Assembly: GCF_016908315.1 (NCBI RefSeq)
Contig: NZ_JAFBDQ010000005.1
Coordinates: 1 to 64,000, forward strand
DNA from: Halanaerobacter jeridensis
Lineage (GTDB): Bacteria > Bacillota > Halanaerobiia > Halobacteroidales > Halobacteroidaceae
DNA: 64,000 nt
Reading direction: 5' to 3'
Part shown: positions 1 to 64,000 of the stretch, piece by piece
Numbering within the stretch: the stretch's first letter is position 1
How the letters are laid out: each line of letters opens with the position of its first letter
The notes under the pieces: generated by a model
Database searches by the model: none
Seen by the model: the letters and a program-made list of their open reading frames with translations, nothing else
Told to the model about the DNA's origin: nothing
Made by a program: the position numbers and the translations under genes

Positions 1-534
1 ACCACTAGAAGTGCTCTTATCCCTCAGCTGATTAATCGCCTTAAACTTATCAATCAACAGATTGAAGAAATCAAAGAACAATTAGCTGAAAAAATTGATG
101 ATAACCCCTATCAATTAACTACTATACCTGGATTAGGTTACACTTTAGCAGCTCAATTCATTGCTGAAATCGGTCATATTGACCGTTTTGATTCTGCTAA
201 TGAATTAGCTAGGTATGCTGGATTAGCACCAGCTGAATACAGCTCAGGCAAATCTCAGCAAAGTTCTAGGAAAAAATACGGCTGTCGTAACCTAAACCGG
301 GCTTTCTATCTACTAGCTTTACAACAAATTGGCACTACTAGAAATAACAGACCTAAAAATCCAGTTGCCTATAAATACTATCAGAAAAAATTAGCTGAGG
401 GTAAATCACGCAAAGCTGCTTTAGTCTGCTTAAAAAGACGCTTAGTTGATATTATTTATGCTATGATGCGAGACAAATCTACCTATGAATTACCTGAAAC
501 TCCTGAGTACGAAGTCTTAAATCAAGCCAGTTAA
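1..534 (+). CDS. IS110-family transposase, C-terminal part (5' end outside window)
   Basis: Open frame from window start to TAA at 532-534. Translation has the IS110/IS116/IS902 C-terminal domain signature (IPGLGYTLAAQFIAEIGHIDRF...ARYAGLAPAEYSSGKS...NRAFYLLALQQI). Not in the ORF track because its start lies outside the window. Confidence 0.75.
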   Translation, partial: TTRSALIPQLINRLKLINQQIEEIKEQLAEKIDDNPYQLTTIPGLGYTLAAQFIAEIGHIDRFDSANELARYAGLAPAEYSSGKSQQSSRKKYGCRNLNRAFYLLALQQIGTTRNNRPKNPVAYKYYQKKLAEGKSRKAALVCLKRRLVDIIYAMMRDKSTYELPETPEYEVLNQAS

Positions 535-640
535 TTGATAATCTCTGAATTAGCTGCCATTAGTTAAAAAATCTATAATTATTGCTTTGGGGATTGCTAG
601 GTCAAATTAGTTTCCATTTTTTAACTTGTAAAACTTTTAC
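1..640 (+). mobile_element. IS110-family insertion sequence (right part) at the distal end of the cassette array
   Basis: Transposase 3' end plus about 100 bp of non-coding right end. IS110-family elements lack terminal inverted repeats; the end position is approximate. Confidence 0.5.
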
Positions 641-673
641 TTGACATAAGACGTCTTATATTTCACTTTAAAT

Positions 674-1255
674 TCAAAATTTATTACACAACTCATCTAA
701 CTTATCTCTTAATTCTTTTACCTTTTCTTTACTAACTTCGAAATTAACCTTTTTACTTTCCCCATCATTACAAGCGATATCTAATTCAATTAAAGCTGTA
801 GTAATATTATGTCCTAATTCTTCTTTTTTTATTACTTGATAATTTAATGACCTTAACTTATCATTTAAACACGAAATATGAAATAATAATTTTTGTTTGA
901 ATTCATCAGTCAAAATAATTTCACGTAATTTTTCAATTAAGTATGAATTTAATTCAATAAAATCTTTATCAAAATTCTTTTCTCCTAAAGATTTTTTCTC
1001 TATAAATGCTTCAATAAGTTCAGTTAAAATATGTAACGTATATTTTAAATAAAATTCATTCAAATCATATTCTTCTATATATTCATTATATGAAGTCTCT
1101 GATACTCCTATTCCGTATGACATATAATTTACATCCAATCCTATAATCCCTTTTTTATTCATTTCATCTAAACAATTTACAATTTCATCACACTTTTCTT
1201 TATCTGTTAATAAATTTTCTATTTCTTCTTGTTTTTCAAAATTAATTTCTGACAT
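674..1255 (-). CDS. hypothetical protein (distal cassette gene)
   Basis: 193-aa ORF with GGAGG RBS (rc of 1262-1268). No recognisable motifs; acidic and coiled-coil rich. Confidence 0.5.
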   Translation of the reverse strand: MSEINFEKQEEIENLLTDKEKCDEIVNCLDEMNKKGIIGLDVNYMSYGIGVSETSYNEYIEEYDLNEFYLKYTLHILTELIEAFIEKKSLGEKNFDKDFIELNSYLIEKLREIILTDEFKQKLLFHISCLNDKLRSLNYQVIKKEELGHNITTALIELDIACNDGESKKVNFEVSKEKVKELRDKLDELCNKF

Positions 1256-1505
1256 ATTATTCCTCCTCGCATAAGTTTATAATTTGAATTTTTTATAAAC
1301 TATACTCATATGTAAGTAATACTATATATAAGTATATTTTCCTGCATATATAGATAACTTTTTTATTTTCTTATTTTTAATAATAACAAAAATATTAATG
1401 AATTTACAGTTAAAATTATATTTTAAAAATAAAATTTTTATTAGAACCATTAATAAAAATATTCAAAACTACATAAAAAACAAAACTTCTAAAATAGGAT
1501 TTCGG

Positions 1506-1641
1506 ATAACGTCCCTGCGATTCGCGACGTCTCGCTACTGCTCCTATACTTTGCCTATTCTCCTAAATTTCATAAGTCAGTGCTTAACCCTGCACTATCC
1601 TCTAGACCTAGATGTCGCTAATCGCATGTTATATGATGGAG
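1506..1641. repeat. attC-like structured repeat, copy 1
   Basis: ATAACGTCCCTGCGATTCGCGACGTCT...AGATGTCGCTAATCGCATGTTAT. Ends are inverted repeats. The variable stem segment TGCGATT/AATCGCA is compensatory relative to other copies. Confidence 0.65.
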
Positions 1642-2526
1642 CGACCCGGAACCACAAAGATAAAATTCTGCTTTTGCTATTATCTTAGCTAAAAATCATT
1701 TCTTACGCATCACAAAGCAGTTCTATTCCTAGCCCAAAACTATTTACCTGAGGGAAAGGGGGCGAAACTTCTATCTTCCTAATAAGTGAATCTTTTCTCT
1801 CAATTATGTAATTCTTGCTAATATGTATAAACCCTTCATAAAATAATCCAATTTTCAAAAAGATAAAAATGGGTTTTCAACTTTCACATTCAAAATGAAA
1901 TTAAGGAGTTAGCTAATACAATTTTGCCATGCTATTCCAAGTTTTTTATCGTCTATCACAATGCTCTTTACTAACAAATTAAAAAGCTCTCCATTTAGCC
2001 TAACTCCTGTCCAGCACCGCACTGGTTTTCCTAACGAAAAGACTAGCCTAATAATTCCTAATCAAGGATAAAGAAAGGTTTTCTTCTGCCCCCTTTCCCT
2101 TTTCCAATTTTCTCTGCAAGATAGAAGTTGACTACATCAATCTAGCCATGCTATACCACAGATTATTTAATAACTCTTATGCTCTTTATTCTGCATTGAA
2201 AATTTATAAGTAGTCACACTTCTATCCTAAGAATAATCCAAATAAATAAACTTGCACAATGATAAAGAGGTTAGGAAATGTTATAAAAATATTGCTGAAG
2301 CTTTTTTTGAATTGAATCTTTTACCTGAGGTTTTAATGAAAGATTTTTAACCCTAATTTGTTTTCTTTTTAAATAAGTAACTAAAAAAGCTCTATTATTT
2401 TCCCTAATTTGCTATTAAAAATCTTAAACCTATAAAAAAATCACTATTTCCTAACCTTCCCTCGAAAATAGTGATCTCTTACTGGTTGGATTCTATAACT
2501 GAAAATCAATATCTTAGCTCTTTCAT

Positions 2527-2653
2527 ATAACGTCCCGCAGCTTCGCGACGTCCCATCAATGCTCTATAACCTAATCTAATGCAACCTTAATTTCATAAGT
2601 CAGTCCTAACCTCATTTATACTCTACAATTGGATGTCGCTAAGCTGCTGTTAT
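2527..2653. repeat. attC-like structured repeat, copy 2 (divergent centre)
   Basis: ATAACGTCCCGCAGCTTCGCGACGTCC...GGATGTCGCTAAGCTGCTGTTAT. Stem GCAGCTT/AAGCTGC and GTCC/GGAT co-vary. Central loop shares 'atttcataagtcagt' with copies 1, 3, 4 and 5. Confidence 0.65.
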
Positions 2654-2679
2654 GCGAAGTGCTAAATCTCAGATAACAA

Positions 2680-4140
2680 CTATATATCACTTGAAAAATA
2701 ATTATCAATGATTTTCCGTAATTTCTTTACTCCCTTCTCTTTGGCTTTATTTCGAATTTCTTCTTTGGAAAAATAATTTATTTGATATTTATTAGTGCTT
2801 TGAGCGCGTTCTTTCAAATAATCTTCTGCTTCTTTTTCAAAACCACCAGTAGACCATAACTCAAAAATGAGCTCTTTATTTCTATGTTCATCTTCTTGAA
2901 AAGTCCAACTTCTTATTTTAGGAATATTATCTGTCACCCATTTTTTAGCAAACCCCTTTCCTATTGGGGCTTTCTTTCCCTTGCATTCAACAATCCTTAA
3001 TCTATCGGGATTATCATAAGCAAGAACATCAATTTCTCTTCTTTCCCCACTATCTTTATCAAGAACTACCTCATTGATTTTAATATATATAGATGATTGA
3101 GAATAATAATATCCTACAGCCAATTCAAAAAGTGCTCCTCTTAAATTAATAGACGCTCCTCTTAAATCAGATAATTTATCAAATAAATCAAAATATTTAT
3201 CAGGATTTTTACTAATAACTGCAGAAGCATTTTCGATTACATTTACTAATGACTTCAATACTTCAGTATATTGGTTATCAAATAATTCATTAACAAATCC
3301 AATAAATATTCCTCGAGATTTAAGCAACTGAAAAGCTTCCTTCTCTAAATCTTCTACTATAATAATAGGGATAAAAGAAGAAACATTATGATTCTGTTTG
3401 ATAATATCAATTTTATTTAAAAAATATTCAACATGCTCTTCTAATACTTCTTTTCCCAGTAAAATATCTGCCACAATAAATCCTGGTGAATCTTCATTTC
3501 TTAAATTAAGAATATAAGATGGAGCTGTAAAACCCCACTGAAATTTATAAAATTCCGCATTATTAGATAACTTTTCTGCATCATTATAAGAAGTGAAATT
3601 TATTTTTTTCGCCCAATCTTCAAAATTAGAAATAGTTAGTTCTTTTGCTAACTCAATTGCTTTAAATCTGGTATGAGTTGAACTAACTTCTATTAATGAA
3701 TTCAACTGATATATATCATCAGTATATTCAACTAAAACATCTAATTGTAGCAAATCATCAATAATAGAGCTAGCCGGTTTATGTCCTTTTAACTTTTTAA
3801 TCGGAGAACAAGTATAACTAGGTAATTGATTCATATCTATAAATCCATCATGAAATAATACTGCTTGTATAAAAAAATGATACGCTTTAGCATGAGTTTC
3901 AAAACTGTTTACTAAATTTTGATAAAAAAGTTGAGTCTTAAAATGATCACTTAAATAAATAAATTGTTGGTTATTATTAAAAGAAATAGTCTTCATTTTT
4001 TTCACAGGAGAATTTGCCCGGGAAATAGCTTTTCTAGCTGCATCATTAGTTATTTCATGTTTTTCTTCTAATTTTTTAGCTAATACTCCGGAAACCATTG
4101 GACCATCATCTTGAAGAATCTTTTCTATACGTGTTGTCAT
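2680..4140 (-). CDS. PD-(D/E)xK nuclease-domain protein with N-terminal wHTH-like region (candidate defence cassette)
   Basis: 486 aa. C-terminal ...EIDVLAYD...RIVECKGKK... fits the D...(D/E)xK restriction-endonuclease-fold motif. Single-gene cassette between repeat copies 3 and 2. Confidence 0.5.
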   Translation of the reverse strand: MTTRIEKILQDDGPMVSGVLAKKLEEKHEITNDAARKAISRANSPVKKMKTISFNNNQQFIYLSDHFKTQLFYQNLVNSFETHAKAYHFFIQAVLFHDGFIDMNQLPSYTCSPIKKLKGHKPASSIIDDLLQLDVLVEYTDDIYQLNSLIEVSSTHTRFKAIELAKELTISNFEDWAKKINFTSYNDAEKLSNNAEFYKFQWGFTAPSYILNLRNEDSPGFIVADILLGKEVLEEHVEYFLNKIDIIKQNHNVSSFIPIIIVEDLEKEAFQLLKSRGIFIGFVNELFDNQYTEVLKSLVNVIENASAVISKNPDKYFDLFDKLSDLRGASINLRGALFELAVGYYYSQSSIYIKINEVVLDKDSGERREIDVLAYDNPDRLRIVECKGKKAPIGKGFAKKWVTDNIPKIRSWTFQEDEHRNKELIFELWSTGGFEKEAEDYLKERAQSTNKYQINYFSKEEIRNKAKEKGVKKLRKIIDNYFSSDI

Positions 4141-4320
4141 TTTATGTCACACCTCACTATTTATAAATAAACAATCAATCAAGCGATCAATTAATTTTTT
4201 TAGTTTTTCAATACCGACAATTCAATAGTTCATAGAGCTGGAAAAAAATACAATGTCACACTTTCCTTTTCAAACTAAAAAATTGTCACTAAAATATGTA
4301 ACTAAGATTTAGCATTTCGC

Positions 4321-4449
4321 ATAACGTCCCTGGGCTTCGCGACGTCTAGGCACTGCTCCTATACTTTTGCCTATGCTCCTAAATTTCATAAGTCAGTGCT
4401 GCAACCCTGCCATATCCTCTGTGCCTAGATGTCGCTAAGCCCATGTTAT
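4321..4449. repeat. attC-like structured repeat, copy 3
   Basis: ATAACGTCCCTGGGCTTCGCGACGTCTAGG...CCTAGATGTCGCTAAGCCCATGTTAT. Confidence 0.65.
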
Positions 4450-4489
4450 CTGACGTAGCCATTGTCGAATAAAAACTACTGTACTTACA

Positions 4490-6280
4490 TCAAAAATTTT
4501 GGTTATAATTAAGATTAGGTAAGGCAATTAAACAACTTGCTTTTTTATGATATCCATAGCGATTAAGCCCCATATTAGCAAATAAAAACACATCCTTCTT
4601 GGCTCTGGTAATCCCAACATAAAAAATGCTAAGCACTTCTTCAAATTCTTCTCTTAAAGAAGACAAAAACTGGAATTTACAACATTTATCAAACTCTTCC
4701 TTCCCTTGTTTAGCACTACACAACTTGCAAAGTCCTTTTGAAGTAGGAAATGAGTATGCTGTAACTCTAGGAATGTATACATAATCCCATTCTAATCCTT
4801 TGGCACCATGTATTGTAGTTATTGTTATCCTTTCATCAATTTCATTCATTAAATGCTTTAAAGATTCATTTTCTAACACAAAAGAAATCTTTTCAAACTT
4901 TTTATTTTTTGATATATTTTCTGCTTTAGTTTTTTGAAACAATTTTTTTAATAACCTTAACAAGGAATTATATATATACATTGTATCATCTTCATATATA
5001 TCTTCAGTAAGCAATTCCTCCATTCTATCAACAACTCTACTTAGTACACGTTTTGCAATAGATTGATTGATACCACTTTCTTCCAAAAACACATCTAAAG
5101 CTTTCTCATGAAAAGCTACATATTCTCTGTCAGTATCATTGAATAATCCATTAAAATAGGAAATAGATTGTTCTTCTAATTTTTCAATTACCTCATTAGT
5201 ACAATAACTAGCTCGACACAAAATAGATACATCATCAGAATCACTAATCTTATCTTTAATATGTTCTACAATAAACTCGGCTTCTTTATGATTGCTCTTA
5301 AAAAATTTAAAATTCATTTCAGCTTCTTTATCAAAAGAATCCATCTCACTATAATTTAAAAAGATACTACGAATATAACTGTCTAATTTTTTCATCTTTT
5401 CATTATCATCAAATCTATGATTTGTTTTGAATCTCATTTCTTCCATATTAAATTCCTCAGCCATATGGTCAAACAAATCAGGAATAGCTCCAATAAAGCC
5501 ATAAATTTTCTGAATTTTATCTCCCATTAAAATAATTTCGTTTTCTCCCATTAATTTTGTAAGCAATCTATATGATAAATAATTAGTATCTTGAAATTCA
5601 TCAACAATAATCATTTTATAATATTGCTGATAAAAATTTCTAATTGATTTCTTATTTAATAAATAATAGGAAAAAAGCAATAATCCATTAAATGTAATAA
5701 CTTCATTAGGGATTAATATTTCGTTTAAAATCTCAAAATAATTGCTTTCTAACTTTTCAACATTATCAATATTTTCTTTTTCAAACCCATTAAAATTTTT
5801 AATACATTTGTCATACTCTGATAAAATGTCCATTTCCGAAGATGATAGATAATCCTTTAGCACTGCTGAATAATCGGATACTATTCTAAAAGAATCCATA
5901 GCCCCCAAATTTTTATTTAATAAATATCCATGTTTTTTTAACAAAATTCTTGCTAAATTATGATAATTTGCTACATCAAGTTTCTTGGATAAATCAACAT
6001 TTTCATCATCTAATAATTCAGGTAATAATTCATTAGTATCTTTTTTAATTTTATTAGCTGCATTTACGCTAAATGTAAGGGCTAATATTTTTTTATGATG
6101 TATTGTCGGATCTGTAACTATTTTGTAAGCAATTTTACTAATCATTGTTTTGGTTTTCCCATATCCAGCTGGAGCAGTTACAATTATTCTTTGTTTTTGA
6201 CTGAAAATAAAATCAAGTTGCTCTTCATCTTTTCCATGAATATCCTCAATTGATTTAGAAATAGCTTTTTTATTCTTCAT
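4490..6280 (-). CDS. gajB: Gabija GajB, UvrD/PcrA/Rep-like SF1 helicase
   Basis: 596 aa. Walker A TAPAGYGKTKT, motif II MIIVDEFQDTN, motif V/VI TTIHGAKGLEWDYVYIP. Overlaps upstream gajA by 11 nt. Confidence 0.75.
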   Translation of the reverse strand: MKNKKAISKSIEDIHGKDEEQLDFIFSQKQRIIVTAPAGYGKTKTMISKIAYKIVTDPTIHHKKILALTFSVNAANKIKKDTNELLPELLDDENVDLSKKLDVANYHNLARILLKKHGYLLNKNLGAMDSFRIVSDYSAVLKDYLSSSEMDILSEYDKCIKNFNGFEKENIDNVEKLESNYFEILNEILIPNEVITFNGLLLFSYYLLNKKSIRNFYQQYYKMIIVDEFQDTNYLSYRLLTKLMGENEIILMGDKIQKIYGFIGAIPDLFDHMAEEFNMEEMRFKTNHRFDDNEKMKKLDSYIRSIFLNYSEMDSFDKEAEMNFKFFKSNHKEAEFIVEHIKDKISDSDDVSILCRASYCTNEVIEKLEEQSISYFNGLFNDTDREYVAFHEKALDVFLEESGINQSIAKRVLSRVVDRMEELLTEDIYEDDTMYIYNSLLRLLKKLFQKTKAENISKNKKFEKISFVLENESLKHLMNEIDERITITTIHGAKGLEWDYVYIPRVTAYSFPTSKGLCKLCSAKQGKEEFDKCCKFQFLSSLREEFEEVLSIFYVGITRAKKDVFLFANMGLNRYGYHKKASCLIALPNLNYNQNF

Positions 6281-7997
6281 TATCTTCTACTCCATTCATT
6301 AATTCTTCTATAATATCTTTAAAAACTTCAGGCACATTAGTAACATATTTTGCTAAAAGAGAACCATTTAAAGCATTTTTTTTATTCCTTAATTGTTTTA
6401 TTTCTTCTTCTTGATAATTTAGCATAATTCTATTTTTAACTTCCTCAGGAACCTCATATTCTTCAGGAGCTTCTATAAAAAGTCTGGGACTAAATTCTTC
6501 CATCTCCTTTTTTAAATAATTTATAAAAGGAGTAATTTTATCTGCTTCCTTTTGATAAAGCAAATAATCATTAAAATCAAAACTATTATATATTTCTGCT
6601 TCAAAATCTATTTCATTTGTGAAAAATATTCCATCTTCATTTTTATATTTTTCTTCTTGATCTTTATCAATTATAGCTATAGCTCTAATATCATATGCAT
6701 CATAAAGTTTCATACATCTAAGAACACTACCAGCCCCATCAAGTTTTATAATTCCAATACTTTCTTCATCAATATCATATCCTATTCTTTCAATAAGTAC
6801 TGGTAAAGCTCCGAATTCTGTATCACCTTCTACAAGAACTACAGCTTTACTAAACATAGCTTCTTTAATATACATAAAACTTCTTATTAAGTGTTTATGA
6901 GTTTTATCATTAAAATCTATATTTCTACCACACTTTACATTAACTTTATCATTAACCTTATATAATCTAGTAATTTGTTTATAGTTATTTAATAATATAT
7001 TAGGAGAATGTGTAACAACAAACACTTGTCCAATCAAACCATCTATTTCAAATAATTCTTCGAGAAGTTTGATAAAGTCTTCATTCTTATTATCAATAAT
7101 TCTTTTTATACCTTTAATTAATGCTCTTTGTCTATATGGATGTTGGTGTATTTCAGGTTCATCTAAAGCAATTACAATTGGTAAATATCTATTTCCCTCA
7201 TCATCATTAATTAAAATATTATTAAATTTTTCTTCTTTCTTATTAGTTTTTAATTTTATTAACAAATCTAAAATATATAAAAATATATTAAATGAATATT
7301 GTAAGCCATCACCAAGTTCATTTAAACTTTTACCTGTATTGTCTCCTACCTCTAAAATTCGACTAACAATATTCTGCTCATCATCATCCACAAATGCTTC
7401 AATTACTTCTCCTTTTAACCCATTTATTTTATATATTTTTTTATTTAAATCATCAACAATTTCATTAACATCACTAATATTAATTAAATCTAAATTTTCT
7501 ATATCTCTTTCCTCCAAAATGTTTTCAACTAAGTAATTTAAAACTTTTCCAGTTCCAGTGTTTTTTGAAAAATCTATTTCTTTGCTAGGATTCCTTAATG
7601 ACGAATAATAAATAAAATTGATTTTTTTAATAGTTATTGGATTTATATATGTATCTGCCGGAGATGCATGTTTATATTCAATTCGACTATAAATATCTTC
7701 TTGAGTTGCTATAATAGTTAAACTATATTCATCATCAATATCAAAATTATTTTCAAAAAAACCCAATTCATCTTTATTGTAACTTATAGTGAATTTAACA
7801 GATATCTCCTTCTTTGTATCATCAAAATGTTCTTCATAGAATTTACCCTTACGTAATAAACAATTAAGCAACTCCATTACATTAGTTTTACCAACATTAT
7901 TTTCTCCAACTAAAAAATTAATTTCCTCATCAAATTTAAAATTTAGTCCGCTTAAATTCTTGAAATTTTTTACTTCTTTTATTTCACTTACAAACAT
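6270..7997 (-). CDS. gajA: Gabija GajA, OLD-family ATPase with C-terminal Toprim nuclease
   Basis: 575 aa. ABC-type Walker A LVGENNVGKTNVMELL, D-loop/Walker B VIALDEPEIHQHP, and Toprim AVVLVEGDTEFGALPVL. Class-2 OLD gene immediately upstream of a UvrD-like helicase equals Gabija architecture. Confidence 0.8.
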   Translation of the reverse strand: MFVSEIKEVKNFKNLSGLNFKFDEEINFLVGENNVGKTNVMELLNCLLRKGKFYEEHFDDTKKEISVKFTISYNKDELGFFENNFDIDDEYSLTIIATQEDIYSRIEYKHASPADTYINPITIKKINFIYYSSLRNPSKEIDFSKNTGTGKVLNYLVENILEERDIENLDLINISDVNEIVDDLNKKIYKINGLKGEVIEAFVDDDEQNIVSRILEVGDNTGKSLNELGDGLQYSFNIFLYILDLLIKLKTNKKEEKFNNILINDDEGNRYLPIVIALDEPEIHQHPYRQRALIKGIKRIIDNKNEDFIKLLEELFEIDGLIGQVFVVTHSPNILLNNYKQITRLYKVNDKVNVKCGRNIDFNDKTHKHLIRSFMYIKEAMFSKAVVLVEGDTEFGALPVLIERIGYDIDEESIGIIKLDGAGSVLRCMKLYDAYDIRAIAIIDKDQEEKYKNEDGIFFTNEIDFEAEIYNSFDFNDYLLYQKEADKITPFINYLKKEMEEFSPRLFIEAPEEYEVPEEVKNRIMLNYQEEEIKQLRNKKNALNGSLLAKYVTNVPEVFKDIIEELMNGVEDNEE

Positions 7998-8132
7998 TTT
8001 TTTTGCCCCCGTTTCAATTTAAGTAATTAATCTTCTAATTTAAATAAAATTAGTTCATCGATTAAAATCAAGAAAAATTATATTTGATCTTAATCTCTTT
8101 GGATAACCTCTTTTTCAAAATGGCTATGTCAG

Positions 8133-8259
8133 ATAACGTCCCTGGGGTTCGCGACGTCTCGGGACTGCTCCTCTATTCTGCTCATCATCCTAAATTTCAT
8201 AAGTCAGTGCTACAACCCTGCCCTATCCTCTTACCTAGATGTCGCTAAGCTCATGTTAT
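8133..8259. repeat. attC-like structured repeat, copy 4
   Basis: ATAACGTCCCTGGGGTTCGCGACGTCT...AGATGTCGCTAAGCTCATGTTAT. Confidence 0.65.
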
Positions 8260-8425
8260 GTGATGTAGTTAGCAAAAGATATTTTCTATATTCTCCAAAA
8301 CCTATGCAAACACTTCTAAACTATGCTAAACCTATTCTACTCACCTTTGCTAATGAGACTTTTCTTTCACAATCCTTCCCAAACAGCTCTAATTAGAGTT
8401 CTCTTACAACTATAATTCTATAACT

Positions 8426-8671
8426 TTAAAAAAAGAATAAACCGAAAGAGATAGAGTAGATATCCTTCCCTAAAATGGTTTCTAAATGTGTTTTTAACTT
8501 CACTATACTCAAAAATTTGCCTCTAAACCTGAGCATTTTCGCCGAAAAATTATACCAACGCCCAAAATATAGCCTAGGCATCGCTACTGGACTAACTTCA
8601 AACAAATATACTTCCACATAACTTATATAAGCCTTAACTCTATATTTCTTTTCCTTAATATAAAAAAGCAT
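8426..8671 (-). CDS. small hypothetical ORF in the short cassette between repeat copies 4 and 5
   Basis: 81-aa ORF with a weak RBS. The cassette may instead be non-coding. Confidence 0.2.
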   Translation of the reverse strand: MLFYIKEKKYRVKAYISYVEVYLFEVSPVAMPRLYFGRWYNFSAKMLRFRGKFLSIVKLKTHLETILGKDIYSISFGLFFF

Positions 8672-8753
8672 CTACTCTATCTCTTGACCGGTTATAGAAT
8701 TCTGCAGCATTTTCTATTCTAATACAAACAAACCCATTTGCTAACTATGTCAC

Positions 8754-8882
8754 ATAACGTCCCTGGGCTTCGCGACGTCTCGGGACTGCTCCTATACTTT
8801 TGCTTATCCTCATAAATTTCATAAGTCAGTGCTGCAACCCTGCCCTATCCTCTATACCTAGATGTCGCTAAGCCCATGTTAT
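8754..8882. repeat. attC-like structured repeat, copy 5
   Basis: ATAACGTCCCTGGGCTTCGCGACGTCT...AGATGTCGCTAAGCCCATGTTAT. Nearly identical to copy 3. Confidence 0.65.
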
Positions 8883-8923
8883 CCGACGCCCGGCTTCTAT
8901 AAAAAATATATCCCTCTTTTAAC

Positions 8924-9781
8924 CTAGTAACTTTTTAATATATCTAAATATTCACTTTTTGTTTCATTATCATATAAACCCTTCGCTTCATTTAGAGTTT
9001 CTATAGCCCAGTCTACATATTTTTGATTTACTTTTTTACTATTTTCTATTTTTTCTATAAATCTTTCTATTTTATTTCTCAATTTATTGTTTACTGATTT
9101 TAATTTTTCTTCCAATTGTTCATTCTCTTCTGCTAGTTCTTCATTCTCTTCTGCTAGTTCTTCATTCTCTTGCTCTAATTGTTCTTCAATTTCTTTTAAC
9201 ATTTCTAATCTTTGTTTTAACCGTTGTGTTTCCTTCTTTTCTTGTTGTGTTTCCTTCTTTTCTTGTTGTGTTTCCTTCTTTTCTTGTTGTGTTTCCTTCT
9301 TTTCTTGTTGTAATTTCTTATCAGACTGCTCAACTGCCTCATCTAATGCACTTAACTCTTCATCACTCCATTCAGTACTTTCCTTACTACTCTCACCTTC
9401 ATTTAATATTTCTTTTATTTTGCTTTTAACCCAACTAGGAGCTTCTATAAAATCTTTTCTCAATCTTTTATTCTCTGATTTCAACAACTCTTTATAAGCT
9501 AAATCTAAATTAGAAAGATTATCTTTAGTCAATATATCTATTTCAATTAAATTTTCTGCGAATTCTCCTGGTTTCATAAATTTATCTTCTAATTTGCTTA
9601 TTTCTTCTAATTCGTCATATAATTTAGTTTTAGCCTTATTAGTACTTAATTCAGCTTGTTTTAGTTTCTCTTCTGTTAAACCATAATCCTCATTTAACTT
9701 AGTAGTTACATCATCTGCTAAAACATTCACTGTCAAAACCAATAGCAATACAATCAATAATAAAACACTTAACTTCTTCAT
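8924..9781 (-). CDS. secreted coiled-coil protein with tandem heptad-like repeats
   Basis: Signal peptide MKKLSVLLLIVLLLVLTVNVLA. QQEKKET x4 encoded by 21-bp tandem repeats at 9226-9310, and ENEELAEENEELAEENEQLEE. Ends with TAG. Confidence 0.6.
   Translation of the reverse strand: MKKLSVLLLIVLLLVLTVNVLADDVTTKLNEDYGLTEEKLKQAELSTNKAKTKLYDELEEISKLEDKFMKPGEFAENLIEIDILTKDNLSNLDLAYKELLKSENKRLRKDFIEAPSWVKSKIKEILNEGESSKESTEWSDEELSALDEAVEQSDKKLQQEKKETQQEKKETQQEKKETQQEKKETQRLKQRLEMLKEIEEQLEQENEELAEENEELAEENEQLEEKLKSVNNKLRNKIERFIEKIENSKKVNQKYVDWAIETLNEAKGLYDNETKSEYLDILKSY
9226..9310. repeat. 21-bp tandem repeat (x4) inside the coiled-coil protein gene
   Basis: tgtgtttccttcttttcttgt repeated four times in a row. 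Confidence 0.85.
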
Positions 9782-9864
9782 AATCTGCCTCCCCTAAATT
9801 ATGGTTTTTAATGTTTTTAATATGTATTTCTTTCAATAAAAATAGCAGCTAAGCCGGGTTTCGG

Positions 9865-9990
9865 ATAACGTCCCTAGGGTTCGCGACGTCTAGCTAAACC
9901 CTCCTATAACTTGTCCATCCTCTAAAACTCAATATTCAATTCCTAACCTTCCCTAACCTCTCAACCTAGATGTCGCTAACCCTATGTTAG
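9865..9990. repeat. attC-like structured repeat, copy 6 (different central region)
   Basis: ATAACGTCCCTAGGGTTCGCGACGTCTAG...CTAGATGTCGCTAACCCTATGTTAG. Stem TAGGGTT/AACCCTA. Confidence 0.65.
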
Positions 9991-10014
9991 ACGATGTTTG
10001 CTTGATAAAAATCA

Positions 10015-11046
10015 TTACCTTCTCTCTATTTCTTCAATTATTAATTTTGGGAATTTATATTCAATTACAGCAATAGCTTCTTTTAAAAGCGGATAAGAAA
10101 AATCTCCTTTTGAACTAGTAATCATTGACATCCAATGAGTTGGATAATATCGAACTAACATACCAATCGCATATGAAATAATGTAAATAGTTAATAAAGA
10201 AGAAAAATTTAAATTATCAGCTAAAGGGGCAACAGCAAATATATTATTTTTTCTATCATTTTTTACAAACGGAACTCTATTATAAAACTCTTCATTAGAA
10301 GAATGAATTATTCTAAAAGATATATTTTCTAAATTACCTGCAAAATTATGTTTTTCCTTCTTTCTCGTTTTAATGTCTTTTGGTAAACCAAAGTCATCTC
10401 TAACTAATTCCTTATTAGGTAACCCAATACTAGTTTCTAACACTGCAATATCTGTTTGTTCAGATAAACAAAAAACAATTGCATTATAACATTTAGAATA
10501 ATCATCAAAAGTATTCTCATATATATTTTGTAATTCCGGAATCCTCGCTAATATTTCTTTAATAGTAATTAAATTATTACTATCTTCTTTACCCCCATAT
10601 TGTTTTATTTTAGTTCGATTTGGATATGGAGCTATATATATTGAACTTCTCTCAATATTTTCTGTAACCTCCCATAACTTAGAAAATGTGCCAGAAGTAA
10701 TCTCAACATTCAAATTAGGTACTTCTTCTATTCCATCTGAAAGTTTTTGGGTCCAATTTTTCACTCTTAATCCATGAGATGGTTTAAGGCTAGTTACTCT
10801 TGCAAAAGGATCTAAAAATAAAATTAATCCACGACAAAATGCAACTACTCCGTAATAAAACAATAGAGGAGATACAACATTATCAGCCTGTTTTGCACTG
10901 GAAAAATATTCTCTTCCTTGAGTAATATGAGAAACTATTTCCTCTGCTTTTCCAGCCGAAAGTTCTCTATCATGCTTCTCTTCATAAAATTTTGAAACTA
11001 AATCTTTGCTTTCATACAAAGATATCTTAGACCAAACATTTTTCAT
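10015..11046 (-). CDS. YaaC-like family protein
   Basis: 343 aa. Pattern W..IS.YES.DLV.KF...H...QGREYF..A.....V.PLLFYYG.V and C-terminal PLLKEAI.VIE.KFPKLII match my recollection of B. subtilis YaaC-family proteins. Confidence 0.5.
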   Translation of the reverse strand: MKNVWSKISLYESKDLVSKFYEEKHDRELSAGKAEEIVSHITQGREYFSSAKQADNVVSPLLFYYGVVAFCRGLILFLDPFARVTSLKPSHGLRVKNWTQKLSDGIEEVPNLNVEITSGTFSKLWEVTENIERSSIYIAPYPNRTKIKQYGGKEDSNNLITIKEILARIPELQNIYENTFDDYSKCYNAIVFCLSEQTDIAVLETSIGLPNKELVRDDFGLPKDIKTRKKEKHNFAGNLENISFRIIHSSNEEFYNRVPFVKNDRKNNIFAVAPLADNLNFSSLLTIYIISYAIGMLVRYYPTHWMSMITSSKGDFSYPLLKEAIAVIEYKFPKLIIEEIERR

Positions 11047-11069
11047 TATTTACCTCCCTTTTTCCCTTG

Positions 11070-11528
11070 TCACAAATTTACTTTTTCTAACTGTGTAGGC
11101 CAAGCTCCTTGACCATTTCCTCCTTTAAAATAAACTCTATAATTTTTTCCTATAGAAGAAACAACATGTTTAGTAATATACTTCTTTTCTTCACCATCAA
11201 TTTCAACTTTACTTTTCTTTTTAACTTTGTCTCCAGGCTTTAAATTTAATTCTTCAATTGCTTGCTTATTATTTTCTTTTAATTTATCCTCAATTTTTGC
11301 TGAGGCAACTCTCAACGAATTGTTTTTAAGATCTAAACCCAATTCTTCTCCAAATTCAATTTGTTTTTCAGTAGACTCATTAAATTCCATATTAGGATCA
11401 ATTGCTGGTTCAACTGCATCATAAATCCTTGCACTTGCTACATTACGAGTATCATTAGAAATATCAACTTCTAATTTAATTGCTATATTCTTTTGAAATG
11501 GTGTTGGTTTTTTATGAACATCATTCAC
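11070..11528 (-). CDS. hypothetical protein, co-cassette partner of the YaaC-like gene
   Basis: 152 aa with internal duplication (RNVASARIYDAVE / LRVASAKIEDKLKE). Same cassette as 10015-11046. Confidence 0.45.
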   Translation of the reverse strand: MNDVHKKPTPFQKNIAIKLEVDISNDTRNVASARIYDAVEPAIDPNMEFNESTEKQIEFGEELGLDLKNNSLRVASAKIEDKLKENNKQAIEELNLKPGDKVKKKSKVEIDGEEKKYITKHVVSSIGKNYRVYFKGGNGQGAWPTQLEKVNL

Positions 11529-11577
11529 AAATAAATTTCCTCCTTTAAAAAATATAATATAACAAAAGCAAATGTCG

Positions 11578-11705
11578 TCTAACGTCCCTGGGGTTCGCGA
11601 CGTCTAGCTCAACCCTCTTATAACTTGTCCTTCCTATAAAACTTTCATATGTAATCTCTACCTTCACCCATCCTCCTAGCCTAGATGTCGCTAACCCCAT
11701 GTTAT
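11578..11705. repeat. attC-like structured repeat, copy 7 (same subfamily as copy 6)
   Basis: CTAACGTCCCTGGGGTTCGCGACGTCTAG...CTAGATGTCGCTAACCCCATGTTAT. Stem TGGGGTT/AACCCCA. Confidence 0.65.
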
Positions 11706-11955
11706 GTGATGCTTCTGATCGGTTAATAAAAAATAATCCCCAATAAAATTAAAACCCTCATTAAAATTTAGCATAATAATAAATACTCATATCAAACAAC
11801 TATAATTCGAATTATTTTATACTAATATTATATTCAACCTTACTTTTACTCCTCAATTTGCAACTCAACTCCTGGTATATAAACATTAATCCTTTCTATT
11901 TTAAATCTAATTCTATTTTCTAATTCTTTTTTCACAATATCTTGAATTGTTTGCC

Positions 11956-12648
11956 CTACTTTATAAACTTTTTTCTAGAATCAACAATTATATTTAAGTT
12001 AACAGTAATTCTTTCACCTTGTCTTTCAATCTCAACACCTTTAGATAAATCTTTTAAACCTAATATATCCTTAAGCGCATTCAAAAAACTACCTCCATTA
12101 GTATCTACTACCCCATCTATCTCTCTAACAACTATTCCCACTAACTCTTCTATCTTGTTATATTTTTCATCTTCAATACTAATTGAATTCAATTCAATAT
12201 TATTTTCATTTCCTAATTTATATTTAGGAAATAATCTATTACTTGGATCATCTGGTTCAGTATAATCAAATTTTTTTATATTAACTTTAACCTTGTTAAC
12301 TTCAATTCCTGTTTTATGTTTCAATCTATATTTTACAGTATCTCTTATTTCTTGGGCTACTATATTACTTTGCATTTCATCTTTTATTATTGCATTAATT
12401 TCAATAATAAATCCGTCATCAATTATTCTATATTCTATTCCCTTAGATAAATTATTTATTCCTAATAATACACGAATATCATCAAAAAAACTTCCCTGCG
12501 TATCAATTACTCCATCTATTTCTCTAACAATAACCCCAATTAAAATTTTTATTACTTCTTTAGAAATCCTAATCTTTCCTTTGTTATTTTTTTGTTCAAT
12601 ATCAATATCCTTAGATTTTTTCATAATTGTTTTGCTCTCCTTTTGCAA
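11956..12648 (-). CDS. Asp23/Gls24-family protein with two Asp23 domains; 3' end apparently frameshifted
   Basis: Two copies of VIKILIGVIVREIDGV.DT...LSKGIE. The conserved C-terminal continuation VYKVGQTIQDIVKKELENRIRFKIERINVYIPGVELQIEE* is in another frame at 11846-11958, after an A6 run. Confidence 0.65.
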   Translation of the reverse strand: MQKESKTIMKKSKDIDIEQKNNKGKIRISKEVIKILIGVIVREIDGVIDTQGSFFDDIRVLLGINNLSKGIEYRIIDDGFIIEINAIIKDEMQSNIVAQEIRDTVKYRLKHKTGIEVNKVKVNIKKFDYTEPDDPSNRLFPKYKLGNENNIELNSISIEDEKYNKIEELVGIVVREIDGVVDTNGGSFLNALKDILGLKDLSKGVEIERQGERITVNLNIIVDSRKKFIK

Positions 12649-12691
12649 TATAGATAAAAAGTTTTATAAGAAGTTTCACATAACTTATTTT

Positions 12692-12753
12692 TTAACGACA
12701 CAAAAATCATAATTTATAGTTGTTCCTTATATTTACGATGATTGTGTCGTTAA
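12692..12753 (-). promoter_or_regulatory. perfect hairpin immediately 3' of the recombinase gene (terminator and/or attI-like site)
   Basis: TTAACGACACAAAAATCAT...ATGATTGTGTCGTTAA. It contains GTCG/CGAC cores that resemble the conserved GCGACGTC/GATGTCGC boxes of the attC-like repeats. Confidence 0.35.
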
Positions 12754-12760
12754 AATCAGA

Positions 12761-13801
12761 TTAGTTGATTAAATTATCTAACGGACTTTCTATGTTTGCA
12801 ATATCTCTTTTGCTGACATGAGTATATATTTCAGTAGTAGTAGAACTCTTATGTCCTAATAATTTTTGGATGTATCGTAAATCAGTTCCTTGCTCTAATA
12901 AATGTGTTGCAAAAGAATGTCTTAAAGTATGTACAGAAACATCTTTAGTAATATTAGCTTTTCTACAGGCTTTTTTGAATATTCTTTGTACTGATCTTGT
13001 AGTTAAGTGTTCTCCTTCTTTGCCTCCAGGAAACAACCTCTTTTCGGGTTGATATAATTGATGATACATTTTTATCTGTTTCAGACAAGATTCTGATAAG
13101 ATCGTATAGCGATCTTTTCTCCCCTTCCCTTGATTAATTTTAATTAGCATTCTATCACTATTAATATCATCCATTTTTAGTTTAACAACTTCACTAACCC
13201 TTAATCCAGCAGAATAAACTACATACAAAATTGTTTTATGTTTGGGGTTATCTAGACTATCTAAAATCTTCGCTACTTCTTTTTTACTTAATACTTCCGG
13301 TAACTTTTTTTCTTTTTGTGGTCGTGATAAAACAACTGAAATATCTTTATTATCCAATACTTCCCGGGCCAAGAACTTAATAGCACTAATCCCCTGGTTA
13401 ACAAATGAATGTGATAAATCTTGGTCTAATAAATCCAACAAATAATCCTTAATCTCAGCATCAGTCACTCGTGATAACTTCTTATTAATAAATCGTGCAA
13501 ACTGCCTAATATGACTCATATAAACTTTTTCCGTCTTTTCACTATAACCTTCTAAATTTAACTGATTTTTTAGTTCATTAATTACTAGTTCATTTTCTAA
13601 AGCACTGGAAATTATAATTCTTTCATTAACAAATTTCTCTTTTAACTGTTCTAAAATATCATAATCATAAGGTACTAACCATGCTCTAGCTTTAGGGGCC
13701 CATTCCCGCTTATTAATTTCTTTAATTTTTTTAATTTTTCTTTCCGAATAATCAAATTTAACAGCTAGTTGTCCTTCTAACTTTTCAATTCTTAATGTCA
13801 T
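12761..13801 (-). CDS. tyrosine-type site-specific recombinase (XerD-like core, about 100-aa N-terminal extension); putative cassette-array integrase
   Basis: 346 aa. Box II HTLRHSFATHLLEQGTDLRYIQKLLGHKSSTTTEIYTHV, R at LRVSE, catalytic Y in EIYTHV, C-terminal SPLDNL. Only about 58 aa between KDR and HTLRHS, so no IntI-type additional domain is evident. Confidence 0.85.
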   Translation of the reverse strand: MTLRIEKLEGQLAVKFDYSERKIKKIKEINKREWAPKARAWLVPYDYDILEQLKEKFVNERIIISSALENELVINELKNQLNLEGYSEKTEKVYMSHIRQFARFINKKLSRVTDAEIKDYLLDLLDQDLSHSFVNQGISAIKFLAREVLDNKDISVVLSRPQKEKKLPEVLSKKEVAKILDSLDNPKHKTILYVVYSAGLRVSEVVKLKMDDINSDRMLIKINQGKGRKDRYTILSESCLKQIKMYHQLYQPEKRLFPGGKEGEHLTTRSVQRIFKKACRKANITKDVSVHTLRHSFATHLLEQGTDLRYIQKLLGHKSSTTTEIYTHVSKRDIANIESPLDNLIN

Positions 13802-14037
13802 AAATTAGCTCCTCTCTCGCACGCATAAAATTAAATCTAACAAAAAATAGATTTTATAACATTATAACCAAATTTAAGAGCTAATATACATTAAAATATA
13901 TTTGCAACTAGCTTTTCTTATTATATTATTGATTATATACATTTATAGCATATTCTAGTTATACTTTTATTTTTCTCCACTAAAAAATATTTTCCTGCAC
14001 ATTCATCGTTAAAATCAATTTATTCTACTTATTTTTA

Positions 14038-14073
14038 CAAAAAAATAAAAGCTATCAAAATAATTTTGATAGC
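14038..14073 (-). terminator. Rho-independent terminator
   Basis: gctatcaaaa taa ttttgatagc followed by a T-run on the minus strand. Confidence 0.6.
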
Positions 14074-14154
14074 AAATTAAAGTTTATATTCTTTTTTATC
14101 TATAAACTAGGGCCAACAACAAATAAGTTACTCAATCAAAATTAATATTTATTA

Positions 14155-14820
14155 TTAAACATCATTCTTCTGAACTAATTGATTTAAACCTTCAGCTACA
14201 TCTGCTAATTGCTGAGAAGAAGCTGCAATGTCATCAGACATATGAGTTATTTCTTGTGATACATCCAAAACTTCATCACTATTTTCAGCTAAAGTTTGGG
14301 TGGAATTGTTTATAGCTTCTATTGCTGCATTTAAAGCTAATAAATTAGTCTGTTCTGCTATATTATCAATCAATTTAATTATTTTCCCAACTTCTTCAGA
14401 ATTATGATCAAGCTGATTAATCGTTTTTACTGTTTGACTTACAGAATCAGTAATGTCTTCCATACTGTCAATTGCTTTTTGAACTTTTTTGCTACCCAAC
14501 TGAACTCTCTTATTAGTTTTTTGAGCAAATTCTGCTACTTCGTTAATACTATTAGATATACCGTGTATTTTAAGTGCCATTTTTTCAATCAAAGAAGAAC
14601 TAGTTTCAATTGAGGCATTCCCTTCTTCAGCAGCAGCTGATAATTGTTGACTAGTAGCAGTAACTTCTCCAACTTTTTCTTTTATATTATTAATAATGAT
14701 ATTTAAATTCTGACTTAAATCTAAAGCTTCAGCCTGTTTTTCTTCTGCCAAATTTATTAAATGAATTGATTTATTAATTAACAAAATAGCAACAATTCCA
14801 GTGAAAATAAAAATAACCAT
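14155..14820 (-). pseudogene. methyl-accepting chemotaxis protein remnant (TM plus partial signalling domain)
   Basis: 221 aa: one TM helix then [16 protein letters not shown]...[11 protein letters not shown]. Lacks the HAMP/sensor region and the ARAGE.GRGFAVVA segment. Compare intact MCP at 37424-39019. Confidence 0.5.
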
Positions 14821-14991
14821 AATTAAAATCTAAGTAGTAGGGCCAAACATAGCTAATATAGTATCTGTAATTATATAATATTCAACTAATAATTAGTGGA
14901 ATTAAGGTAATTGAGTTTAAAAATAGATATTGTTTTGTTACTAAGGATACTTGATAAGTTTTTAATTTATTCCCTTTAACTACTAAAAATA

Positions 14992-15780
14992 TTATTCTAT
15001 CATATCTTCTAATGATATTTGCTTATTATGATCTCTTTGTTTACCTATACTAACTTCTTGATATTGAATTGCTTCTTCTGGACACCACTGTATACAGGCA
15101 AAACACAATTCACAATCGTCTCCCCAGACTGGACTATCATCAACTAAACTAATATTACCTCTAGGACAAAGTTCTACGCACTTACCGCATAAATTACAAT
15201 CTTCAGTTGACCAAAAATCAGCTGCGGCTTCTTTGAATTGCTTAATTGCACCTTTATGGATCATTCCCCCCAAAAAATTAGCTAATTTTGAGCTAGTTTC
15301 TAATTTGTGCTGCTGCTTATTCTCAACTACCTCAATAATCTCTGATAATCGTTCTGCAAATGGAAGAGGCGGTTCTCCTGCAATATTCCTCATTATTTTC
15401 ATAAAAATATTTTCCTCTAAAAAAGTATAACTAGCCTCTCTTACTGCAAATCCCGCTTTTAAATCTCCTCCACTTTTATTCAACAACTCTTTTAGCTGAA
15501 TCAAAGTATTTCCTGGTGTTCCTCCACAAGTAGCTACAGCAAAAGTATACTCTTCCCCACTTAGTTTAATCTGTTTCACAAAATCTGCAACAATCCTCGG
15601 CAGACCCCAAGCATAAACTGGAAAGACAAAACCTATTCTTTCTGCTTCTAAACTATCACAATTATTCATAGCTTCAGAAATAGCTACTAACTCAACATTA
15701 TCAAGTTTCTCTACTATCTGACGAGCAGCAAATAAAGAATTCCCTGTTCCGGAAAAATAAAATATTTTGTTTAGCATCAT
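14992..15780 (-). CDS. flavodoxin-like / 4Fe-4S ferredoxin-domain protein
   Basis: N-terminal flavodoxin-like fold (IFYFSGTGNS). C-terminal CGKCVELCP and CELCFACIQWCP cysteine clusters. Confidence 0.6.
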   Translation of the reverse strand: MMLNKIFYFSGTGNSLFAARQIVEKLDNVELVAISEAMNNCDSLEAERIGFVFPVYAWGLPRIVADFVKQIKLSGEEYTFAVATCGGTPGNTLIQLKELLNKSGGDLKAGFAVREASYTFLEENIFMKIMRNIAGEPPLPFAERLSEIIEVVENKQQHKLETSSKLANFLGGMIHKGAIKQFKEAAADFWSTEDCNLCGKCVELCPRGNISLVDDSPVWGDDCELCFACIQWCPEEAIQYQEVSIGKQRDHNKQISLEDMIE

Positions 15781-15811
15781 TGATCACCTTTATTCAATTA
15801 ATTTTACTACC

Positions 15812-16630
15812 TTATTTACTTTTTTCTCTTCCTTCCTGATCATAAACAATAGCTGTCTTATCAAACTCATACAACAAACCATCACCAGCAAAGGTTCTAT
15901 GTTCTTTTCCACTAATTTCACCAGCTAAAACTCCTTCTATTCCTATTATCAATTCATCAACTATATCTGCTTCTAAAGGGGTCCTTCTGTGCGCTGGTAA
16001 AACCATATCAAATTCATCTATTCTACTTTTTATCTTCTTGAGTCCGGCTAAAAATGTATTTAATGACTTTGAACTTCCTAACTGCAACCAAATGTGCCCC
16101 TCTACTATTGCATCTCCAGTAAATAATGCTTTATCTTCTTTATCAAGCAAACAAATACTACCTGCAGAATGACTAGGCAGGGCAATTACTTCAATATTTT
16201 TATCTCCCAAGTCAAATTGATGACCATCTTTTATGAAAATTAAATTATTATAATCTGCTTCAAGCCATCCCTCTACATCAAATTGTGGGGGATAAGGTCC
16301 CCGTTGTGCTTTCTCTAAAGCCCACTCCCTACTTTCTCGTTCAAAACATCCTTTTAATAATTTTGCATCAGCTTTAGTGATGTGAACATTATCAAATTGA
16401 TAAGCTCCACCTACATGGTCAGGATGACCGTGAGTATTAACTACTACTATTGGCAGTTCTGTCAATTCAGAAATTAATTCTTTTAAATCTCCTATACCCC
16501 AGCCAGTATCAATTAATAAAGCTCGCTTACTACCTCTAACTAAATAAATAGTATTATCACCATTATCATCAATTGCTAAAATATCATCTGTTATTTCTTG
16601 TACTTCAAACCACTGCTCTTTCGTCTTCAT
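15812..16630 (-). CDS. MBL-fold metallo-hydrolase
   Basis: VNTHGHPDHVGG metal-binding motif. Confidence 0.75.
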   Translation of the reverse strand: MKTKEQWFEVQEITDDILAIDDNGDNTIYLVRGSKRALLIDTGWGIGDLKELISELTELPIVVVNTHGHPDHVGGAYQFDNVHITKADAKLLKGCFERESREWALEKAQRGPYPPQFDVEGWLEADYNNLIFIKDGHQFDLGDKNIEVIALPSHSAGSICLLDKEDKALFTGDAIVEGHIWLQLGSSKSLNTFLAGLKKIKSRIDEFDMVLPAHRRTPLEADIVDELIIGIEGVLAGEISGKEHRTFAGDGLLYEFDKTAIVYDQEGREKSK

Positions 16631-16689
16631 TGAAAAAAACCTCCACTAATTTAATTACTTTTAATCCAAGCAACAATATATTCCACTGA

Positions 16690-16960
16690 ATTAATTTATT
16701 CTCCCTTACTAATATTTTATTCTTTGTTCTGGGCCAACAACTTACGAAATCCTCTTTCATCAAAATACGTTACTGCTTCAAAATTAGCCGGATGATTATA
16801 GGCACCTTCCTCAAAATATTCTGTCCTTCCCCTCTTGCTCCACTAAATATTGATTAACTGACCTTGATACAGTAGTCTTTCCTGCACTAGGCAGCCCTTC
16901 TACTAAAATTAAATTTTCTTCCCCTAACACTTCACCTCTCAGTTTTATCACATAAAACTC
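16690..16960 (-). pseudogene. frameshifted remnant of a small P-loop NTPase/kinase
   Basis: rc translation VIKLRGEVLGEENLILVEGLPSAGKTTVSRSVNQYLVEQEGKDRIF*, then in another frame EEGAYNHPANFEAVTYFDERGFRKLLAQNKE*. Confidence 0.3.
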
Positions 16961-17029
16961 TAATTACTATAATATTTCTCTGTAAAACTTAATTCTCATT
17001 CAATTGATTCAACTAAAACTGCACACCAG

Positions 17030-17260
17030 TTAATCAAATTCCGCAAAGTTCTGCGCAAAAACAAAATTTAGTATCGGCTCCCCTTCTTGAAACTCCAACA
17101 TTTCTAATTTTAATTCTTTTCCAGCTAGTTCTTGTCTCGTCTTAATTATTTCTTTTTCTGGGGGAGTATTACTCATTCCTAACAACAAAATAGCTATTAT
17201 TAACATCAATCCTAACAACAATATCTTATTTTTGTTTAACATTTTATTCCCTCCAGTCAT
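17030..17260 (-). CDS. small membrane protein
   Basis: 76 aa with one hydrophobic helix. Overlaps the TetR gene end by 4 nt. Confidence 0.35.
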   Translation of the reverse strand: MTGGNKMLNKNKILLLGLMLIIAILLLGMSNTPPEKEIIKTRQELAGKELKLEMLEFQEGEPILNFVFAQNFAEFD

Positions 17261-17893
17261 TTTCTAATAGACCGCTTAGCAAAATCGAACATAGCTGTTA
17301 TGATCTCTTCTACTTCTCGCTGATGATATCCTTCTAAATAAGCTTTCTTTTTAGCCACCAAACTATTAACTCCCATAATATTGGCCCACAGAATTAATGC
17401 TGTATCAGTAACATCTATATCTTCTCTAATACTTCCATCTGCTATTCCTTCTTTTACCGCAGTAGTTAAAAACTCAAAAGCCTGTTCTCCCTTTTGATAA
17501 TACTCCTGCATCAACTGATCATCACTACTAAAATCTTCTTTTTGGGTTTCATAATTAGCGATTGCCTTAAAGTAATCGGGATATTCTTGATACAACTCTA
17601 AAAAACTACGGCCAATTGTCTCAATCTTGACCCAACCATTTTGTTCAGACATAGCTTCTAAATTCTGTTCTATCAACTTAATAAATTGTTCAAAAGCCCG
17701 AATAATCACTGCTAAATACAACTGCTGTTTACTATTGAAATAAACATAAATAGTTCGTTTACTAAATTATGCTTCTTGGGCTACTTCACTCATGGTAGTA
17801 TCTTCATAACCGTAGGCAAAAAATAATTTTTCTGCCGCATCAACAATCTCTGTTCTATTTATTTCTTTTGCTTTTTCTTTTCTTGATTCAACG
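17257..17893 (-). pseudogene. TetR/AcrR-family regulator with an in-frame TAA
   Basis: HTH part MGVESRKEKAKEINRTEIVDAAEKLFFAYGYEDTTMSEVAQEA, then TAA (+ strand tta at about 17767-17769), then FSKRTIYVYFNSKQQLY... joining the 154-aa ORF in the same frame. Confidence 0.5.
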
Positions 17894-18034
17894 CCCATAA
17901 TCTATCTCCTTTCATGAAAGTGTAATTAAATAAACTAATAGTTTACTTAATTACATTTTACTCTTTTTTTAATTATTATCAAGAAAAAAAGAACATATCT
18001 AATCTCAGACATGTTCTTAATTACATATTAATTA

Positions 18035-21000
18035 TTAATTTTTTAAACTACTACCAATCAACTTTAAATTTTCTCCAATGTTATTTAATTCATTGACCAC
18101 TTGGATTACTTTTTGCCCGTCTTGATTGGACTTTTTCTTACGGTAGATTTCTTTTATTTCCTGCCATCTTTCTTCTTTCTCTGCTGTCATCCGTCCAGTA
18201 ATTTCATGAAACTTTAACAAACTAGCTTCAGCATGAGTTGCTAAGGTCTGAGCATCATTAATATAACTATTAACTATCAACTTATCCAATTCATCTTCAT
18301 TCATAATCGGGACTACTTTTTCTACAATTTTATTCATATTCCGGTAAGACCCCTGCAGTTTAAATGGTGGTTCTGTTCTATAATCATCATTTTGCGAAGC
18401 AGATTTGATATATTCCATATTAACTCTTAGCACTTCATCTCTAATCTGGAGACAACTTTCTAATACCTTTTGGGCTTCTTCTAACTCTTCTTCAGTATAA
18501 CTACCCTGCAAATTCATTTCTTCTTGCGTCTTAGTTGTAATATCCTCTAATAGTTGATAGATATCTGTTTGATTTTTCATATAAATATTATTTAAATATT
18601 GATTAGACGTGATAGCATTTTCAATATAACTAAGTTTAAAAGCCGATTCATTTTCTCTTAACATATCACCTAAATTATAGACATCAGCCCGATTGGCTAA
18701 CATATCAGGAATCTTAAATTTATCTCCACTTTCAGTATAAGGGTTACCGCCCATTACTACAGCTACCTTTTTACCTCTAAATTGATAAGTTTTACTTTGG
18801 CCTTGATAGACACCATCTATCTTTCTCTGACCGTCGCATAAAGAGATAAACTTCTGTAAAAACTCAGGGTTAGAATGCTGGATATCATCTAAATAAATCA
18901 TCACATTATTACCAATCTCCAGGGCCAAATTCAACTTCGCGAGTTCCTCCCTCGCACTAGCATTTTCAGCTTCCGCCGGATCAAGTGAGGTTACCCCATG
19001 CCCAATTGTCGGACAATTGACTTTAACCAGCATCATACTTAAGCGGTTAGCCACATATTCCACCAAAGTCGTCTTCCCATAACCCGGCGGAGAAATCATC
19101 AACAGCATTCCCATGTTATCAGTCCGCTTATCTTTACCAGCCGTTCCAATCTGTTTAGCTAGATTATCACCAATTAACGGCAGATAAACTTTATCGATTA
19201 ATTTATTGCGGACAAAAGAAGTCAGCACACTCGGCTTTAAATCCTCAAAATTAAACCTACTTTTAAGTTCCGCAATTTTAGCAAACTTTAACTGCTGAAA
19301 CTCCTGATACTGGGGCACAATATTGTTTTTAAAATTATCTAACTTAGCTAAAAAATCCGTTAAGCTAATTTGATACTGCCCATTATCAAGCTGAGGATGA
19401 GTACCTACTAAATTATCAATCTCAATTTGCGATTCTTCATTAATTATACGCCGCTGCTCATAATCATCAACCATTAAAATAGATAATACTTCATCAACAT
19501 AATGATTAAAACTCACTTCTTCTTCATGTAAATAAGACTGCAGCCATTCACTAATTAAAATATACTTTCCTTCCAAATCATCTGCTAATTTTTCCACTGA
19601 ACTATCAAAATCACTTTTAGCACTCTTAGCAATTAGAAAATCAGCAAACTGCTGGTGGATTTCTGCTGCTTCTTTACTAATTGCAAAAGCCTCATTTTGA
19701 CTTATTTCTTTGGCTAAATATTCTGCTGTTTTGTGATACTGACTACATTTAATCCATTCATTATCTGCTGTAAATGATTTGATTTCAGCCGCTAAGATAG
19801 GGATAAAACTAGCCACTAACTCCCGCTGCGAATACTTAGCTATGACATTAACTGTTTTTAATCTCCGCTGCAACTTTTCTTTTTTCTCTGATGCTAAACC
19901 AAACTCCCAAAACAAGTTTGCTACTGCTCTAACTTGAGGACTGTAAGCTGCTAATTCTAATTCACGGTATTTCTCTACTACTGCCTTTAGTATTTTTCGT
20001 CCATCATGATCGTGAACTCCAGTGGTATAATATTCATTAGAATGCTGCTGCATATAATCTTTAATGATTTTAGTTAAAGCCTGCTCATCTTTTTGATAGA
20101 GGTTATCTAATTGATTTTGCTCCTCATATTTTTTAAAGATATTATAGGCTAAAAACTCAGCTCGGTAAACTTCTTTATTTTCAGAAATTACTTCCTGCTC
20201 CCACACCTGCTCGTAAGCACTAAATTCTTCTTGTTCAATCGCTTCCCAAAAGTCAGTACCGGAAATGTGAAAATAAAAGCCGTCATCTTTACGCATTAAA
20301 CTTAACTCAGCTTCTTGATTATTAACTAAGAAATGATGATTGCCGAGCTTAATTGTATTCTCATCTAAAAATAATTCCTGCTTATCTTTTAACTGCTTGA
20401 TACTAGTTTCCCTTAACGATTTAAGTTTGTTTTCAATATCATCTGCTTTGGTGCTCGCTCCAAGGTCAATTAATTCTGCAATAATATCTCTTATCTTATC
20501 AACCATTGGACTAGTAGATAGTAGTTCATTAATCTCTGCTACTTCATCACAAGAATGAACCCGATTCTTTAAACTTTTAAAAATTCTATCCGCCGCATTA
20601 CCTAAAGAATCAATTTTTCGATTCTTCTGTTCCATTAGCTGCTGCTTTTTAGCTTCAAAAGTAGATACTATCTCTTCTCTTTTTTCAGTCAGTAGCACTA
20701 TAAACTCATCAAATTCAGAAAATTTACTCTCTAACTCATCAATTTGGATAATAATTTTAGACATATATGATTCAGTTTTCTCAACAGTAGTTGATAGTTC
20801 TAAATAATTAGCTACAGAATGAGTTAAAAGATTTAACTTAGAATAAAACTCAGCTTCTTTCTCCTGCGCACTTAAATTATCTATTTTGTTTTTGAGCTGT
20901 GACTTGTGCTGATTTAAATTAGAGAATAACGCCGAAATTTTATCAATAATCACTGAAGTTTTAGTCGCATCTTTGATCTTTAGATTATTAACTATATTAA

Positions 21001-22909
21001 TTAACATTTCTAATTCTTCAGAGACTTTTTTTATCTTTTTATTTAATTCTTCACCATCTACTACTTTCTCAATCTCCGGTAATTTATCCTTAATTTCTTG
21101 TACTTCTTCTTGATAGGGTTTTAAACTATTCTCCTGCAGCAGGAAGTTAATACAATCTTGGGCCAAGGTCTCCTGCTTTTCCTTAATCTCTTCCGCTAAT
21201 TCCTCCACCTGCTCTTCTTCCATAAACTGCAGGTCCTTTAGCCCCGCTATTTCGCCTCTCACCTGTCTAATTTGCGTTAGATATTTGACAAAGTCATTAA
21301 TATTCTCAAAACTAGCATAGCTAATTGCTTTTGTAATCTTAGTTACTTTTTCCTTAACTTGCTGATACTGCTGCTCGGTGTTTTCCTTGATTTTGCTGAC
21401 CTTATCAAACTCTTTAATCGCAATTGCTCCTGCTTCTTTAATCTTTAGGAGAGACTCTTTAATCTTAAAAGCTTCCGGTTTATCAAGCCAGAAATAGTTA
21501 TTAATAATATTTTCGGCATCATTAACTATATCTACATACAAACCATAGTAACTGTCATCTTTTTTAGATAAATTATACAGCGAATAACAATCTGCCATGA
21601 CCCTAACTATCTGCTTATTGCCGATATTATATAGAAATTCATCACTTTTCTCTGCAGCATCAGTGCCTACTTCTTTACCAAAAGGCGTTTCCCAAATTTG
21701 GATCGTATGGTTCCGTTTCGCCTCTTGAGCGGCAGTAAAAATTATCATCTCTCCATTATCAAAATGAGTGTAGCCATTACACATAATCGGCGTCTCAATA
21801 TCTTGATGAATAATATTATAATTATGAATTGAATATTCACCAGTTACGCGGTCATAAAAAATATACTGATAGTCTTCTCCATTGAGCGAAGCCTTTTTAT
21901 TTTGAAAAACCATATTGGCATAATTTAACTGAAAACGCTTGAATTCTCCTGACTGCAGAAAAATACCGTCAGGAAAGATCAAGCCTTGGTCTTCTGGTAA
22001 TAAAACCACTGATTTACCAATCGAGTCTATGCGCTCTACTTCTTCTGTCTTTTCATTAAAGACAATATAACGATAATTCTCTTCTTGATAAGGTTTAATC
22101 TTTAGTAAAATAAAGTTACCTACTACAGCGTAAAAGATAGTTGCATCATCAAGCTTTTGGTCTTTCCGTTCTACTTCATCAGAATAAATTCCCTTCCCTG
22201 AATTTGTATTATTCTCTATTTTTAGGGTTACATCGCCATTAATAGTTTCTACAAACAAACGATCGTCAATTGAAATATGGGGATAAAGACCAGCCACCTG
22301 GTCTTCTCTTGTCGTTTCAATCCATTCAATCTCCTGTTGAGGTGGATAAGAGATCTCATGACTAAATCTATTTCCTAAGTATTCTATAGTTTGATTATCT
22401 TTAACTAACCACTTGAAACTTTTAATATCATCTACATTATCCCCGGTTTGAAAGACCATATACAGAAAACCGTTCTTTTCATAAAACTTAGCAAAAAAAC
22501 TTTCTTTATAGTATTGATACAACTCTTTAAAGTCTGCTTTAAAACTCTCATCATCCAGCAGCGTATAATCCGATTTAACAAATCTAGTCCCATTATACTG
22601 ATAAAGAGAAAAGACATCGCTTAATTTAGTTTCAGATTTTAGGCCTAAGTGCACATTATAACCTAAAATAACCTGCTCCCCAACCGAAACTATATCACGC
22701 GGTATACAACTATTTTCTGTTACAATTGCTTCACTATTCTTTAATTTATTCTTTGTTTCTCCATAGATTTCTATTCGCTTTTCTTCTAATTTAGTTAATT
22801 TTTCTTGCAATTCTTCCGCTCGTTCTACTAACCGGTTTCTAATCACATTATAAGAAGCAAAACTATCCTGTTTTTCTTCTGTTGTAGATTCTTTAGCCAC
22901 TTTAACCAC
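18035..22909 (-). CDS. giant coiled-coil protein with C-terminal AAA+ ATPase module (flotillin-operon associated)
   Basis: 1624 aa. Walker A ISPPGYGKTTLVEY, Walker B VMIYLDDIQHS. Long coiled-coil central region. Start overlaps the flotillin stop. Confidence 0.6.
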   Translation of the reverse strand: MVKVAKESTTEEKQDSFASYNVIRNRLVERAEELQEKLTKLEEKRIEIYGETKNKLKNSEAIVTENSCIPRDIVSVGEQVILGYNVHLGLKSETKLSDVFSLYQYNGTRFVKSDYTLLDDESFKADFKELYQYYKESFFAKFYEKNGFLYMVFQTGDNVDDIKSFKWLVKDNQTIEYLGNRFSHEISYPPQQEIEWIETTREDQVAGLYPHISIDDRLFVETINGDVTLKIENNTNSGKGIYSDEVERKDQKLDDATIFYAVVGNFILLKIKPYQEENYRYIVFNEKTEEVERIDSIGKSVVLLPEDQGLIFPDGIFLQSGEFKRFQLNYANMVFQNKKASLNGEDYQYIFYDRVTGEYSIHNYNIIHQDIETPIMCNGYTHFDNGEMIIFTAAQEAKRNHTIQIWETPFGKEVGTDAAEKSDEFLYNIGNKQIVRVMADCYSLYNLSKKDDSYYGLYVDIVNDAENIINNYFWLDKPEAFKIKESLLKIKEAGAIAIKEFDKVSKIKENTEQQYQQVKEKVTKITKAISYASFENINDFVKYLTQIRQVRGEIAGLKDLQFMEEEQVEELAEEIKEKQETLAQDCINFLLQENSLKPYQEEVQEIKDKLPEIEKVVDGEELNKKIKKVSEELEMLINIVNNLKIKDATKTSVIIDKISALFSNLNQHKSQLKNKIDNLSAQEKEAEFYSKLNLLTHSVANYLELSTTVEKTESYMSKIIIQIDELESKFSEFDEFIVLLTEKREEIVSTFEAKKQQLMEQKNRKIDSLGNAADRIFKSLKNRVHSCDEVAEINELLSTSPMVDKIRDIIAELIDLGASTKADDIENKLKSLRETSIKQLKDKQELFLDENTIKLGNHHFLVNNQEAELSLMRKDDGFYFHISGTDFWEAIEQEEFSAYEQVWEQEVISENKEVYRAEFLAYNIFKKYEEQNQLDNLYQKDEQALTKIIKDYMQQHSNEYYTTGVHDHDGRKILKAVVEKYRELELAAYSPQVRAVANLFWEFGLASEKKEKLQRRLKTVNVIAKYSQRELVASFIPILAAEIKSFTADNEWIKCSQYHKTAEYLAKEISQNEAFAISKEAAEIHQQFADFLIAKSAKSDFDSSVEKLADDLEGKYILISEWLQSYLHEEEVSFNHYVDEVLSILMVDDYEQRRIINEESQIEIDNLVGTHPQLDNGQYQISLTDFLAKLDNFKNNIVPQYQEFQQLKFAKIAELKSRFNFEDLKPSVLTSFVRNKLIDKVYLPLIGDNLAKQIGTAGKDKRTDNMGMLLMISPPGYGKTTLVEYVANRLSMMLVKVNCPTIGHGVTSLDPAEAENASAREELAKLNLALEIGNNVMIYLDDIQHSNPEFLQKFISLCDGQRKIDGVYQGQSKTYQFRGKKVAVVMGGNPYTESGDKFKIPDMLANRADVYNLGDMLRENESAFKLSYIENAITSNQYLNNIYMKNQTDIYQLLEDITTKTQEEMNLQGSYTEEELEEAQKVLESCLQIRDEVLRVNMEYIKSASQNDDYRTEPPFKLQGSYRNMNKIVEKVVPIMNEDELDKLIVNSYINDAQTLATHAEASLLKFHEITGRMTAEKEERWQEIKEIYRKKKSNQDGQKVIQVVNELNNIGENLKLIGSSLKN

Positions 22910-22910
22910 C

Positions 22911-24950
22911 TTACTCCATTATCTTTTTAATTGGAGTATTAGCTAGCCCTAGCTCTTTAGCTTTACTTAACACATGATTTAATACAGTTTTCTTAGTACC
23001 AGTGGCGTCATTCATATAATTCATAATTGCACTAGAAATAGTTAAGTTCTTAATTGCTTCTGAATCTAAATTAAAACTATCAATTAAAGATTTAACCTCT
23101 TGTTTAAACTCGTCTCTATCTCCACTGAAAAATGTATCTTTAACATCAGTTAAGACATCAGAATTATCAACTAATCTATCTACCTGTTTTCCTCTCGTAA
23201 TCGAATTAATTAAGTTATCAAAGAACATAGACTCGCCACCGACAATATCCACATTAGCATTCTGTAAGCCGTCTTTCAGGATTTCAGCCTGCGCTTGGGC
23301 AATTTGAGGTTGGATATTGATTTCGGCTAACTCTATTTCTTTATCTTTATTTAATCTCAACTTGAATTCTTCGTGTTCTTTACCAACAGAGTCTAATCGT
23401 TTCATTGCTTCCGCTTTCTTATTAATCCCCTCTGCCTCTGCTACAGCTTTGCCTTTAACTACCTCTGCTTCAGATTCTCCTGTTAACTTGATTGCTTTAG
23501 CTTCTGCTTCAGCCTGCATTTCTTTCACTTTAGCTTGAGTAGCACCTTCTTTTTCAGACGCTTCAGCTTTAGCCTTCATCACTCGAGCATCAGAAATACC
23601 TTCTACAGCAGATTCTTCGGCATTAGCATCAGCCATAATCTTAATCGATTCTGCCTTTTTGCGCGAAGTCTTTAATTCAGTATCAGCCTTAATAACCTCT
23701 TTTTCAGCTAATTCCGATTCACTTTGCTTCTCTGCTTCCGCTAATTTAATCTTTTGCAGTGCCTCTACTTCTGCATCACCTTCTGCAGTAGTAATATTCA
23801 CATCTTTAGCCCGCTTAGCTGCTGCTAATTCTTTAGTATCTTTGATCTTTTCTTCTTCCTCAGCTACCGACTTTTCCACCATCACTCGTTCGCGAATTAC
23901 TTCCTGCATATCTTTCTTTTCTTTCTCTAAGTTCTTATCTTTTTCTATTTGGGCCAAAGAAACTACCTTTTCTCGTTCCGTCTTTTCAATTTCTTGTTCC
24001 TTAGTCACCCGCTCTTCTTCCACAGCTTCAGTCGCCTCTTTAGACTTTTTGGCAACAATTATCTGACGATCCTTATTCTCTTCTGCAATTGCGATTTCTT
24101 CATCAGTTTTAATTCTCGCATTTTCAGACTTTAATCTCTCTTCTTCTTCCACAGTCTTGATTTGCGCACTTTCTCTAGACTTCATATTAGCAATTTCTCG
24201 CTTCTGTTTTTCCTCTGCTTCAGCCTGCTGGCGTTCTAATTCTAAAACTGCCTCTTTAGCACTGACATCCTGTTTGACAATTGTTTTTTCTTTGTTGCGC
24301 TGAATTTCATTTGCTTCCATAGCCTGCGTAGCAGTTAATTCTGTAATCTTTTTAATTCCTTCTGAATCAAGGACATTATTTTCATCTAAGTAATCCAATT
24401 TTGTCTGTTCTAAGTAATCAATCGCTGCATCATCTAAGACATAACCATTTAAATCAGTGCCAATCACCTGTAAAATTTCTTCTTTAAAGGTATCTCGTTC
24501 TGTATATAATTGAGTAAAATCAAACTTCTTTCCTACAGTTTTTAGAGCTTCAGAAAACTTAGCATCAAAAAATCTCATTAACGTATCCGTATCAGAAGCT
24601 TTTTTAGTCCCTAAAGACTTTGCTACCCGCAGCACATCTTCTTCAGTATGGTTAACCCGCACGAAAAAAGCTACTTTAATATCAGCTCGTAAATTATCTT
24701 TACAGACCAACCCATCTTTGCCGTCACGATGAATCTCTACTCTTTTTACTGAAACATCCATTGTCTCCCAGCGGTGCAGGATAGGAACCATCCAAGTTCC
24801 AGTGAAAGAAACTTTCGCTCCCCCAATTCCATTTCTGACAATTGCTGTTCCCTGACCTACTTTCTTGTAAAATAAGAGTAATAATAAAGGAAATCCAATA
24901 AAAACAAGAAATAAAATACCTCCTACTACATACAACACCATCTCTAACAT
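22911..24950 (-). CDS. flotillin-like SPFH/band-7 protein
   Basis: 679 aa: N-terminal TM, SPFH domain, long EA-rich coiled coil (AEAEA repeats). Confidence 0.8.
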   Translation of the reverse strand: MLEMVLYVVGGILFLVFIGFPLLLLLFYKKVGQGTAIVRNGIGGAKVSFTGTWMVPILHRWETMDVSVKRVEIHRDGKDGLVCKDNLRADIKVAFFVRVNHTEEDVLRVAKSLGTKKASDTDTLMRFFDAKFSEALKTVGKKFDFTQLYTERDTFKEEILQVIGTDLNGYVLDDAAIDYLEQTKLDYLDENNVLDSEGIKKITELTATQAMEANEIQRNKEKTIVKQDVSAKEAVLELERQQAEAEEKQKREIANMKSRESAQIKTVEEEERLKSENARIKTDEEIAIAEENKDRQIIVAKKSKEATEAVEEERVTKEQEIEKTEREKVVSLAQIEKDKNLEKEKKDMQEVIRERVMVEKSVAEEEEKIKDTKELAAAKRAKDVNITTAEGDAEVEALQKIKLAEAEKQSESELAEKEVIKADTELKTSRKKAESIKIMADANAEESAVEGISDARVMKAKAEASEKEGATQAKVKEMQAEAEAKAIKLTGESEAEVVKGKAVAEAEGINKKAEAMKRLDSVGKEHEEFKLRLNKDKEIELAEINIQPQIAQAQAEILKDGLQNANVDIVGGESMFFDNLINSITRGKQVDRLVDNSDVLTDVKDTFFSGDRDEFKQEVKSLIDSFNLDSEAIKNLTISSAIMNYMNDATGTKKTVLNHVLSKAKELGLANTPIKKIME

Positions 24951-25163
24951 TAAATTTTCCTCCTCATAATAATATAGCTTTTATTTTTTAAGTTGATCCA
25001 ATTTATTTAAGGTTTAAATTTGCTTTAATTATTAAAACATAATTTTGCATATTTTTATATTTTATCCATTTAACATTAAAAAAATAATTAAATTAAATCA
25101 ACTTATTAACAGATATTCAAACTCTAGTTTTATTAAGAATCACCTTAACTCTTGTCCTAGAAT

Positions 25164-25778
25164 TTAATTAAGCAATTTTTCTTTAACTATATATAAATCC
25201 TTTTCTTCCACTTTAGATACTACCACCGCAGCACTACCTTTTAGGATTGTATCTCCTACAGATTTAACATTAATCACAATCGGATAGCCATCAACCATAA
25301 TTTCTGCCTGCCCTATATTTTCTGCATTAATAGTAGATTTCAACACACAATCTTTTCCCACTATCTCTACACTGCTGCTATCTTCCATGGCGGCAAAAAA
25401 TCCTGTTAACGGCTCAGTTAAAGCCTTGGTAAGCAAAACTGCTATAATTATATTTTGCCCAAAAATTAAAAATCCCCCGAACGATTGGGGAGAAATATTA
25501 GTATAATACACTAACATACTTAAGACCCACAATACAAGAAATAAAATAGTCCCATAAATCATAATTGGTACCGCACCAATATTAAGAAACTTAATTATTT
25601 TAACACCGCCGTCAAAATACAGATTCGAAGAACAATCCAGGTCGAAATCAAGATCAAAATCTATCACATTAACTGAAAAGACTCCTAATATCACTGACAG
25701 CCAATAAAAAATAACTATCATTAACAACATCGACGGCAGTATATTTATCCCACTAAACGCAAATGCAATATACTCCAT
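25164..25778 (-). CDS. NfeD-like membrane protein
   Basis: Multi-TM N-terminus plus C-terminal OB-fold-like VEIVGKDCVLKS...GQAEIMVDGYPIVINVKSVGDTILKGSAAVVV. Sits upstream of the flotillin gene, the classic NfeD-SPFH pairing. Confidence 0.65.
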   Translation of the reverse strand: MEYIAFAFSGINILPSMLLMIVIFYWLSVILGVFSVNVIDFDLDFDLDCSSNLYFDGGVKIIKFLNIGAVPIMIYGTILFLVLWVLSMLVYYTNISPQSFGGFLIFGQNIIIAVLLTKALTEPLTGFFAAMEDSSSVEIVGKDCVLKSTINAENIGQAEIMVDGYPIVINVKSVGDTILKGSAAVVVSKVEEKDLYIVKEKLLN

Positions 25779-25959
25779 AAACCTTCATTCTCCTTTTGGC
25801 TTAATGATATTCTCTTGTGTAACTTTCTCGTTACTCATAACTCATCATTGTTATTTTTGTTTTAATTACACTTGGCAGTATTGTAATAAAACCTACAACC
25901 TAGACTTGGCAATGCAAAGTCTCTACAACAGTTAGAATCTCCACAAAACCGGAGTTACT

Positions 25960-26400
25960 GTTTTTGTTTTTTCTGTTTTACTCTTCACTGATTATTATTT
26001 TTCTTGTTACTTTTTACTTGTTACTCTTTTCTTGTCACTGCTTTTTCTTGTTACTGCTTTACTCTTGCACTTGACTTTTATTTTGTGTCTCTTTACTGAT
26101 CACTGTTTTACTGTTTTTATGCTTTATTCTTGAATTTGACTTTTATCTTATCTCTTCACTGATTACTTGTTACTCATCACTGTTTTACTGTTGCACTTGA
26201 CTTTTATTTTGTGTCTCTTTACTGATCACTCATTACTCCTCACTTTTTTTTATCTCTTCACTGATTACTTATTATTGTTTTTCTATTTCACTGTCTTTTG
26301 TGTTTTTTACTGATTATTTGTTACTGATTACTCATCACTATTATTCTGCTTTACTCTTGTATTTGACTTTTATCTCTTCACTAGTCACTCATTACTAATT
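25960..26400. repeat. degenerate tandem/dispersed AT-rich repeat region
   Basis: Motifs TTGACTTTTAT, CTCTTCACTGATTACT, CTCATTACT, TTACTGATCACT. Units of about 45 nt recur at 26060-26110 and 26195-26240; shorter ones at 26140-26175 and 26370-26395. Relatives at 42000-42185 and 29455-29545. Confidence 0.7.
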
Positions 26401-27192
26401 ACTATTATTACCTTCGTATTTATTCAAACTAGCTGCCATTTTTCTCAAATTGACAATACTTAAATCTAATTCACTATCAGCATGTTGGGAAATTGTTTTT
26501 AACTTTGCTAATTTTATTTTCATATTATCTAAGTCTGTAATTGCTTGTTCATTAATTGAAAGATATTTATTAATTGCCTGCAATTCAGTTAAAATCATCT
26601 CTTTTTTCTCTTTTAATGAGTTAAGTTCATCTCCCATCTCTGCAGTTAACTCATCTTTAGTTTCTAGTAACTCAATTCTTGAATTAATATAATTAAGGTT
26701 AATATCCTCTATCGATTGATAAATATCTTTAACTTGGGCCAAATTATCTAAAATATTATAGTATACTTCTTCTGTGACCCTCATGAATTTTTGATAAGTA
26801 ATTCCGTTTTTATCTAATTTGATATCTAAAATATTCTTAAACTTTTCAAACTTTTCAATCACTCTTAATAATTGATTTAAAGCCAAACGAGCACTTTCCT
26901 GATAATGATTAGTATTTGTCAAATCACTAAATTGAGTCTTTAATTCAGCAATAAAGGAAATTATCTCCTGCTTATAAGAAACATTACCTGTTCGCATTTT
27001 ACTCTCATCTATATCTACTTTTAATTTTTCTTCTTTTTTATATCCATTGCTTAACGACAAATTTAGCACCTCCACTAATAAGGCACCTGCTAAAATCCCC
27101 CATCCAAACTGCTGCAGAGAGTCAACAAACAAAATGATTTCTACGCTCACTACAATTGGAACCAACTTTTGAATAAGCAATTTTTTAATCAA
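26395..27192 (-). CDS. hypothetical membrane plus coiled-coil protein
   Basis: 265 aa, two N-terminal TM helices then coiled coil. Function unknown. Confidence 0.4.
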   Translation of the reverse strand: MIKKLLIQKLVPIVVSVEIILFVDSLQQFGWGILAGALLVEVLNLSLSNGYKKEEKLKVDIDESKMRTGNVSYKQEIISFIAELKTQFSDLTNTNHYQESARLALNQLLRVIEKFEKFKNILDIKLDKNGITYQKFMRVTEEVYYNILDNLAQVKDIYQSIEDINLNYINSRIELLETKDELTAEMGDELNSLKEKKEMILTELQAINKYLSINEQAITDLDNMKIKLAKLKTISQHADSELDLSIVNLRKMAASLNKYEGNNSN

Positions 27193-27284
27193 CTTTACTC
27201 CCCTATCTTTTATTACATTATTTTGAAAAATATACTGTTTTTAGAATACCATTTAATATTTTAGATGTCAAGTAATATCTAAGT

Positions 27285-27332
27285 TACTGCAAAAATTCAA
27301 TAACTCCCTGTAATCAATGATTGCAGGGAGTT
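27285..27332 (-). terminator. Rho-independent terminator
   Basis: AACTCCCTG(loop)CAGGGAGTT followed by a T-run on the minus strand. Confidence 0.65.
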
Positions 27333-27362
27333 ACATTAATATTATTATATTGCTGATAAAGG

Positions 27363-28253
27363 CTATTTATAATATTTATTATACTCTTCTTTTAATCTAG
27401 TAGGACTCAATTCTCCAGCAGTCAATTCTTTAGAAGTTACTGCTAATCCAGCAGCAATGGTTCCCAGTTTAGCTCCTTCAGCCCAACTGAAATTATTAAG
27501 ATAACCATATAATAAACCAGCAGTGAAATTATCTCCTGCTCCATTAGTATCTACTACCTCATAATCTAAACTAGATTCTTCTATCCACTCTCCTTTAGCT
27601 GACAAAAGAGTTGAGCCTGCTGCTCCATGAGTGCAGGCGACTAATTCTTTCCCTTCCTCTATCCAACTTTTCATAATTTCTCTATAATTATCAACTTTTT
27701 CAGAACTAAAGATTAATTTATCAGCACACTTGATAAAGGGCTCACAATAATCATCTTGATCATCATAAGAATGTAAATCACACCAAATTTCTGCCTCACA
27801 TTTTTCTATTAACGAAATAAATCTTTTACAATAGGGAGCTATATTTAATAATATGATATCACTATTCTTAATCATTTCTTCTATTCTTGCTTCATCTAAC
27901 TTTATATCGTATGGCGGTGTATGTAAAAAGATTGAAGTTCTTTCGGTATTTTGGTTAGTCATTAAATTAACATGTCGTTCTGTTCCTTCGGGATCAATAT
28001 CATAAATAAAATCAATTCCTTCCTCAATTAAATAATCTTCTACTATTCTTCCGTAACGATCATCTCCAATTACACCATGGAGAGTTAAATCTATTCCTAG
28101 TCTATTTAATGCTAAAGCCTTTCCAGCTCCAGTAGAACCAACTGTTTCATGATAATCTGCTGCTGATAACGAGCTTTGATTAAGAGTTACAGTTTCTCCT
28201 AACTCAACCATAGTATTATAAGAAACTCCACCAAAGACTAATACTTTTTTCAT
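27363..28253 (-). CDS. PfkB-family carbohydrate kinase
   Basis: DTNGAGDNFTAGLLYG (PfkB signature 2), GAG motif. Ends with TAG. Confidence 0.75.
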   Translation of the reverse strand: MKKVLVFGGVSYNTMVELGETVTLNQSSLSAADYHETVGSTGAGKALALNRLGIDLTLHGVIGDDRYGRIVEDYLIEEGIDFIYDIDPEGTERHVNLMTNQNTERTSIFLHTPPYDIKLDEARIEEMIKNSDIILLNIAPYCKRFISLIEKCEAEIWCDLHSYDDQDDYCEPFIKCADKLIFSSEKVDNYREIMKSWIEEGKELVACTHGAAGSTLLSAKGEWIEESSLDYEVVDTNGAGDNFTAGLLYGYLNNFSWAEGAKLGTIAAGLAVTSKELTAGELSPTRLKEEYNKYYK

Positions 28254-28576
28254 TATTATTCTAACTCCTTTCTAAAATAGTTTTCTTACTTATATTATAA
28301 CGAACATTTGTTACTCTAGCGAATAAAATAAGCAATAATTGTTCAAACTATTATTATCCTTACAACTTTATTAAAAAGGAAGTGACCTTATGAACAAAAA
28401 TCAAAAAAATAATTTTAATAAATTTAATTTTACTTTGCGGACTTACTGCTATAATCTTAATTGCTTGTTCTAATCATCAATCACCTAATCATTCTAATAA
28501 AAACAATAATCTCTCTCCTACCCCACAAACACCAGCTAAAATTATTACAGCCCAAAAAGAATATAACTACCAAAAA

Positions 28577-29434
28577 ATGCAGCAGGATATTAAACAACTA
28601 AGCAAACACTACGATTCTCTAGCTCTAAGTTCCTTCGGTAGATCACTAACTAATAAAAAACTATACCTGCTCAAATTAGGTACAGGTCCTAAAAAAATTA
28701 CAGTTGTCGGCGGTGTTCACGGTCGTGAAAGTATCACTTCATTACTGATTCTAAAATTAATTGAAGATCATATCCAAAAAGACAACATTGCTAACTATAA
28801 ATTAGATAATATTTTAAAAGAAATTAGTTTTTATTTTATCCCGATGCTCAATCCCGACGGGATTGAAATAGCTACTCAGGGCCTCACTAATATAAATTTA
28901 AAAAGCAAAGAATTTTATCTGAAAGCTAATGAAGGGAGTAATGACTTTCAACGTTGGAAAGCTAATGGACGAGGTGTTGACCTCAATAAACAATTTCCAG
29001 CTCATTGGGGAGAACTTAAATCAAAAACAGAGCCTCATTTTGCTCATTACAAAGGACCACGCCCTGAAAGCGAGCCGGAAAGTAAAGCTTTAGCAAACCT
29101 CACGCGGCAAGAAGATTTTGCTGCAGTAGTTGCTTTTCACAGTAGTGGGCAGGTCATTTATTGGTACTATAATCAAAGCAAGCAGCAGTACCACCACGAT
29201 TATCAGTTGGCCCAGAAATTAAGCCAAGCTGCCGGTTATAAACTAGTCTCACCACAAGAAAGTGATAAGTACGCAGCTGGATATAAAGACTGGTTTATCA
29301 AAGAATTCAAACGCCCTGGTTTTACTATTGAAATTGGTGAAAAAAATGGGGATAAATCTTTACCCTTTGACAACCTAGAACAATACTGGCACAATACACG
29401 GACTATTTTGCTTACTTTAGCTGCTAATATCTAA
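28577..29434 (+). CDS. M14-family zinc carboxypeptidase (gamma-D-glutamyl-diamino-acid peptidase-like) lipoprotein; 5' end frameshifted
   Basis: GGVHGRESITS...NPDG. Lipoprotein signal KKIILINLILLCGLTAIILIAC is in frame with the ORF but out of frame with the only ATG (28391), across an A7 run at about 28405-28412. Confidence 0.7.
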   Translation: MQQDIKQLSKHYDSLALSSFGRSLTNKKLYLLKLGTGPKKITVVGGVHGRESITSLLILKLIEDHIQKDNIANYKLDNILKEISFYFIPMLNPDGIEIATQGLTNINLKSKEFYLKANEGSNDFQRWKANGRGVDLNKQFPAHWGELKSKTEPHFAHYKGPRPESEPESKALANLTRQEDFAAVVAFHSSGQVIYWYYNQSKQQYHHDYQLAQKLSQAAGYKLVSPQESDKYAAGYKDWFIKEFKRPGFTIEIGEKNGDKSLPFDNLEQYWHNTRTILLTLAANI

Positions 29435-29566
29435 TAAAAATGTTCGTCTACCCATTTTTATCTTTTTTTAGTTTTTTCTTTTTAAATTTTGAATTTACTC
29501 TTTACTTTTTATTTTTTAATTGTCACTCTTCACTAATTACAACTGGGCACTACCAGTTTCTCATTC

Positions 29567-29741
29567 TTTAAGAATACTTTGCCCAGGAGCAACTATTTTT
29601 ATTTGACCGCCAGTAGAACACATTAATTTAGAACCTTCCAATAAAGCAGACTGTTGACCAACTTTCACGTTTTCTTTCACCTTAGTCCATGGTGAGGGAA
29701 GACTAGGCGTACAAGAGCTTTCAGTAATTTTGCAATGACCT
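29567..29741 (-). pseudogene. C-terminal portion of the DUF4280 (PAAR-like) gene, displaced by the miniature IS element
   Basis: rc translation CKITESSCTPSLPSPWTKVKENVKVGQQSALLEGSKLMCSTGGQIKIVAPGQSILKE* matches my recollection of the DUF4280 C-terminal half. Confidence 0.5.
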
Positions 29742-30100
29742 ACTTGAAGGGCAAGCCCGTTCAGGTTTCTTCATTCATTGAAACGAGCCTAATCTAAACC
29801 TACCGAAATGGTAAGACAAATCAGGTCTTACAGTTTCTAGACCAGCCAAAAGACTGGTTGAGGCAACTTACAATGCCTCCAGAAGCTTGAATTCCCGTCA
29901 GCCCGACGGTATGTATTATATTTTAACCCTTTTCTAATTTTATAGAGCAGCTTGGTTGTCGCTTACTCTTTATCGTAGGGTTTCATTTTTTTGACTTATA
30001 TTTAGTATATCTTATTTTAGAAATAATATTCAATTATTTCTAAAATGTTGTCATTTAACCCAAAGGCAAGCCCATTAGGGTTTTCTGACAACTAATGCAA
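29742..30100 (-). mobile_element. miniature, transposase-less IS200/IS605-family derivative (LE and RE only)
   Basis: 29742-29925 is about 95% identical to the RE/omega-RNA region at 44821-45004. LE hairpin cccaaaggcaagcccattaggg at 30058-30085 is homologous to the LE at 46822-46865. Only about 130 bp of AT-rich DNA lies between them. Confidence 0.6.
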
Positions 30101-30884
30101 TAACATTTGCAATTAAATTACCACAGACTTTAGAATTATGTCCTGATACTACTTGTAATTGACTGGGGGTACTTCCAGCGCTACATTTCAGCCTTGCACC
30201 AGAACAGACATACAACTGACCTCCTCCACTAGAACTTCCTTGACTATTACCGCCGCTATTATTTTTGCTCGTCTGACTATAACTTGCTCTATTATTACTG
30301 TTCCTATTAGTTGCTGCACCTTGTTTTCCTTTCTCTTTCTCACTACTGCTACCAACACTAGCAGCAACTTGACCTTGAGCTTTACTTTGTTCTTTGTTTT
30401 GCTGCTTTTTATTTTCTTCTTTTTCTTCCGGAAAGACTATCTTATCGCCTCGGTAAATCCATAAAAAATTATTTTTTATTCGTTTTTCTTCTTTTAAGTA
30501 TTGATTTTCTTTCACTCCTAGTACTGCACCTTTAGTATCTTCTTCTTCCGCACTTTGCTCAAATATCTTTCCTTGCTCTAAATAATAAGGAGCAGGTTTA
30601 TCTAGCCACAAACCATAATCCCCTTCTTTAAAATCATCAATTAAAGCCCAATTTAATTCATTATTCTGATCTAAATATAACATCACTAAGTTACCATCTT
30701 CTTTACGGTATTTATTATCATATTGATCTTTATAATCTATATCTTCTTCCTCTGTTTCTTTAATCCCCGGGCCAATCAAATTGCCATTAATCTTAATTTT
30801 AGTTTTTCTTTTTTCTAAATCAATATTAATTTCACGCTCATCTTTAGCTAGTTTAGTCTTTTGATATTCATTCTTTCCTGTCAT
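30075..30884 (-). pseudogene. DUF4280/PAAR-like domain protein, interrupted by the miniature IS element
   Basis: C-terminal LYVCSGARLKCSAGSTPSQLQVVSGHNSKVCGNLIAN equals the DUF4280 N-terminal half. Reading frame runs into the element LE and stops. N-terminal region has the EGDYGLWLDKP module shared with the adjacent lipase protein. Confidence 0.55.
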
Positions 30885-30906
30885 TTTACCCCACCCTCAA
30901 ATAATT

Positions 30907-33900
30907 TTAAGCATAACAAATTAGTTTATCCCTTTCTTTACGATTGAATTTAGAATTAGCTCCAGCTATTTCATCAATCCTATTAAGCGGTAATTTAATT
31001 CCATAATCACCGTTCCGAAACTTCTTAATCATTATCTTCCACTGCTGATTCGAACCATATTTAATTACTAAATCATACTTGTCGTCATAACAATTTTGGC
31101 TATACTCACAATATAAAGTGGCCGTTTTATATTTCTTGACTTTAACTTCATAAAAAGTCTTTATTCCATAAGTATTACCATCTGAATTAGCTATTCTTTT
31201 CAGCTTAGGTAACTGCTTAAAATTAAGTTCAGCTAAATTATGCAGTTGTCCAAATAATTTTAGTAGGATCTTGCCGCTGCCGTCTGATTCCATAACGACG
31301 CCGTTAAAACTACTTGTTCCTTCATCTTCTCGTTTGTAAGTTGGAGTTGATTCTCCGTTATAAAATATATATTGGTCTGGTGACTGACCTCGGTTATCTT
31401 GAAACTTGAATTTAGCATGGTTCAGACCGTAGTCTCCATTTTCAAAACCATTAATTAATAAGGCATTGTTATAGTCACCAAAATTAATTACTAAATTGCC
31501 CAGCTCTTTTAGATAAGTAAAAGTGATCTTATCACCATTTAAACAGACATTTTTTTGCGTATCCTTTGCAACTTCAGTCTTACTTAATAAACTAGCTGCA
31601 TCCCTATAGTCCTGCTTTCCAAACTTCAGCAGTATCTTTCCACTGCCGTTACTTTCCTCTTCTACAGTATTATTATGCTGCCAAAAACCGCTGCTGCCTG
31701 CAGTAAATTTATATTCACAGTTACTTCTATCCAGTTGGACTACCAAATTCCGACTGCCGTAGAGGACTGTGGCATAATTAACTACTTCATCTTCAAGATC
31801 GTATCTTCTCCTACTACCGTATAACACATCTTCCGGCACGATAAATTCTAAACCAAAGTCACCATATTGATAGTTATCTATTATGACTTTACCGCCGTAC
31901 TTAGAAAAGTACTGTTTGTTATTGCCAAAACTTGCCCCATAACTATAATTAACTTCTACAGTAGACTCTTCAGGAATATAAGCATAATAAAAGCCGAACT
32001 TATCCGTGAATTCATACTTTAATTTATTCTCTATAAGTTCTACTTCATTTTTAAATTCTAAGTCTTGACCTAATAACTTCTGCTCGCCATTCGGTAGAGC
32101 AATTTTCAATCCATCACCACTAATTTTAGAGTTTTCCTGTTGGCGGTGGGCATAAATCTCATAATACTGCAGTTCTCTGATTCCATCATCAACTATCTCC
32201 GCCTCTAAACTACCTTCTACTCTATGTACACGCGGGAGATAGATGCCATAATCTCCATTCACAAACTCATCTATTCTTGTCCTATTTAACTTTTCTGTCG
32301 TAAATTCAGTCACACCATCTTTAGTTGCGCTTGGCCCGTAATAAGCAATCAGTACGTTTTCTTCTGGTTGACTAAAATTAGGCTGTAAGTGATATTCTAC
32401 TTTAAAATCTTGCTCTGCAAATACTTCTTCATATATTTCAGTGCCATAATACTTATCTTCATCTTCTTTTAGATTATTTAAATACTCCTCTTGAATCTCA
32501 ATTTTCTTTCCTAACTGTACTTCATTAATTATGATATCAGTCTGGGGATCACTGTCTTGATTATAAGTATCTATTTGGCCCATGCCCATCACAAACTCAA
32601 ACGGATCTCTTTGAGACTTACTATTCTCTTCTAGTTTACTGCTGCCAAATAAATTATGCCTATTTGGTGGAGCCGTAATGTTCATTTTTATCTGTTGGGA
32701 AGAATTAGTAATTGGAGTGCTGTGGTAGATTGTTTCTTCCTCCTGCGTTACCCCTGCTGTCCCTAAGAATAACTGCTTGATGTTTCCAGATGATGACCAG
32801 CGCCATAATTTTTTCCTGTCTTGTTCATCTATTTTCTTTAGTTGCGCTAAAATAGCAGTATCTAAGCTATACTCACTATTATTTTCATCAATTACTATTG
32901 TATATTTACATTCATTATAAATAGTTATTAATATTTTTAGCAAAGAAGACTCCTCTATTGTTATCCATTCTTCATTTAAATCCTGGTTAATATTATTTTT
33001 AGTAACTTCATCTAACTTCCGACCTTGCTGTTTAACACTATTAAATAAAGTTGCCTTAGATAATTTAAATAAATTATCTTGAAAAGTTTCTTCAGTCTTC
33101 TTTCTACTAGCTGATTTATATTTTAAATATAACTCTTCTAATTCTTTTAAATCATTACCATCATCAGTTATTTCTAAAATTATATATTTTATTATTGAAC
33201 GCAAATAATCATAACTCAAACTATCTGTTAACTCTCCGATTTCTGCTGTCCCGCCTTTATAATTTTCTGGTTCTCCTATGTTACCTTTCTTTTCTAATAA
33301 TATATAAGGGTAAAATATATTAACACCATGCTGCTTAGCTAATTCTAATTCTTCTCCTCCTATTTCACCTGCCCCATCTTTAAGAGAACCTTCTTCTATT
33401 AAATCCGAATATTTTATTTCGCTATTATCTTTAAATTCTTTATCTACTAAATAGCAGTTACCTACATGCTTAAAAATTGTTCCCGTAATATCATAAGAAT
33501 TAGCATAATTTTGGAGATTTGACTTATCCAATTTTTTATATTTTTCAGCAAAACGTAATTTTCTATTTGCAAGTTCAAATGCTATCTCTTCTAATTCCTC
33601 AGCCTCTTCAATCGGCATAATTAAAGATAAACCAGATTCTTTTATCAAACTATCCTCTATTAATGCTTGTTTATAATCTTTCTGCAGTGCTAATAACTGC
33701 TCAGTAAATTGATCAGTATCACTAATATCTTCAAATTGTTGATAACCCTCACTAAGCAACTCATCTTTTAAGTTGTCAATCTTACCTTGGAGTAAACTTT
33801 TTTTATTTAAATCATTATTCAACTCCATCTGATAAGTAAATTGATTATAATCTCCTGCTTCCATTCTCTCTTCAATTGCTTTGATTTCTTGCTTGAACTT

Positions 33901-35025
33901 TTTTACTTTATCTGCTGCTTCATCAATCATATCTAATCTATGTTTTACTAATTCTCTAATAAATTTAATCCTATCTATTTCCGGAATTCCTGCCTCATTC
34001 TTTTTTACAAATTTAGAATTTATACTAGTTCCTTGAATAATATCTGACTTTTGAATTTCCTGATAGACCCTCTTATCAAGTTCATCTCTTAAGTCTCTTT
34101 CCCCTATTAAAACTTTATTAACTAAAAAGAGCAAAGCATCCTTATAGCCTAAAAACTCATTACCATAGAAATTCTTAAAATGTTTAATTCCAATTCCATT
34201 CCACGTCTTACAATAAACATGATGACCATTCCCTTGAGCCATAACTGCTGCATACTGAGCTAATCCTCCAGCTAAGGAATGTCCAGTGAAAGTGAAAGAG
34301 TAATTCTTATATTCCGAATGATCTTTTAAAATAAGTTTATAAAAATTTTCTGCCTTATCAAATTGCTCACTAGGAATACCAGCAGCAATCAAAGAATTAG
34401 TCATTGTATGATCTCTAGTTTCATTTGTCCCCCGATAAGCAATGATTATTTCTTTATCACCTTCATTTACAAAAGCTGCTGCATAAAATCCATCGCCTGC
34501 ACCTAAATCTCCTTCCAAGAACTTATCTATTTTACTATAAACTAAATCTTCTAATTGATTGACCAACGCCCAATTAGTCAAATTAAAAGAAATTGCCGCT
34601 TTATTTAATTTTGCTAGCACAGGTAACAGAGGTACTTGTTTTATAACTAATGATAATACATCCGGGTCAGTTCCTGCATCGATCATAGGACCTGCTTGAC
34701 CCATTACAAAATTCATAATTACAGATTTTATTTTATAAAATAAATTATTTGGCTCTTCTTTTCTTTCTAAATTATTTTCTCCATCTTTCATTAAAAATTT
34801 CCAATTACTTAATTGATCATAGTTAGTATAATTAACTTCCAATCTATTCTTTCTATATTTGGGATCATCTTTAAATCTATTTTCCGCTGAATTAAAAAAT
34901 ATTTCTTCTATAGTAGAATTTTCATCTCCCCCATCCGCTTTTTTACCATTATAAAAATCTTCATAAACCATATCACTAAAAATCAAACTTAAATAATCAT
35001 TTGCTTTTGGCTTTTTTCCACTCAT
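30907..35025 (-). CDS. giant class-3 lipase (alpha/beta hydrolase) domain protein with C-terminal NGDYG repeat modules; candidate toxin/effector
   Basis: 1372 aa. Lipase_3 nucleophile elbow FTGHSLAGGLAQY preceded by AYRGTNET. Repeated modules NGDYGIYLP, NGDYGIKLP, GDYGLNHAKF and GDFGLEFIV. No signal peptide. Confidence 0.6.
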   Translation of the reverse strand: MSGKKPKANDYLSLIFSDMVYEDFYNGKKADGGDENSTIEEIFFNSAENRFKDDPKYRKNRLEVNYTNYDQLSNWKFLMKDGENNLERKEEPNNLFYKIKSVIMNFVMGQAGPMIDAGTDPDVLSLVIKQVPLLPVLAKLNKAAISFNLTNWALVNQLEDLVYSKIDKFLEGDLGAGDGFYAAAFVNEGDKEIIIAYRGTNETRDHTMTNSLIAAGIPSEQFDKAENFYKLILKDHSEYKNYSFTFTGHSLAGGLAQYAAVMAQGNGHHVYCKTWNGIGIKHFKNFYGNEFLGYKDALLFLVNKVLIGERDLRDELDKRVYQEIQKSDIIQGTSINSKFVKKNEAGIPEIDRIKFIRELVKHRLDMIDEAADKVKKFKQEIKAIEERMEAGDYNQFTYQMELNNDLNKKSLLQGKIDNLKDELLSEGYQQFEDISDTDQFTEQLLALQKDYKQALIEDSLIKESGLSLIMPIEEAEELEEIAFELANRKLRFAEKYKKLDKSNLQNYANSYDITGTIFKHVGNCYLVDKEFKDNSEIKYSDLIEEGSLKDGAGEIGGEELELAKQHGVNIFYPYILLEKKGNIGEPENYKGGTAEIGELTDSLSYDYLRSIIKYIILEITDDGNDLKELEELYLKYKSASRKKTEETFQDNLFKLSKATLFNSVKQQGRKLDEVTKNNINQDLNEEWITIEESSLLKILITIYNECKYTIVIDENNSEYSLDTAILAQLKKIDEQDRKKLWRWSSSGNIKQLFLGTAGVTQEEETIYHSTPITNSSQQIKMNITAPPNRHNLFGSSKLEENSKSQRDPFEFVMGMGQIDTYNQDSDPQTDIIINEVQLGKKIEIQEEYLNNLKEDEDKYYGTEIYEEVFAEQDFKVEYHLQPNFSQPEENVLIAYYGPSATKDGVTEFTTEKLNRTRIDEFVNGDYGIYLPRVHRVEGSLEAEIVDDGIRELQYYEIYAHRQQENSKISGDGLKIALPNGEQKLLGQDLEFKNEVELIENKLKYEFTDKFGFYYAYIPEESTVEVNYSYGASFGNNKQYFSKYGGKVIIDNYQYGDFGLEFIVPEDVLYGSRRRYDLEDEVVNYATVLYGSRNLVVQLDRSNCEYKFTAGSSGFWQHNNTVEEESNGSGKILLKFGKQDYRDAASLLSKTEVAKDTQKNVCLNGDKITFTYLKELGNLVINFGDYNNALLINGFENGDYGLNHAKFKFQDNRGQSPDQYIFYNGESTPTYKREDEGTSSFNGVVMESDGSGKILLKLFGQLHNLAELNFKQLPKLKRIANSDGNTYGIKTFYEVKVKKYKTATLYCEYSQNCYDDKYDLVIKYGSNQQWKIMIKKFRNGDYGIKLPLNRIDEIAGANSKFNRKERDKLICYA

Positions 35026-35178
35026 TGATCTCCTCCTCTGTAATTAAATAATTATTTCTATAACTATTTTTTATCTCTTCTATTTCTTTTTTATATCCCT
35101 CCCAACCAGTTTTTGAAATGCAATCCTCTTGAATATCACTAACAGAATTGATTTTTTTATAATCTTCACTTCTAATTT

Positions 35179-35934
35179 TTAAGTTATATTTTTTTCTGCC
35201 ATGTATATTCTAGCTCTACTATACTTTGCATGACCATCATAACCATCTTTCATTAAATCTATGTCATTACTAAATACATCTGTCGCATTCAGTAACCAAT
35301 TTACATCTATATCTTTAAATAATTCTCCTCTATATATATAAATATATATGCCTGACCTCTTTAAATCTTGTCCTTCTAGCTTTTCTTTGAGTCGTAAAAC
35401 ACTTCTTAAAAAATTTTCTTTATCTTTTTTTATTACATTTTTAAATATGTGAATATGCGGCAATATATAAGTGTTTTCGTGATCTTCTTCAAATAATTCT
35501 TTTTGGGAAGGAATATGGTCCCAATTTGAATAAGTACCCCCATTAACATAAAAAACTTTTTTTTCATAAGGAAAAAGGTCTTCAATCATATTTTCGTAAT
35601 ATTGATTAATATTGTGCCCTACTCGTCTTCTCCCATATCTATCCCAAACTGAATTACCGTATTTATGACCGCCTGTCCGAGCTTCAAATACAAATTCTTT
35701 ATCATCCACTGGATTACAATAAGCTACATAAACATTTGTCTCACTTATGTATCTCATCTTTTTCATCTCAAATTTTTCATGATAACCACTTTCTAAGTTT
35801 TCTTTTATCCGTTGATATATCTCAGGATAATCTCGCTTAGGATTTCTGGTGACACTTGGTTGAAAACTACAGCCCATAATGCTAATCATTAACAATAATA
35901 AAATCAACATTTTCTTTATTCCATTTACTTTCAC
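35179..35934 (-). CDS. hypothetical lipoprotein
   Basis: Lipobox signal MKKMLILLLLMISIMGC at the N-terminus. Confidence 0.5.
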   Translation of the reverse strand: MKVNGIKKMLILLLLMISIMGCSFQPSVTRNPKRDYPEIYQRIKENLESGYHEKFEMKKMRYISETNVYVAYCNPVDDKEFVFEARTGGHKYGNSVWDRYGRRRVGHNINQYYENMIEDLFPYEKKVFYVNGGTYSNWDHIPSQKELFEEDHENTYILPHIHIFKNVIKKDKENFLRSVLRLKEKLEGQDLKRSGIYIYIYRGELFKDIDVNWLLNATDVFSNDIDLMKDGYDGHAKYSRARIYMAEKNIT

Positions 35935-36146
35935 TTTATCACCTCATTACTCCAATTTTTTATCTCCCTTCAATTAACAGCAGACTCTCATTTATTAACG
36001 GATTCCTAAAATTACTGTGAACATGTTTCGCAGTGAATCTAAATTTGCTACCCAAAGAATAGTTCATTAAATTTATTTTACCATTTTATTCTAATCTTTT
36101 CAACTATAGTAAGTCATATATTGAGAGAACTTATGTGAAATAAAAA

Positions 36147-36404
36147 TTATAATTTAATTTTTGTTCCCAACATCTCTAAAAACTTAGCTAACCATTCCGG
36201 ATGAGCCGGCCACGCAGGAGCAGTAACTAAATTATCATCTACATGAGCAGCATCAACATCTTTATCTACCCAACTTCCTTTAGAATTAACAACTTCTGTT
36301 TTTACCGCAGGATAGGCAGTACACTCTTTATTTTCTAATACATTAGCAGCAGCTAATACTTGAATCCCATGACAAATAGCAGCTATCGGTTTATTAGTTT
36401 TCAT
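36147..36404 (-). pseudogene. DJ-1/PfpI-family C-terminal fragment
   Basis: PIAAICHGIQVLAAANVL... matches only the C-terminal half of DJ-1/PfpI proteins. It starts right after a terminator with no RBS. Confidence 0.5.
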
Positions 36405-36480
36405 AATATGTATTTAAATACCATTCTTTGCATTCCTGCAAAGCTCAATTCTTTATTATTACCTAAATCCTTTGCTTTAT

Positions 36481-36522
36481 ACAAAATAAAAATCTCCCGA
36501 GAATAATCTAGGAGATTTTTTA
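36481..36522. terminator. bidirectional Rho-independent terminator
   Basis: atctcccgagaataatctaggagat flanked by A/T runs. Confidence 0.65.
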
Positions 36523-36549
36523 AACTTACTATTTACTTTTTATCTTTTG

Positions 36550-37293
36550 CTATTTCTTTAAACCAGCAATCCCTGCTAACATATTTTGATAATGCGACCC
36601 CTTCCAATATACTTTATTACACTGCTGACATAAATAAAACTCCTGATAATACTGCTTTGTTTTGGGTTCTAATTTATCAATTATTTTTTCTTTCTCTACT
36701 GCTTTTAGAAGCGTATTACATTCAGTACACCGGCCTCGCTGACCAACTTTGCCAAATAAATCATAGCGGCTTAAGACTGAATGCAGCTGCCGGCGCGGAT
36801 CATCTTCACGGACAAAGTAGCCGTAATTTACTCTACTTCTTTTCAATAGTCCATGGTCCCTAGTTAATAAAATCCTATCTTCTTCATCAGAAATTTGAGC
36901 CAATTCTGGATCATCATAATCATTGCGATACCAGCTATCAAAACCAAGCATTCTCATATAACGGGCCAATTTACCTAAATGAGCATCTAATACAAATTGA
37001 TACGGTGGCTCATATAGAGGGCGGAGCCTAATATCAGAAATAAGAGCAAAAGTTCTAAAAGCCGGATAAACACTAATCGAATCTTCAGCTTGGACATGAT
37101 AAGAAAAATCAACCGGTTCTCCATTACTCAAAATCAAACTCACCTCAGGGTGTGGTACACCAATACTCTCAATTCTATCTTTCACTGACTGGATACCTTT
37201 AAATTGATGATGATGCCAAGTTCCGGACTGTCCAGGTGGGAAGAAATCATTCAATTCAGCATAAAATCTAAAATAAGCCGTTTTCATCTTCAA
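36550..37293 (-). CDS. Mut7-C/PIN-like RNase-domain protein with C-terminal zinc ribbon
   Basis: 247 aa. C-terminal CTECN...CQQCNKVYWKGSH zinc ribbon. Overall resembles the DUF82/Mut7-C family. Confidence 0.45.
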   Translation of the reverse strand: MKMKTAYFRFYAELNDFFPPGQSGTWHHHQFKGIQSVKDRIESIGVPHPEVSLILSNGEPVDFSYHVQAEDSISVYPAFRTFALISDIRLRPLYEPPYQFVLDAHLGKLARYMRMLGFDSWYRNDYDDPELAQISDEEDRILLTRDHGLLKRSRVNYGYFVREDDPRRQLHSVLSRYDLFGKVGQRGRCTECNTLLKAVEKEKIIDKLEPKTKQYYQEFYLCQQCNKVYWKGSHYQNMLAGIAGLKK

Positions 37294-37423
37294 TACGCCC
37301 TCCTTAATACAATTTACATATTTTCTCTGTATTATTATAACTTCTAGCTAATAATTAATTCTTCCTCTTGCAAATAAAAAACTTCTGGAGTTCAACCCCC
37401 AGAAGTAACTCTGCTTATCTTGA

Positions 37424-39019
37424 TTAAATTTTAAAGTAAGCAACTTCTTCTTGTAATTCTTGCGACATGGTTGCTAATTCTTGTGCTGATTCAGAAACTT
37501 CTTCTGACATAGTATCGATATCTTCAGCAGCATTCATCACTTCATCAGTATCTTTAACTAATGTCTGAGAAGCATGAGCAGTTTCTTCAATTTGAGCAGA
37601 AGTTTCTCCACTAGCATTTTTTATCTCAGCAAAAACTTCTCCTGTATTTTCAGCAATAGTTTGTCCTGTTTGGGCTTTTTCTTCTACTTCTCTAATAGCC
37701 TTAAGGCCAACTTTAGTTTTACTCTGTGTCTTATCAATTAGATTAGCAATCTTATCCGTAGCTTGAGAAGTTTCTTGAGCTAATTCTCTAATTTCATCCG
37801 CTACTACAGCAAATCCCTGTCCGTGTTCTCCGGCTCGAGCAGCTTCAATAGCAGCATTTAAAGCTAATAAATTAGTTTGCTCAGCAATACTATTAATTAA
37901 ATTAATTATATTCTCAATCTCTTCAGAATTATTATCTAAATCATCAATAGCATTTACTGCTTTAGAAACTAACTGATTAATATTATTTACATTAGTAATT
38001 GTGTCTTGAATATTTTTATCTCCTGTTTCTGTTTGGGCATTAGCTTCTTGAGCAAAACCAGCTACTTCTTCTGTACTAGCTGAAATCTGTTGAATACTAG
38101 AAGCCATCTTTTCAATTAAGTGTTTCGTAGTATCAATTGAAGCATTCCCCTCTTCTGCCGCAGCTGATAATTGCTGGCTATAAGCTGATAAATCTTCTGT
38201 CTTATCTAATAAATTAGTAATAATCTTTTTTAACTTATCCTGCATTTGAGTTAAAGCAGTTACTAAATCACTAACTTCATCATTAGATTTAACTTCTATC
38301 GCCTCTATAGTTAAATTACCCGATGCTATTTCATCAGCAAAATTAACAGCTTTATTTATAGGGCCAGAAATTCTTTTATTAATCAATAATGCAATTCCTA
38401 ATCCAATTATAATTGCTATAATAGTACTAATTAATATCACCTTTTGAGCTAAATTAACTTTCGTTTTTGCTATATTAAGGTTTCTTTCTTGCTCAGTAGT
38501 TAAATAATTTTGATATTGATTAAAATTGCTTTGTACTTTCTTTAAACTTTCATGCGTTTGATTATTATAAATTTCTAAGGCTAATTGATAGCCTTGCCCA
38601 TTTTGTATCCCTTGATTTTCTTTAATCTCAATAATTTTTTTAGCTGACTGATGAAGTTCTTTATGAGGCTGTTCAATATCTTTTAAAGTTTTCTGTATTT
38701 CAGACGGCATTTTCTTAAATTCTTCTGTATCCAATAATTGATAATATGTTTTCCCGAAAGCACATTGAGTATGGTCTAATTCTCCCGAAAAATCTTCTTG
38801 ATGTAAAATTACATCTGCTAAAGAATTCACCCATTCTAAATGATCAATCTCTCTTTCTAAAACATTTATTTTTTCAGCAGTTGAATTTTCCGCTTTTGAA
38901 TTAAAATTTTCAATTTCACCTATAAAATAAAAAGAAACTCCTCCCATAATTACCATCAATAACAAAACAATACCAAAACCACCTAAAATCTTTTGTTTAA
39001 TAGTTAATCTCATTATCAA
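37424..39019 (-). CDS. methyl-accepting chemotaxis protein
   Basis: N-terminal TM, sensor, second TM/HAMP, and MA domain ([16 protein letters not shown]...[32 protein letters not shown]). Confidence 0.85.
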
Positions 39020-39233
39020 CCCTCCAACACTTCCAATTTATTTAATAATTTTATTGGCCTTAACAAAAATAATAATCATTATCATAATTATATCATAAAT
39101 TACATAAAATTTCAGCAATTATTTTTTAAATTTAAGTTAAATTATAATAATTAACAGGAATTTTTGTTATCTATAACGAAATTAAGATAATGAACTCTTA
39201 AACCAAATCATTTATGGAGGTGGCAATTTTGAA

Positions 39234-40907
39234 GAAAAAACACTTTTATTGTCCTTAGTCCTTTGTTTATTAGTATCTTTTTCTGTGACTGCAGCAGCAG
39301 ACGACTTACAGCTGAAAATTTTCCACACAAATGATACTCATGCCCGAGTGGAAGCAGGCAAATATGCTGGTATGGGATTTGCCAAAATTTCTAGTCTAGT
39401 CAAAGAAGCTCGCAATGAATCCGATAATGTTTTCGTTATTGATGCGGGAGATGCTTTTCACGGTCAAATCATTGCTAATCTAGTCGAAGGAAAAAGTATT
39501 GCTCAAATTTATAATGCTATTGGCTATGATGTGATGACACCTGGTAATCATGATTTCAACTATGGTGTTAAACGATTAAAAGAATTAAATGAAATGACTG
39601 ATTTTCCAGTTATCGCTGCTAATATTACTAACAAAGATGACACTCAAGACTATCCCTTCCCTCCAGGAGAAATTAAAACAATTGATGGAGTTAAAATTGC
39701 CTTTATTGGTTTAGCTACTCCAGAAACTGCTTATAAAACTCATCCAAAAAATGTACAAGGTATTACTTTCCAAGATCCAATTCAATCAGCTCAAAAGATG
39801 GTAGATAGACTACAAAAACAAGAAAATCCCGATATTATTATTGCTGTCAGCCATTTAGGTTTAAGTGAAGGTAGTAAATATACTAGTGCTGATGTAGCTA
39901 AAAAAGTAGATGCCATTGATTTAATTGTTGATGGTCACAGCCATCATGAATTAAAAGAAGGACGAGTCATCAATGATACCCCAATTGTTATGGCAGGAGA
40001 ACATACTAAGAACTTAGGTGTTGTTAACTTAACTATTGAGAATAAAAAATTAGTTAATAGCGAAGCCAATCTAATTACTAAAAAAGAAGCTGCAGATGTT
40101 AAGCCTGATCCAGAAATTACAAAGCTAGTCCAAGAAATCAAACAAGAACAGGACAAAATCACTTCTGAAGTGATTGGTAAAACTGCCGTAGAACTAAATG
40201 GAGCCCGGGCAAATATTCGGACTGGTGAAACTAACTTAGGTAATTTAGTTGCCGATGCAATGTTAAGTGCAGCTGATGCTGACGTGGCACTTACTAACAG
40301 TGGAGGTATTAGAGATTCTATTGCTCAAGGTGAAATAACTAAAGGTGATATCATCCGCGTCTTACCACTTGGTAACTATGTAGTTGTTAAGAAAATGAAA
40401 GGTAAAACTCTAATGGAAGCAGTTGAACACGGTTTAACACAATATCCAGCTCACGAAGGATTATTCCCACAAGTTGGCAATATGTCTATTATCTTTAACC
40501 GTTCTAAGCCAGCGGGAGATAGAGGGATGTTTCTTCACGTAAATGGAGAGTTTGTTAAACCTAATAAATACTACCGCGTAGCTACCAATGACTTTATGGC
40601 TGCTGGTGGGGATGGATATGATATGCTTAAAGACACAGAAACAGTGCAAGAAGCAGACGGTTTAGCAGAAATAGTAATTGATTATATTAAAGACAAAGGT
40701 ACTATAGCCCCTACTCAAAATGGAAGAATTCTATCTGTAGCTAAAGATAATAACCACTATATTTACAAAGTTGAAGCAGGAGATACATTATCAGAAATTT
40801 CTAACTGGTTTGGTGTTGAAATGTCTAAGATCATTAAATTAAATAATATTGAAAATCCAAATTTAGTTTATCCAGATACTAAAATAAAATTACCTCCAGC
40901 ACAATAA
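39234..40907 (+). CDS. secreted bifunctional metallophosphatase/5'-nucleotidase with C-terminal LysM domain; 5' end frameshifted in an A-run
   Basis: Calcineurin-like NDTH...GNHDF motifs, 5'-nucleotidase C-terminal domain, LysM YKVEAGDTLSEISNWFGV. RBS ggaggtg plus TTG at 39234 would give the signal peptide MKKKTLLLSLVLCLLVSFSVTAAA if the A6 run (39238-39243) were A7. Confidence 0.75.
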   Translation, partial: EKTLLLSLVLCLLVSFSVTAAADDLQLKIFHTNDTHARVEAGKYAGMGFAKISSLVKEARNESDNVFVIDAGDAFHGQIIANLVEGKSIAQIYNAIGYDVMTPGNHDFNYGVKRLKELNEMTDFPVIAANITNKDDTQDYPFPPGEIKTIDGVKIAFIGLATPETAYKTHPKNVQGITFQDPIQSAQKMVDRLQKQENPDIIIAVSHLGLSEGSKYTSADVAKKVDAIDLIVDGHSHHELKEGRVINDTPIVMAGEHTKNLGVVNLTIENKKLVNSEANLITKKEAADVKPDPEITKLVQEIKQEQDKITSEVIGKTAVELNGARANIRTGETNLGNLVADAMLSAADADVALTNSGGIRDSIAQGEITKGDIIRVLPLGNYVVVKKMKGKTLMEAVEHGLTQYPAHEGLFPQVGNMSIIFNRSKPAGDRGMFLHVNGEFVKPNKYYRVATNDFMAAGGDGYDMLKDTETVQEADGLAEIVIDYIKDKGTIAPTQNGRILSVAKDNNHYIYKVEAGDTLSEISNWFGVEMSKIIKLNNIENPNLVYPDTKIKLPPAQ

Positions 40908-40918
40908 ATACTAATCTC

Positions 40919-40950
40919 GGGATAAGTCTTTACGGCTTATCCCTTTTTTT
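40919..40950. terminator. bidirectional Rho-independent terminator
   Basis: gggataagtctttacggcttatccc followed by T7. Confidence 0.75.
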
Positions 40951-41989
40951 AACAAAGACGCGGTAATAATTGCTTTTGCAATGGCCTTAAAATTCTCGTC
41001 CCTCCTAAATTAGTTGTCAAGCAGACTCTTGATTTATCTCCTGTAACTTCTCCAATTACTGCAGTGCCTGTTCCTATAGGGCTATCTTTCATAGCATTAA
41101 CTACTGCTTCCGCTTCTTCTGCAGCAGCAACACATAACACCCGCCCTTCACTTGCTAAATAAAGTGGATCGATTCCTAAGATTCCTCCTAAGCCTTGGAC
41201 CTCTTTTTTTATCGGTAGTATTTCTTCTTCTAAATTAATCGTAACCTGCTTTTGCTGAGCTATTTCATGTAGTGCAGTAGCTAATCCACCTCGTGTTGGA
41301 TCAGTTAAAAATTTAATTCCACCACTAGAGCTTAAAATTTGAGCAGTTAAATTATTTAATAAAGCACAGTCACTCGTTAATGCACTACTCACTTCAAATT
41401 CTTCTCGGCTAGCTAAAATAGCTGCTCCATGATCACCTATAGAACCACTAATTATTATTTTATCCCCTGTTTCTATTTTAGCATCTTGTAAATTGATATC
41501 CGGGCCAACTACTCCTAATCCAGTAGTATTAATATAAATCCCTCCTCCTTTACCCTGCGGCACTACCTTAGTATCTCCTGCTGCTATCTTAACCCCTGCC
41601 TTCCGTGCAGTTTCAGCTACTGACTTAATAATACGTTTTAATTTATCTATCTCCAACCCTTCTTCCAAAATCAATCCCAAAGTTAAATATAACGGGTGCG
41701 CTCCATTCACAGCCAAATCATTAACAGTACCGCAGACAGCTAATTTACCAATATCCCCCCCAGGAAAAAAGATGGGATCAACGACAAAAGAATCTGTAGT
41801 AGTTACTAATTCCCCTTCTACTTCAGGCAAATAAGCAGCATCATCCTGCTGCAATAAGATATCATTACCGCAATAATAATAAATAATATCTTTAATTAAC
41901 TCCTGCATTAACTCCCCACCATTACCGTGGGCCAAAGTTATCGTTTTCACTTTGCTCACTCCTTTCCTAAATTCTATATAAATCTTCAC
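40949..41989 (-). CDS. hypE: hydrogenase maturation factor HypE
   Basis: AIR-synthase-related fold. N-terminal TITLAHGNGGE. C-terminal RILRPLQKQLLPRLC-type tail. Confidence 0.8.
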   Translation of the reverse strand: MKIYIEFRKGVSKVKTITLAHGNGGELMQELIKDIIYYYCGNDILLQQDDAAYLPEVEGELVTTTDSFVVDPIFFPGGDIGKLAVCGTVNDLAVNGAHPLYLTLGLILEEGLEIDKLKRIIKSVAETARKAGVKIAAGDTKVVPQGKGGGIYINTTGLGVVGPDINLQDAKIETGDKIIISGSIGDHGAAILASREEFEVSSALTSDCALLNNLTAQILSSSGGIKFLTDPTRGGLATALHEIAQQKQVTINLEEEILPIKKEVQGLGGILGIDPLYLASEGRVLCVAAAEEAEAVVNAMKDSPIGTGTAVIGEVTGDKSRVCLTTNLGGTRILRPLQKQLLPRLC

Positions 41990-42185
41990 TTTTTAGTGAA
42001 GATTTATAGTAATTAGTAACAAGTAAAGAGTGATGAGTAGAAAATCAAAAACAAAGTCAAAACCAAGTTCAAAAACTATAATCTTAGTGGTTGTGTCTTT
42101 TTTAAGATTTTGATTTTATGGTTTTGACTCATTACTGATTACTCTTTACTATAAAGTTTCATTTTCACTGAAACTTTATATAGGT
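41985..42185. repeat. hairpin-bounded AT-rich repeat element in the hypD-hypE intergenic region
   Basis: Hairpins tcttcacttttt agtgaaga (about 41985-42008) and aaagtttcattttcactgaaacttt (about 42155-42183) flank a sequence sharing CTCATTACT/TTGACTTT/CTCTTTACT motifs with 25960-26400. Confidence 0.5.
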
Positions 42186-43263
42186 ACGCCGCGCAACTCC
42201 CCTCCTGCGAGACCATACATGGGCCCAGAGGATGTGATGGAGTACATTTTGTCCCAAATAACTCACAATCAGTTGGCTTTTTTATTCCCATCAACACCTC
42301 TCCACAACTACACCCCGACTGTTTTGCTACTTTACCAGTTGCAGAAGCAAAATCAAATTTATTCTCAGCAGCAAATTCTTGATATTCCGGCCTTAATTCT
42401 AACCCTGAATTAGTTATCTTTCCCAAACCACGCCACCGACTTACAGTAGAGGTGAAAACTTGCTCCATAATCTTTAAAGCCTTTGGATTTCCTTTCTGTT
42501 CGACAACTCTAGGATAGGCATTGACTACTTTAGCTTCCTGTCTTACAATCATCTCCATAATTTGCTCTAAAGCAAAGAGAATATCACCTACTTCAAAACC
42601 AGCTACAACAGCAGGTAAATCATATTCTTTAGCCAAAAACTGAAAAGGTTCTACTCCAATGATACTAGCTACATGCCCCGGACACAAAAAGCCATCTATA
42701 TCTAAGTACTGATTTAAAACTAACTCTTCCATCACCGGCGGCATTGTTTTGAGAGCTTGTAACAAAGAATAGTTAGTCAGATTCTTTTTTTGCGCGTCTA
42801 AAATACTTAACGCAATCACAGGCGCAGTAGTTTCAAAACCAACAGCTAAAAATACAACTTCTTGTTCAGGATTATTTTCAGCAATCTTGACAGCATCTAG
42901 CGGTGAATATACTGTTTTAACATTTGGCCCCTGGGCTTGTTCTAATTCCAAAGTACTGTTACTACCCGGCACTTTTAAAAAATCAGCAAAAGTTGCTACC
43001 ATTACTCCTTCTTGCTGAGCCAAACTAATAGCAGTATCTATATAACTAAACGGCGTTACACAAATTGGGCAGCCTGGACCTGTCAATAATTCTACATTAG
43101 ACGGCAGTAGTTCCCGCAGCCCAATCTTCGAGATAGCCTGCGTATGAGTACCGCAAACTTCCATTATTTTAATCTTTCCTTTAACTACTGTGAATTCTTG
43201 CTGCAATTTTTCTAAGAGTTTACTGTTTATCTTTGCAGCCCTAAATTGTTCTAAGTAATTCAT
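42139..43263 (-). CDS. hypD: hydrogenase maturation factor HypD
   Basis: 374 aa with CGxH, GPGCPVC and CPVC motifs characteristic of HypD. Confidence 0.85.
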   Translation of the reverse strand: MNYLEQFRAAKINSKLLEKLQQEFTVVKGKIKIMEVCGTHTQAISKIGLRELLPSNVELLTGPGCPICVTPFSYIDTAISLAQQEGVMVATFADFLKVPGSNSTLELEQAQGPNVKTVYSPLDAVKIAENNPEQEVVFLAVGFETTAPVIALSILDAQKKNLTNYSLLQALKTMPPVMEELVLNQYLDIDGFLCPGHVASIIGVEPFQFLAKEYDLPAVVAGFEVGDILFALEQIMEMIVRQEAKVVNAYPRVVEQKGNPKALKIMEQVFTSTVSRWRGLGKITNSGLELRPEYQEFAAENKFDFASATGKVAKQSGCSCGEVLMGIKKPTDCELFGTKCTPSHPLGPCMVSQEGSCAAYLYKVSVKMKLYSKE

Positions 43264-43493
43264 CTTTCTTCCCCCGCATCTTGGGCCAAATCTCTAAAAG
43301 CAGCTAAAGTTTCCTGGGCTGCAGATTGATTTAACTTTTGAATCGCACATCCCGAATGAAGCAGCACATAGTCTCCTACCTCTACTTCCGAAATCAAAGT
43401 AATATTGACTGTCTTTCTAACTCCTTTTACTGCTCCTACAGCCTCTGTATCATTAACAATTTCTATAACTTTAACCGGCACAGCAATACACAT
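43260..43493 (-). CDS. hypC: hydrogenase maturation factor HypC
   Basis: 77 aa starting with MC (MCIAVPVKV...), the HypC/HupF hallmark. Confidence 0.8.
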   Translation of the reverse strand: MCIAVPVKVIEIVNDTEAVGAVKGVRKTVNITLISEVEVGDYVLLHSGCAIQKLNQSAAQETLAAFRDLAQDAGEER

Positions 43494-44233
43494 TACAAAT
43501 GACCCCTCTCTTGATAATTAGCTACTGCTAATTGTCCTACTGCTAAGCCCTCATCAGTACAAGGAATCTTATGAGGTAGATGAACTTTAAATCCCCCAGC
43601 TGTTAACTTGCGATAAACCTCAATCAATAAGATCTGATTCTGCCATACCCCTCCACTTAATACTACATGATCTAATTTGAATTGTAGTCGCAATATCTCA
43701 CATAACCTAACACTAAAATTAATCACTGTATTATGAAATTTACGAGCAATCATACCTGCATCTACTCCCGCTCTTAAATCAGCAGCAATTTCTTTTATCA
43801 AAGTGGTAATCAAAATCTGATACTGACCTGCTCTCTTGCTGATTTGATAATTATAACTATCATTATTATTAACAGTTTGAGCTGCAGTTTCTAACTTAAG
43901 AGCAGCCTGCCCTTGATAACTCCTTTTTAAACACAATCCTAATAGAGCTGCTACTGCCGCAAATAATCGTCCAAGACTAGAAGTAAGAGGACAATTAATA
44001 TCTTGTTCTAACATTTGCTCTACTGCAGCTAATTTATCAGGCTTTATTTGAGACATATTTTGAGTAAAGATTTCAGTTACTTCTATTCCCGCCTGGTGGA
44101 GATAACTAACTGCCATCCGCCATGGTTCCTTAACTGCTTGATCTCCGCCGGGTTGAGCTACATACTGCAAATGACCTACACGCATAAAATCACTATAATC
44201 ACAAATAAAAAACTCCCCCCCACAAGTGACCAT
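43493..44233 (-). pseudogene. hypF: hypF fragment (Kae1-like C-terminal domain)
   Basis: Overlaps the preceding hypF fragment in another frame. The frameshift lies in an aaaaaactcccccc homopolymer region at about 44205-44225. Confidence 0.7.
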
Positions 44234-44818
44234 CAGTTCCTAAACCTACTCCATCAAAAGCAATTCCAATCACCGGTTGTTGGAGTTGATGTTCAACCAT
44301 AGAACTGACTAAATGGGCATGATGATGCTGCACTGCTATCTTCTCACCTGGTAATTGCTGAGCATAATGAGTAGAATAATAACCCTCATGTAAATCATGA
44401 ACAATTAACTCCGGTTCTATATCATACAACTGCTCTAAATGTTCAATATTATCTTGATAACGTTGGTAAGTCTCTAAGTTACTTAGACTGCCTGTGTACT
44501 GACTTACAAAAGCAAATTCTCCTTTGCTGAGACAGAATGTATTCTTTAAATCTCCTCCACAGGCCAAAGTAGCTACCTCTGAGCTTACTTTAATCACTTG
44601 TGGTGCAAAACCACGGCCGTGTCTAATTACTCGTTCATGACCAAGGGCTACATTGGTTACTGCATCATCTACCGGCACCTCTATCTTGCGATTATGTAAT
44701 AAACAGTAGTCAGCTACTGCAGTTAATTCTTCTCCTGCTCTTTGATTAGTATATTCTAACGGTAGTCCACTTAAATTTCCACTTGTCGCTACTAATACAT
44801 CAAGTCCATGGGCCAATG
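44199..44818 (-). pseudogene. hypF: hypF fragment (YrdC-end/Kae1-like middle portion)
   Basis: ...LAHGLDVLVATSGNLSGLPLEY... The annotated N-terminus MKKPERACPSGRS is read-through from the IS right end, not hypF. Confidence 0.7.
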
Positions 44819-44820
44819 AC

Positions 44821-45050
44821 CTACCTGAAGGGCAAGCCCGTTCAGGTTTCTTCATTCATTGAAACGAGCCTAATCTGAACCTACCGTAAATGGCAAGACA
44901 AATCAGGTCTTACAGTTTCTAGACCAGCCAAAAGACTGGTTGAGGCAACTTACAACGCCTCCAGAAGCTTGATTTCCCGTCAGCCCGACGGTAAATATGT
45001 TTTTTATGAGCTTCACGAAAAGTCCGTTAGGACTTGTAGGATGTGGACTA
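44821..45050 (-). ncRNA. putative TnpB-associated omega-RNA / right-end element
   Basis: Highly conserved approximately 185-bp structured sequence immediately 3' of tnpB. It is duplicated (about 95% identity) in the tnp-less copy at 29742-29925. Confidence 0.45.
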
Positions 45051-46181
45051 ACCTGCTAACAGTTTCTTTCCTTCTTGGAGGATATTCAAACTTGCGTTAA
45101 GGTCACGATCATGTTCAGCACCACATTCACAGGTCCAGTTTCTTACAGATAGATCTTTAACATTTGGATTTTTAGTTCCACATTCGTTGCAAGTTTGAGA
45201 ACTTGCGAAAAATCTATCTACCTTTTGAATGATACAATTATACCAGTCACCTTTATATTCTAGCATATCTGTAAATTTGCCCCAAGATACATCTGTTATA
45301 TGTTTGCCAAGTTTGCTGTTTTTGACCATACCTTCAATGTTTAAGTTTTCAAGACAGATAAATTGATTTTCTTTAACTAGTCTTGTACTTAATTTATGGA
45401 GGAAATCAGTTCGTACATTTTTGATCTTTTCATGTACTTTAGCAATCTTATGTTTGAGCTTTTGCCAGTTATTAGAACCTTCTTTTTTACGAGCTAATTG
45501 TTTTTGTAATCTGGCTAGTTTATTTTCATATTTAGAAAGATGTTTAGGATTTTCTATCTTTTCGCCCTCTGATGTAATAGCAAAATCTTTGAGACCTAGA
45601 TCAATTCCTATCTGACCATCATTGGAATAATTAACTTCTACAACTTTAATTTTTTCAACATTGATAGAGATATAATACTTTCCTGTTCTTGATTTAGAGA
45701 CTGTAACATTATTTAATTTACCTCCAATATTTTCTTCACTATAATTAGAAAATTTGATCCAAGAAACTTTAGGAAGTTTGATTTTATTTCCTTTGATTTC
45801 TATACTTTCAGTTCCGCTAGATCGTTTAAAATATTCGGTACGATATGATAGTCGAGAACCTTTCTTGCTTTTGAAATTAGGGAATCCTTTATCACCGTTA
45901 AAGAAATCTTGGAAAGCTTTATCTAGATCTCTAATTGATTGCTGCAAAGCTATAGAATCAGCATTTTTAAGCCATGAAGTTTCTTCCTGATTTTTAAGTT
46001 TAGGAAGATCTTTAATATATTGAGTTTTATTTGCATAGCCATTTTGTTTAGCTTTGTCTAAAAAATAATTATATACCCATCGGCTAGACCCTATAGTTTG
46101 GTTGATTATATCTTTTTGCTTTTGATTTGGATATATCCGACATTTATATCCCCGTTCGATAGGAACAAATCGCTTAATCAT
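45048..46181 (-). CDS. tnpB: IS605-family TnpB (RuvC-like nuclease with zinc finger)
   Basis: 377 aa. C-terminal CNECGTKNPNVKDLSVRNWTCECGAEHDRDLNASLNI zinc-ribbon. RuvC-like motifs. Confidence 0.9.
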   Translation of the reverse strand: MIKRFVPIERGYKCRIYPNQKQKDIINQTIGSSRWVYNYFLDKAKQNGYANKTQYIKDLPKLKNQEETSWLKNADSIALQQSIRDLDKAFQDFFNGDKGFPNFKSKKGSRLSYRTEYFKRSSGTESIEIKGNKIKLPKVSWIKFSNYSEENIGGKLNNVTVSKSRTGKYYISINVEKIKVVEVNYSNDGQIGIDLGLKDFAITSEGEKIENPKHLSKYENKLARLQKQLARKKEGSNNWQKLKHKIAKVHEKIKNVRTDFLHKLSTRLVKENQFICLENLNIEGMVKNSKLGKHITDVSWGKFTDMLEYKGDWYNCIIQKVDRFFASSQTCNECGTKNPNVKDLSVRNWTCECGAEHDRDLNASLNILQEGKKLLAG

Positions 46182-46197
46182 AATTTGACCTCATTCC

Positions 46198-46602
46198 CTA
46201 TTTAAGGTTTTGATTTTTTATATAATTTCTAATAGTTTCAATATTAGCATTACCTACTGTATCTACAAAATATCCTTTGCTCCACAAAGAACCACAACGA
46301 TCATAAAAAATCTTTAATTTAGGATGTTCCTTGAAAAGTTTAATTGCTGATATGCTTTTAATAGTTCTTACTATATCAGTAGGAGCAACTGTGGGTCTAG
46401 CAGATACAAAAATATGAATGTGATCTGGCATTACTTCTAACTCTAATATTTTATAGTTATATCTGTTACAAATATTAATGATAATATCTTTTAAAGATAA
46501 AGCTATATCGCCATTTAAAACTTCAAATCTGAATTTAGGACACCAAACTAAATGATATTTGATGGAATATTTACAATGGTTAGTAGAATTATATTCATTC
46601 AT
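46198..46602 (-). CDS. tnpA: IS200-family TnpA (Y1 HuH transposase)
   Basis: 134 aa. HuH motif MPDHIHIFVSA. Catalytic Tyr region SKGYFV. Confidence 0.85.
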   Translation of the reverse strand: MNEYNSTNHCKYSIKYHLVWCPKFRFEVLNGDIALSLKDIIINICNRYNYKILELEVMPDHIHIFVSARPTVAPTDIVRTIKSISAIKLFKEHPKLKIFYDRCGSLWSKGYFVDTVGNANIETIRNYIKNQNLK

Positions 46603-46801
46603 TTAAATCATACTTTTCTTTGATACTTCTACGCATTAAATCTAAATAGCTTAGTGTAGTCTCTTCTTCAACTGAATAAATACTAGCTAAATTTTCTAAT
46701 TCCCGATCAAAAGGAATTGCAATATTAATTTTAGTATTATCTTTACTTGAAGACATTTTATTTGCTCCTTTAACACATATTATCCCACAATAGATTATAT
46801 A

Positions 46802-47434
46802 TTATGTGAATAGTTGTGTTCTTGACCCAAGGGCAAGCCCGTTGGGTTTTTTACACAAAAACAATAACTGTGGCCCACAATCAGGGCAGGCATTTGGCTG
46901 AGCATGAAAGCGCCTGCTAGTCGGATCTTGATATTCACTAAGGCAATCTTCACACATACTAAAATCAGACATAGTAGTTGACTCCCTGTCATATGGTATA
47001 CTCTCAATAATTGAAAAGCGTGGGCCGCAGTTCGTGCAATTAATAAACGGATATCTATATCTTCTATCATCTCCATCTAATAATTCCTCTTGGCATTGTG
47101 AACATAAAGCTGCATCTGGAGTCACAAAGGTTAACTGTTCATTATCATCTGTACTATCTTTGATTTTAAAATGTTGATAATTCGTAGATTGCAGCTGGTT
47201 GATTATTATCTCTTCTATTTGGGCCAAGGTTGGCGGATTAGATTTAATTTGATTAATCAAATTAGTTACTCCCCGCAGCGAGCCCTGCACATCAATTTCT
47301 ACCCCCTGCTGAGTATTATTAACTTCTCCTTGTACATCATAATGCTGAGCTAAATTATAAACAAAGGGTCTAAAGCCAACTCCTTGTACTATGCCCTTTA
47401 CTATCACAAACTTACGAATTACTTGCTCATTCAT
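46802..47434 (-). pseudogene. hypF: hypF N-terminal fragment (acylphosphatase plus two zinc fingers)
   Basis: KFVIVKGIVQGVGFRPFVYNLA (acylphosphatase), CSQC...CTNCGP and CEDC...CPDCGP zinc fingers. Runs into the IS left end. About 130 aa of the YrdC-like domain is missing between this and the next fragment. Confidence 0.75.
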
Positions 47435-48080
47435 TTTGCTTAATCCTTTCTTTTAAATAACTGCAAAATTCTTTTAATCCCTGCTGATTACTACAAGAAA
47501 CAGGAAACACTCTTAACTCCGGCTGCAGAGATCTCAAATCAGATTCAACTTCGGAAAGAGAAAAATTGCTCTGCTCTAATAAATCCAACTTGTTGATGAC
47601 TACTGCATCAGATTGCTGGAATAAAGCAGGATACTTAAGCGGTTTATCATTACCTTCTGGAACGCTAAGTACAGTAATTGTCATTGCCGTACCTAGAGCA
47701 AATGAAGCAGGGCAGACTAAGTTACCTACGTTTTCAATAATTAAACAATCTAACTGCTATAAATCCAATTTTTTTAATACCTGTTGAATTGATAATGCTT
47801 CTAAATGACACGCCCCCTGCGTATTAATTTGAATTACTTGACTACCATAACCCTCTAGTCGCTCGGCATCTCTTCTCGTATATAAATCCCCTTCAATTAC
47901 TGCTAGATTAATCTCTTGACCTAATTCACTTAATAAATATTCTAATAAAGTCGTCTTACCACAGCCAGGAGAACCAACTATATCAAAAGCAAAAACATCT
48001 GCTTGCTCTAAAATGCTTTTATTTTCTTGTGCCCTTTGCTCATTTTTAGCTAATAAATTTTTCTCTACTTCTACTTTCAT
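47427..48080 (-). pseudogene. hypB: hydrogenase nickel-incorporation GTPase HypB with in-frame TAG
   Basis: G1 motif VGSPGCGKTT. ...[43 protein letters not shown]... is continuous in a single frame. TAG at + strand 47757-47759. Confidence 0.7.
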
Positions 48081-48433
48081 GCTGATTCCCCCTCAATGGT
48101 ACTTAAATATAATTCATCCCCCGATAACAATTGTTGACAAAAACTATTACAATTAGGGCAATATTTATTTCGCTTCTTCACTTTAAACTGAGTCCCACAA
48201 TTTTTACACTTAGCTTGAGCCGTGACCCACTCTATCTTCAATTCAGCCTCCTCCATTCCAGTACTAGCAGCAAAAGCAGAAAAGGCAAATCTTAATGCAC
48301 TTTCTTCTATACAAGTTAGTTGGCCTATTTTTAATTCTACACTATTAATTTTTTCTAACTGCTGCTCAACTTTAGTCGCAGTTATAATTTCAAATACCCG
48401 AGCCATAATTGACATTTCATGCATCTTAATCAC
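48077..48433 (-). CDS. hypA: hydrogenase maturation factor HypA
   Basis: MHEMS start, CKNCG...CPNC zinc site. Confidence 0.8.
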   Translation of the reverse strand: MIKMHEMSIMARVFEIITATKVEQQLEKINSVELKIGQLTCIEESALRFAFSAFAASTGMEEAELKIEWVTAQAKCKNCGTQFKVKKRNKYCPNCNSFCQQLLSGDELYLSTIEGESA

Positions 48434-48502
48434 CCTTTATTTCCTATTAACATTTCAAACAATAATTTTTTCTATTCTCCATTATTAATTTTCAATTATC
48501 AA

Positions 48503-49894
48503 TCAAAACGTAACCTTTTCTTCTATCTCTCCTTCAACATTAAGCACATGAGTAGCACAGGAAATACAAGGATCAAAAGAGCGAATAATCCGTCCTAAAA
48601 TCGTAGTTAATAAATTAGCATTAGGAATTTTAGTTCCGACTAAAGCATTTTCTACTGGTTCCCGCCGGCCCAATTTATCTTTAGGAGAAAAATTCCAAAC
48701 GGTAGGCGTTATAATTTGATAACTTGATACTTCTTCTCCTTCAATTTCTGCCTGATGCAATAGCGCTCCCCGCATCGCATCAGTAGTAGCTGTGACCTTA
48801 GTCTTAACTGGCTTTTCACTTTGACTAATTGGAGGTGGACCAGGTTCTAATTGAGCCAACCATTTCTCCATTAATTCTGCAATCTGCAGTGTTTCTCGTG
48901 AGCGGGCTACAATACGATCCATAGTTGAAGTCTTTAACGGATAGTCACCTCTGATAATTGCCCGCGCTAAAGGACCAGTTTCAAAAAAATCTCCGTCATA
49001 CTACACAGATTTAGTCCAACTATAAGCTCCTGGTTTATCTGGAGCCGGCTCTAACTGACCATCTTCTTCTTCAAACCAAGAATTAGCTACTGTTTCTTCA
49101 ATTTTATCCACATCAGGCTGGGCAAACTGCCGCCCGTTAATTACTCCCCTAGGCCAAAAATCATCTTGATTCTGTTCACCAAACTTAAATAAGCCACAAG
49201 AAATTAACCGCTTAGGAGTAACCCCAATCTTAAAATAATCATTATAAACTTGGGCCAACAATTCTGTATCTGGAATCAGTTTTTCTCTAATAAATTGCAA
49301 AATATTAGCTAATAATGCTTGAGCTCGATTAATCTTATCAGCAGTAGGAGCTACTGCTACACCACCTTGCACAAAACTATGTTGATGCGGTGCTTTCCCG
49401 CCAAATAAAGCTAATATCTCATGCGCTTCCTGCGCAACCTTGACAGCATCAAAGTAATGACCTACTAAGCGCTGATTATCTTTAGGCTTCAAACGCCCAT
49501 CAACAAGATTTTGATTTTGCCACGGAGGCCGATTAGGAAACTCAACAAAATCAGGCAAGCTAAAAAAATAAAAATGGCGGATATGATTTTGTAAGAAATC
49601 AGCAACCAGCATAATATTTCTTAAATACTGAGCCCGCTGAGATAAAGTACTACCATATAACTCATCTAATAAATAACTACCCACTGCTCCATGGGCCAAA
49701 GAACAAATCCCACATACCCGCTGCGTCAGATATACAGCATCAGTTACTTTCCGGCCCTGCATAATTTTTTCATAACCTCTAAACATCGTACCTTTAGCAT
49801 TAGCCTCTTTGATCCAACCATCATCTATAACTACCTTGACTGATAGTAATCCACTTAATCGCGTAACAGGACTAAAATTAATCGTCTGACTCAT
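48503..49894 (-). pseudogene. [NiFe]-hydrogenase large subunit with in-frame TAG
   Basis: N-terminal RVCGICSLAH (RxCGxC) and C-terminal DPCISCATH (DPCxxCxxH) motifs lie in one frame. ...YSWTKSV-TAG-YDGDFFETGPLARAII... TAG at + strand 49001-49003. Confidence 0.75.
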
Positions 49895-49978
49895 ATTCTC
49901 TAACCCCCTTCTTTAATATAATAAAGATTGAGTTTAAGTCTAAGAATTAGGCTTTATCTTCTCTTTTGTCTTGACTGT

Positions 49979-50899
49979 TTATTCATTACTGTTTTCAGAT
50001 AGCGGAGTAAAAAATGGCGTCGAACCATCGGGAAAATCGGGATTAGTACAGCCGATACAAGGAGTATTAGCTTCGACTGGCCAATTAACATTAATCCACT
50101 TCCGATAAGGGCAATCTGCTCTAGTTTTAGGCCCTACACATCCTTGACTGAACATACATTCAATCTCACCTAAATTTTCAGCAAAGTTACCATTATCAAA
50201 ATAAGAGCGACGCTGACAATGGCGGTGAATAGTATAACCATAAAATAAAGTTGGTCGATTGCGGTTATCAAGTTCTGGCCGTCCATACATTAATAAATGC
50301 GCTAAAGTTCCAACAAACCAATCAGCATTCACCGGGCAACCACTGACATTAATAACTTCCCGGTCTAATACCTCACTGACTGCTACACTTTGACTGAGAT
50401 TAGGTCGAGCTGCACTAGGGCCACCGAAACTAGCACAAGTTCCTAGTGCTACTACATATTTAGCCAAGCCACCTAACCACTTTACTGCTTCTAAAGCACT
50501 AACTTCTCCTTGGGAAGTAATGAAGACAACATTGTACTCTTCTTGTAAAGGAATTGCTCCTTCTACTACTAAAGTAAATTGACCGGCTTTTTTATTAGCA
50601 GCAGCTTTGAGATTATTAACCGCATCTTGGCCCTGGGCAGCCATAAAAGTATTACTGTATAACAAATCAATTGTTTCCTCCAAAAATCGGTCTAAATAGG
50701 GATATGTTGTATTCATGATTGAAATATTATTATCACAACTACAATTTGTTTCTAACCAAATTACAGGTAATTTTTCAGTTTGAGAATCATGATAACTACT
50801 TACTTCTGCTAAGATTTTATGAGTTAAAGAACTATGCCCTTTATTACCTTGGTAAGGAGAATAATTCTGACAAAGATTGATAAACTCATTTCGCTTCAC
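49979..50899 (-). CDS. [NiFe]-hydrogenase small subunit
   Basis: Cys clusters GCPVNADWF and CIGCTNPDFPD typical of the small subunit. No Tat signal is evident. Confidence 0.8.
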   Translation of the reverse strand: MKRNEFINLCQNYSPYQGNKGHSSLTHKILAEVSSYHDSQTEKLPVIWLETNCSCDNNISIMNTTYPYLDRFLEETIDLLYSNTFMAAQGQDAVNNLKAAANKKAGQFTLVVEGAIPLQEEYNVVFITSQGEVSALEAVKWLGGLAKYVVALGTCASFGGPSAARPNLSQSVAVSEVLDREVINVSGCPVNADWFVGTLAHLLMYGRPELDNRNRPTLFYGYTIHRHCQRRSYFDNGNFAENLGEIECMFSQGCVGPKTRADCPYRKWINVNWPVEANTPCIGCTNPDFPDGSTPFFTPLSENSNE

Positions 50900-51270
50900 A
50901 AATATACCTCCCCTTTTTATGTCTCTAATAATATTATGTTTTCAAATTATCTATTATTAAAATTATTTATACTCTATTTTAGTAACGAAAGAACATTTAT
51001 CTAATATGCTGTATTAAAAAGCTTATGGGGGGAGTCTAACTTGAAAAGTATAAAAACAATATTCAAAAATATGAAGACAAATATAATACATATAGCAATT
51101 CTACAATTAACTCTGACTGCTTAATCAATTGTTTATCACTATTAATTGATTATAGTCTTAAAAAACGAAAATTTTCCAAGCAAAAATAAAAGAGACAAAA
51201 AATATTAACTTTATTTATTAATTGACGCTAGCAATGTATAATTAATTCAACTTATTAATAAATATTAACT

Positions 51271-51747
51271 ATGGAAAAAATCAATTATAAAGTTACAATT
51301 ATAGGACTTGGTAATATCTTAATGTCAGATGATGGTTTAGGAGCAACTGTAATTAAACAATTAAAGCAAGAAACCTGGAGTAGAGAAATTTTAATTGTAG
51401 ACTGCGGTACTTGTCCCCTAGTTTATCTTGAACAATTGAGTACATCGCAGCACGTAATTGTAATTGATGCTATTAAAAAAGGTAAACCGGCTGGGACCAT
51501 TTATCACTTTAATTTAGCAAAACACAGATCAAAAAATAGACTTAAAAGAACCACTCATAATTATTCTTTACCTCAAGTTATTGCCTTAGCTCGCGAAATT
51601 AACAATTTACCTCACACAGTAATCTATTATGGCATTGAACCTGCTAATCTAAATTTAGGAACAGAACTTTCTCATCCACTAAGACAGTCTATCCCCAAAT
51701 TAATTAGACTGATTAAAAAACAAATCAATCAGTTAAGCAAAAAATAA
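51271..51747 (+). CDS. hydrogenase maturation endopeptidase (HyaD/HybD/HycI family)
   Basis: ITIIGLGNILMSDDGLGATVIKQL signature of hydrogenase maturation proteases. Confidence 0.8.
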   Translation: MEKINYKVTIIGLGNILMSDDGLGATVIKQLKQETWSREILIVDCGTCPLVYLEQLSTSQHVIVIDAIKKGKPAGTIYHFNLAKHRSKNRLKRTTHNYSLPQVIALAREINNLPHTVIYYGIEPANLNLGTELSHPLRQSIPKLIRLIKKQINQLSKK

Positions 51748-51777
51748 TCCAGGAGCAGCTCAAGGCTACTCCTGGAT
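51747..51777 (+). terminator. hairpin directly after the protease gene stop
   Basis: atccaggag...ctcctggat. Weak U-run. Confidence 0.4.
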
Positions 51778-51805
51778 TATGCTAGTTATTATGAACTTTT
51801 AAAAT

Positions 51806-51846
51806 TACAAAAAATTAAAAAAGCTCTGGGGAAATTCCCCAGAGCT
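51806..51846 (-). terminator. Rho-independent terminator of the csp gene
   Basis: agctctgggg aaatt ccccagagct followed by a T-run on the minus strand. Confidence 0.8.
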
Positions 51847-51881
51847 TTGTAAGGTCGCAATTTATGTTAGTTAGAGCTTAT

Positions 51882-52087
51882 TTACAGCTTAACAACATCT
51901 TCAGCTTGCAATCCACGATCGCCTTCTACTACTTCAAATTCTACCTCTTGATCTTCTTCTAAAGTTTTGTAACCTTCTTCTTCAATTGCAGAAAAGTGAA
52001 CGAATACGTCATCTCCTGCTTCTCTTTCGATAAATCCATAACCTTTTTTCCCGTCAAACCATTTTACATTACCTTGTTCTTTCATTA
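51882..52087 (-). CDS. cold-shock protein (CspA family)
   Basis: [22 protein letters not shown]...[12 protein letters not shown] motifs. Likely start at the Met after the ggagg RBS rather than the upstream ATG of the 85-aa ORF. Confidence 0.85.
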
Positions 52088-52228
52088 TAAAATTCCTCCT
52101 AAGTTTTTTAAAACAGTTGATAAGAAGTTTTTTTATCAACCTAAATAAATAATAGCACAGGATTAGCTATTTGTCAAAGGATTTATTCATTAATTATAAA
52201 TTATTACAACTGCTATAATAATAATTAC

Positions 52229-53416
52229 TTAATTTTCACCATCAGCCAACCATCTCTCTCCTGTTAACTTAATACCTAATGCTCCTAGAGGTGAAGTTAC
52301 TACAATCGATAAGACTGCTAATGCTAAAATTAATTCCCCCGACTCAACTCCTGCAGCTAACGGTACTGCCCCTACAGCAGCCTGTACTGTTGCTTTAGGT
52401 AGATAAGCGATCACACAAAATAATCTCTCTTTCCACTCTAAATTAGTATTAATTAATGAAATTAAAACCCCAATCGATCTAGCTAAAAGACCAACCGCAA
52501 TAATTACTAGCCCGACTAAGCCTGATTGTAAAGCCACCTCAATATTAACCTCAGCACCAATTAACACAAATAATAATAATTCAGCAAACACCCAGATTTT
52601 ATTAAACTTAGCCGCTAACCTCTGCCCTACTTCCTTATATTTTTCCATAATTACAAAACCAATTGTCATTACTCCCAATAAACTAGCAATTGATATAATT
52701 CCTTCGAGCGCTTCTTTAGATACATCCAGAAATATAGCCACACTTAAAATCAACAATACCTTTTTAGTATCACGCATATGATACTTTTTAAACAAATAAA
52801 TCAAGAATAAAGCTACCACAACTCCAATTGCTACTCCTAGGATAATTGAAATCGGAATATTTAAAAGTTTCCAAGTTAAATTAACACTCTGTCCCCCATA
52901 AAATCCTAGAAAAGTAGAAAATAGAGTAATTGCGACTATATCATCGATTGATGCTCCCGCTAAAACTAAAGTTGGAATCCCCTTAGCTGCTCCTTTACCC
53001 CGATCAATCAAATTTAACATTTGAGGAACTATTACAGCAGGAGATACAGCAGCAATAATAAAAGCTAAAATTCCTGCTTCAATTAACGAGATATCTAATA
53101 AATAATTAGCCACAAACAAAATCGTAAAACCTTCCATTAGCCCCGGAATAAAACTCATCTTAACTGCAGGAACTCCTATTTTCTTTAGCGTTTCTTTCTT
53201 TAAGCCTAGTCCGGCTCGAATTAAAATAATAATCAAGGCTATTTTTCTTAAATCCGGCGAAACCTGCAGTAATTCTTGACTCATTACATCAAAACCATAC
53301 GGACCAATTGCTACTCCCAAAATCAACATTCCTAATAACCCTGGTAAACTAACATGGTCAAAAGCCTTATTAAGTATTAGACCAAACAAAATTATAATTG
53401 CTAAACTTAACGCCAT
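52229..53416 (-). CDS. cation:proton antiporter family membrane protein
   Basis: 395 aa, about 11 TM segments. Resembles CPA-type Na+(K+)/H+ exchangers. Confidence 0.55.
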   Translation of the reverse strand: MALSLAIIILFGLILNKAFDHVSLPGLLGMLILGVAIGPYGFDVMSQELLQVSPDLRKIALIIILIRAGLGLKKETLKKIGVPAVKMSFIPGLMEGFTILFVANYLLDISLIEAGILAFIIAAVSPAVIVPQMLNLIDRGKGAAKGIPTLVLAGASIDDIVAITLFSTFLGFYGGQSVNLTWKLLNIPISIILGVAIGVVVALFLIYLFKKYHMRDTKKVLLILSVAIFLDVSKEALEGIISIASLLGVMTIGFVIMEKYKEVGQRLAAKFNKIWVFAELLLFVLIGAEVNIEVALQSGLVGLVIIAVGLLARSIGVLISLINTNLEWKERLFCVIAYLPKATVQAAVGAVPLAAGVESGELILALAVLSIVVTSPLGALGIKLTGERWLADGEN

Positions 53417-53835
53417 TTTTTATCCCACTCCCTTTTCTATATAAGTAAGACAGTTAAAGTTAAAAGAATCTTTGCTAAAGATATTTTCTTTTAAAAGAGA
53501 ATATCTCTATAAGACCATTCCTGCCCCACACTATTAAAGTAAGATTACCTTAGATGTAGATGAAATTTTTTCGCAGCGACTTTAAATCTAGTTTGCAATA
53601 AGTCTTAACGCAGAATAATAAAAAATCATTTTATCTACATCTGGAAAGCTACACTTTATATAAAAAAGACCCCTACTCGCTGAGAAGATAAAGTAATCCC
53701 CAAGCAAGTAGGAGCCATCAATTGCTATATTTAGCAATAGTTAAAGGCGAGCTCCATCGCCTACCATTTAATTTTAGCAGATTAATTATAAGATTGCAAT
53801 CAAAATTTGTAGACTAATTATTTTACTGCCTTTTT

Positions 53836-55044
53836 TCACCTTTTACATTTCCCCAACATACCATCTAACAAAGGATTAGTTCGTACCCCAGTATCTCTAG
53901 AATACGGCATGACAGATATTCTAGTTCCCGGCACAGCAAATGGATCTTCAGGAATAACTTTTGTTCCACTCCAGGTTGATTGCTCCCCAGAAAAAGTTGA
54001 TTCTTCTAAAATAATAGAATAACTCCGCCCTTCGCCAGTACCAATGCCAATTCCCACTCCAGCTACATAAGAATCAAACTGCCCATCAAATATTGATTCT
54101 GGAGCCGGCAAACCAGTAGCACCAACAGTCAGAGCATAGCTGTTTTCTGCTAATTTCTGCACTAAAACAACACCACCTCGTCGAGCAGGCACAGGTCTCA
54201 AATATTCAGGTGCAGTCAGTATCACAACACATTTTTCCGGTACGATTGCTTCTGTAGGTATACATATCTTTTCTCCCACAGAAATTTGGTTAGGATTTTC
54301 TATTTGAGGATTAGCAGCAATTAAATTATCTACCGTAATTCCATATCTTTGGGCTATTTCATATAAAGTATCTCCTGCTTGGACAGTATAAGTTTTCCCT
54401 ACACAATCAGTTGTTTGATCGGCTGAATACTGATTTTCTACTAACACAAAAGAGCCCGGCACAAAAGCAACTGAATCATAAGGCACAATTCCTACTATTT
54501 TTGTATTAGACAAATTTATTCCACCTAAAGCCAAACTCCAGGTTGGTTCTTGATTTCCCACAGCAGTCTGCTTTAATTCAGAGTAAAAAGTTCCTCCGCG
54601 TTCTCGACTAAAAAATCTAGTCATGACTGCATAGGAATCAAAATCAAGCTGAGATTCTAGCAATTCTGGTTCCGGCAGCCCAGCAGCAAAAACAGTCACA
54701 TCATAACTATCTTCTGTTAGCTGCTGTAGTAAAATCACTCCTCCAGCTCGGTTTGAAACTGAAGGATATTCAGTATTTTGAGGTCGAGTTAGTACTGTTG
54801 ACCATTTTTCACTTCCCTCAATTTCTTCAATTGGAATACAGATTACCTGACCAACAAAAATAAAATTAGGATTTTCTATCTGCGGGTTAGCAGCCAGTAA
54901 ATCATCTACTGCAACTTCATATTTCTGAGCTATCTTGTTTAAAGTATCGCCCGGCTGCACAGTATATCTAGTCCCTGGACAATCATTCATATAATTCCTG
55001 CTTATAATATAAAATCCTATGCATAATGCATAGACCACAATCAT
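53836..55044 (-). CDS. LysM-repeat protein, paralog 1 of 3
   Basis: Two LysM domains (YTVQPGDTLNKIAQKY...; YTVQAGDTLYEIAQRYGI...), each followed by an approximately 130-aa module. Confidence 0.7.
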   Translation of the reverse strand: MIVVYALCIGFYIISRNYMNDCPGTRYTVQPGDTLNKIAQKYEVAVDDLLAANPQIENPNFIFVGQVICIPIEEIEGSEKWSTVLTRPQNTEYPSVSNRAGGVILLQQLTEDSYDVTVFAAGLPEPELLESQLDFDSYAVMTRFFSRERGGTFYSELKQTAVGNQEPTWSLALGGINLSNTKIVGIVPYDSVAFVPGSFVLVENQYSADQTTDCVGKTYTVQAGDTLYEIAQRYGITVDNLIAANPQIENPNQISVGEKICIPTEAIVPEKCVVILTAPEYLRPVPARRGGVVLVQKLAENSYALTVGATGLPAPESIFDGQFDSYVAGVGIGIGTGEGRSYSIILEESTFSGEQSTWSGTKVIPEDPFAVPGTRISVMPYSRDTGVRTNPLLDGMLGKCKR

Positions 55045-55105
55045 ACAAGATTAGATTGTGTTAGCTATAATCCTATGCACAGTTTTTCTTATAAGCAGGA
55101 TTTTC
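54995..55105. promoter_or_regulatory. palindromic operator-like element upstream of LysM paralog 1
   Basis: Perfect 17-bp palindrome CTATGCATAATGCATAG (55017-55033) nested in a long imperfect inverted repeat cctgcttataa...ttataagcagg. Confidence 0.45.
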
Positions 55106-55179
55106 ACCACCTTTCTTTTTGTTTGAATTAAAATTTTTACTAAAAGTCAATTTATCTAACCTTTAATCAGGTCATAATC

Positions 55180-56376
55180 CTAAAATTCCTCCGCTATCTT
55201 GCCAGATAATAAAATTTCTGCTCCTGATATCTCATCCGGTTGATAATATGGTCTAATATTGACCTCCGCTCCCTGCACACTATATGGCAATTCCGGAGGT
55301 AAAATTACTGTTCCTGCCCAGATTGAACCCTGGACTGGAGTAACAACTCGTTCTAAAACAGCATAATAAGAAAGCTGCTGTTCAAACCCAAGTTGAATAT
55401 TGATCGTAGCTAAATAGCTATCATACTCTAACTCATCACCTATAACCTCAGGCACAGGCGGTATCCCCACTGCACCAAATGTTACAACATATCCTCTGTC
55501 AGGTGTATATTGAGCTAAAACTACTCCCCCAGTCCAAGGTGGAACAGGCTTAAAATAATCTGAAGCAGTCATTACTGCCGTATATTTTCTCGGTATAGAA
55601 GCTTCCGGCGGCAGCACAATCGTTTGACCTACAAAAATTTGGCTTGGATCTCCTATATCAGGATTTACAGCTAGTAATTGGTCCAAAGTCAAATTATATT
55701 TTTCTGCTACTTTACTTAAAGTATCTCCGGCTTGAATTCGATAAGTTGTTCCATATTCAGAATAATCTTCCTCAATTAAAATATTTCCTTCTGATGTTCG
55801 ACCAGTGGTCTGATGTAAAGCAAAAACCCTGATCAAATATTCCTCCGGATCTATCGTACCTAAAGTTCCTGACCAAACTGGTTGCAGAGAACCACCAGCT
55901 GTTCGGGTAGTTTTTTTCAAAACTTTAGTATATCTATAGTTTCCAATTTCCGGAGGAGAATCATATTCATTCATCCTAGTTACTAAAGTCACATAAGAAT
56001 CAAAATTTCCTAACTCTTCTAAACTAGGCAGCCCTGTAGCAAATATGACTGCCTCATAAGCATCATCATCTATCTGCTGTAACAACATTGTTCCGCCTAA
56101 ATCATAGGGGATAGGAAGATTATTTTCTTCAAGAGTAGGCAACATTGGCGGCAGCAGTAATACCGCTTCTTTTATAAACTCATCACCCCCATTGGCAGTA
56201 GGAATACAGAGTTTCTGCCCTACATCAATCTGACTAGAACCTCCCAACTGTGGATTAGCTGCATACAAACTTTCTAGGGTAATTCCATATCTTTGAGCAA
56301 TTTTATATAATGTATCTCCTGCTCTCACAAGTATAACTTCTCCTTTACACTTTCTGCCGTCACTCATTTCAATCAC
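55180..56376 (-). CDS. LysM-repeat protein, paralog 2 of 3
   Basis: Two LysM domains. Same architecture as 53836-55044. Confidence 0.7.
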   Translation of the reverse strand: MIEMSDGRKCKGEVILVRAGDTLYKIAQRYGITLESLYAANPQLGGSSQIDVGQKLCIPTANGGDEFIKEAVLLLPPMLPTLEENNLPIPYDLGGTMLLQQIDDDAYEAVIFATGLPSLEELGNFDSYVTLVTRMNEYDSPPEIGNYRYTKVLKKTTRTAGGSLQPVWSGTLGTIDPEEYLIRVFALHQTTGRTSEGNILIEEDYSEYGTTYRIQAGDTLSKVAEKYNLTLDQLLAVNPDIGDPSQIFVGQTIVLPPEASIPRKYTAVMTASDYFKPVPPWTGGVVLAQYTPDRGYVVTFGAVGIPPVPEVIGDELEYDSYLATINIQLGFEQQLSYYAVLERVVTPVQGSIWAGTVILPPELPYSVQGAEVNIRPYYQPDEISGAEILLSGKIAEEF

Positions 56377-56552
56377 CTCTAACTAGTAGTTTATATTATT
56401 ATATGCCTGATAAAATATTTTGGTTATTGCATTGATAGGCAGAAACTGCTAATAGGCTCCCCACTGAGCTGAATAACAACAGTTTAGAAACAATTTGATA
56501 TTATTTCTAAACTGTGATGAAAGTAAAAACTACTTATTTATCATTTTTAAAT

Positions 56553-57755
56553 TTATAAATTTCGGATGATCTTCTGCCTATCAGCAGTTCCACTTAAGAT
56601 AACATCACCTCTAGATTTAGTTATCTTATTAACCGGAAACACGTTTAATCTACTATTTTGAGGCTCCACAGACTGATTATTGGAAATCACAACTACTCCC
56701 GCCCAAGTTGGTTCTTGGTTGCTGGAAGTAGTCTTTTTCAGAATACTAGTATATTCTTCCCCAGCAATTTCGACTACAGCTAAATAATCATTAAACTCAG
56801 CAGTTTCCAATTCTTCCGGAGCAGGCACTCCAGTAACAACAAAGGTTGCAGCATAATTATTCTCCTCTAATTTATCCAGCAAAGCTACTCCACCAGCTAA
56901 AGAAGACAATTCTCTACCTGCAGGAGGAGCTAATACTACAGCCCATTTGCTCAGCGGAACAACTCCTTCTGGAATACAAAGCGGCTGCCCAATATAAAGT
57001 TGACTAGGGTCTTCTAACTGTGGATTAGCTGTAAGTAACATTTCAACTGAAATATTAAGTTTCTGAGCTATCTGATAAAGCGTATCTTCTGGTTGAATAA
57101 CATAACTTATTCCTTCACAGCTATGCTTTAGTTCATCTTTAATTACTCTACCTACTAATAAAGAATCAGACATTACCCTTTCAACTTGATTATAGAGCTT
57201 AATGGCTATTTTGCTTTTAAATACAGCAAACGGATTATCCGGAATGACTATTGTTCCCACTAAAATCGGCTTCTCAATAGTAATTGTTCCGCTCTGAATA
57301 AAATAACTAAATTCTTCTATCACAATCTCTAAATTAGCAAAATAACGTTCATCAGCAATATTTATCTCGCCTAAATAAGAATCAAACGCATCTCCTTTTA
57401 ATTCTTGGGGAGCAGGTAACCTGGCACCAAAAAAAGTCACAACCGCTTTCCCATTTTCTAACTCCTGCACTAAAACCAATCCTTCAACTGTGCGAGCAAT
57501 AAATTGAGAAATAGATGCTAAATATTCAGTATAAGTCATTAAAATTATATTTTTTTTAGGTACTACAGCTACACTTGGAATACAAATTATCTGACCAACA
57601 AAAATAAGATTAGGATTTTCTATTTGCGGATTAACAGCTAATAATTCCTCTAAAGTTACCCTATATTTTTGCGCTATCTGATTTAAAGTATAGCCCGCTT
57701 GAACAGTATAAGTTTCTCCTTTACAATTAACTTCTTGCTCACTCAAACCAACCAC
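56553..57755 (-). CDS. LysM-repeat protein, paralog 3 of 3
   Basis: Two LysM domains. Same architecture. Confidence 0.7.
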   Translation of the reverse strand: MVGLSEQEVNCKGETYTVQAGYTLNQIAQKYRVTLEELLAVNPQIENPNLIFVGQIICIPSVAVVPKKNIILMTYTEYLASISQFIARTVEGLVLVQELENGKAVVTFFGARLPAPQELKGDAFDSYLGEINIADERYFANLEIVIEEFSYFIQSGTITIEKPILVGTIVIPDNPFAVFKSKIAIKLYNQVERVMSDSLLVGRVIKDELKHSCEGISYVIQPEDTLYQIAQKLNISVEMLLTANPQLEDPSQLYIGQPLCIPEGVVPLSKWAVVLAPPAGRELSSLAGGVALLDKLEENNYAATFVVTGVPAPEELETAEFNDYLAVVEIAGEEYTSILKKTTSSNQEPTWAGVVVISNNQSVEPQNSRLNVFPVNKITKSRGDVILSGTADRQKIIRNL

Positions 57756-58382
57756 CTCAATTAATATGATATAGTACTCTCGGCTAAATTAGTTGCTTAA
57801 TTCATAGTCTTGAGCCCAACTACTAACATTTTAAATATGAAAATTATTATAAATTTAGCCGAGAATCCTTATGATTTATTATATAATATATGTGCTTGAG
57901 ATGATTATAGTAGAGAAAAGTGGTTTATTACCCGTTATAAATCTATTGGACCAAATAATTTTCTGCATAGTTTAGTTGTTTAAATGAAAATTATGTTGCT
58001 CATATCTTCTCTGTGACCAGAATAATTAATAGCTATTTTAAAAATTAATATTCTTTCTTCCACTAGAGAATAATATTCAAGTTCTATTTTAAACGCTCAA
58101 GAAATAATTAATACTACTTCACTAACCCTAGTTTTATATTATTTATCCGCTACACTGTATGGCATGATTGCCGCTTATATTTTAAATTTAATCTACCAAA
58201 AATGCGGTCCAGTGAATTAAATCTTAGTTTAACCTACACTTTATTTTTAATAAATTGCAGGTTTTTCACTGCTTATCAGCAATTTATTAGTTACAAGGAC
58301 ATTAATCTTTGTTTTTTATTTCGAATATAATTTTCGGTTAAAAGCAAAATATTATAGTTGCTATCTGTAATCATTTCATTTT

Positions 58383-59504
58383 TTGCTTTTAATGGTCTTG
58401 AATTTAATTATCTATTATCCATTATTACTTAAACCTGGAGGTGAAATTTTGCTTTACACACAAAAAGATTATATGAAATTTGCTTTAATTGTGAGCGATT
58501 ATGAACAGAAAAAATATCCGCAGTCAAAATTAAGTTTGCACCTTTTAACTACTATCTTTCAGCATTCACTCAGGCAAGAAATAAATATTTTTTCCTGTAG
58601 CAAACAGCAGCGTGAAAATATAATCACCACTGCTTTTGATCATAATCAATACTATGAAAGCCGCGTTAAAAAGGCTAAGCAGGTGTTTTTAAATCAAGAA
58701 TATCTCAACAAATTAACATCTCAAGTAGAAACCGAATTAGAACTTTGTCAAAAAAATAATATCAATTTTTTAGAATATGAAAGCAAAGATTATCCGGCAC
58801 CACTGCAAGAAATTGCTACGCCACCTGTAGTCTTATTTTACCAGGGCCAACTCCCATCTGATGCCGCCCTGCAGCAATCCTTAGCCGTAGTAGGCTCGCG
58901 CGACTGTGAACAGTACGGTCAGAATATTGCCCATTCAGCCGGCAGAATCTTAAGTGAACACGGTTGGTGGAATATCAGCGGTTTAGCCGCTGGGTGTGAC
59001 ACGAATGGTCACTGGGGGTCACTAGAAGCCAACGGTTTAACCGGGGCAGTCTTGGCCCACGGCTTGGCAGCAGATATTTATCCCCCGGAAAATAAAGATT
59101 TAGCTGCAGAAATTATAAGTAGCGGCGGTTTTTTATTGTCCGAAGTTGCTCCTTCAACCTCCACAGCCCCCCACTTTTTCAAATGGCGGGATAGACTGCA
59201 GAGTGGGTTAACTAAAGGTATCTTTGTTGTAGAAACTGGCCGAACTGGAGGTACACTACACACAACTAACTATGCACTGCGGCAGGGAAAGCAAGTTTAT
59301 GTCTGGGAACCGACTACGCCAAGTATTTTACCTGAAGAAAAAATTGAAGGTAATTTGATGTTAGTCGGCCTTAAAGAACCAAATGACAATTTTAAGATTA
59401 AATCACAACAGCGCTTAGATAAAATTAACTCCCTTTCTTGTCCTCGGGAGTTAATAGACGAGTTTGAAAGATTACAGCAAGAAGAATTAACGTTTCAGTT
59501 TTAG
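58383..59504 (+). CDS. DprA/Smf-like Rossmann-fold (SLOG) protein with N-terminal extension
   Basis: VVLFYQG...LAVVGSRDCEQYG...GLAAGCDTNGHWGSLEANG...LLSEVAP...RNR-like WRDRLQSGL...VVETGRTGGTLHTTNYALRQGKQVYV. Locally GC-rich (58840-59300). Confidence 0.5.
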   Translation: MLLMVLNLIIYYPLLLKPGGEILLYTQKDYMKFALIVSDYEQKKYPQSKLSLHLLTTIFQHSLRQEINIFSCSKQQRENIITTAFDHNQYYESRVKKAKQVFLNQEYLNKLTSQVETELELCQKNNINFLEYESKDYPAPLQEIATPPVVLFYQGQLPSDAALQQSLAVVGSRDCEQYGQNIAHSAGRILSEHGWWNISGLAAGCDTNGHWGSLEANGLTGAVLAHGLAADIYPPENKDLAAEIISSGGFLLSEVAPSTSTAPHFFKWRDRLQSGLTKGIFVVETGRTGGTLHTTNYALRQGKQVYVWEPTTPSILPEEKIEGNLMLVGLKEPNDNFKIKSQQRLDKINSLSCPRELIDEFERLQQEELTFQF

Positions 59505-59682
59505 AATCTGTCAGCGTTCAGTTGTCAACCTTCAACGGTTAGACGAAGACTCTATGAGCTCTGAGCAGTGAGGCAGGAGTTGAAATATTACTAGTTGAAA
59601 GCTCTTAGTTGTCAGCTCTCAGCACTTAGAAGAAAAGATAGGATATTGAAGTTAAGAACATAAAGGCAAACTCTTTTTAAGA

Positions 59683-59720
59683 CAAAGAAGCCATGCCCTT
59701 TCGGGCATGGCTTCTTTTAG
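59683..59720. terminator. bidirectional Rho-independent terminator between convergent genes
   Basis: aagaagccatgccc tttc gggcatggcttctt. Confidence 0.8.
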
Positions 59721-59779
59721 CTAGTTCTTTTTTAGCTTTTAGCTGACTACTACTGATAGTTGACAGCTAATTACAGCTA

Positions 59780-62485
59780 TTAAGTGCTGCTTTGTCTAAT
59801 CTTCAGTACCTGAATTATTACATTCGGAATAATAAATCCTAGTGAAATAGCCGGCCACATTCCTAACGGAATAGCCGTAGTCTTTAAAACTGTCTGTAAA
59901 AACGGATTATAAATAGCTAGTATCTGTAATAGAAAACTAACTACAATCGACAAGATCAAATATGGATTTTCTAATACTGACTTGTCATATCCAGTTCCCT
60001 TTTGCCGTCGAACATTAAAGGCATGCAGCAACTGGGTAAAGGAGAACACAGCAAAACTAATGGTGCGACTTAACTCCACACTATATCCGCTGTTTAAGAC
60101 TATTAAATAAGTAACCAAGGCTCCAGCAGCAATCAAACTACTGTGCAGCAAAATTTCTTTCTTAAAATCATCATGTAAAATCGGCTTATCAGGGTCACGC
60201 GGTGACCTGCTCATGACATTAGGTTCTGCTACTTCCCATCCTAAAGATAAAGCTGGGAAGACATCAATTACTAGGTTTAACCATAAAATCTGTAACGCTA
60301 ACATTGGAACAGGCACTTGTAGTACTATACCTAAGAAAATAAGAATAATTTTACTTAAGTTACTTGAAAAGAGATAGTACATAAACTTCTTAATATTATC
60401 AAAAATAATTCGCCCTTGCTTAATAGCACTAACAATTGTACTAAAGCTGTCATCAAGCAGGACTATATCTGCCGTATTCTTAGCTACAGAAGTACCGCGT
60501 TGGCCCATAGCTACTCCAATATCAGCTTTTTTCAAAGCTGGAGCATCATTAACGCCGTCACCAGTCATAGCCGTAATCTCATTATTTTGATTTAAAGCAT
60601 CAATAATTTCTAATTTATTTTCCGGCGACACTCTCGTAAATACCGAATGAGTCTTAATTGCACTACTACGCTCTGCTGTCGTCATAGCATCAAATTCTTG
60701 CCCTGATAAATCAGAGTTGCTATCTTTGCTAATCCCAACTTTTTCAGCAATAGAAACAGCAGTATCGCGTTGATCACCAGTAATCATTTTAGTTTCAATT
60801 CCTGCTGCTTGCGCTTCTTGAATTGCATTAGCTGCTTCTTGCCGCGGGGGATCCATAATACCAGCTAATCCTGCAAAAACCAAACTAGATTCAATTGCTT
60901 CCTCAATTTCAGCTTCAGTTTCCGCCCTCACATCGGCTCGATAAGCAACAGCTAAGACACGCAGGCCATTTTGGGCCAAGGCTTGATTGCGCTCGGTTAG
61001 CTCATCAATCCTCTGTTCGGTTAGTTCTTTCTTTCCGTCAGTAGTTAATTCCTGATCACACATTTCTAAAACTACATCCGGCGCACCTTTAACAAAAATA
61101 TAATCGCCGTCGGGAATCTCATAAGAGACAGCCATATATTTCAATTCCGAGCTAAAAGGAATCTCTTCTAAACGTTGATAATCATTATCTTCCATTTTTT
61201 CTTTATCATAACCAGCCTTGTGGGCAGCAGTTACTAATGCCCCTTCAGTTGGATCGCCTACTACTTTCCAAGCTCCTGTTTCATCTTGATTAATCGCAGC
61301 ATTGCTGCATAAAGCTCCTGACTGTAAAAAGAGATCTAAATTCTTTTTCTCAGTTGCAGTTAACTGACTACCGTCTGCATCTTCAAACTCACCCTGCGGC
61401 TCATAGCCCGTGCCCGTTACATTTATCTCAGCATCAGGCAGTATAATCTGGCGTAAAGTCATTTGATTTTCAGTAATTGTACCTGTTTTATCAGTACAAA
61501 TAGTAGTCGTTGAACCCAGTGTTTCTACTGCCGACAAACGCCTAACTAAGGCATTTTTATCTACCATTTTGTTCATGCCAATTGCTAAAGTGATAGTTGC
61601 TACAATTGGTAATCCCTCAGGCACAGAAGCAATTGCTAAGGCAATACCTGTTTTAATCATTTCTTTGATTGGCTGTCCGACCAAAATTCCAATCCCTGTC
61701 ACAATCACTGCCACTACCAAAGTGATTTTAACTAAGGCTTTACCCATTGTATCCAATCTTTCTTCGAGCGGAGTTTCTTCTTGTTCAGTCTCTTGCAGCA
61801 TGTCACTAATTTGGCCCATTTCAGTGTCAGTACCGGTTCCAGTTACCAGTACTTCCGCATTACCTCTGGTCACTGAAGTTCCCATATAGACCATATTCTC
61901 TCTTTCAGCTAAAGCTATCTCTTCATCAACCGTGAAATTATGGTCTTTCGCTACCGTCTCCGATTCTCCTGTTAAAAGTGATTCGTTAATCTGCAGTTTA
62001 TCCGCATCAAGCAGTCGACCATCAGCCGCAACCCGGTCCCCTTCTTCAATTACTAAGATATCACCAGGGACTACTTCAGTTGCTTCAATTTCAATCGTTT
62101 TTCCGCCGCGGATTACTTTTGCAGTTGGTGAAATCACCTCTTTTAAAGCGGCAAGAGATTTTTCAGCTTTATACTCAGTAATAAATCCAAAGGCTCCATT
62201 AAATATAATAACTGCTAACACAGCCGCCCCTTCTATTACATCACCAATCGCAAAAGCAGCAATTGCAGCAACTAACAAAATTAATACAATTATATCTTTA
62301 AACTGCTCTAATAGTACTTCCCAAATTGAGACTTCACTTTTTTCTTCTAACTTATTTGGCCCATATTCTTTTAATTTTTGTTGAGCTTCACTACTGCTCA
62401 GACCAGTTTCTGTATCAACTGCGAAGTTCTCTATTAATTGCTCTAAATCCTGTTGATAATAATCTTCAGTAGATTTAGATATAAT
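59780..62485 (-). CDS. P-type Ca2+-transporting ATPase (PMCA/SERCA-type)
   Basis: DKTGTIT, TGDGVNDAPALKKADIGVAMG. The conserved N-terminal segment DTETGLSSSEAQQKLKEYGPNKLEEK continues in frame upstream of the annotated Met to an aggaggg RBS, with no ATG/GTG/TTG (possible ATT/ATA start at about 62482-62485). Confidence 0.8.
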   Translation of the reverse strand: MISKSTEDYYQQDLEQLIENFAVDTETGLSSSEAQQKLKEYGPNKLEEKSEVSIWEVLLEQFKDIIVLILLVAAIAAFAIGDVIEGAAVLAVIIFNGAFGFITEYKAEKSLAALKEVISPTAKVIRGGKTIEIEATEVVPGDILVIEEGDRVAADGRLLDADKLQINESLLTGESETVAKDHNFTVDEEIALAERENMVYMGTSVTRGNAEVLVTGTGTDTEMGQISDMLQETEQEETPLEERLDTMGKALVKITLVVAVIVTGIGILVGQPIKEMIKTGIALAIASVPEGLPIVATITLAIGMNKMVDKNALVRRLSAVETLGSTTTICTDKTGTITENQMTLRQIILPDAEINVTGTGYEPQGEFEDADGSQLTATEKKNLDLFLQSGALCSNAAINQDETGAWKVVGDPTEGALVTAAHKAGYDKEKMEDNDYQRLEEIPFSSELKYMAVSYEIPDGDYIFVKGAPDVVLEMCDQELTTDGKKELTEQRIDELTERNQALAQNGLRVLAVAYRADVRAETEAEIEEAIESSLVFAGLAGIMDPPRQEAANAIQEAQAAGIETKMITGDQRDTAVSIAEKVGISKDSNSDLSGQEFDAMTTAERSSAIKTHSVFTRVSPENKLEIIDALNQNNEITAMTGDGVNDAPALKKADIGVAMGQRGTSVAKNTADIVLLDDSFSTIVSAIKQGRIIFDNIKKFMYYLFSSNLSKIILIFLGIVLQVPVPMLALQILWLNLVIDVFPALSLGWEVAEPNVMSRSPRDPDKPILHDDFKKEILLHSSLIAAGALVTYLIVLNSGYSVELSRTISFAVFSFTQLLHAFNVRRQKGTGYDKSVLENPYLILSIVVSFLLQILAIYNPFLQTVLKTTAIPLGMWPAISLGFIIPNVIIQVLKIRQSST

Positions 62486-62567
62486 TAATCCCTCCTTAGT
62501 AATTAGTAATTAAACATTATTAAGGAAATATATCTTTTTATTATTTTCTCTATCTGACAGAAATACT

Positions 62568-64000
62568 TTAATTCAAACTTTCTTCTATCCTTCGTTTGAG
62601 CTGCCTTTTGCACTGTTCAGCATTAAGGTAAAAACTAGCCCCCTGCAGGTTATAAATATCCCAGCCAACTCTAATTAACTGCCGCTGTTTTCTCTTATCC
62701 TCCCACCATTGTTCAGGCGAATAAAATTGATCACCAGCACACTCAATCGCCATTCGATTTTGTTCTCCTTTAACTACTAGGTCAAGCACATGATTGCCGA
62801 TTTGTTCCTTAACCGTTACATTGTATCCTTCAGCTTTTAACCACTGATAAACATCCTTTTCTAACTGTGTTTCACACTTAACGCTTCTGTTTTTCTGCTC
62901 TAAGTACTGATGATTTTTAATATAATCTAATAATTTATAGCGCATATCATCTTCATTATCTAATTCCTGCTCTAATTTAACCGAATGCACTAAAATCACT
63001 TGATCTCTAGCTCGACTAACTGCTACATTAAAACGCTGCCGGGCACTACTTCGCGTTAAAGCTCTAAAGCGCCGATTACTAGCAACCACCATTGATAATA
63101 GCATTACATCTCTTTCGTCTCCCTGGAATGTATAAGCATCACCAGCTAAAAATTTATGCTCTTCTTGCTCTTGGGGAGTTAGATAATCATCAATTTTAGC
63201 AGCAATATATTCCGCCTGCTTCTTTCCTTTAAGAGAGACAACCCCAAAAGTTTTATCCTGATACATTGGATCTTGGCTTAATTCCTTCACTTTCTCACAA
63301 ATAACTTCTGCTTCTCGTTTATTTACTTTACCCTTACTATCAATTTCTCCCTCTTTGAGGTAAATATTTTCTAAAGTTGGCTTTAATCTTTGCTCTTCGC
63401 GTACATTACGCAGCGGTAATATCTTTCCTTCATAGAAATTTTGATTGCTAAATTCAATAATTTCAGGCAGTGAGCGGAAATGTTCTTTTAACATTAAATT
63501 ATAGCGTCCGTCAAAGGTAGCTTTAGCAATATCATAAAGACTCGTCTTTAAATCCATCATATTTTTATTAGCTAAATCTTTTAAATGCTGTTCAATAAAG
63601 ACCTCAATCTTATCCCGAGAAATTCCTACTACGCTAGGGCTAATCTGTTTTTCATCTCCCACAACAATCACCTTTTTAGCCCGGGCCAAAGCCAATAATG
63701 CTGTGATATTCGACTGGCTAGCTTCATCAATGATTAGCACATCAAAAGAATTCATCTCCCGCGTAATCGTCTCCGACACACGATAAAGCGGCATAATCCA
63801 CGTGGGAACAGCATTTTTAGCCTTTTTCATATACTTTTGCGCTTCTTTACTCCATTTAGCAGCATTCTTCCCCGTACCTTTACCAATTCTATTAACTGCA
63901 TGTTTCCATTTCTTCAAGGCATTAATATCAGCCTGTGAAGTATTTTCTTTTAATTTCAATTTCACTTTAGCTAAAACTAATTTACGCTTTAAATTAGTTA
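62568..64000 (-). CDS. SF1 (DNA2/NAM7-like) helicase-domain protein with C-terminal DUF559/Vsr-like endonuclease domain; N-terminus outside window
   Basis: VLIIDEASQS (motif II), VIVVGDEKQISP, C-terminal ...MAIECAGDQFYSPEQWWEDKRKQRQLIRVGWDIYNLQ. Open to the window end. Confidence 0.6.
   Translation of the reverse strand, partial: TNLKRKLVLAKVKLKLKENTSQADINALKKWKHAVNRIGKGTGKNAAKWSKEAQKYMKKAKNAVPTWIMPLYRVSETITREMNSFDVLIIDEASQSNITALLALARAKKVIVVGDEKQISPSVVGISRDKIEVFIEQHLKDLANKNMMDLKTSLYDIAKATFDGRYNLMLKEHFRSLPEIIEFSNQNFYEGKILPLRNVREEQRLKPTLENIYLKEGEIDSKGKVNKREAEVICEKVKELSQDPMYQDKTFGVVSLKGKKQAEYIAAKIDDYLTPQEQEEHKFLAGDAYTFQGDERDVMLLSMVVASNRRFRALTRSSARQRFNVAVSRARDQVILVHSVKLEQELDNEDDMRYKLLDYIKNHQYLEQKNRSVKCETQLEKDVYQWLKAEGYNVTVKEQIGNHVLDLVVKGEQNRMAIECAGDQFYSPEQWWEDKRKQRQLIRVGWDIYNLQGASFYLNAEQCKRQLKRRIEESLN

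Follow-up and report, generated by a model that had tools for sequence, protein, structure and literature searches.

Organization of the locus

The window, i.e. the whole stretch of 64,000 nucleotides of Halanaerobacter jeridensis DNA that was analysed, carries on its minus strand three co-oriented ORFs, which code for a lipoprotein, a giant protein of 1372 aa and the DUF4280 protein (Table 1). The earlier note had described them as a locus of lipoprotein, lipase giant and DUF4280 protein. All three genes are real, yet the DUF4280 gene is split and the lipoprotein gene frameshifted. The H. jeridensis cassette is decaying, with the effector gene as the only intact one of its three genes.

Table 1. 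Features of the cassette and of the IS200/IS605 elements, in positions of the window
Feature	Position	Strand	Remarks
Lipoprotein ORF, candidate immunity protein for the lipase	35934..35179	minus	251 aa as now read; lipobox LLLMISIMGC (IMGC)
Conserved lipoprotein C-terminal tail, now out of frame	34997..35209	minus	DNA alignment with L002
Effector (giant) gene	35025..30907	minus	1372 aa, intact
Lipase-like catalytic region, aa 170-600	33226..34518	minus	YRGT197-200, GHS250LAGG, D512, H566
GDYG module 1, aa 882-937	32215..32382	minus	
GDYG module 2, aa 1013-1068	31822..31989	minus	most divergent copy, reads YGDFG
GDYG module 3, aa 1155-1210	31396..31563	minus	
GDYG module 4, aa 1297-1352	30970..31137	minus	
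Downstream ORF with start of DUF4280	30884..30075	minus	269 aa
5' part of DUF4280 gene	30098..30884	minus	GDYG module nt 30582-30749, low-complexity linker, first ~37 DUF4280 residues
3' part of DUF4280 gene	29561..29732	minus	…KITESSCTPSLPSPW…GGQIKIVAPGQSILKE and stop; out of frame with 5' part
Non-autonomous IS200/IS605 derivative, 365 nt (MITE/PATE-like remnant)	29733..30097	minus	left-end hairpin, right end ~180 nt, no ORF
Autonomous IS200/IS605 element in hypF	44814..46861	minus	tnpA 46602..46198, tnpB 46181..45048

A lipase-like region in the giant protein

The giant has an N-terminal lipase-like region and a domain that reaches to approximately aa 770 and is conserved with phage and Orenia homologues; four GDYG modules follow. 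Neither the giant nor the DUF4280 protein has a signal peptide as judged by sequence. The (Y/F)RGT strand and the GxSxG nucleophile elbow of the class 3 lipase type are present, the elbow as GHSLAGG at aa 248-254. In an alignment (A5) of the four sequences P0001-P0004, which share 27-76% identity, YRGT197-200, GHS250LAGG, D512 (in SYDITG) and H566 (in QHG) were invariant in 4 of 4. A helical insertion of approximately 220 aa separates Ser and Asp. The giant scored 22.8 bits against Pfam Lipase_3 with a cut-off of 22, but with only 36 of 140 positions covered, and 16.7 bits against Mbeg1-like, below the cut-off of 21.1. No further Pfam family was reported at E<=0.1 and NCBIfam gave no match; a precomputed match to PF26363 (Phospholipase-like) is listed. 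The elbow aligned weakly (PDB E about 1) with FTGHSLGG of Thermomyces lipase 1dt3. An AlphaFold model had a pLDDT of 39.1, too low to place the candidate triad residues in space. Hence, of the Lipase_3 domain with GHSLAGG claimed in the earlier note, the motif stands and candidates for Ser, Asp and His are in place, whereas the profile score is borderline. The motifs and the borderline scores suggest S250-D512-H566 as the candidate triad of a lipase/phospholipase-like alpha/beta-hydrolase.

The GDYG module

Four G-D-[YF]-G motifs of the form [NY]GD[YF]G lie at aa 924, 1055, 1197 and 1339 of the giant, a spacing of 131-142 aa instead of the repeat of about 100 aa first proposed. The downstream gene does share the module, as had been claimed: its ORF contains KEGDYGLWLDKP and aligns with the giant's third repeat (51 aa at 43% identity, E 2e-6), and an HMM of the N-terminal module of the downstream family matched the giant at four places (whole-protein E 1.4e-6). 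The module of approximately 50 aa, which has no counterpart in Pfam or PHROGs, was found in 44 representative proteins among 1.84 billion (1.84e9). DUF4280 accompanied it in 14 of 41 scanned module-bearing proteins and Phage_GPD in 6 of 41. The VgrG-like (Phage_GPD) proteins with the module belong to other genera; two module-bearing proteins are named 'contractile injection system protein, VgrG/Pvc8 family' by NCBI. The weakest matches were RTX or adhesin-like proteins. On these comparisons we regard the GDYG module as a genuine and uncommon unit with a link to DUF4280 and VgrG-like proteins.

Disruption of the DUF4280 gene

The downstream gene was thought to end in a DUF4280 domain. No ORF does so, as the domain is cut by a 365-nt element and a 40-nt deletion. 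The 269-aa ORF matched PF14107 at profile positions 1-37 of 109 with 15.6 bits, below the cut-off of 26.3, whereas intact orthologues scored 96-107 bits over positions 1-109. The assignment thus failed for the ORF of the window and held for the orthologues, which bear out the idea of a polymorphic-toxin-like family with a PAAR-like DUF4280 protein at its core. The remainder of the domain follows after approximately 340 nt in a different frame (29732..29561); this fragment matched the family HMM at positions 70-129 with 89.7 bits and was also aligned as DNA to an intact orthologue. When the transposon was removed and the fragments were joined, the score was 65.2 bits, spread over two stretches, and profile positions ~38-60 had no counterpart. 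The DNA alignment revealed that 40 nt of coding sequence are absent, probably lost by slippage between two GTTAT repeats. Because these 40 nt are missing, even precise excision of the element leaves a frameshift and does not restore the gene. The 13-member family alignment A4 shows six invariant cysteines (C227, C234, C254, C276, C283, C314); in the window the codon of the FG-x-C cysteine consists of TG from the transposon end and only the C from the flank. The DUF4280 gene of the window is a pseudogene, owing to the inserted transposon derivative and the loss of 40 nt. Elsewhere in its genome H. jeridensis encodes a paralogue, the DUF4280 protein P0013. A relative with a solved structure was not found by sequence, and the AlphaFold model of P0007 (mean pLDDT 42.6, DUF4280 part <50) was too low in confidence to show a PAAR cone.

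The 365-nt insert has subterminal hairpins around GGGCTTGCC at both ends, is devoid of terminal inverted repeats and is flanked by GTTATTG on the left and CAAAA on the right without target duplication. GTTATTG, the last 7 nt of the 5' part of the gene (30104-30098), is the transposon target motif and precedes 3 of 3 left-end copies; the intact orthologous gene has GGTTATTG exactly where the element inserted. Over 180 nt the right end (29911..29733) shares 96.7% identity with 44993..44814, downstream of tnpB. The left end reaches 80% identity with the 44814-46861 element across 50 nt, and resembles 46868..46822 and 56423..56511. The element in hypF matched Y1_Tnp with 138.5 bits as well as OrfB_IS605, Cas12f1-like_TNB and HTH_OrfB_IS605, and it probably supplied the transposase for the insert. 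Right ends bearing a TnpB guide RNA were reportedly described by Karvelis in 2021 and Meers in 2023. The insert is an IS200/IS605-derived non-autonomous element, which, like the PATEs and MITEs of this group, shows this hairpin and end structure, sits on the 3' side of a fixed motif and has a right end that hardly differs from the right end of a genomic tnpA-tnpB copy. It differs only by a G-to-A change in the right-end hairpin and by the 40-nt deletion in the host gene.

The lipoprotein gene

Identity of the lipoprotein to the products encoded immediately upstream of the two closest lipase giants is 86% and 71%; with two tandem lipoproteins that precede the Orenia lipase homologue it amounts to 30-32%. 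Pfam and PHROG searches gave no match. DNA alignment with locus L002 showed a 1-nt gap, with the loss at or near an A7 run at 35189-35195. The shifted frame reads KIRSEDYKKINS...EEINEWKKAKSK, which matches the tail of the 307-314-aa orthologues, and in relatives this region extends into the beginning of the giant gene. By this alignment a 1-nt frameshift cost the lipoprotein of the window its conserved tail. Because two of the three cassette genes are damaged, the H. jeridensis copy may be without any function.

In both Halanaerobacter and Orenia, members of the lipoprotein family go together with the lipase giants, and Orenia has a duplicated copy. Giants that are not lipases are accompanied by different, RHS-repeat-like proteins, one of which, at L010, has a lipobox. 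Co-variation with the lipase is as expected of an immunity protein and makes the lipoprotein a candidate for this role.

Related cassettes

The full gene was present in 10 of 11 loci found, all of them from Halanaerobiales or unclassified Bacillota assemblies, and genomes with multiple cassettes were seen. The family is small and occurs almost only in salt-loving Halanaerobiales. The giant ahead of the module and DUF4280 is a lipase in the window, L002 and L008, carries Ntox44 in L012 and L014, and has LysM plus an unknown domain in L010; some other giants have no known domain. Homologous cassettes thus combine a constant region with alternative toxin domains, as polymorphic toxins do. Giant and DUF4280 were fused in seven proteins of a library search; in L013 and L019 a single stop-free frame spans both, possibly overlapping with these seven. 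The lipase homologue P0003 lies among the baseplate genes of a contractile-tail phage locus, lacks the GDYG module and has a precomputed match to PF18352, which we take to be the Gp138 spike N-terminal domain. Downstream of the Orenia lipase homologue P0004 lie two VgrG-like genes.

In the annotated part of the window (approximately 12.7-47.7 kb and 55-58 kb) no secretion machinery or T6SS genes were found, which for this part agrees with the earlier note. Neither there nor in the 10 kb around 10 related loci was a VgrG or contractile injection locus found. Genes for sheath, tube, baseplate or contractile-system ATPase were likewise not found in this part of the window or within 10 kb of the related cassettes, including the locus in the complete Iocasia genome. 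The link of the cassette to VgrG runs through the GDYG module in VgrG-like proteins; H. jeridensis itself yielded no VgrG-like homologue. The cassette hosts are diderm Firmicutes. Their diderm nature is supported by PMC4793230, where TXSScan reported T1SS and T5bSS for Halanaerobiales and did not report T6SS.

Discussion

DUF4280 is a PAAR-like domain (PMC5014421, PMC5349215) which in Francisella IglG has four conserved metal-binding cysteines, while the N-terminal extension of IglG binds IglF (PMC5349215). Like IglG and the PAAR_H group of the 2021 PAAR survey, the intact orthologues match PF14107 over its full length with the cysteines kept, and they too have an N-terminal extension. In contrast to IglG this extension is a new GDYG module common to the cargo, there is no T6SS nearby, several relatives have a whole effector fused N-terminally to DUF4280, and the copy in the window is a pseudogene. 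In Firmicutes, DUF4280 proteins occur beside Phage_GPD genes where genes of T6SS or eCIS are missing (PMC8651086). The cassettes have the same DUF4280 and VgrG-like genes and likewise no adjoining T6SS or eCIS genes, but here a shared module and not adjacency links DUF4280 to VgrG-like proteins; the unit includes large variable effectors and lipoproteins, and the hosts are diderm.

The cassettes share with the polymorphic toxin systems (Zhang et al. 2012, PMC3482391) a constant trafficking part with swapped toxins (lipase, Ntox44, others), an adjoining co-varying small protein and the presence of several cassettes per genome. Their constant part, however, is a C-terminal array of modules plus the PAAR-like domain, and the toxin can be N-terminal. 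The classical order of PAAR and toxin is thereby reversed, with the toxin N-terminal and the PAAR-like domain C-terminal.

The pairs of hydrolase and lipoprotein also recall type VI effectors. Russell et al. reportedly described in 2013 the type VI lipase effectors Tle1-4 with periplasmic Tli lipoproteins. As in these pairs, a GxSxG hydrolase without signal peptide is combined with an adjoining, co-varying lipoprotein gene and a linkage of PAAR/VgrG type. The hydrolase of the cassette, however, is class-3/DUF2974-like with its large helical insertion, the candidate immunity gene is upstream and there is no T6SS. Assignment of the giant to the T6SS Tle lipase effectors was considered and rejected, with no Pfam family beyond Lipase_3 and Mbeg1-like and no T6SS genes in the annotated part of the window.

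We consider it probable that the locus is one cassette of a polymorphic toxin family specific to Halanaerobiales, in which a large effector is coupled to a phage-tail-like spike tip. The giant would carry the toxin domain, here the putative Ser250-Asp512-His566 lipase/phospholipase-like alpha/beta-hydrolase, together with 1-4 copies of the GDYG module, presumably a beta-module. The same module would head the small protein that ends C-terminally in the predicted DUF4280 PAAR-like cone. As the presumed constant, spike-associated part, it may anchor the effector on the PAAR-like tip or a VgrG-like spike, covalently where both are fused and by module-module contact where they are split. A contractile or phage-tail-like device with its genes elsewhere would then fire the complex into neighbouring diderm cells, the lipase might attack membrane lipids of the target cell, and the upstream lipoprotein would protect the producer within its own periplasm. 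Weighing against this reading are the lack of contractile-system genes in the regions searched and of a recovered VgrG-like homologue from H. jeridensis, the borderline lipase scores and the reversed domain order. In the window the presumed tip gene is split by the IS200/IS605-derived element inserted after GTTATTG.

Delivery by a spike would be dispensable if the giant were a secreted or surface-bound lipase with GDYG repeats that bind the envelope or the substrate, a DUF4280 protein serving as small metal-binding accessory or anchor and a lipoprotein acting as chaperone or partner. The lack of contractile-system genes near any cassette, LysM on some module-bearing giants and the RTX or adhesin-like proteins among the weakest module matches speak for it. 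Yet giant and DUF4280 protein have no signal peptides, the module is specifically associated with DUF4280 and Phage_GPD, Ntox44 toxins fill the same slot, and a lipase homologue sits inside a phage baseplate gene block, so we regard such an enzyme as unlikely. This last observation, P0003 with the same lipase region within the structural module of a contractile-tail phage, and the phage-derived folds of DUF4280 and Phage_GPD (PMC5349215) could also point to a prophage or tailocin tail-tip relic of spike, tip and envelope-penetrating tail lipase, and not to an interbacterial toxin-immunity system. Against this very unlikely origin stand the absence of flanking phage genes from the cassettes, 0 matches in 50,697 phage genomes and the absence of the GDYG module from P0003; moreover, several cassettes per genome, swapped toxin domains and co-varying lipoproteins are the signature of polymorphic toxins.

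With respect to the DUF4280 gene, the insert might be a self-splicing intron or another removable element, with a full PAAR-like protein still being made. Flanks joined at one chosen point do give a full-length Pfam match (72.4 bits), and the region is strongly structured (z = -5.3). However, Rfam yielded no family for the insert at E<=1, group I and II introns included, the 96.7% identity to the right end of the hypF IS605 element runs across the supposed exon sequence, the 'restored' residues come from the transposon ends and do not match the IMDYQAMTNVQTFGY of the orthologues, and 40 nt of the gene are missing. An intron is therefore extremely improbable.

Returning to the polymorphic toxin family, our verdict is that the H. 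jeridensis cassette is a new lineage-specific form of PAAR/VgrG-linked polymorphic toxins, partly decayed here. More tentatively, and with considerable doubt, the GDYG module may mark the cargo-loading parts (VgrG-like spike, PAAR-like tip and effectors) of a phage-tail-like system, not described before, by which diderm Firmicutes (Halanaerobiales) would deliver toxins and whose firing machinery would be unrecognisably divergent or non-contractile. If true, this would explain the role of DUF4280 and Phage_GPD proteins in Firmicutes without T6SS and eCIS genes.

The cassette and its lipase-like effector

The three ORFs of the cassette, which encode a lipoprotein, a giant lipase-like protein and the 5' part of a DUF4280 (PAAR-like) gene, are co-oriented on the minus strand. 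The giant is 100% identical to an NCBI H. jeridensis protein named 'DUF2974 domain-containing protein', and the 269-aa ORF is annotated by NCBI in H. jeridensis as hypothetical. A Logan contig (run SRR18704483) matched 42054..30075 of the window with zero mismatches and ends exactly within a small inserted element in the DUF4280 gene.

Coordinates of the features in the window
Feature	Position	Strand	Remarks
Lipoprotein ORF	35934..35179	-	251 aa, signal/lipobox LLLMISIMGC
A7 run	35189-35195	-	
Shifted-frame lipoprotein tail	35209..34997		
Giant ORF	35025..30907	-	1372 aa
ORF with 5' part of DUF4280 gene	30884..30075	-	269 aa
Insert (small element)	30097..29733		365 nt
Remainder of DUF4280	29732..29561		
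DJ-1/PfpI ORF	36147-36404	-	85 aa
hypF fragments	46802-47434, 44199-44855, 43493-44233	-	
Complete IS200/IS605 element within hypF	46861..44814	-	tnpA + tnpB
Hydrogenase-maturation neighbourhood	47427-48922	-	
Third IS605-type left end	56423-56511	+	
LysM-domain genes	55180-56376, 56553-57755		
Fluoride riboswitch	53702-53770	-	RF01734, 48.7 bits
ORF downstream of riboswitch	52229-53416		395 aa
Island	12761-25778	-	
Tyrosine recombinase	12761-13801	-	
DUF3686/DUF7902/AAA ATPase	18035-22909	-	1624 aa

The earlier note had read a lipase domain with the motif GHSLAGG in the giant. The Lipase_3 match (22.8 bits) covers the nucleophile elbow only; an Mbeg1-like match reached 16.7 bits, and a precomputed match to PF26363 ('Phospholipase-like') is on record. 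Among 5.8 billion proteins only three other homologues were found, i.e. P0002 (76%), the phage protein P0003 (37%, N-terminal region) and P0004 from Orenia marismortui (27%). In the alignment of all four YRGT197-200, GHS250LAGG, D512 (SYDITG) and H566 (QHG) are invariant, and conservation reaches to about residue 770. Thus a candidate catalytic triad is present by conservation. An AlphaFold model of residues 151-800 was unusable (pLDDT 39.1, 4 sequences); P0007, an intact orthologue of the DUF4280 protein, reached a pLDDT of about 40 with 13 sequences. A profile search of the PDB with the giant gave an elbow match to Thermomyces lipase only (E ~1). Sequence and profile searches of the PDB with the DUF4280 family returned nothing, neither PHROGs nor NCBIfam gave informative matches to the cassette proteins, and the phage genomes collection contained no match to the lipase region.

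Lipobox-bearing homologues of the lipoprotein lie directly upstream of every lipase-type giant, with 86% and 71% identity in two Halanaerobacter-like relatives and 30-32% in two tandem Orenia copies. Upstream of giants that lack the lipase is a different, RHS-repeat-like protein, which at locus L010 has a lipobox. Such co-variation with the lipase is as expected of an immunity gene and makes the lipoprotein a candidate immunity protein that would protect the producer. In the relatives it comprises 307-314 aa and overlaps the start of the giant. Compared with these a single nucleotide is missing from the window at or close to an A7 run, and the conserved tail of about 60 aa is readable in a shifted frame. 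This 1-nt gap may reflect a genuine frameshift, an error in sequencing or a slippery site. The SRR18704483 Logan contig has the same sequence in this region, though the two may share their source data.

The differing genomic contexts of the cassette in relatives (L002, L008) suggest that it is mobile. In the window a truncated DJ-1/PfpI gene directly adjoins it, of which only the C-terminal half of the profile was matched (positions 91-164/165).

Interruption of the DUF4280 gene

The downstream gene had been expected to end in a DUF4280 domain. Its intact orthologues pass the profile, whereas the window gene as it stands fails, because the 269-aa ORF matched Pfam DUF4280 at positions 1-37 only (15.6 bits, under the cut-off). 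The remainder (…SSCTPSLPSPW…GGQIKIVAPGQSILKE-stop) is located in a different frame. BLAST within the window aligned 29911..29733, the 180 nt at the 3' end of the insert, with 44993..44814 at 96.7% identity, a segment just downstream of the tnpB gene of the IS200/IS605 copy within hypF, and the 5' part of the insert resembles 46868..46822 and 56423..56511. GTTATTG precedes all three left ends of IS605-type copies in the window, GGTCATTG is the terminal sequence of both right ends (small element and hypF copy), and similar hairpins around GGGCTTGCC are found at both element ends. On the evidence of these homologous ends, the preceding GTTATTG, the shared terminus and the hairpins we assign the insert as a 365-nt non-autonomous IS200/IS605 derivative. 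Its right-end hairpin is weakened by a G-to-A change, and a plasmid collection contained no match to the small element.

In the alignment the intact orthologue P0007 (locus L008, 78% identical) reads …GNLIANIMDYQAMTNVQSFGYCKI… across the site, and its gene has GGTTATTG exactly at the point of insertion. Relative to P0007 a further 40 nt, which code for IMDYQAMTNVQxF, are absent from the window gene, and precise excision of the insert leads to …ANVIAKLLKALVRLVFPHHGLR-stop, a frameshift.

A first reading of the interruption was that of an intron, i.e. an intervening sequence of about 316 nt between imperfect direct repeats, with similar 22-nt sequences at the boundaries, whose removal gives a full-length DUF4280 match of 72.4 bits. 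Yet no Rfam family matches the intervening sequence at E ≤ 1, and what had looked like direct repeats are the hairpins at the two ends of the IS605-type element, left and right, which resemble each other around GGGCTTGCC. Furthermore, the orthologue alignment gives different residues and the 40-nt loss. Thus an intron was rejected in favor of the IS200/IS605 derivative. The 40-nt loss itself is most simply explained by slippage between GTTAT(GG) and GTTAT(TG), which are 40 nt apart, considering that the DUF4280-protein family varies as LIAN[IV]MD. A deletion adjoining the right end, for which TnpB might be responsible, is disfavored, since M-D is invariant at the first site and GTTATTG is perfect at the second, and this argues for slippage.

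IS200/IS605 copies and neighboring genes

The hypF copy codes for a Y1 transposase, which scores 138.5 bits, and for a TnpB in which OrfB_IS605, Cas12f1-like TNB and HTH domains were matched. From what is established for IS200/IS605 elements, TnpA of the hypF copy could mobilise the small element, whose right end could also be the source of a TnpB guide RNA that extends into CAAAATTACTGAAAGC / CAAAATTACTG…. The N-terminal fragment of hypF stops after the second HypF zinc finger and the next one begins at position 110/178 of the YrdC profile, so that at least 110 codons are missing beside the right end of the transposon. The remaining C-terminal part consists of two overlapping ORFs. As with the DUF4280 insertion, adjacent host DNA was lost. 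IS200/IS605 elements are a family that is actively eroding genes in H. jeridensis, namely the DUF4280 gene and hypF.

In the hydrogenase-maturation neighbourhood hypB is split into a 107-aa ORF with the P-loop and an 85-aa ORF with the C-terminal part, and the sole ORF with the NiFe large-subunit C-terminal motif DPCISCATH has 139 aa; the region looks generally decayed. A third, solitary IS605-type left end, 77.5% identical to that of the DUF4280-gene copy and preceded by TTTTGGTTATTG, sits between two paralogous LysM-domain genes, and its vicinity yielded no corresponding right end. At L008:4564-9845, from a metagenomic relative, a different IS605-type tnpB (439 aa, opposite strand) splits the orthologous lipase giant into parts of 392 and 765 aa, and the DUF4280 gene is intact, the mirror image of the window. 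Elsewhere in the window a fluoride riboswitch lies upstream of a 395-aa ORF, and a tyrosine recombinase and, further along, a 1624-aa ATPase with two unannotatable partners (679 and 204 aa) make up what may be a mobile or defence-type island.

Distribution of the GDYG module

Four G-D-[YF]-G motifs at positions 924, 1055, 1197 and 1339 lie within the C-terminal 450 aa of the giant, which sets the period of the repeats at 131-142 aa and not at about 100 aa as previously noted. That the downstream gene shares the module was borne out by homology of the N-terminal region of the DUF4280 protein, with invariant F-x-E-G-D-Y-G-L-W, to these repeats.

Scanning genomes with the family of 13 DUF4280 proteins located 11 loci, one of which is matched only in part because a contig ends there. 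All belong to Halanaerobiales (Halanaerobacter, Halobacteroidaceae, Frackibacter, Halanaerobiaceae) or to unclassified Bacillota assemblies, and several of the genomes contain more than one cassette locus. At most loci a module-bearing protein is encoded upstream of the DUF4280 gene; at L013 and L019 both share one stop-free reading frame. The upstream protein contains a lipase (window, L002, L008), Ntox44 (L012, L014), LysM and an unknown C-terminal domain (L010) or, elsewhere, nothing known.

A module profile of 55 positions matched only 44 of 1.84 billion representative proteins (E ≤ 1e-3). Among 41 scanned module proteins DUF4280 was present in 14, Phage_GPD in six and LysM in four; three RTX-repeat proteins probably belong to the weak matches. 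Three architectures recurred. Small proteins of 280-355 aa combine the module with DUF4280; giants have 2-4 modules at the C-terminus, and seven of these giants also carry a fused DUF4280 there; VgrG-like proteins, about 1100-1200 aa long, contain a single module in the region of residue 600-660. Where a source is named, the module proteins come from Iocasia fonsfrigidae, Halocella sp., Selenihalanaerobacter shriftii, Halanaerobiales assemblies and a single Fusobacteriota assembly, and complete genomes are available for at least two of the named species, I. fonsfrigidae (CP046640) and Halocella sp. SP3-1 among them. Two module proteins bear the NCBI name 'contractile injection system protein, VgrG/Pvc8 family', and the Orenia VgrG-like proteins gave weak matches to Phage_GPD, TIGR01646 and vgr_GE.

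Proposed delivery route and mechanism

The phage homologue P0003 is encoded among sheath, tube, tape-measure and Baseplate_J genes and has a precomputed match to PF18352, which we take to be the Gp138 spike N-terminal domain. Judging from gene position, a lipase of this type may form part of a contractile-tail spike. P0004 is followed by two VgrG-like genes in a cluster conserved between L022:213-22931 (Orenia metallireducens) and L007 (O. marismortui). Repeated pairs of small unknown genes come first, then a giant of about 980 aa and two VgrG-like proteins, of which the first (1104 aa) bears the module and the second has 475 aa; four unknown proteins (428, 229, 881 and 256 aa) follow, and DnaJ, FHA and PP2C-phosphatase genes close the cluster. 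The last three recall post-translational regulators of T6SS, but no sheath, tube or baseplate is recognisable in the cluster.

In agreement with the earlier note, no secretion machinery was found in the annotated part of the window (about half of its ORFs). Sheath, tube and baseplate genes were absent within 10 kb of any cassette, including the locus in the complete Iocasia genome, and no H. jeridensis VgrG-like protein was returned with an Orenia 1143-aa query when 8000 word-sharing candidates were scored. The cassettes agree with the published pattern in Firmicutes, where DUF4280 (PAAR_H2) genes adjoin Phage_GPD genes without T6SS or eCIS genes (PMC8651086). For Halanaerobiales TXSScan reported T1SS and T5bSS, not T6SS (PMC4793230).

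Alongside the observed gene structures, lesions, module distribution, fusions, co-variation and residue conservation we propose a role for the GDYG module as the constant part associated with the spike, which would couple the effector to a PAAR-like tip or VgrG-like spike, covalently where the proteins are fused and through contacts between modules where they are split. A phage-tail-like device with its genes elsewhere would propel the assembly, the Ser-Asp-His hydrolase would attack target membrane lipids, and the lipoprotein would shield the producer's own periplasm. In its working the cassette resembles PAAR/VgrG-linked effector-immunity cassettes and polymorphic toxin systems; it belongs neither to the Tle families nor to a recognised T6SS. 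What sets it apart is an undescribed module, a PAAR-like domain in C-terminal position, a distribution confined to diderm Firmicutes and the fact that no machine was found.

H. jeridensis has a dead tip gene and a truncated lipoprotein. Thus the cassette is probably inactive there unless P0013, a DUF4280 paralogue elsewhere in the genome, substitutes. The window copy is a largely decaying relic, half dead, and the lesson for the H. jeridensis genome itself is more modest than that for the cassette family. PAAR-like DUF4280 and VgrG-like genes of Firmicutes have no known machine, and the family provides a concrete handle on this question: a rare, easily recognised module that joins effectors, tip proteins and spike proteins, with swappable toxins and with lipoproteins as candidate immunity proteins.

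What the first reader, a model, noticed from the sequence alone, without database searches (positions are those of the whole stretch)
29742..30100. Transposase-less miniature IS200/IS605 derivative (LE plus omega-RNA-like RE only) splits the DUF4280 domain
29742-29925 is about 95% identical to the RE/omega-RNA region of the full IS at 44821-45004. 30058-30100 matches its LE hairpin region. Between them is only about 130 bp of AT-rich DNA, with no tnpA or tnpB. Removing the element and joining GCAAAT|TGCAAAATT restores a continuous DUF4280 frame (...GNLIAN|CKITESSCTPSLPSPW...). This is a PATE-like non-autonomous element that still carries the omega-RNA scaffold, so it could be trans-mobilised or act as an RNA guide source for TnpB.
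Basis: seen in the sequence. Interest (0 to 1): 0.6.

Follow-up and report, generated by a model that had tools for sequence, protein, structure and literature searches.

The report
Gene-less mini IS605 inside DUF4280 gene
A 365-bp gene-less copy of an IS605-type transposon, carrying both transposon ends and the guide-RNA scaffold but no genes, interrupts a DUF4280 gene in Halanaerobacter jeridensis; this kind of element is already known, and cutting it out would not restore the gene because 40 bases of host DNA are also missing.

Summary
The repeat is real. Window 29735-29911 is 96.6% identical (172/178) to the right end of a complete IS605 element (tnpA + tnpB, 44816-46863). The left-end match is weaker, at 73-80%. 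From four independent right flanks and three left flanks, the mini element spans 29735-30099 on the minus strand. It lies 3' of a GTTAT pentamer and ends in GGTCAT. It contains a left-end hairpin, a family-specific palindrome with a promoter-like site, about 90 nt of unique spacer, and the whole conserved structured right-end RNA. It has no ORF. Distant TnpB relatives show compensatory changes in that RNA's helices, so calling it an omega-RNA scaffold is justified.

The "restored frame" claim is only apparent. All six intact homologues aligned, two of them read at DNA level, carry 15 more codons. Precise excision would leave a 40-nt frameshifting deletion. The missing DNA lies exactly between two (A/G)TTAT sites. 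The full IS in hypF shows a comparable loss of about 150 codons.

Both hairpins of the mini element carry weakening changes, so current mobility is doubtful. PATE-like elements that encode omega-RNAs are already described. This is a new member of a known kind, of low-to-moderate interest.

The parts
30100..30104 (-). Host target pentamer GTTAT immediately 5' of the mini LE. It is the candidate TnpA target and TnpB TAM.
   Evidence: GTTAT precedes all three LEs in the window (30104..30100, 46868..46864, 56423..56427). It also lies within the first 7 bases of three repeat-collapsed Logan contigs of the same IS. Native DUF4280 alleles have GG(T/C)TAT|TG at the junction with the right flank.
29735..30099 (-). 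The mini element itself: 365 nt, LE to RE, with no ORF longer than 24 aa inside it.
   Evidence: Boundaries come from alignments of four right flanks (A3) and three or four left flanks (A2).
30057..30082 (-). LE subterminal hairpin AACCCTAATGGGCTTGCCTTTGGGTT. It is a degenerate version of the family hairpin ACCCAACGGGCTTGCCCTTGGGT.
   Evidence: DNA folds. The full IS and L016 form ((((((.(((....))))))))). The mini LE has an extra T bulge and a G.T pair, and its folding energy is weaker (-6.5 vs -11.1 kcal/mol for ~55-nt segments).
30014..30046 (-). LE-internal palindrome TTTTAGAAATAATTGAATATTATTTCTAAAA. Homologous palindromes occur in L016-L018 and in the third LE-like locus. It is deleted from the window's own full IS.
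   Evidence: Alignment A2; self-hit 30046-30014.
30004..30033 (-). Sigma-70-like promoter match TTGAAT-18-TATACT pointing towards the RE.
   Evidence: 9 of 12 consensus positions. This is a consensus match only, in AT-rich DNA. A role in transcribing the RE RNA is inferred.
29912..30003 (-). Unique spacer of about 90 nt with no similarity to the full IS or to any fetched locus.
   Evidence: BLASTN and nhmmer found nothing for this stretch.
29735..29911 (-). RE, the omega-RNA-like scaffold. It holds stem 1 (29909..29895), the long-range helix CUUC:GAAG, three internal stems, the terminal hairpin (29765..29743) and the terminus GGTCAT (29740..29735).
   Evidence: 96.6% identical to 44816-44993. 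Consensus structure. Covariation in distant relatives.
29719..29734 (-). Right flank TGCAAAATTACTGAAA. This is the 16 nt that would serve as the guide if the RE transcript is used by TnpB.
   Evidence: Position is read from the sequence. The guide role is inferred from the ISDra2 and G. stearothermophilus model (PMC10097598, PMC10055086).
30105..30884 (-). 5' part of the interrupted DUF4280 gene. As it stands, the ORF 30075..30884 reads 9 codons into the target pentamer and the LE.
29561..29734 (-). 3' part of the DUF4280 gene (CKITESSCTPSLPSPW...ILKE*).
   Evidence: (DUF4280 profile 56-109).
44816..46863 (-). Full-length IS605-type element of 2048 nt. It has an LE, a 53-aa ORF (46756..46595), tnpA (46602..46198), tnpB (46181..45048) and a 227-nt RE. 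It sits in hypF.
   Evidence: Pfam Y1_Tnp, OrfB_IS605 and TNB domains. NCBIfam IS200_TnpB scores 462.5 against a cutoff of 425, and transpos_IS200 scores 156 against 55. Match to ISDra2 TnpB 8h1j at E=2.6e-85.
56428..56528 (+). Solo LE-like remnant (GTTAT|TGCATTGATAGG..., palindrome present, hairpin degenerate, no RE) between two LysM-protein genes, in the opposite orientation.
   Evidence: (I1).

Best explanation
Window 29735-30099 (minus strand) is a 365-bp non-autonomous member of an ISDra2-like IS605 family, of the PATE type.

Shown:
- It lies 3' of a GTTAT pentamer, with no target duplication.
- It starts with a family LE: 17 nt, then the subterminal hairpin, then a family palindrome.
- It ends with the family RE: hairpin, then 8 nt, then GGTCAT.
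- Its last 177 nt are homologous to the structured RNA that follows tnpB in the full element and in distant relatives.
- It interrupts a DUF4280 gene exactly at a native GGTTAT|TG site.

Inferred:
- It arrived by TnpA-catalysed single-strand peel-and-paste insertion.
- An LE promoter transcribes the RE RNA, which runs into the flank (guide TGCAAAATTACTGAAA).
- TnpB from the full copy 15 kb away could load this RNA. It would then cut any excised empty site (GTTAT + guide), favouring retention of the element.

The element now looks decayed. Both TnpA hairpins are weakened, and 40 nt of host DNA between two (A/G)TTAT sites is missing. The gene is therefore permanently broken, and mobility is uncertain. 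The 20-27% divergence of the LE against 3.4% for the RE means it is not a fresh internal deletion of the neighbouring IS. It descends from a different lineage or is a recombinant.
For: - Repeat significance: E=2e-81; identity 96.6%.
- RE terminus: set by four different right flanks. LE start and GTTAT: set.
- Native insertion site: intact alleles read TTTTGGTTAT|TGTAAGATT and TTCGGCTAT|TGTAAAATC.
- Hairpin asymmetry: 16-17 nt from the LE cut to the hairpin, and 8 nt from the hairpin to the RE cut.
- RNA structure: z = -4.5 for the full RE and -4.0 for the mini.
- Consensus structure: 53 pairs.
- Covariation, stem 1: variants are CCGUC:GACGG, CUGUU:AACAG, GGGUA:UACCC and CCGUA:UACGG.
- Covariation, long-range helix: variants are CUUC:GAAG, CCUG:CAGG and CUCG:CGAG.
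- Covariation, relatives: 7 of 14 consensus pairs are compensatory in 15 relatives.
- Mini vs full RE: of six differences, three are unpaired, two preserve pairing and one breaks a pair.
- Trans factors: tnpA and tnpB pass the curated cutoffs. The RuvC motifs GIDLG, LENLN and HDRDLNA are intact.
- Orientation: the top strand of both the mini and the full IS is the G-rich strand (plus strand G 7968 vs C 13153). That is the expected lagging-strand-template orientation.
- Other copies: an independent Logan contig identical to the window stops at 30075. Its last 30-mer is exactly GTTAT plus 25 nt of the LE, which implies at least one more copy of this LE start in that read set.
- Prior literature: PATE-like elements encoding omega-RNAs are described in PMC10055086, and one in a Halanaerobium in PMC7290912.
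Against: - Only one mini copy is visible. The source genome is absent from the searchable genome collection, so copy number and independent insertions could not be examined.
- The RE hairpin has a C.A mismatch and no longer folds canonically as DNA (z = -0.27). The LE hairpin is degenerate.
- The 55 nt between the tnpB stop codon and stem 1 of the full IS, including the hairpin AAGUCCUAACGGACUU, is absent from the mini. Completeness of the functional scaffold rests on analogy with ISDra2, where only the last 116 nt are needed (PMC10097598).
- No Rfam family matches the RE.
- The promoter is only a consensus match.
- There are no expression data.
Confidence: 0.85

Rival explanations
1. In-situ wreck. 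A full-length IS of a related lineage inserted here, then lost its genes through an internal deletion. The 365-bp remnant has never moved as a mini element and does nothing.
For: Signs of decay are plain: weakened hairpins and a 40-nt loss of flanking DNA. Only one mini copy is seen in 64 kb. The window also holds a solo LE remnant, which shows that such fragments accumulate here.
Against: The ~90-nt spacer matches no part of the known full IS or its 90-97% relatives. The promoter-like and palindrome region and every RNA helix are retained, and two of the three paired-position differences from the full RE preserve pairing. The Logan contig break indicates that the same LE start occurs elsewhere, although that could be the full-length parent.
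Confidence: 0.3
2. Recombinant. Two elements sat 40 nt apart at the two (A/G)TTAT sites of the gene, one of an older lineage upstream and one related to the full IS downstream. Homologous recombination between them produced one chimeric element and deleted the 40 nt.
For: This explains two things at once: the mosaic (LE 20-27% diverged, RE 3.4% diverged) and the loss of exactly the DNA between the two sites. The H. hydrogeniformans study also inferred recombination between IS605 copies (PMC7290912).
Against: It needs two insertions 40 nt apart. The same pattern at hypF (about 150 codons lost) would need a second such pair, and the full IS shows no mosaicism. The crossover would have to lie at the very 5' edge of the RE homology.
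Confidence: 0.15
3. Chance similarity or an assembly artefact that joins unrelated repeats.
For: None beyond the fact that short-read assemblies break in this region.
Against: E=2e-81. The Logan contig from run SRR18704483 is identical to the window up to 30075. The same family ends are present in metagenomes.
Confidence: 0.01

Closest known systems
PATE-like elements of Geobacillus stearothermophilus IS605 families (Meers et al., PMC10055086)
   Same: They have an LE and RE but no protein genes. They 'often encode omega-RNAs' that TnpB from other copies would have to use in trans, and they are predicted to be mobilised in trans by a shared TnpA. Their target motif equals the TAM.
   Different: This is a different IS lineage (ISDra2-like TnpB, GTTAT target). 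The element here has weakened hairpins and a flank deletion. No expression or excision data exist for it.
The 271-nt PATE-like element of Halanaerobium hydrogeniformans (PMC7290912)
   Same: The host belongs to the same order (Halanaerobiales). It consists of an LE hairpin plus a complete RE with no intact genes, occurs as a single copy, and shares its genome with many decaying IS605 copies.
   Different: That element keeps 58 nt of tnpB. This one keeps none and instead has a family palindrome and a unique spacer. In that IS, tnpA and tnpB are divergent; here they are co-linear.
PATEs of Haloquadratum walsbyi (Dyall-Smith et al., PMC3119063)
   Same: Short, gene-less derivatives of IS200/IS605-type elements with palindromic ends.
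   Different: They are archaeal and multi-copy. No similarity to them was tested here.
ISDra2 (Deinococcus radiodurans) TnpB and its omega-RNA (PMC10097598)
   Same: The TnpB of the full IS matches ISDra2 TnpB at E=2.6e-85. The structured RNA lies at the RE and ends at the transposon boundary. In ISDra2 only the last 116 nt are needed, which matches the ~105-116 nt REs of this clade's short relatives.
   Different: The target/TAM is GTTAT here (inferred) and TTGAT in ISDra2. The RE is expanded to 227 nt by an extra 5' hairpin and an internal insertion of about 70 nt. No pseudoknot could be assigned.

Membership tests
IS200/IS605 family, non-autonomous (PATE-like) derivative | No terminal inverted repeats; imperfect subterminal hairpins at both ends, related to each other | tested here: met
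   The LE and RE hairpins share the core GGGCTTGCC(C/T). Both are weakened relative to the family consensus.
IS200/IS605 family, non-autonomous (PATE-like) derivative | Insertion 3' of a fixed tetra- or pentanucleotide, without target-site duplication | tested here: met
   GTTAT lies 5' of all three LEs and within the first 7 bases of the collapsed Logan contigs. The native gene has GGTTAT|TG at this point. The RE ends in GTCAT and no duplication is present.
IS200/IS605 family, non-autonomous (PATE-like) derivative | Asymmetric ends: the LE cleavage site is well upstream of its hairpin and the RE cleavage site is a few nt downstream of its hairpin | tested here: met
   16-17 nt at the LE and 8 nt at the RE. 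The IS608 values (19 and 10 nt) are recalled from memory.
IS200/IS605 family, non-autonomous (PATE-like) derivative | No transposase or accessory gene inside | tested here: met
   The longest internal ORF is 24 aa.
IS200/IS605 family, non-autonomous (PATE-like) derivative | Several copies at different loci, or demonstrated mobilisation in trans | tested here: inconclusive
   There is one copy in the window. The genome is not in the genome collection. A Logan contig break implies another copy of the LE start.
IS200/IS605 family, non-autonomous (PATE-like) derivative | Active (top) strand on the lagging-strand template | tested here: met
   The top strand is the minus strand, which is G-rich (plus-strand GC skew -0.245). 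The replication direction is inferred from skew only.
TnpB omega-RNA (reRNA) | Lies at the 3' side of tnpB, ends at the RE boundary, and takes its guide from the flank | tested here: met
   This holds by position in the full IS and in 20 relatives. The mini segment is homologous to it at 96.6%.
TnpB omega-RNA (reRNA) | Conserved secondary structure supported by covariation | tested here: met
   Searches show compensatory changes in stem 1 and in the long-range helix. The mini keeps all helices except one C.A pair.
TnpB omega-RNA (reRNA) | Transcribed, processed and bound by TnpB; directs TAM-dependent cleavage | not testable with these tools
   No RNA-seq or biochemistry is available.
TnpB omega-RNA (reRNA) | Match to a curated RNA family | tested here: not met
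   No Rfam 15 family reaches threshold at either RE. Rfam may simply hold no model for this clade.
Classical MITE (TIR-type) | Terminal inverted repeats and a target-site duplication | tested here: not met
   The ends are TGCATTAG... and ...GGTCAT, and there is no duplication.

The most novel reading that the evidence does not exclude
IS605 ends promote precise deletions from one target site to the next. For both elements in this window, the host DNA is missing exactly between two (N)TTAT sites.

- In DUF4280 the loss is 40 nt, from native AAT(A/G)TTAT|GG to GGTTAT|TG. Both sites are visible in intact alleles.
- In hypF the loss is about 150 codons. The left junction is CAG TTA T| at the conserved CGPxL motif. 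The right junction is |TG GCC, directly after the conserved Leu-Leu of the PLHxLL motif.

One possible cause is TnpA joining an element end to a nearby second target site. Another is TnpB-triggered repair after a local hop. Either would be an undescribed way in which these elements erode genomes.
Probability: 0.25. Interest if true: 0.5.

Novelty: new member of a known kind. Interest (0 to 1): 0.3.

Why it matters
This adds one more example of a guide-RNA-bearing, gene-less IS605 derivative, in an order (Halanaerobiales) where IS605 decay has already been documented. Such elements bear on how TnpA, TnpB and omega-RNA work as separable modules, but the concept is already published.

The less expected part concerns the flanks. 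Both IS copies here sit at junctions where host DNA between two target-like pentamers has been lost. If that is general, IS605-family elements inactivate genes irreversibly even though their transposition chemistry is 'scarless'.

Tried and rejected
1. A genome-contig scan with the hairpin pattern AAGGGCAAGCCCGTTSRGKTT returned 13 chance hits and no Halanaerobacter.
2. Exact-protein look-ups for TnpA and TnpB returned only short, repeat-collapsed Logan contigs. These helped with boundaries but not with flanks.
3. No ORF of 30 aa or more lies inside the mini, so it cannot be traced by protein look-up.
4. Rfam gave no omega-RNA family at gathering or E-value thresholds.
5. The HypF homologue search found nothing above ~55% identity, so the native hypF DNA at the IS junctions could not be read. 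Only protein-level inference was possible.
6. I tested whether the third LE-like locus carries the missing 40 nt of DUF4280 as a translocated flank. Only TTTTGGTTAT is shared, so I rejected this.
7. I looked for a pseudoknot equivalent to ISDra2 -5..-3 : -103..-105 by eye and found no convincing partner.
8. The 53-aa ORF of the full IS has no hit in Pfam, NCBIfam or PDB sequences, even at E<=10. Its ribbon-helix-helix look is an impression only.
9. A literature search for IS605 adjacent deletions found nothing relevant. This is not proof of novelty.

Full report
SOURCE AND CONTEXT. The truncated DUF4280 ORF (30075..30884, minus strand) is identical to a protein of Halanaerobacter jeridensis. 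Most genes, and both IS copies discussed here, are on the minus strand, which is the G-rich strand (plus strand G 7968, C 13153).

OBSERVATION. BLASTN of the window against itself confirms the repeat: 29733-29911 matches 44814-44993 at 96.7% over 180 nt, E=2e-81. Within the element proper the figure is 172/178 = 96.6%. The left-end match is real but much weaker, at 80% over 50 nt and 73% over the first 50 nt. No ORF longer than 24 aa lies inside the element.

THE FULL ELEMENT. Window 44816-46863 (minus strand, 2048 nt) holds the following parts:
- a 53-aa ORF;
- tnpA (Y1_Tnp; NCBIfam transpos_IS200, 156 bits against a cutoff of 55);
- tnpB (NCBIfam IS200_TnpB, 462.5 bits against a cutoff of 425; match to ISDra2 TnpB 8h1j at E=2.6e-85; RuvC motifs present);
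- a 227-nt RE.
It sits inside hypF.

BOUNDARIES. Metagenomic relatives L021 and L045 have 92% identical REs and different flanks. With them, four right flanks diverge immediately after GGTCAT: TGGCCC, TGCAAA, AGAATT and AATTTA. On the left, all three LEs in the window are preceded by GTTAT and begin with TG. Three repeat-collapsed Logan contigs of the same IS reach GTTAT within their first 3 bases. The mini element is therefore 29735-30099, and the target pentamer is 30100-30104. The left cleavage sequence (GTTAT|) and the right one (GTCAT|) resemble each other. The LE cut lies 16-17 nt upstream of its hairpin, and the RE cut lies 8 nt downstream of its hairpin. This is the IS200/IS605 layout.

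ANATOMY OF THE MINI ELEMENT, 5' TO 3' ON THE MINUS STRAND.
- TG plus 15 nt.
- The hairpin (30082..30057).
- A 33-nt palindrome (30046..30014).
- A TTGAAT-18-TATACT promoter-like match (30033..30004).
- About 90 nt found nowhere else.
- The 177-nt RE.
The palindrome is a genuine family feature. It is present in the LE of the 97%-identical metagenomic copies L016-L018 and in a solo LE remnant at 56428-56528, but it has been deleted (40 nt) from the window's own full IS. The mini LE is therefore authentic but belongs to a diverged lineage, whereas its RE is nearly identical to that of the full IS. The element is a mosaic, not a recent deletion derivative of its neighbour.

IS THE RE AN OMEGA-RNA SCAFFOLD? 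Both REs fold far better than shuffled controls (z = -4.5 and -4.0). RNAalifold on four close copies gives stem 1, a long-range helix CUUC:GAAG enclosing three stems, the terminal hairpin and a short 3' tail.

Twenty TnpB relatives at 40-57% protein identity have a shorter RNA of 105-122 nt in the same position, starting a few nt after the stop codon and sharing the core. Stem 1 and the long-range helix covary across them:
- stem 1: CCGUC:GACGG, CUGUU:AACAG, GGGUA:UACCC and CCGUA:UACGG;
- long-range helix: CUUC:GAAG, CCUG:CAGG and CUCG:CGAG.
Seven of 14 consensus pairs are compensatory in 15 sequences.

In ISDra2 only the last 116 nt before the guide are needed (PMC10097598). The window's TnpB ends where the ISDra2 conserved core ends. 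By homology, then, the functional scaffold should lie downstream of the stop codon.

The mini keeps everything from stem 1 onward. It lacks only the lineage-specific 55 nt between the stop codon and stem 1. Of its six differences from the full RE, three are unpaired, two preserve pairing (G.U to A-U and G-C to G.U) and one creates a C.A mismatch in the terminal hairpin. 'Carries the omega-RNA scaffold' is therefore supported by homology and structure. Expression and TnpB binding remain untested.

DOES REMOVAL RESTORE DUF4280? It does not.
- All six intact homologues aligned read ...GNLIAN-IMDYQAMTNVQTFGY-CKIT..., two of them at ~80% identity.
- The window lacks those 15 residues.
- At DNA level the relatives read GCAAAT-ATTATGGATTA...CTTT(T/C)GG(T/C)TAT|TGTAA(A/G)AT.
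- The window reads GCAAAT-GTTAT|[element]|TGCAAAATT.
The right junction is therefore native to the GGTTAT|TG site. Precise excision would leave a 40-nt frameshifting deletion.

The left junction coincides with a second target-like site, AAT(A/G)TTAT|GG. TTAT occurs at only ~1% of positions, so this coincidence is unlikely to be chance.

The full IS shows the same pattern. HypF residues equivalent to 211-365 of homologue P0019 are missing. The left junction CAG TTA T| falls at the conserved CGPxL motif. The right junction |TG GCC follows the conserved Leu-Leu of the PLHxLL motif. Native hypF DNA from a close relative was not available.

Possible causes include recombination between two copies at neighbouring target sites, an aberrant TnpA reaction that joins an element end to a nearby second target site, or repair after a local hop. 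I cannot discriminate between them.

COPY NUMBER AND MOBILITY. The window contains two REs and three LEs. The source genome is not in the searchable genome collection. Indirect evidence for further copies comes from a Logan contig from run SRR18704483. It is identical to the window and ends at 30075, and its last 30-mer is exactly GTTAT plus the first 25 nt of the mini LE. That is what a k=31 graph (k recalled from memory) produces when the same sequence occurs elsewhere with a different upstream base.

Against current mobility, the mini RE hairpin no longer forms as the minimum-energy DNA fold (z = -0.27), and the LE hairpin has an extra bulge and a G.T pair.

COMPARISON WITH KNOWN SYSTEMS. 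Meers et al. describe PATE-like elements in G. stearothermophilus. [quoted passage not shown] A 271-nt PATE-like element (LE hairpin plus full RE) was reported in Halanaerobium hydrogeniformans, together with extensive IS605 decay and inferred recombination (PMC7290912). The present element fits this class.

VERDICT. This is a real, correctly recognised non-autonomous IS605 derivative with an omega-RNA-homologous RE. It is a new member of a known kind. The 'restores the frame' argument is wrong in detail, and the element looks partly decayed. The reproducible site-to-site loss of flanking DNA is the only aspect that goes beyond the published picture, and it remains a hypothesis.

Noticed in passing
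window 1499-11714 (seven sites: 1499-1641, 2503-2685, 4314-4458, 8126-8291, 8747-8891, 9858-9999, 11575-11714) and 12761-13801: This looks like an integron-like cassette array. Seven ~145-nt imperfect palindromes each lie just downstream of a minus-strand gene or gene pair. On the minus strand they read ATAAC-ATGGGCTT-A-GCGAC...GTCGC-G-AAGCCCA-GGGAC-GTTAT. One copy has an exact RYYYAAC motif and one an exact GTTRRRY motif, which I recall from memory as the attC consensus motifs. The ends pair over ~23 bp, and 8 pairs show compensatory changes. One cassette is a complete Gabija system (GajA 525 bits, GajB 594 bits). A tyrosine recombinase lies ~1 kb beyond the last site, in the same orientation. 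It scores above the NF040815 'tyrosine recombinase/integron integrase' cutoff but below the TIGR02249 cutoff, and its match skips profile positions 179-249, where I recall the IntI-specific segment lies. From memory, classical integrons are reported to be absent from Firmicutes, so this may deserve its own study.
   Followed up: partly
window 43493-47434 (hypF): hypF is a pseudogene for two reasons. First, the full IS sits at a junction where about 150 codons (most of the YrdC-like domain) are missing. Second, there is a frameshift at a C-run near 44225-44235, between ORFs 44199..44855 and 43493..44233.
   Followed up: partly
window 46595-46756 (-); L016 150-317; L021 134-301: A conserved 53-55-aa ORF lies upstream of tnpA in this IS lineage and overlaps its start. 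It has no hit in Pfam, NCBIfam or PDB sequences. By eye it could be a ribbon-helix-helix protein. The LE palindrome, which the mini retains, could be its operator. This is pure speculation.
   Followed up: partly
window 56428-56528 (+): A solo LE-like remnant sits between two LysM-repeat protein paralogues. It has GTTAT|TG and the palindrome, a degenerate hairpin and no RE, and its orientation is opposite to the other two copies.
   Followed up: yes
L021 1-110: The 90%-identical metagenomic copy L021 lacks the LE hairpin altogether. GTTAT is followed after 7 nt by IS-internal sequence. This is another example of decay at an end of this IS family.
   Followed up: no
window 53702-53770 (-): A fluoride riboswitch (RF01734, 48.7 bits, E=1.9e-10).
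   Followed up: no
window 25998-26406 and 9202-9327: Two repeat regions of unknown meaning: an AT-rich intergenic stretch with several short direct-repeat families (TTACTGATTACT-like units; D6, D9 and D15), and 21-nt tandem repeats at 9202-9327 inside or next to an ORF.
   Followed up: no
window 30907-35025 (-): The gene upstream of DUF4280 encodes a 1372-aa protein with a weak Lipase_3 / phospholipase-like match. An intact relative's contig has the same protein family three genes upstream of DUF4280, so it could be a PAAR-like tip and toxin locus that the insertion has disabled.
   Followed up: no

Follow-up and report, generated by a model that had tools for sequence, protein, structure and literature searches.

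The window, a 64,000-nucleotide stretch of the Halanaerobacter jeridensis genome, contains a [NiFe]-hydrogenase operon whose genes follow the order small subunit, large subunit, hypA, hypB, hypF, hypC, hypD and hypE. Sequence comparison reveals that hypF is broken on the minus strand by a 2,048-bp element of the IS605 family (Table 1). The first-pass annotation had already seen in hypF a gene disrupted by a full IS200/IS605 element, and the Pfam domains of the fragments as well as the genes of the element agree with this. The reference allele is that of a metagenomic contig (L001) which encodes an intact HypF of 758 aa (P0001) and is 97–98 % identical to the window sequence.

Table 1. Coordinates of the hypF fragments, the element, its derivative and the operon lesions in the window
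Feature	Position	Strand	Remarks
PATE, 365-bp derivative of this IS family without genes	29735..30099	-	sits in DUF4280 gene
hypF 3' fragment	43493..44212	-	second Kae1-like subdomain, shifted frame; Pfam HypF_C_2 4.3e-73
2-bp (GA/AG) deletion	44213..44214	-	shifts hypF frame; global alignment to L001
hypF middle fragment	44215..44815	-	codon 318 onward; YrdC-like tail (TSGNLSG) and first Kae1-like domain
Predicted 16-nt omega-RNA guide TGGCCCATGGACTTGA	44800..44815	-	by analogy with ISDra2 (PMC8612924)
IS605-family insertion sequence, 2,048 bp	44816..46863	-	starts TGTTTTTG..., ends ...GGTCAT
Right end and predicted omega-RNA scaffold	44816..45047	-	232 nt 3' of tnpB; conserved core 44816-44993
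Right-end (RE) hairpin CCTGAAcGGGCttGCCCTTCAGG	44824-44846	-	GAAA 5' of foot
tnpB, RNA-guided nuclease, 377 aa	45048..46181	-	Pfam HTH_OrfB_IS605, OrfB_IS605, Cas12f1-like_TNB
tnpA, Y1 HUH transposase, 134 aa	46198..46602	-	Pfam Y1_Tnp 1.5e-40
53-aa ORF, candidate Arc-like ribbon-helix-helix repressor	46595..46756	-	overlaps tnpA start; MBM7556340.1
Left-end subterminal imperfect hairpin CCCAAcGGGCttGCCCTTGGG	46826..46846	-	foot 17 nt from cleavage point
hypF 5' fragment	46864..47434	-	codons 1-190 and base 1 of codon 191; Pfam
Premature TAG in hypB	47757..47759	-	E108, GAA in intact allele
Premature TAG in [NiFe]-hydrogenase large subunit	49001..49003	-	Q304, CAG in intact allele

The acylphosphatase and zinc-finger N-terminus had been assigned to the ORF at 46802-47434, where Pfam indeed detects both the acylphosphatase domain and a pair of HypF zinc fingers; the C-terminal 20 residues of this ORF are read-through into the left end of the IS. 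The 5' fragment shows ungapped identity with the reference up to ...CAGTTAT, its final five bases (46868-46864) being the GTTAT target motif (TAM). The middle fragment (ORF 44199-44855) contains the first Kae1-like domain but only positions 110-178 of the 178-position YrdC-like Pfam profile, which bears out the earlier statement that most of this domain is missing, and the second Kae1-like subdomain lies in the ORF at 43493-44233 (Pfam). The TSGNLSG/Kae1-like remainder had been placed at 43493-44818; its domains are present but hypF restarts at 44815.

With the boundaries of the IS corrected to 44816-46863 the flanks of hypF are in frame, and the junctions can no longer be called out of frame as they had been: T46864 joins TG (44815-44814) to form a Leu codon, and after in-silico excision of the IS the protein reads ...CGPQL-L-AHGLDV... 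A second frameshift does exist, as annotated, but not in a homopolymer. It results from the contraction of (AG)2 to (AG)1 right next to a G7 run (44215-44221), whose length is unchanged with respect to the intact allele. A functional HypF has all its domains in one reading frame; here the ORF is split by both the IS and the 2-bp frameshift, and the window hypF is a pseudogene. GenBank lists its fragments separately as 'acylphosphatase' and 'Sua5/YciO/YrdC/YwlC family protein', an annotation that is misleading. Exact GenBank matches to proteins of the window are MBM7556337.1, MBM7556340.1 and MBM7556341.1.

It is improbable that these fragments are the redundant, decayed duplicate of an intact hypF, or of a second hyp set, which matures other hydrogenases from elsewhere in the genome and renders the lesion physiologically meaningless. 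The fragments lie in synteny within one complete operon, arranged in the same gene order as in the intact metagenomic relative, and there is no second H. jeridensis HypF among the best 120 HypF matches. A second intact copy would also matter less, since both hypB and the large-subunit gene of this operon carry a premature TAG.

Architecture of the inserted element and its gene-less derivative

The element comprises a small, putatively Arc-like ORF, tnpA, tnpB and a structured omega-RNA/right-end region. TnpA carries the HUH motif (DHIHIF) and the C-terminal Tyr (RNYIKNQ), and can be aligned over its entire length with solved TnpA structures, among them those of IS608 and ISDra2. TnpB retains its zinc ribbon and the RuvC motifs of the D-E-D triad (GIDLG, LENLN and HDRDLNAS). 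These three motifs share their local contexts with those of a designed homologue, 9yyg, which is the top chain of the alignment, and the protein matches ISDra2 TnpB (8bf8) over its full length with an E value of 2.8e-85. Both proteins appear catalytically intact.

The product of the 53-aa ORF is labelled hypothetical in GenBank and has no Pfam match, and the ORF is kept at the equivalent position in three other copies (L011, L014 and L007). Its AlphaFold2 model (pLDDT 69) has an N-terminal strand-like segment followed by two helices, and Foldseek returned no significant match for it. Arc genes have been described within IS605 elements (bioRxiv 10.64898/2026.09.24.754181). By position and size the ORF is a candidate for such an IS605-encoded Arc, a promoter-binding repressor.

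The IS has neither terminal inverted repeats nor a target duplication, and host sequence stops at 46864 and restarts at 44815. The left junction reads CACAGTTAT|TG, where GTTAT is host target DNA that is also present in the intact allele; the flank given previously as CACA|GTTATTG was thus 5 nt off, while the right one, GGTCAT|TG, was correct. At both elements of the window TG constitutes the first two bases of the element as well as of the right flank, which creates a 2-nt boundary ambiguity that is resolved only by other copies. The first-pass annotation had proposed to look for a target-site preference among these, and there is one: in each of the eight copies with a readable left end (the window IS, the PATE, L002, L003, L006 and L011-L013), this end is preceded by GTTAT. 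Right ends terminate in GTCAT in 6/6 copies, beyond which the flanks are unrelated.

Two similar bulged hairpins, arranged as direct repeats, lie near the ends of the IS, and the one at the right end shows compensatory changes among relatives. An AAAA directly 5' of the left hairpin foot is the candidate guide GL, and the transposon-encoded end motif GTCAT occupies 44816-44820. For the cleavage sites TTAT and TCAT the pairing rule of IS608 (PMC3201880) predicts exactly these guides, and at the level of sequence AAAA at the left end pairs with TTAT and GAAA at the right end with TCAT. The same rule is reportedly seen in the 2008 structure from the Barabas group. With TnpA, TnpB, palindromes, a target that is not duplicated, and guides, the element has the sequence features that characterize the IS605 group of the IS200/IS605 family, whose members transpose via a single-stranded circle: it is a complete IS605-type element, apparently intact.

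The region 3' of tnpB had been expected to hold the omega-RNA and right end, a prediction with which its conservation and structure agree. The region is conserved in an alignment of six copies, its consensus fold has nine compensated pairs with compensatory changes in several stems, and it folds with an MFE of -87.2 kcal/mol (z -4.39); no Rfam family matched it. In a system of the ISDra2 type the ~16 nt of host DNA next to the right end are expected to supply the guide (PMC8612924). By this analogy the guide would lie at 44800-44815, which is the hypF sequence directly after the second GTTAT of the intact allele. The element also adds a predicted TAM (GTTAT), an end motif (GTCAT) and a predicted omega-RNA for an ISDra2-like TnpB, all of them new.

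The second element of the window has both hairpin ends (LE 30059-30080, RE 29743-29765) and no protein-coding gene, and is accordingly a PATE. It is preceded at the left by GTTAT and terminates in GTCAT. Its omega-RNA/RE of 178 nt, the counterpart of the core 44816-44993, is 96.6 % identical to that of the full element. The ORF list (minimum 50 aa) contains no ORF wholly inside it; only the read-through tail of the DUF4280 host ORF enters its left end.

Host DNA missing between target motifs

As a transposon-broken pseudogene hypF is ordinary; the interesting part is the sequence that has disappeared beside the IS. Alignment of the fragments to the intact allele, besides locating the split and the 2-bp deletion, gave the gap exactly: bases 3052-3432 of the reference are missing, i.e., 381 bp or 127 codons (191-317), where about 130 had been estimated. 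The intact allele has GTTAT at 3047 and at 3428 with no further copy in between, and the second one (3428-3432) is followed by TGGCCCATGG, the right flank of the IS in the window. The left flank therefore ends with the first GTTAT and the right flank begins with the bases after the second, so that the gap extends exactly from one target motif to the next. Intact hypF is kept in four metagenomic relatives at 97 % identity.

The PATE presents the same picture on a smaller scale, since 40 bp of host DNA are missing between two target motifs in the DUF4280 gene. Orthologues read AAT ATT AT|G GAT ... GGT TAT|TGT AAG and the window AAT GTT AT | element | TGC AAA ATT, although these reference orthologues are just 78–79 % identical and one has GCTAT at the second site. 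Both elements of the window (2/2) thus show losses with the target motif at their borders, which amounts to only two cases in a single genome, probably a short-read assembly. Given the density of GTTAT in hypF (8 per 2,277 nt), the chance that one deletion end falls exactly after this motif is ~0.0035 per case and ~1e-5 for both. Since hypF and the PATE share this pattern, both losses, of 381 and 40 bp, are probably the work of the transposon system and not of random decay. The overall picture, an IS605-family element in the dead hypF of a decaying operon with motif-to-motif deletions due to the transposon system, is one we hold with good confidence.

More tentatively, and with somewhat less than an even chance, such a TAM-bounded deletion of host DNA may be the product of one transposon-driven reaction, either strand transfer in cis by TnpA or repair of a TnpB break after a local hop. 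In the first of three conceivable routes, normal insertion would be followed by renewed cleavage of the right end by the hairpin-bound TnpA dimer. This end would then be joined to the following GTTAT of that single strand, recognised by the left-end guide, and the DNA in between would be freed as a circle. Such an 'adjacent deletion' would amount to integration chemistry in cis, and no experimental precedent for it was found in the literature. In a second route the element would hop locally to a neighbouring GTTAT, TnpB would cut the vacated site, and repair would anneal the two IS copies. A third would involve two independent tandem insertions that collapse via homologous recombination. Roughly weighed against each other, the TnpA route receives the largest share, though short of half, tandem insertion with recombination a distinctly smaller one and the TnpB route slightly less again. 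Because their products are identical, the three are inseparable from sequence.

Replication slippage between the 5-bp direct repeats (GTTAT...GTTAT), unrelated to the transposase and abutting the element by coincidence, is a very unlikely source of the losses. Both deletions do bear its classic signature, a 5-nt direct repeat of which one copy is kept, and any deletion would be neutral once hypF was broken. However, the repeat coincides in both cases with the target motif of the element itself and one end is the exact IS boundary, while other 5-nt repeat pairs number in the thousands in a 2.3-kb gene. Slippage of 381 bp across 5 nt would be very rare, and twice at two elements (~1e-5) it is not credible.

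We give just as little credence to an assembly artefact, in which tandem copies at both GTTAT sites, together with the 381-bp or 40-bp spacer, were collapsed by a short-read assembler. When the H. jeridensis run SRR18704483 was assembled independently from k-mers, the contigs ended 29 nt short of the right-end tip (L009) and also inside the IS (L010), and thus the tip is repeated with a different flank in these data. Yet the window is continuous through the IS, reportedly within a 257-kb contig, and assemblers are expected to break at unresolved repeats or to traverse simple loops, not to drop a loop. Tandem insertion pairs at two loci would themselves be unlikely, and the protein cluster contains no H. 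jeridensis HypF fragment spanning residues 191-317, which is weak evidence.

If production of the deletions by the transposon system is general, it would represent a side reaction, not described so far, of TnpA alone or together with TnpB, for which circles of the spacer and joints linking the right end to the flank downstream are predicted. 'Peel-and-paste' elements would then generate precise deletions in bacterial genomes, with motifs as their bounds, and many IS605-disrupted genes would be unrepairable even upon precise excision.

Decay of the hydrogenase operon

The intact reference contig also has unbroken hypA, hypB (HypB of 217 aa) and the visible part of the large-subunit gene. Relative to it, hypB and the large-subunit gene of the window each contain a nonsense codon, and 3,051 nt are free of indels. 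Together with the 2-bp hypF frameshift, these TAGs show that the operon is decaying as a whole and has ceased to be under selection. The excess of non-synonymous differences (11/20 in the large subunit and 13/21 in the 3' part of hypF) fits such relaxed selection. At least four independent inactivating lesions lie in the one [NiFe]-hydrogenase operon that can be seen in the window, and the strain has therefore most likely lost this enzyme.

That only hypF is broken, the stops in hypB and the large subunit being read through, e.g., as pyrrolysine, can practically be dismissed: both are TAG, which the same-order relative Acetohalobium arabaticum reportedly decodes conditionally according to the Prat group in 2012, but TAG terminates 10/38 long ORFs in the window, where no pyl genes were seen, ordinary Gln and Glu stand at these sites in the intact allele, and the non-synonymous excess also speaks against it.

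Relation to known transposon systems

The closest parallels are offered by IS608 (ISHp608) of Helicobacter pylori, which likewise encodes a Y1 HUH TnpA and TnpB, has subterminal imperfect hairpins in place of inverted repeats, and inserts 3' of a short fixed motif without duplication. The guide tetranucleotides 5' of its hairpin feet co-vary with the cleavage sites, a feature common to both elements (PMC3201880). Left cleavage occurs 19 nt 5' of the hairpin in IS608 and would occur at 17–20 nt here; at the right the distances 3' of the hairpin are 10 and 8 nt, respectively. The motifs differ, with TTAC at the target and TCAA at the end of IS608 in comparison to (G)TTAT and (G)TCAT here. The window element has an additional small ORF ahead of tnpA, and for IS608 we found no account of a loss of host DNA from one target motif to another.

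ISDra2 of Deinococcus radiodurans has a TnpB homologous to that of the window over its full length and a structured RNA region across the 3' end of tnpB and the right end. Its target is the pentanucleotide TTGAT instead of GTTAT, and its omega-RNA has been demonstrated by experiment, whereas the one proposed here is predicted from conservation, covariation and folding energy. The 365-bp derivative matches the descriptions of PATEs and omega-RNA-bearing derivatives in Geobacillus stearothermophilus and Halanaerobium hydrogeniformans (PMC10055086, PMC7290912). It differs from them in belonging to a new sequence family, in residing in another genus and in its 40-bp flanking loss.

To our knowledge, IS200/IS605 insertions have been described as proceeding without gain or loss of DNA at donor and target. 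Removal of neighbouring host DNA is familiar from other transposons. Intramolecular transposition of the IS1/IS903 type deletes host DNA beside one end up to a site recognised by the transposase, and one-ended transposition of IS91 mobilises adjoining host DNA, ending at target-like tetranucleotides. These elements use DDE or Y2 rolling-circle chemistry on other substrates, and the motif-bounded losses in the window would be their equivalent in Y1 'peel-and-paste' transposition.

Inactivation of hypF within a decaying operon

Exact protein matches assign the window to Halanaerobacter jeridensis. Each of the three open reading frames that the first-pass annotation had taken for pieces of HypF contains the expected domains: the first combines an acylphosphatase domain with a pair of HypF zinc fingers; in the second, the YrdC-like domain is matched over only its last 69 profile positions out of 178, together with the first Kae1-like domain; the third has the second Kae1-like subdomain. 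As had also been noted, they are separated by an insertion sequence (IS) encoding a Y1 transposase (TnpA) and TnpB. The fragments are listed in GenBank as "acylphosphatase" (MBM7556341.1) and "Sua5/YciO/YrdC/YwlC family protein" (MBM7556337.1). To call hypF a pseudogene was ordinary and essentially correct; what reaches beyond such a call is the motif-to-motif deletion found at both elements in the window.

A query made of the joined fragments retrieved P0001, an intact HypF of 758 aa with 97 % identity, whose 90 %-identity cluster holds three further intact 758-aa members; no second H. jeridensis HypF was present among the best 120 HypF matches. On the metagenomic contig L001, which encodes P0001, the gene order is that of the window (large subunit, hypA, hypB of 217 aa, hypF, hypC). 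At the DNA level, L001 1-3055 aligns without gaps to window positions 49914-46860, and L001 3431-5041 matches 44817-43209, with a single gap. The window therefore lacks 381 bp of hypF (L001 3052-3432, codons 191-317), in agreement with the earlier estimate of about 130 lost codons and with the reported loss of most of the YrdC-like domain.

A second lesion in hypF does exist, but it does not lie in a homopolymer as previously described: it is a frameshifting 2-bp deletion (GAGAG to GAG, 44213-44214) that immediately follows a G7 run, which is as long as in the intact allele. In the frame obtained by excising the IS, it brings about a stop at codon 395. Upstream of the IS, the window and L001 show no indel relative to each other along 3,051 nt, and the intact relative used to call the two premature TAG codons (see table) is 98 % identical at the DNA level. 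Read-through of TAG as pyrrolysine was judged unlikely because TAG is often used as a stop in the window, where it terminates 10 of the 38 long reading frames. Taking together the TAG codons, the IS with its deletion and the frameshift, the operon has, as judged from sequence comparison, been inactivated independently by at least four lesions. Of the 20 differences in the large subunit 11 are non-synonymous, as are 13 of the 21 in the 3' part of hypF, an excess that fits relaxed selection. Other pairs of same-frame reading frames separated by one stop (23020-24303 and 11924-12712) have no Pfam match and look spurious. Elsewhere in the window, a fluoride riboswitch (53702-53770, minus strand; Rfam RF01734, 48.7 bits) precedes a gene of the Na+/H+-exchanger family (52229-53416).

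Features of the hydrogenase region and of the two elements
Feature	Position	Strand	Remarks
PATE	29735-30099	-	365 bp, no genes; same family as the IS
[NiFe]-hydrogenase operon	40.9-50.9 kb	-	order: small subunit, large subunit, hypA, hypB, hypF, hypC, hypD, hypE
hypE	40949-41989	-	
hypD	42139-43263	-	
hypC	43260-43493	-	
IS605-family element	44816-46863	-	2,048 bp
RE hairpin	44824-44846	-	near-identical to LE hairpin; right cleavage point 8 nt 3' of hairpin
53-aa reading frame	46595-46756	-	overlaps tnpA start; conserved among copies
LE bulged hairpin	46826-46846	-	left cleavage point 17 nt 5' of hairpin
hypB premature TAG	47757-47759	-	GAA to TAG, codon 108 (E108); two base changes in one codon
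hypA	48077-48433	-	
Large-subunit premature TAG	49001-49003	-	CAG to TAG, codon 304 (Q304), relative to L001
Hydrogenase small subunit	49979-50899	-	
HycI-type maturation protease	51271-51747		divergent to the operon

Target motif and true boundaries

The boundaries of the IS were set by comparison with other copies, namely the PATE (a gene-less derivative), TnpB-encoding contigs, metagenomic right ends and the four contigs that carry an identical TnpA. The TnpB relatives used are 94 %, 82 % and 72 % identical to that of the window, the last one coming from the finished Acetohalobium arabaticum genome. A metagenome scan added only two right ends, and a right-end pattern scan of the species-representative genome collection gave no match. 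GTTAT stands directly 5' of the left end in 8 of the 8 copies where this end is readable, with unrelated flanks beyond it, while all six right ends finish in GTCAT and continue with variable bases (TG, TG, TA, GA, AG, AA). At the left junction the intact hypF allele reads CCACAGTTAT followed by GG; as it already contains GTTAT at this point, the motif is, by this comparison, host target DNA, i.e. the transposon-adjacent motif (TAM) outside the element. The first-pass annotation had suggested looking for a target preference across copies; the preference is there, but GTTAT, which had been assigned to the IS, lies outside the element. That assignment is also why the hypF junctions had been described as out of frame. 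With the true boundaries the flanks are in frame, T at 46864 and TG at 44815-44814 forming a Leu codon, and in-silico excision yields ...NACPDCGPQL-L-AHGLDVLVATSGNL...

A right end finishing in ...CATTG was favoured at first, as it would restore the DUF4280 frame across the PATE. It was rejected because other copies continue differently after GTCAT (GA in contig L003, TA in L006, AG in L007, AA in L008); the frame problem at the PATE is due instead to the loss of 40 bp.

Deletions from motif to motif

The sense strand of the intact hypF allele contains GTTAT at eight places, or roughly one per 285 nt, and the antisense strand at none. Of these, the first two lie at L001 3047 and 3428. In the window, the left hypF flank ends with the first, and the right flank begins with the very bases that come after the second (TGGCCCATGG...); the 381-bp deletion therefore runs from motif to motif, with one copy kept. 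The PATE, whose omega-RNA/right end is 96.6 % identical to the full element over 178 nt, interrupts a gene of the DUF4280 (PAAR-like) type that follows a 1,372-aa reading frame; the truncated 269-aa product is a hypothetical protein in GenBank. Intact orthologues read ...GNLIANIMDYQAMTNVQTFGYCKI..., and the window is without MDYQAMTNVQTFGY. The DNA of one orthologue (L015) is AAT ATT AT/G GAT ... TTT GGT TAT/TGT AAG (slashes at the junctions), that of the window AAT GTT AT, the element, then TGC AAA ATT: two (G/A)TTAT sites have lost the 40 nt of host DNA that lay between them. Motif-to-motif loss is thus seen at both elements in the window. The probability of a deletion having its far end immediately behind GTTAT is ~0.0035 in each case and ~1e-5 for the two together, which argues that both deletions were probably made by the transposon system.

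Three routes could be envisaged. TnpA might re-cleave the right end and transfer it to the next TAM, recognised by the left-end guide, which would amount to integration chemistry in cis. Alternatively, after a local hop TnpB might cut the vacated site, with repair then annealing the two copies, or two tandem insertions might have collapsed by homologous recombination. The product is identical in all three. No published description of motif-to-motif deletions by IS200/IS605 elements was found, although literature coverage is incomplete and novelty unproven.

The deletions could also be only apparent, tandem IS copies having collapsed during assembly. This is unlikely; it would entail junctions of the right end with GGTTGATC, or of ...TTTGTTAT with TGTTTTTG. 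When run SRR18704483 was assembled independently from k-mers, the sequence broke off 29 nt short of the right-end tip, from which it follows only that the genome has this tip at another place too, next to a different flank. Plain slippage on the 5-nt repeat is likewise an improbable source of the deletions.

In an 82 %-related copy (L006 1-260 and 1690-1736), the left flank is ...GTT GGA AAT GTT AT and the right flank T ATT ACC... When joined, these run into a stop after 7 codons, while the other two flank frames remain open. The case might represent a third deletion of flanking DNA, but the flank available measures just 36 nt. Across the whole window GTTAT is found 122 times on the minus and 57 times on the plus strand, and the active strand of both elements is the minus strand, which is G-rich here. 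Such a bias would be consistent with insertion into the template of the lagging strand, but is confounded by coding-strand composition.

Anatomy of the element and its predicted RNA

The element shows every sequence-testable feature of the IS605 group, of which it is, on these grounds, a new member with GTTAT as TAM, GTCAT as end motif and an ISDra2-like TnpB. Both TnpA and TnpB can be aligned over their whole length with solved homologues, and their catalytic motifs are retained. The 53-aa reading frame upstream of tnpA has no Pfam match even at E = 10 and no significant Foldseek match. Arc repressors have recently been described in IS605 elements (bioRxiv 10.64898/2026.09.24.754181); this frame resembles them and is possibly an Arc-like ribbon-helix-helix repressor of the element. 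Its homologue is broken in copy L002.

Between the LE hairpin and the small reading frame (~46805-46815, minus strand), the IS of the window is without a ~35-nt near-perfect palindrome, CTAAAAAATAATTCAATATTATTTTTTAG, which copies L011 and L002 and the PATE have there; short CAAC repeats border the gap. Possible roles for the palindrome are those of an operator or a terminator. One metagenomic copy of 92 % identity (L007, reverse complement, 1-140) is probably immobile, since no LE hairpin can be recognised in it and the sequence upstream of its small reading frame is unrelated.

The 232 nt 3' of tnpB are conserved among copies. Their folding is far better than that of shuffled sequences (z -4.39), and several stems contain compensatory changes; no omega-RNA family in Rfam matches at gathering or permissive thresholds. 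They are predicted to form the omega-RNA scaffold. By analogy with ISDra2 (PMC8612924), the guide taken from the hypF flank would be TGGCCCATGGACTTGA, and the predicted guide of the PATE is TGCAAAATTACTGAAA.

In its anatomy the element matches IS608. The four bases 5' of the hairpin foot are AAAA on the left and GAAA on the right, exactly those that the IS608 pattern of pairing between guide and cleavage site predicts for TTAT and TCAT.

Follow-up and report, generated by a model that had tools for sequence, protein, structure and literature searches.

Several independent lesions, two of them in-frame TAG codons, in a [NiFe]-hydrogenase operon of Halanaerobacter jeridensis: probable recent decay rather than a variant code

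The analysed stretch of H. jeridensis DNA, 64 kb as a whole and called 'the window' below, contains a [NiFe]-hydrogenase operon with the gene order hydS-hydL-hypA-hypB-hypF-hypC-hypD-hypE, as well as a divergent gene for a hydrogenase maturation protease. The following features were located (supporting evidence in brackets).

51271..51747, plus strand: hydrogenase maturation endopeptidase (HycI/HybD family), divergent, open (TIGR00072, 124.8 bits)
49979..50899, minus strand: hydS, [NiFe]-hydrogenase small subunit, 306 aa, open (TIGR00391, 220 bits versus cut-off 179.5; PF01058/PF14720 in orthologue; alignments)
48503..49894, minus strand: hydL, [NiFe]-hydrogenase large subunit, 463 codons, stop at codon 298 (PF00374; 98% identity to intact protein P0001)
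49001..49003, minus strand: in-frame TAG of hydL, codon 298 (position ruler on the sequence; codon comparison with related loci)
48077..48424, minus strand: hypA, nickel metallochaperone, 115 aa, open (TIGR00100, 101 bits versus cut-off 88.1)
47427..48080, minus strand: hypB, nickel-insertion GTPase, 217 codons, stop at codon 108 (TIGR00073, 253.5 bits versus cut-off 121.2, stitched protein)
47757..47759, minus strand: in-frame TAG of hypB, codon 108 (position ruler on the sequence; codon comparison with relatives)
46860..47434, minus strand: hypF 5′ fragment, codons 1-191, acylphosphatase and zinc-finger part (tblastn/blastn versus intact hypF of contig L001)
44821..46859, minus strand: IS200/IS605-family element within hypF (junction comparison with L001; NCBIfam profiles)
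43493..44820, minus strand: hypF 3′ fragment, codons ~317-758, with frameshift by 2-bp deletion (comparison with L001 hypF)
43260..43493, minus strand: hypC, 77 aa, open (TIGR00074, 79.5 bits versus cut-off 48)
42139..43263, minus strand: hypD, 374 aa, open (TIGR00075, 431.5 bits)
40949..41992, minus strand: hypE, open (TIGR02124, 426 bits; PF00586/PF02769)

Translation of hydL gave one continuous frame with a single internal stop, which follows the residues SWTKSV and precedes YDGDFFETGPLAR; the protein stitched across the stop aligned end to end with full-length homologues. Besides the PF00374 match, it carries both motifs of [NiFe]-hydrogenase large subunits, the N-terminal RxCGxCxxxH (R59-H68, RVCGICSLAH) and the C-terminal DPCxxCxxH (D441-H449, DPCISCATH). 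The TAG falls between them; the truncated product of 297 aa, to which a public NCBI protein of H. jeridensis (P0013) is 100% identical, is without the DPCISCATH metal-binding motif. The hypB frame likewise has one internal stop. Stitched HypB could be aligned over its whole length with complete homologues (the nearest at 97% identity), and its TIGR00073 match spans positions 3-215 of the 217-position profile only if the halves are joined across the TAG; truncated HypB is without the ENVGNLVCP and NKLD segments.

With regard to hydrogenase type, the locus resembles NiFeSe-type (group 1) enzymes in its PF00374 large subunit with RVCGICSLAH, DPCISCATH and a 14-residue C-terminal extension, as well as in its small subunit, maturation endopeptidase and hypABFCDE genes. 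The best NCBIfam matches of the hydrogenase were NiFeSe models, with scores below the equivalog cut-offs (412.6 versus 600; 222 versus 470), and the [NiFeSe] hydrogenase cut-offs of NF033181 or NF045518 were missed (412.6 versus 600; 379.8 versus 780). Also unlike the NiFeSe type, the C-terminal motif of HydL contains no selenocysteine (TGA), cysteine being present at this position, the small subunit shows no more than a degenerate twin-arginine motif at its N-terminus (KRNEFINLC), and genes of the window locus are inactivated. A deletion of ~167 bp spans the 3′-end of hydS and the hydS-hydL spacer, because of which the last five HydS residues are unlike those of the relatives.

The element within hypF is 2039 bp long and codes for TnpA (46198-46602; NF033573, 156 bits versus cut-off 55) and TnpB (45048-46181; NF038281, 462.5 bits versus cut-off 425). 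A Y1 transposase TnpA and the RNA-guided nuclease TnpB, both above NCBIfam cut-offs, hairpins close to either end, seen in the junction sequences as CCCAACGGGCTTGCCCTTGGG and CCTGAACGGGCTTGCCCTTCAGG, and ends without terminal inverted repeats are all characters of the IS200/IS605 family. The left end adjoins GTTAT in the target. At the right end the element departs from the family pattern: 372 bp of the intact locus on the metagenome contig L001 (positions 5808-6179; hypF codons ~192-316) are missing from the whole window, with the IS in their place, whereas a simple peel-and-paste insertion leaves no such loss. A second, partial copy of the IS end lies at 29740-29911. Separately, the 3′ fragment of hypF has a 2-bp deletion at about 44215-44216, where GGGGGGGAGAG became GGGGGGGAG.

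The same operon was found on contig L001, which has 97.7% nucleotide identity to the window and in which every gene is open, with intact HydL (463 aa), HypB (217 aa) and HypF (758 aa). Four more distant syntenic loci (L082, L083, L084 and L085) are also intact, and the maturation endopeptidase gene is syntenic in L001, L083 and L084. Each of the five related loci encodes Gln (CAG) at codon 298 of hydL, so that the hydL lesion is a C-to-T transition, CAG to TAG. At codon 108 of hypB, the two nearest relatives have GAA and more distant ones GAG, AAA, AAG and AAG; the TAG of the window differs from the codon of the nearest relative at two bases. The first-pass annotation had placed Arg/Lys at the hydL site and a Lys-like residue at the hypB site and had read both changes as AAG-to-TAG transitions. 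Neither statement agrees with the Gln and Glu codons of the nearest relatives, and a change from AAG to TAG would be a transversion.

Substitutions polarised with an outgroup numbered 26 non-synonymous to 30 synonymous in the window lineage and 20 to 19 in the L001 lineage; in comparison with L001, there was no excess of amino-acid change in the window lineage. Old pseudogenes under long-standing relaxed selection were rejected on these counts. The dN/dS values versus L001 were 0.11 for hydS, 0.15 for hydL before the TAG and 0.92 after it (the latter derived from only 8 substitutions), and still 0.18 for hypB after the TAG. HydL of the window has also the replacement G412E at a position occupied by Gly in all close relatives. 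The substitution pattern is similar to one under purifying selection, and therefore the loss would be recent; a recent event appears to be the only reading that reconciles the lesions with the missing signature of long-term decay.

At least four independent inactivating lesions were thus observed in the operon (two TAGs, the IS with its 372-bp deletion and the 2-bp frameshift), and the intact state of the relatives was observed just as directly. We conclude that the hydrogenase operon has very probably become non-functional in recent time through several independent mutations, as a case of ordinary decay and not of a variant code. The TAG at Gln298 would remove the C-terminal 166 residues of HydL along with the nickel-iron ligands of DPCxxCxxH; the change at Glu/Lys108 of HypB would cost half of the GTPase domain; and hypF has the insertion with loss of the adjoining 372 bp, the YrdC-like domain, as well as the frameshift. 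If both TAGs act as stops, an active enzyme is unlikely to be produced. Loss of one essential component could have left the rest of the genes neutral, so that they began to collect further hits.

In these features the locus is similar to ordinary bacterial pseudogenes, with in-frame stops at sense codons of relatives and with an IS, a flanking deletion and a frameshift in the same pathway; the clustering of several independent hits in one functional unit is likewise typical for ordinary operon decay once selection has been lost. Both hydL and hypB combine an interrupted full-length alignment, a sense codon in relatives and termination by TAG elsewhere in the window, as nonsense pseudogenes do. 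We saw no difference of substance from ordinary pseudogenes, apart from the points that both stops are TAG and that the family has a conditional TAG decoder. As to the earlier claims, the in-frame TAGs turned out to be real by translation, alignment and independent assembly, the disruption of hypF by an IS was borne out by the tnpA/tnpB element and the deletion relative to L001, and the proposal of a decaying locus rather than recoding is supported by the sense codons in the 97.7% identical relative, by the number of lesions and by termination at TAG in other genes.

In the window TAG serves as an ordinary terminator. Of 63 segments running from stop to stop over 100 codons or more, 16 end in TAG; the PfkB-family kinase gene ended by TAG (27363-28271) is complete, covering positions 3-297 of the 302-position Pfam profile, and the Mut7-C and DprA genes, also complete and ended by TAG, stop at the same residue as their L084 orthologues. 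Ordinary use of TAG by other genes, as the first-pass annotation had stated, is therefore correct. As evidence against pyrrolysine (Pyl), common TAG stops weigh less than was claimed: in Acetohalobium arabaticum it takes particular growth conditions to switch Pyl decoding on (PMC11467909).

One could suppose that UAG is read through conditionally, by products of pylTSBCD or by an amber suppressor tRNA, so that under some conditions the cell makes complete HydL and HypB, with Pyl or another residue at the TAGs; we consider this very unlikely. H. jeridensis and A. arabaticum both belong to the family Halobacteroidaceae. Among the observations that speak against decay are these: both premature stops are TAG, a codon conditionally read as Pyl in A. 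arabaticum, and both TAG sites vary among homologues, with several residues tolerated, so that read-through products could be functional. In mtmB, mtbB and mttB of A. arabaticum and of other Pyl-decoding bacteria, too, an in-frame TAG interrupts an open reading frame that is otherwise of full length, and annotation pipelines truncate these genes in the same way. In a genome collection, a scan by alignment with PylS of M. mazei and D. hafniense (sequences checked against PDB) found matches in at least 579 species; the best 80 of them, those closest to the Desulfitobacterium-type PylS, include neither H. jeridensis nor A. arabaticum.

Unlike the TAGs of Pyl genes, those of the window are not conserved among orthologues, the nearest relatives having CAG and GAA instead. 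Protein families that use Pyl are the methylamine methyltransferases and a few others; the proteins of the window belong to PF00374 and to TIGR00073 HypB and, to our knowledge, neither hydrogenase nor HypB is a known Pyl family. Moreover, the IS, the 372-bp deletion and the frameshift have damaged hypF, in the same operon, beyond repair, so that maturation would not be restored by read-through of the TAGs. The 64-kb window contains no pyl genes and no tRNA gene detectable by ARAGORN; no Rfam element was found near either TAG, and folding revealed no unusual RNA structure downstream of them (z = +0.48 and −0.63). Nothing on pyrrolysine in Halanaerobacter or Halanaerobiales was found in a literature search. 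As to the coincidence of two TAGs, the chance of a nonsense mutation being TAG is ~0.23-0.45 per gene, which gives 0.07-0.16 for both genes.

A related supposition, that conditional UAG decoding, by pyrrolysine or a suppressor, is common to H. jeridensis and A. arabaticum, with TAGs being tolerated or conditionally read and at an early stage of spread into ordinary genes of a facultative Pyl decoder, we hold to be highly improbable. A shared suppressor inserting Gln was considered and rejected, as the hypB site is Glu/Lys and not Gln.

It is barely credible that the true genome has sense codons and that the TAGs are errors of base calling or polishing. The evidence comes from one strain, and the two assemblies compared may share the same reads; still, the Logan assembly of run SRR18704483 (L087, 8298 bp) is 100% identical to window positions 46822-55119 with both TAGs present. 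The lesions at the two codons are substitutions rather than errors of homopolymer length, the hypB codon is two bases away from that of the nearest relative, and an IS with a 372-bp deletion in the operon cannot stem from base calling.

Equally hard to credit is a functional split large subunit composed of residues 1-297 and a re-initiated 139-aa piece, comparable with VhuA/VhuU of methanogens, which we rejected: the ATG-started frame at 48503-48922 does hold the C-terminal motif, the HydL C-terminus weakly matches the VhuU model and gene callers list both pieces separately, but a restart at M325 would leave out residues 298-324, 27 in all, with the invariant Y299, G301, G307, P308 and R311 among them, no Shine-Dalgarno-like sequence precedes the ATG at 48922, and all relatives have one polypeptide, so that the split is not conserved.

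A new biological question would arise only if the genome decodes UAG. A pyrrolysine call should not be made from in-frame TAGs before the orthologues have been checked. The locus presents a clean, small example of independent hits piling up in one operon while close relatives remain intact. In the sequenced strain hydL, hypB and hypF should be annotated as pseudogenes, with no functional [NiFe] hydrogenase, and metabolic reconstructions should not credit H. jeridensis with this enzyme.

The [NiFe]-hydrogenase operon occupies the minus strand of the window at ~40.9-50.9 kb.

Genes of the hydrogenase region (coordinates, strand, gene)
51271-51747, plus, maturation endopeptidase, divergently transcribed
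49979-50899, minus, hydS
48503-49894, minus, hydL (large subunit)
48077-48424, minus, hypA
47427-48080, minus, hypB (nickel-insertion GTPase)
43493-47434, minus, hypF, in pieces
43260-43493, minus, hypC
42139-43263, minus, hypD
40949-41992, minus, hypE

Translated from the start codon through the natural TGA, hydL has 463 codons with a single internal stop, TAG at codon 298 (49003-49001; ...SWTKSV*YDGDFFETGPLAR...); hypB has 217 codons, also with a single internal stop, TAG at codon 108 (47759-47757). Translations and coordinates agree with the in-frame TAGs reported by the first-pass annotation. Within the window, only in these two genes does a TAG join two long same-frame segments of the coding strand.

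The enzyme is nearest to the NiFeSe-type group, though it scores under the NCBIfam cut-offs and has Cys where that type has Sec. The N-terminus of HydS (50860-50899, minus strand) reads KRNEFINLC, a degenerate remnant of the twin-arginine export motif RRxFxK, and no hydrophobic stretch follows it in the window or in any close relative; this suggests a cytoplasmic rather than periplasmic enzyme.

Uninterrupted full-length homologues are found in relatives: the nearest HydL (P0001) and HypB (P0121) are 98% and 97% identical to the stitched window proteins. The ENA metagenome contig encoding P0001 (L001; 8,933 bp) matches the window at 97.3-97.9% nucleotide identity, with the same gene order, every gene open and a HypF of 758 aa. 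Synteny is kept and the operon is intact in four more distant loci (L082-L085), in the order Na+/H+ exchanger, CSD, protease, hydS, hydL, hypA, hypB, hypF, hypC, hypD, hypE.

As codon 298 of hydL is CAG (Gln) in all five related loci, its TAG is a single C-to-T transition. Codon 108 of hypB is GAA (Glu) in the two nearest relatives and GAG, AAA or AAG in the remaining loci; the TAG differs from the nearest relative's codon at two bases, and could have been reached in one step if the ancestor had GAG or AAG. The earlier description of both as AAG-to-TAG transitions at Lys/Arg positions thus stands as to simple point mutations, but not as to AAG or Lys/Arg.

Relative to L001, hypF is broken three times: (i) a window-specific segment of 2,039 bp (44821-46859) lies within it, encoding an IS200/IS605 TnpA (NF033573, 156 bits versus a cut-off of 55) and TnpB (NF038281, 462.5 versus 425 bits), with hairpin sequences close to both ends, and accounts for the IS disruption noted earlier; (ii) 372 bp located 3' of the insertion point in L001 (5808-6179), i.e. 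HypF residues ~192-316, the YrdC-like domain by Pfam order, are missing from the whole window; (iii) a 2-bp deletion at ~44215 (GGGGGGGAGAG to GGGGGGGAG) shifts the frame in the C-terminal domain.

At the IS junctions (46860/46859 and 44821/44820), ...CAGTTAT of hypF directly adjoins the element's left end, and the deleted 372 bp end just past ...TTGTT/AT in the relative. The similar GTTAT-like sequences at both breakpoints hint at an IS-mediated deletion. Elsewhere, 172 bp at 29740-29911 match one end of the element (44821-44993) with 96.5% identity, and 30055-30084 is a weak match to the opposite end; this intergenic solo or miniature IS200/IS605 remnant suggests that the element has been active in the H. 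jeridensis genome.

A further lineage-specific deletion of ~167 bp covers the stop codon of hydS and the spacer between hydS and hydL (window 49895-49990 versus L001 2505-2772 and L084 6340-6812); it replaces the last HydS residues, PEKRKE, by SENSNE (a five-residue swap) and is not obviously inactivating. In relatives this spacer has 170-460 bp with short tandem GACAGTNA-like repeats. Between the protease gene and hydS, in the intergenic (promoter) stretch, ~96 bp (51025-51121) lack a counterpart in L001.

The C-terminal DPCxxCxxH cysteines of HydL bind the Ni-Fe centre, and HypF makes the carbamoyl-derived cyanide ligands. Judging from these families, HydL cut at residue 297 would lack those cysteines, HypB cut at residue 107 would lack half of its G3E-type GTPase domain, and HypF without the YrdC-like domain and with its C-terminal domain out of frame would supply no cyanide ligands; any single one of these defects should abolish active enzyme. 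The lesions themselves and the intact operon of relatives are direct observations, and we consider ordinary pseudogenisation of the operon highly probable. With the corrections made here, multiple lesions and intact relatives support the earlier reading of decay rather than recoding.

Conditional UAG read-through of the two TAGs has, in our estimate, a very small probability. Acetohalobium arabaticum, of the same family (Halobacteroidaceae), translates UAG as pyrrolysine solely under certain growth conditions (PMC11467909), so that frequent TAG stops are not decisive by themselves in this clade. TAG does serve as an ordinary stop in other genes, as had been claimed: of the window's 63 stop-to-stop segments with 100 or more codons, 16 terminate in it, among them complete genes for a PfkB-family kinase (Pfam profile positions 3-297 of 302), a Mut7-C protein (both domains covered) and DprA, the latter two sharing their final residue with the L084 orthologues. 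Against read-through, orthologues do not keep the TAGs, the large subunit and HypB do not belong to known Pyl protein families, hypF is broken beyond repair, and pyl genes are absent from the 64-kb window. A PylS profile search of the genome collection gave at least 579 matches, the best 80 of which were listed.

The window contains no tRNA genes; no Rfam elements were found near either TAG, and the 120 nt downstream of each were no more stably folded than shuffled sequence (z = +0.48 and -0.63). Enumeration of all one-base substitutions that create a stop codon in the intact hydL and hypB of L001, with transition and GC-to-AT bias varied, gave TAG shares of possible nonsense mutations of 30-45% (hydL) and 23-35% (hypB), depending on the assumed bias; with a chance of ~0.07-0.16 for two TAGs, both stops being TAG is unremarkable.

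A sequencing artefact is more improbable still, as two assemblies agree. A Logan contig from run SRR18704483 (L087; 8,298 bp) reproduces window 46822-55119 at 100% identity, both TAGs included, which makes an assembly artefact very unlikely; gene calls on it give hydL as pieces of 297 and 139 aa, and hypB as pieces of 107 and 85 aa. The 297-aa N-terminal piece of HydL is 100% identical to an NCBI protein (P0013, 'Ni,Fe-hydrogenase I large subunit [Halanaerobacter jeridensis]'). The L087 contig ends 38 bp into the IS element; repeats break short-read assemblies in this way, which suggests several copies. A functional split large subunit is just as implausible, since re-initiation would cost 27 residues, invariant positions among them.

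Pseudogenisation was probably recent. Pairwise dN/dS versus L001 is 0.11-0.27 for most genes; in hydL it is 0.15 for the codons preceding the TAG and 0.92 for those that follow, the latter from just 6 non-synonymous and 2 synonymous changes, one of them G412E at a Gly present in all close relatives. Outgroup-polarised counts showed no excess of non-synonymous change on the window lineage (non-synonymous to synonymous, 26:30 versus 20:19 on the L001 lineage); purifying selection therefore acted on these genes through most of the period after the two lineages split.

Elsewhere, an OLD-family ATPase/TOPRIM nuclease (AAA_15 and OLD-like_TOPRIM; 6270-8018, minus) adjoins a UvrD-type helicase (4490-6286, minus), a pair characteristic of the Gabija (GajA/GajB) anti-phage system. 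The window's left half has the look of a mobile or defence island: it includes a fragment of an IS110-family transposase (1-534) and a gene for a tyrosine integrase (12761-13804, minus), a protein of 1,627 aa carries DUF3686 and DUF7902 (18035-22918, minus), and the large minus-strand ORFs 22911-24980 (689 aa) and 30907-35043 (1,378 aa) had no Pfam match. A 224-aa ORF (14155-14829, minus) matching only positions 17-60 of 172 of the MCPsignal profile may be a truncated chemoreceptor gene, another pseudogene. A fluoride riboswitch (RF01734; 53702-53770, minus; 48.7 bits versus a gathering score of 34 bits) is located upstream of a Na+/H+-exchanger-family gene (52229-53416).

Compared with known gene decay, the operon is a standard case, with nonsense mutations, a frameshift, and an IS insertion flanked by a deletion. 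The finding is real and is useful for annotating the locus correctly; the two in-frame TAGs should not be mistaken for pyrrolysine codons.
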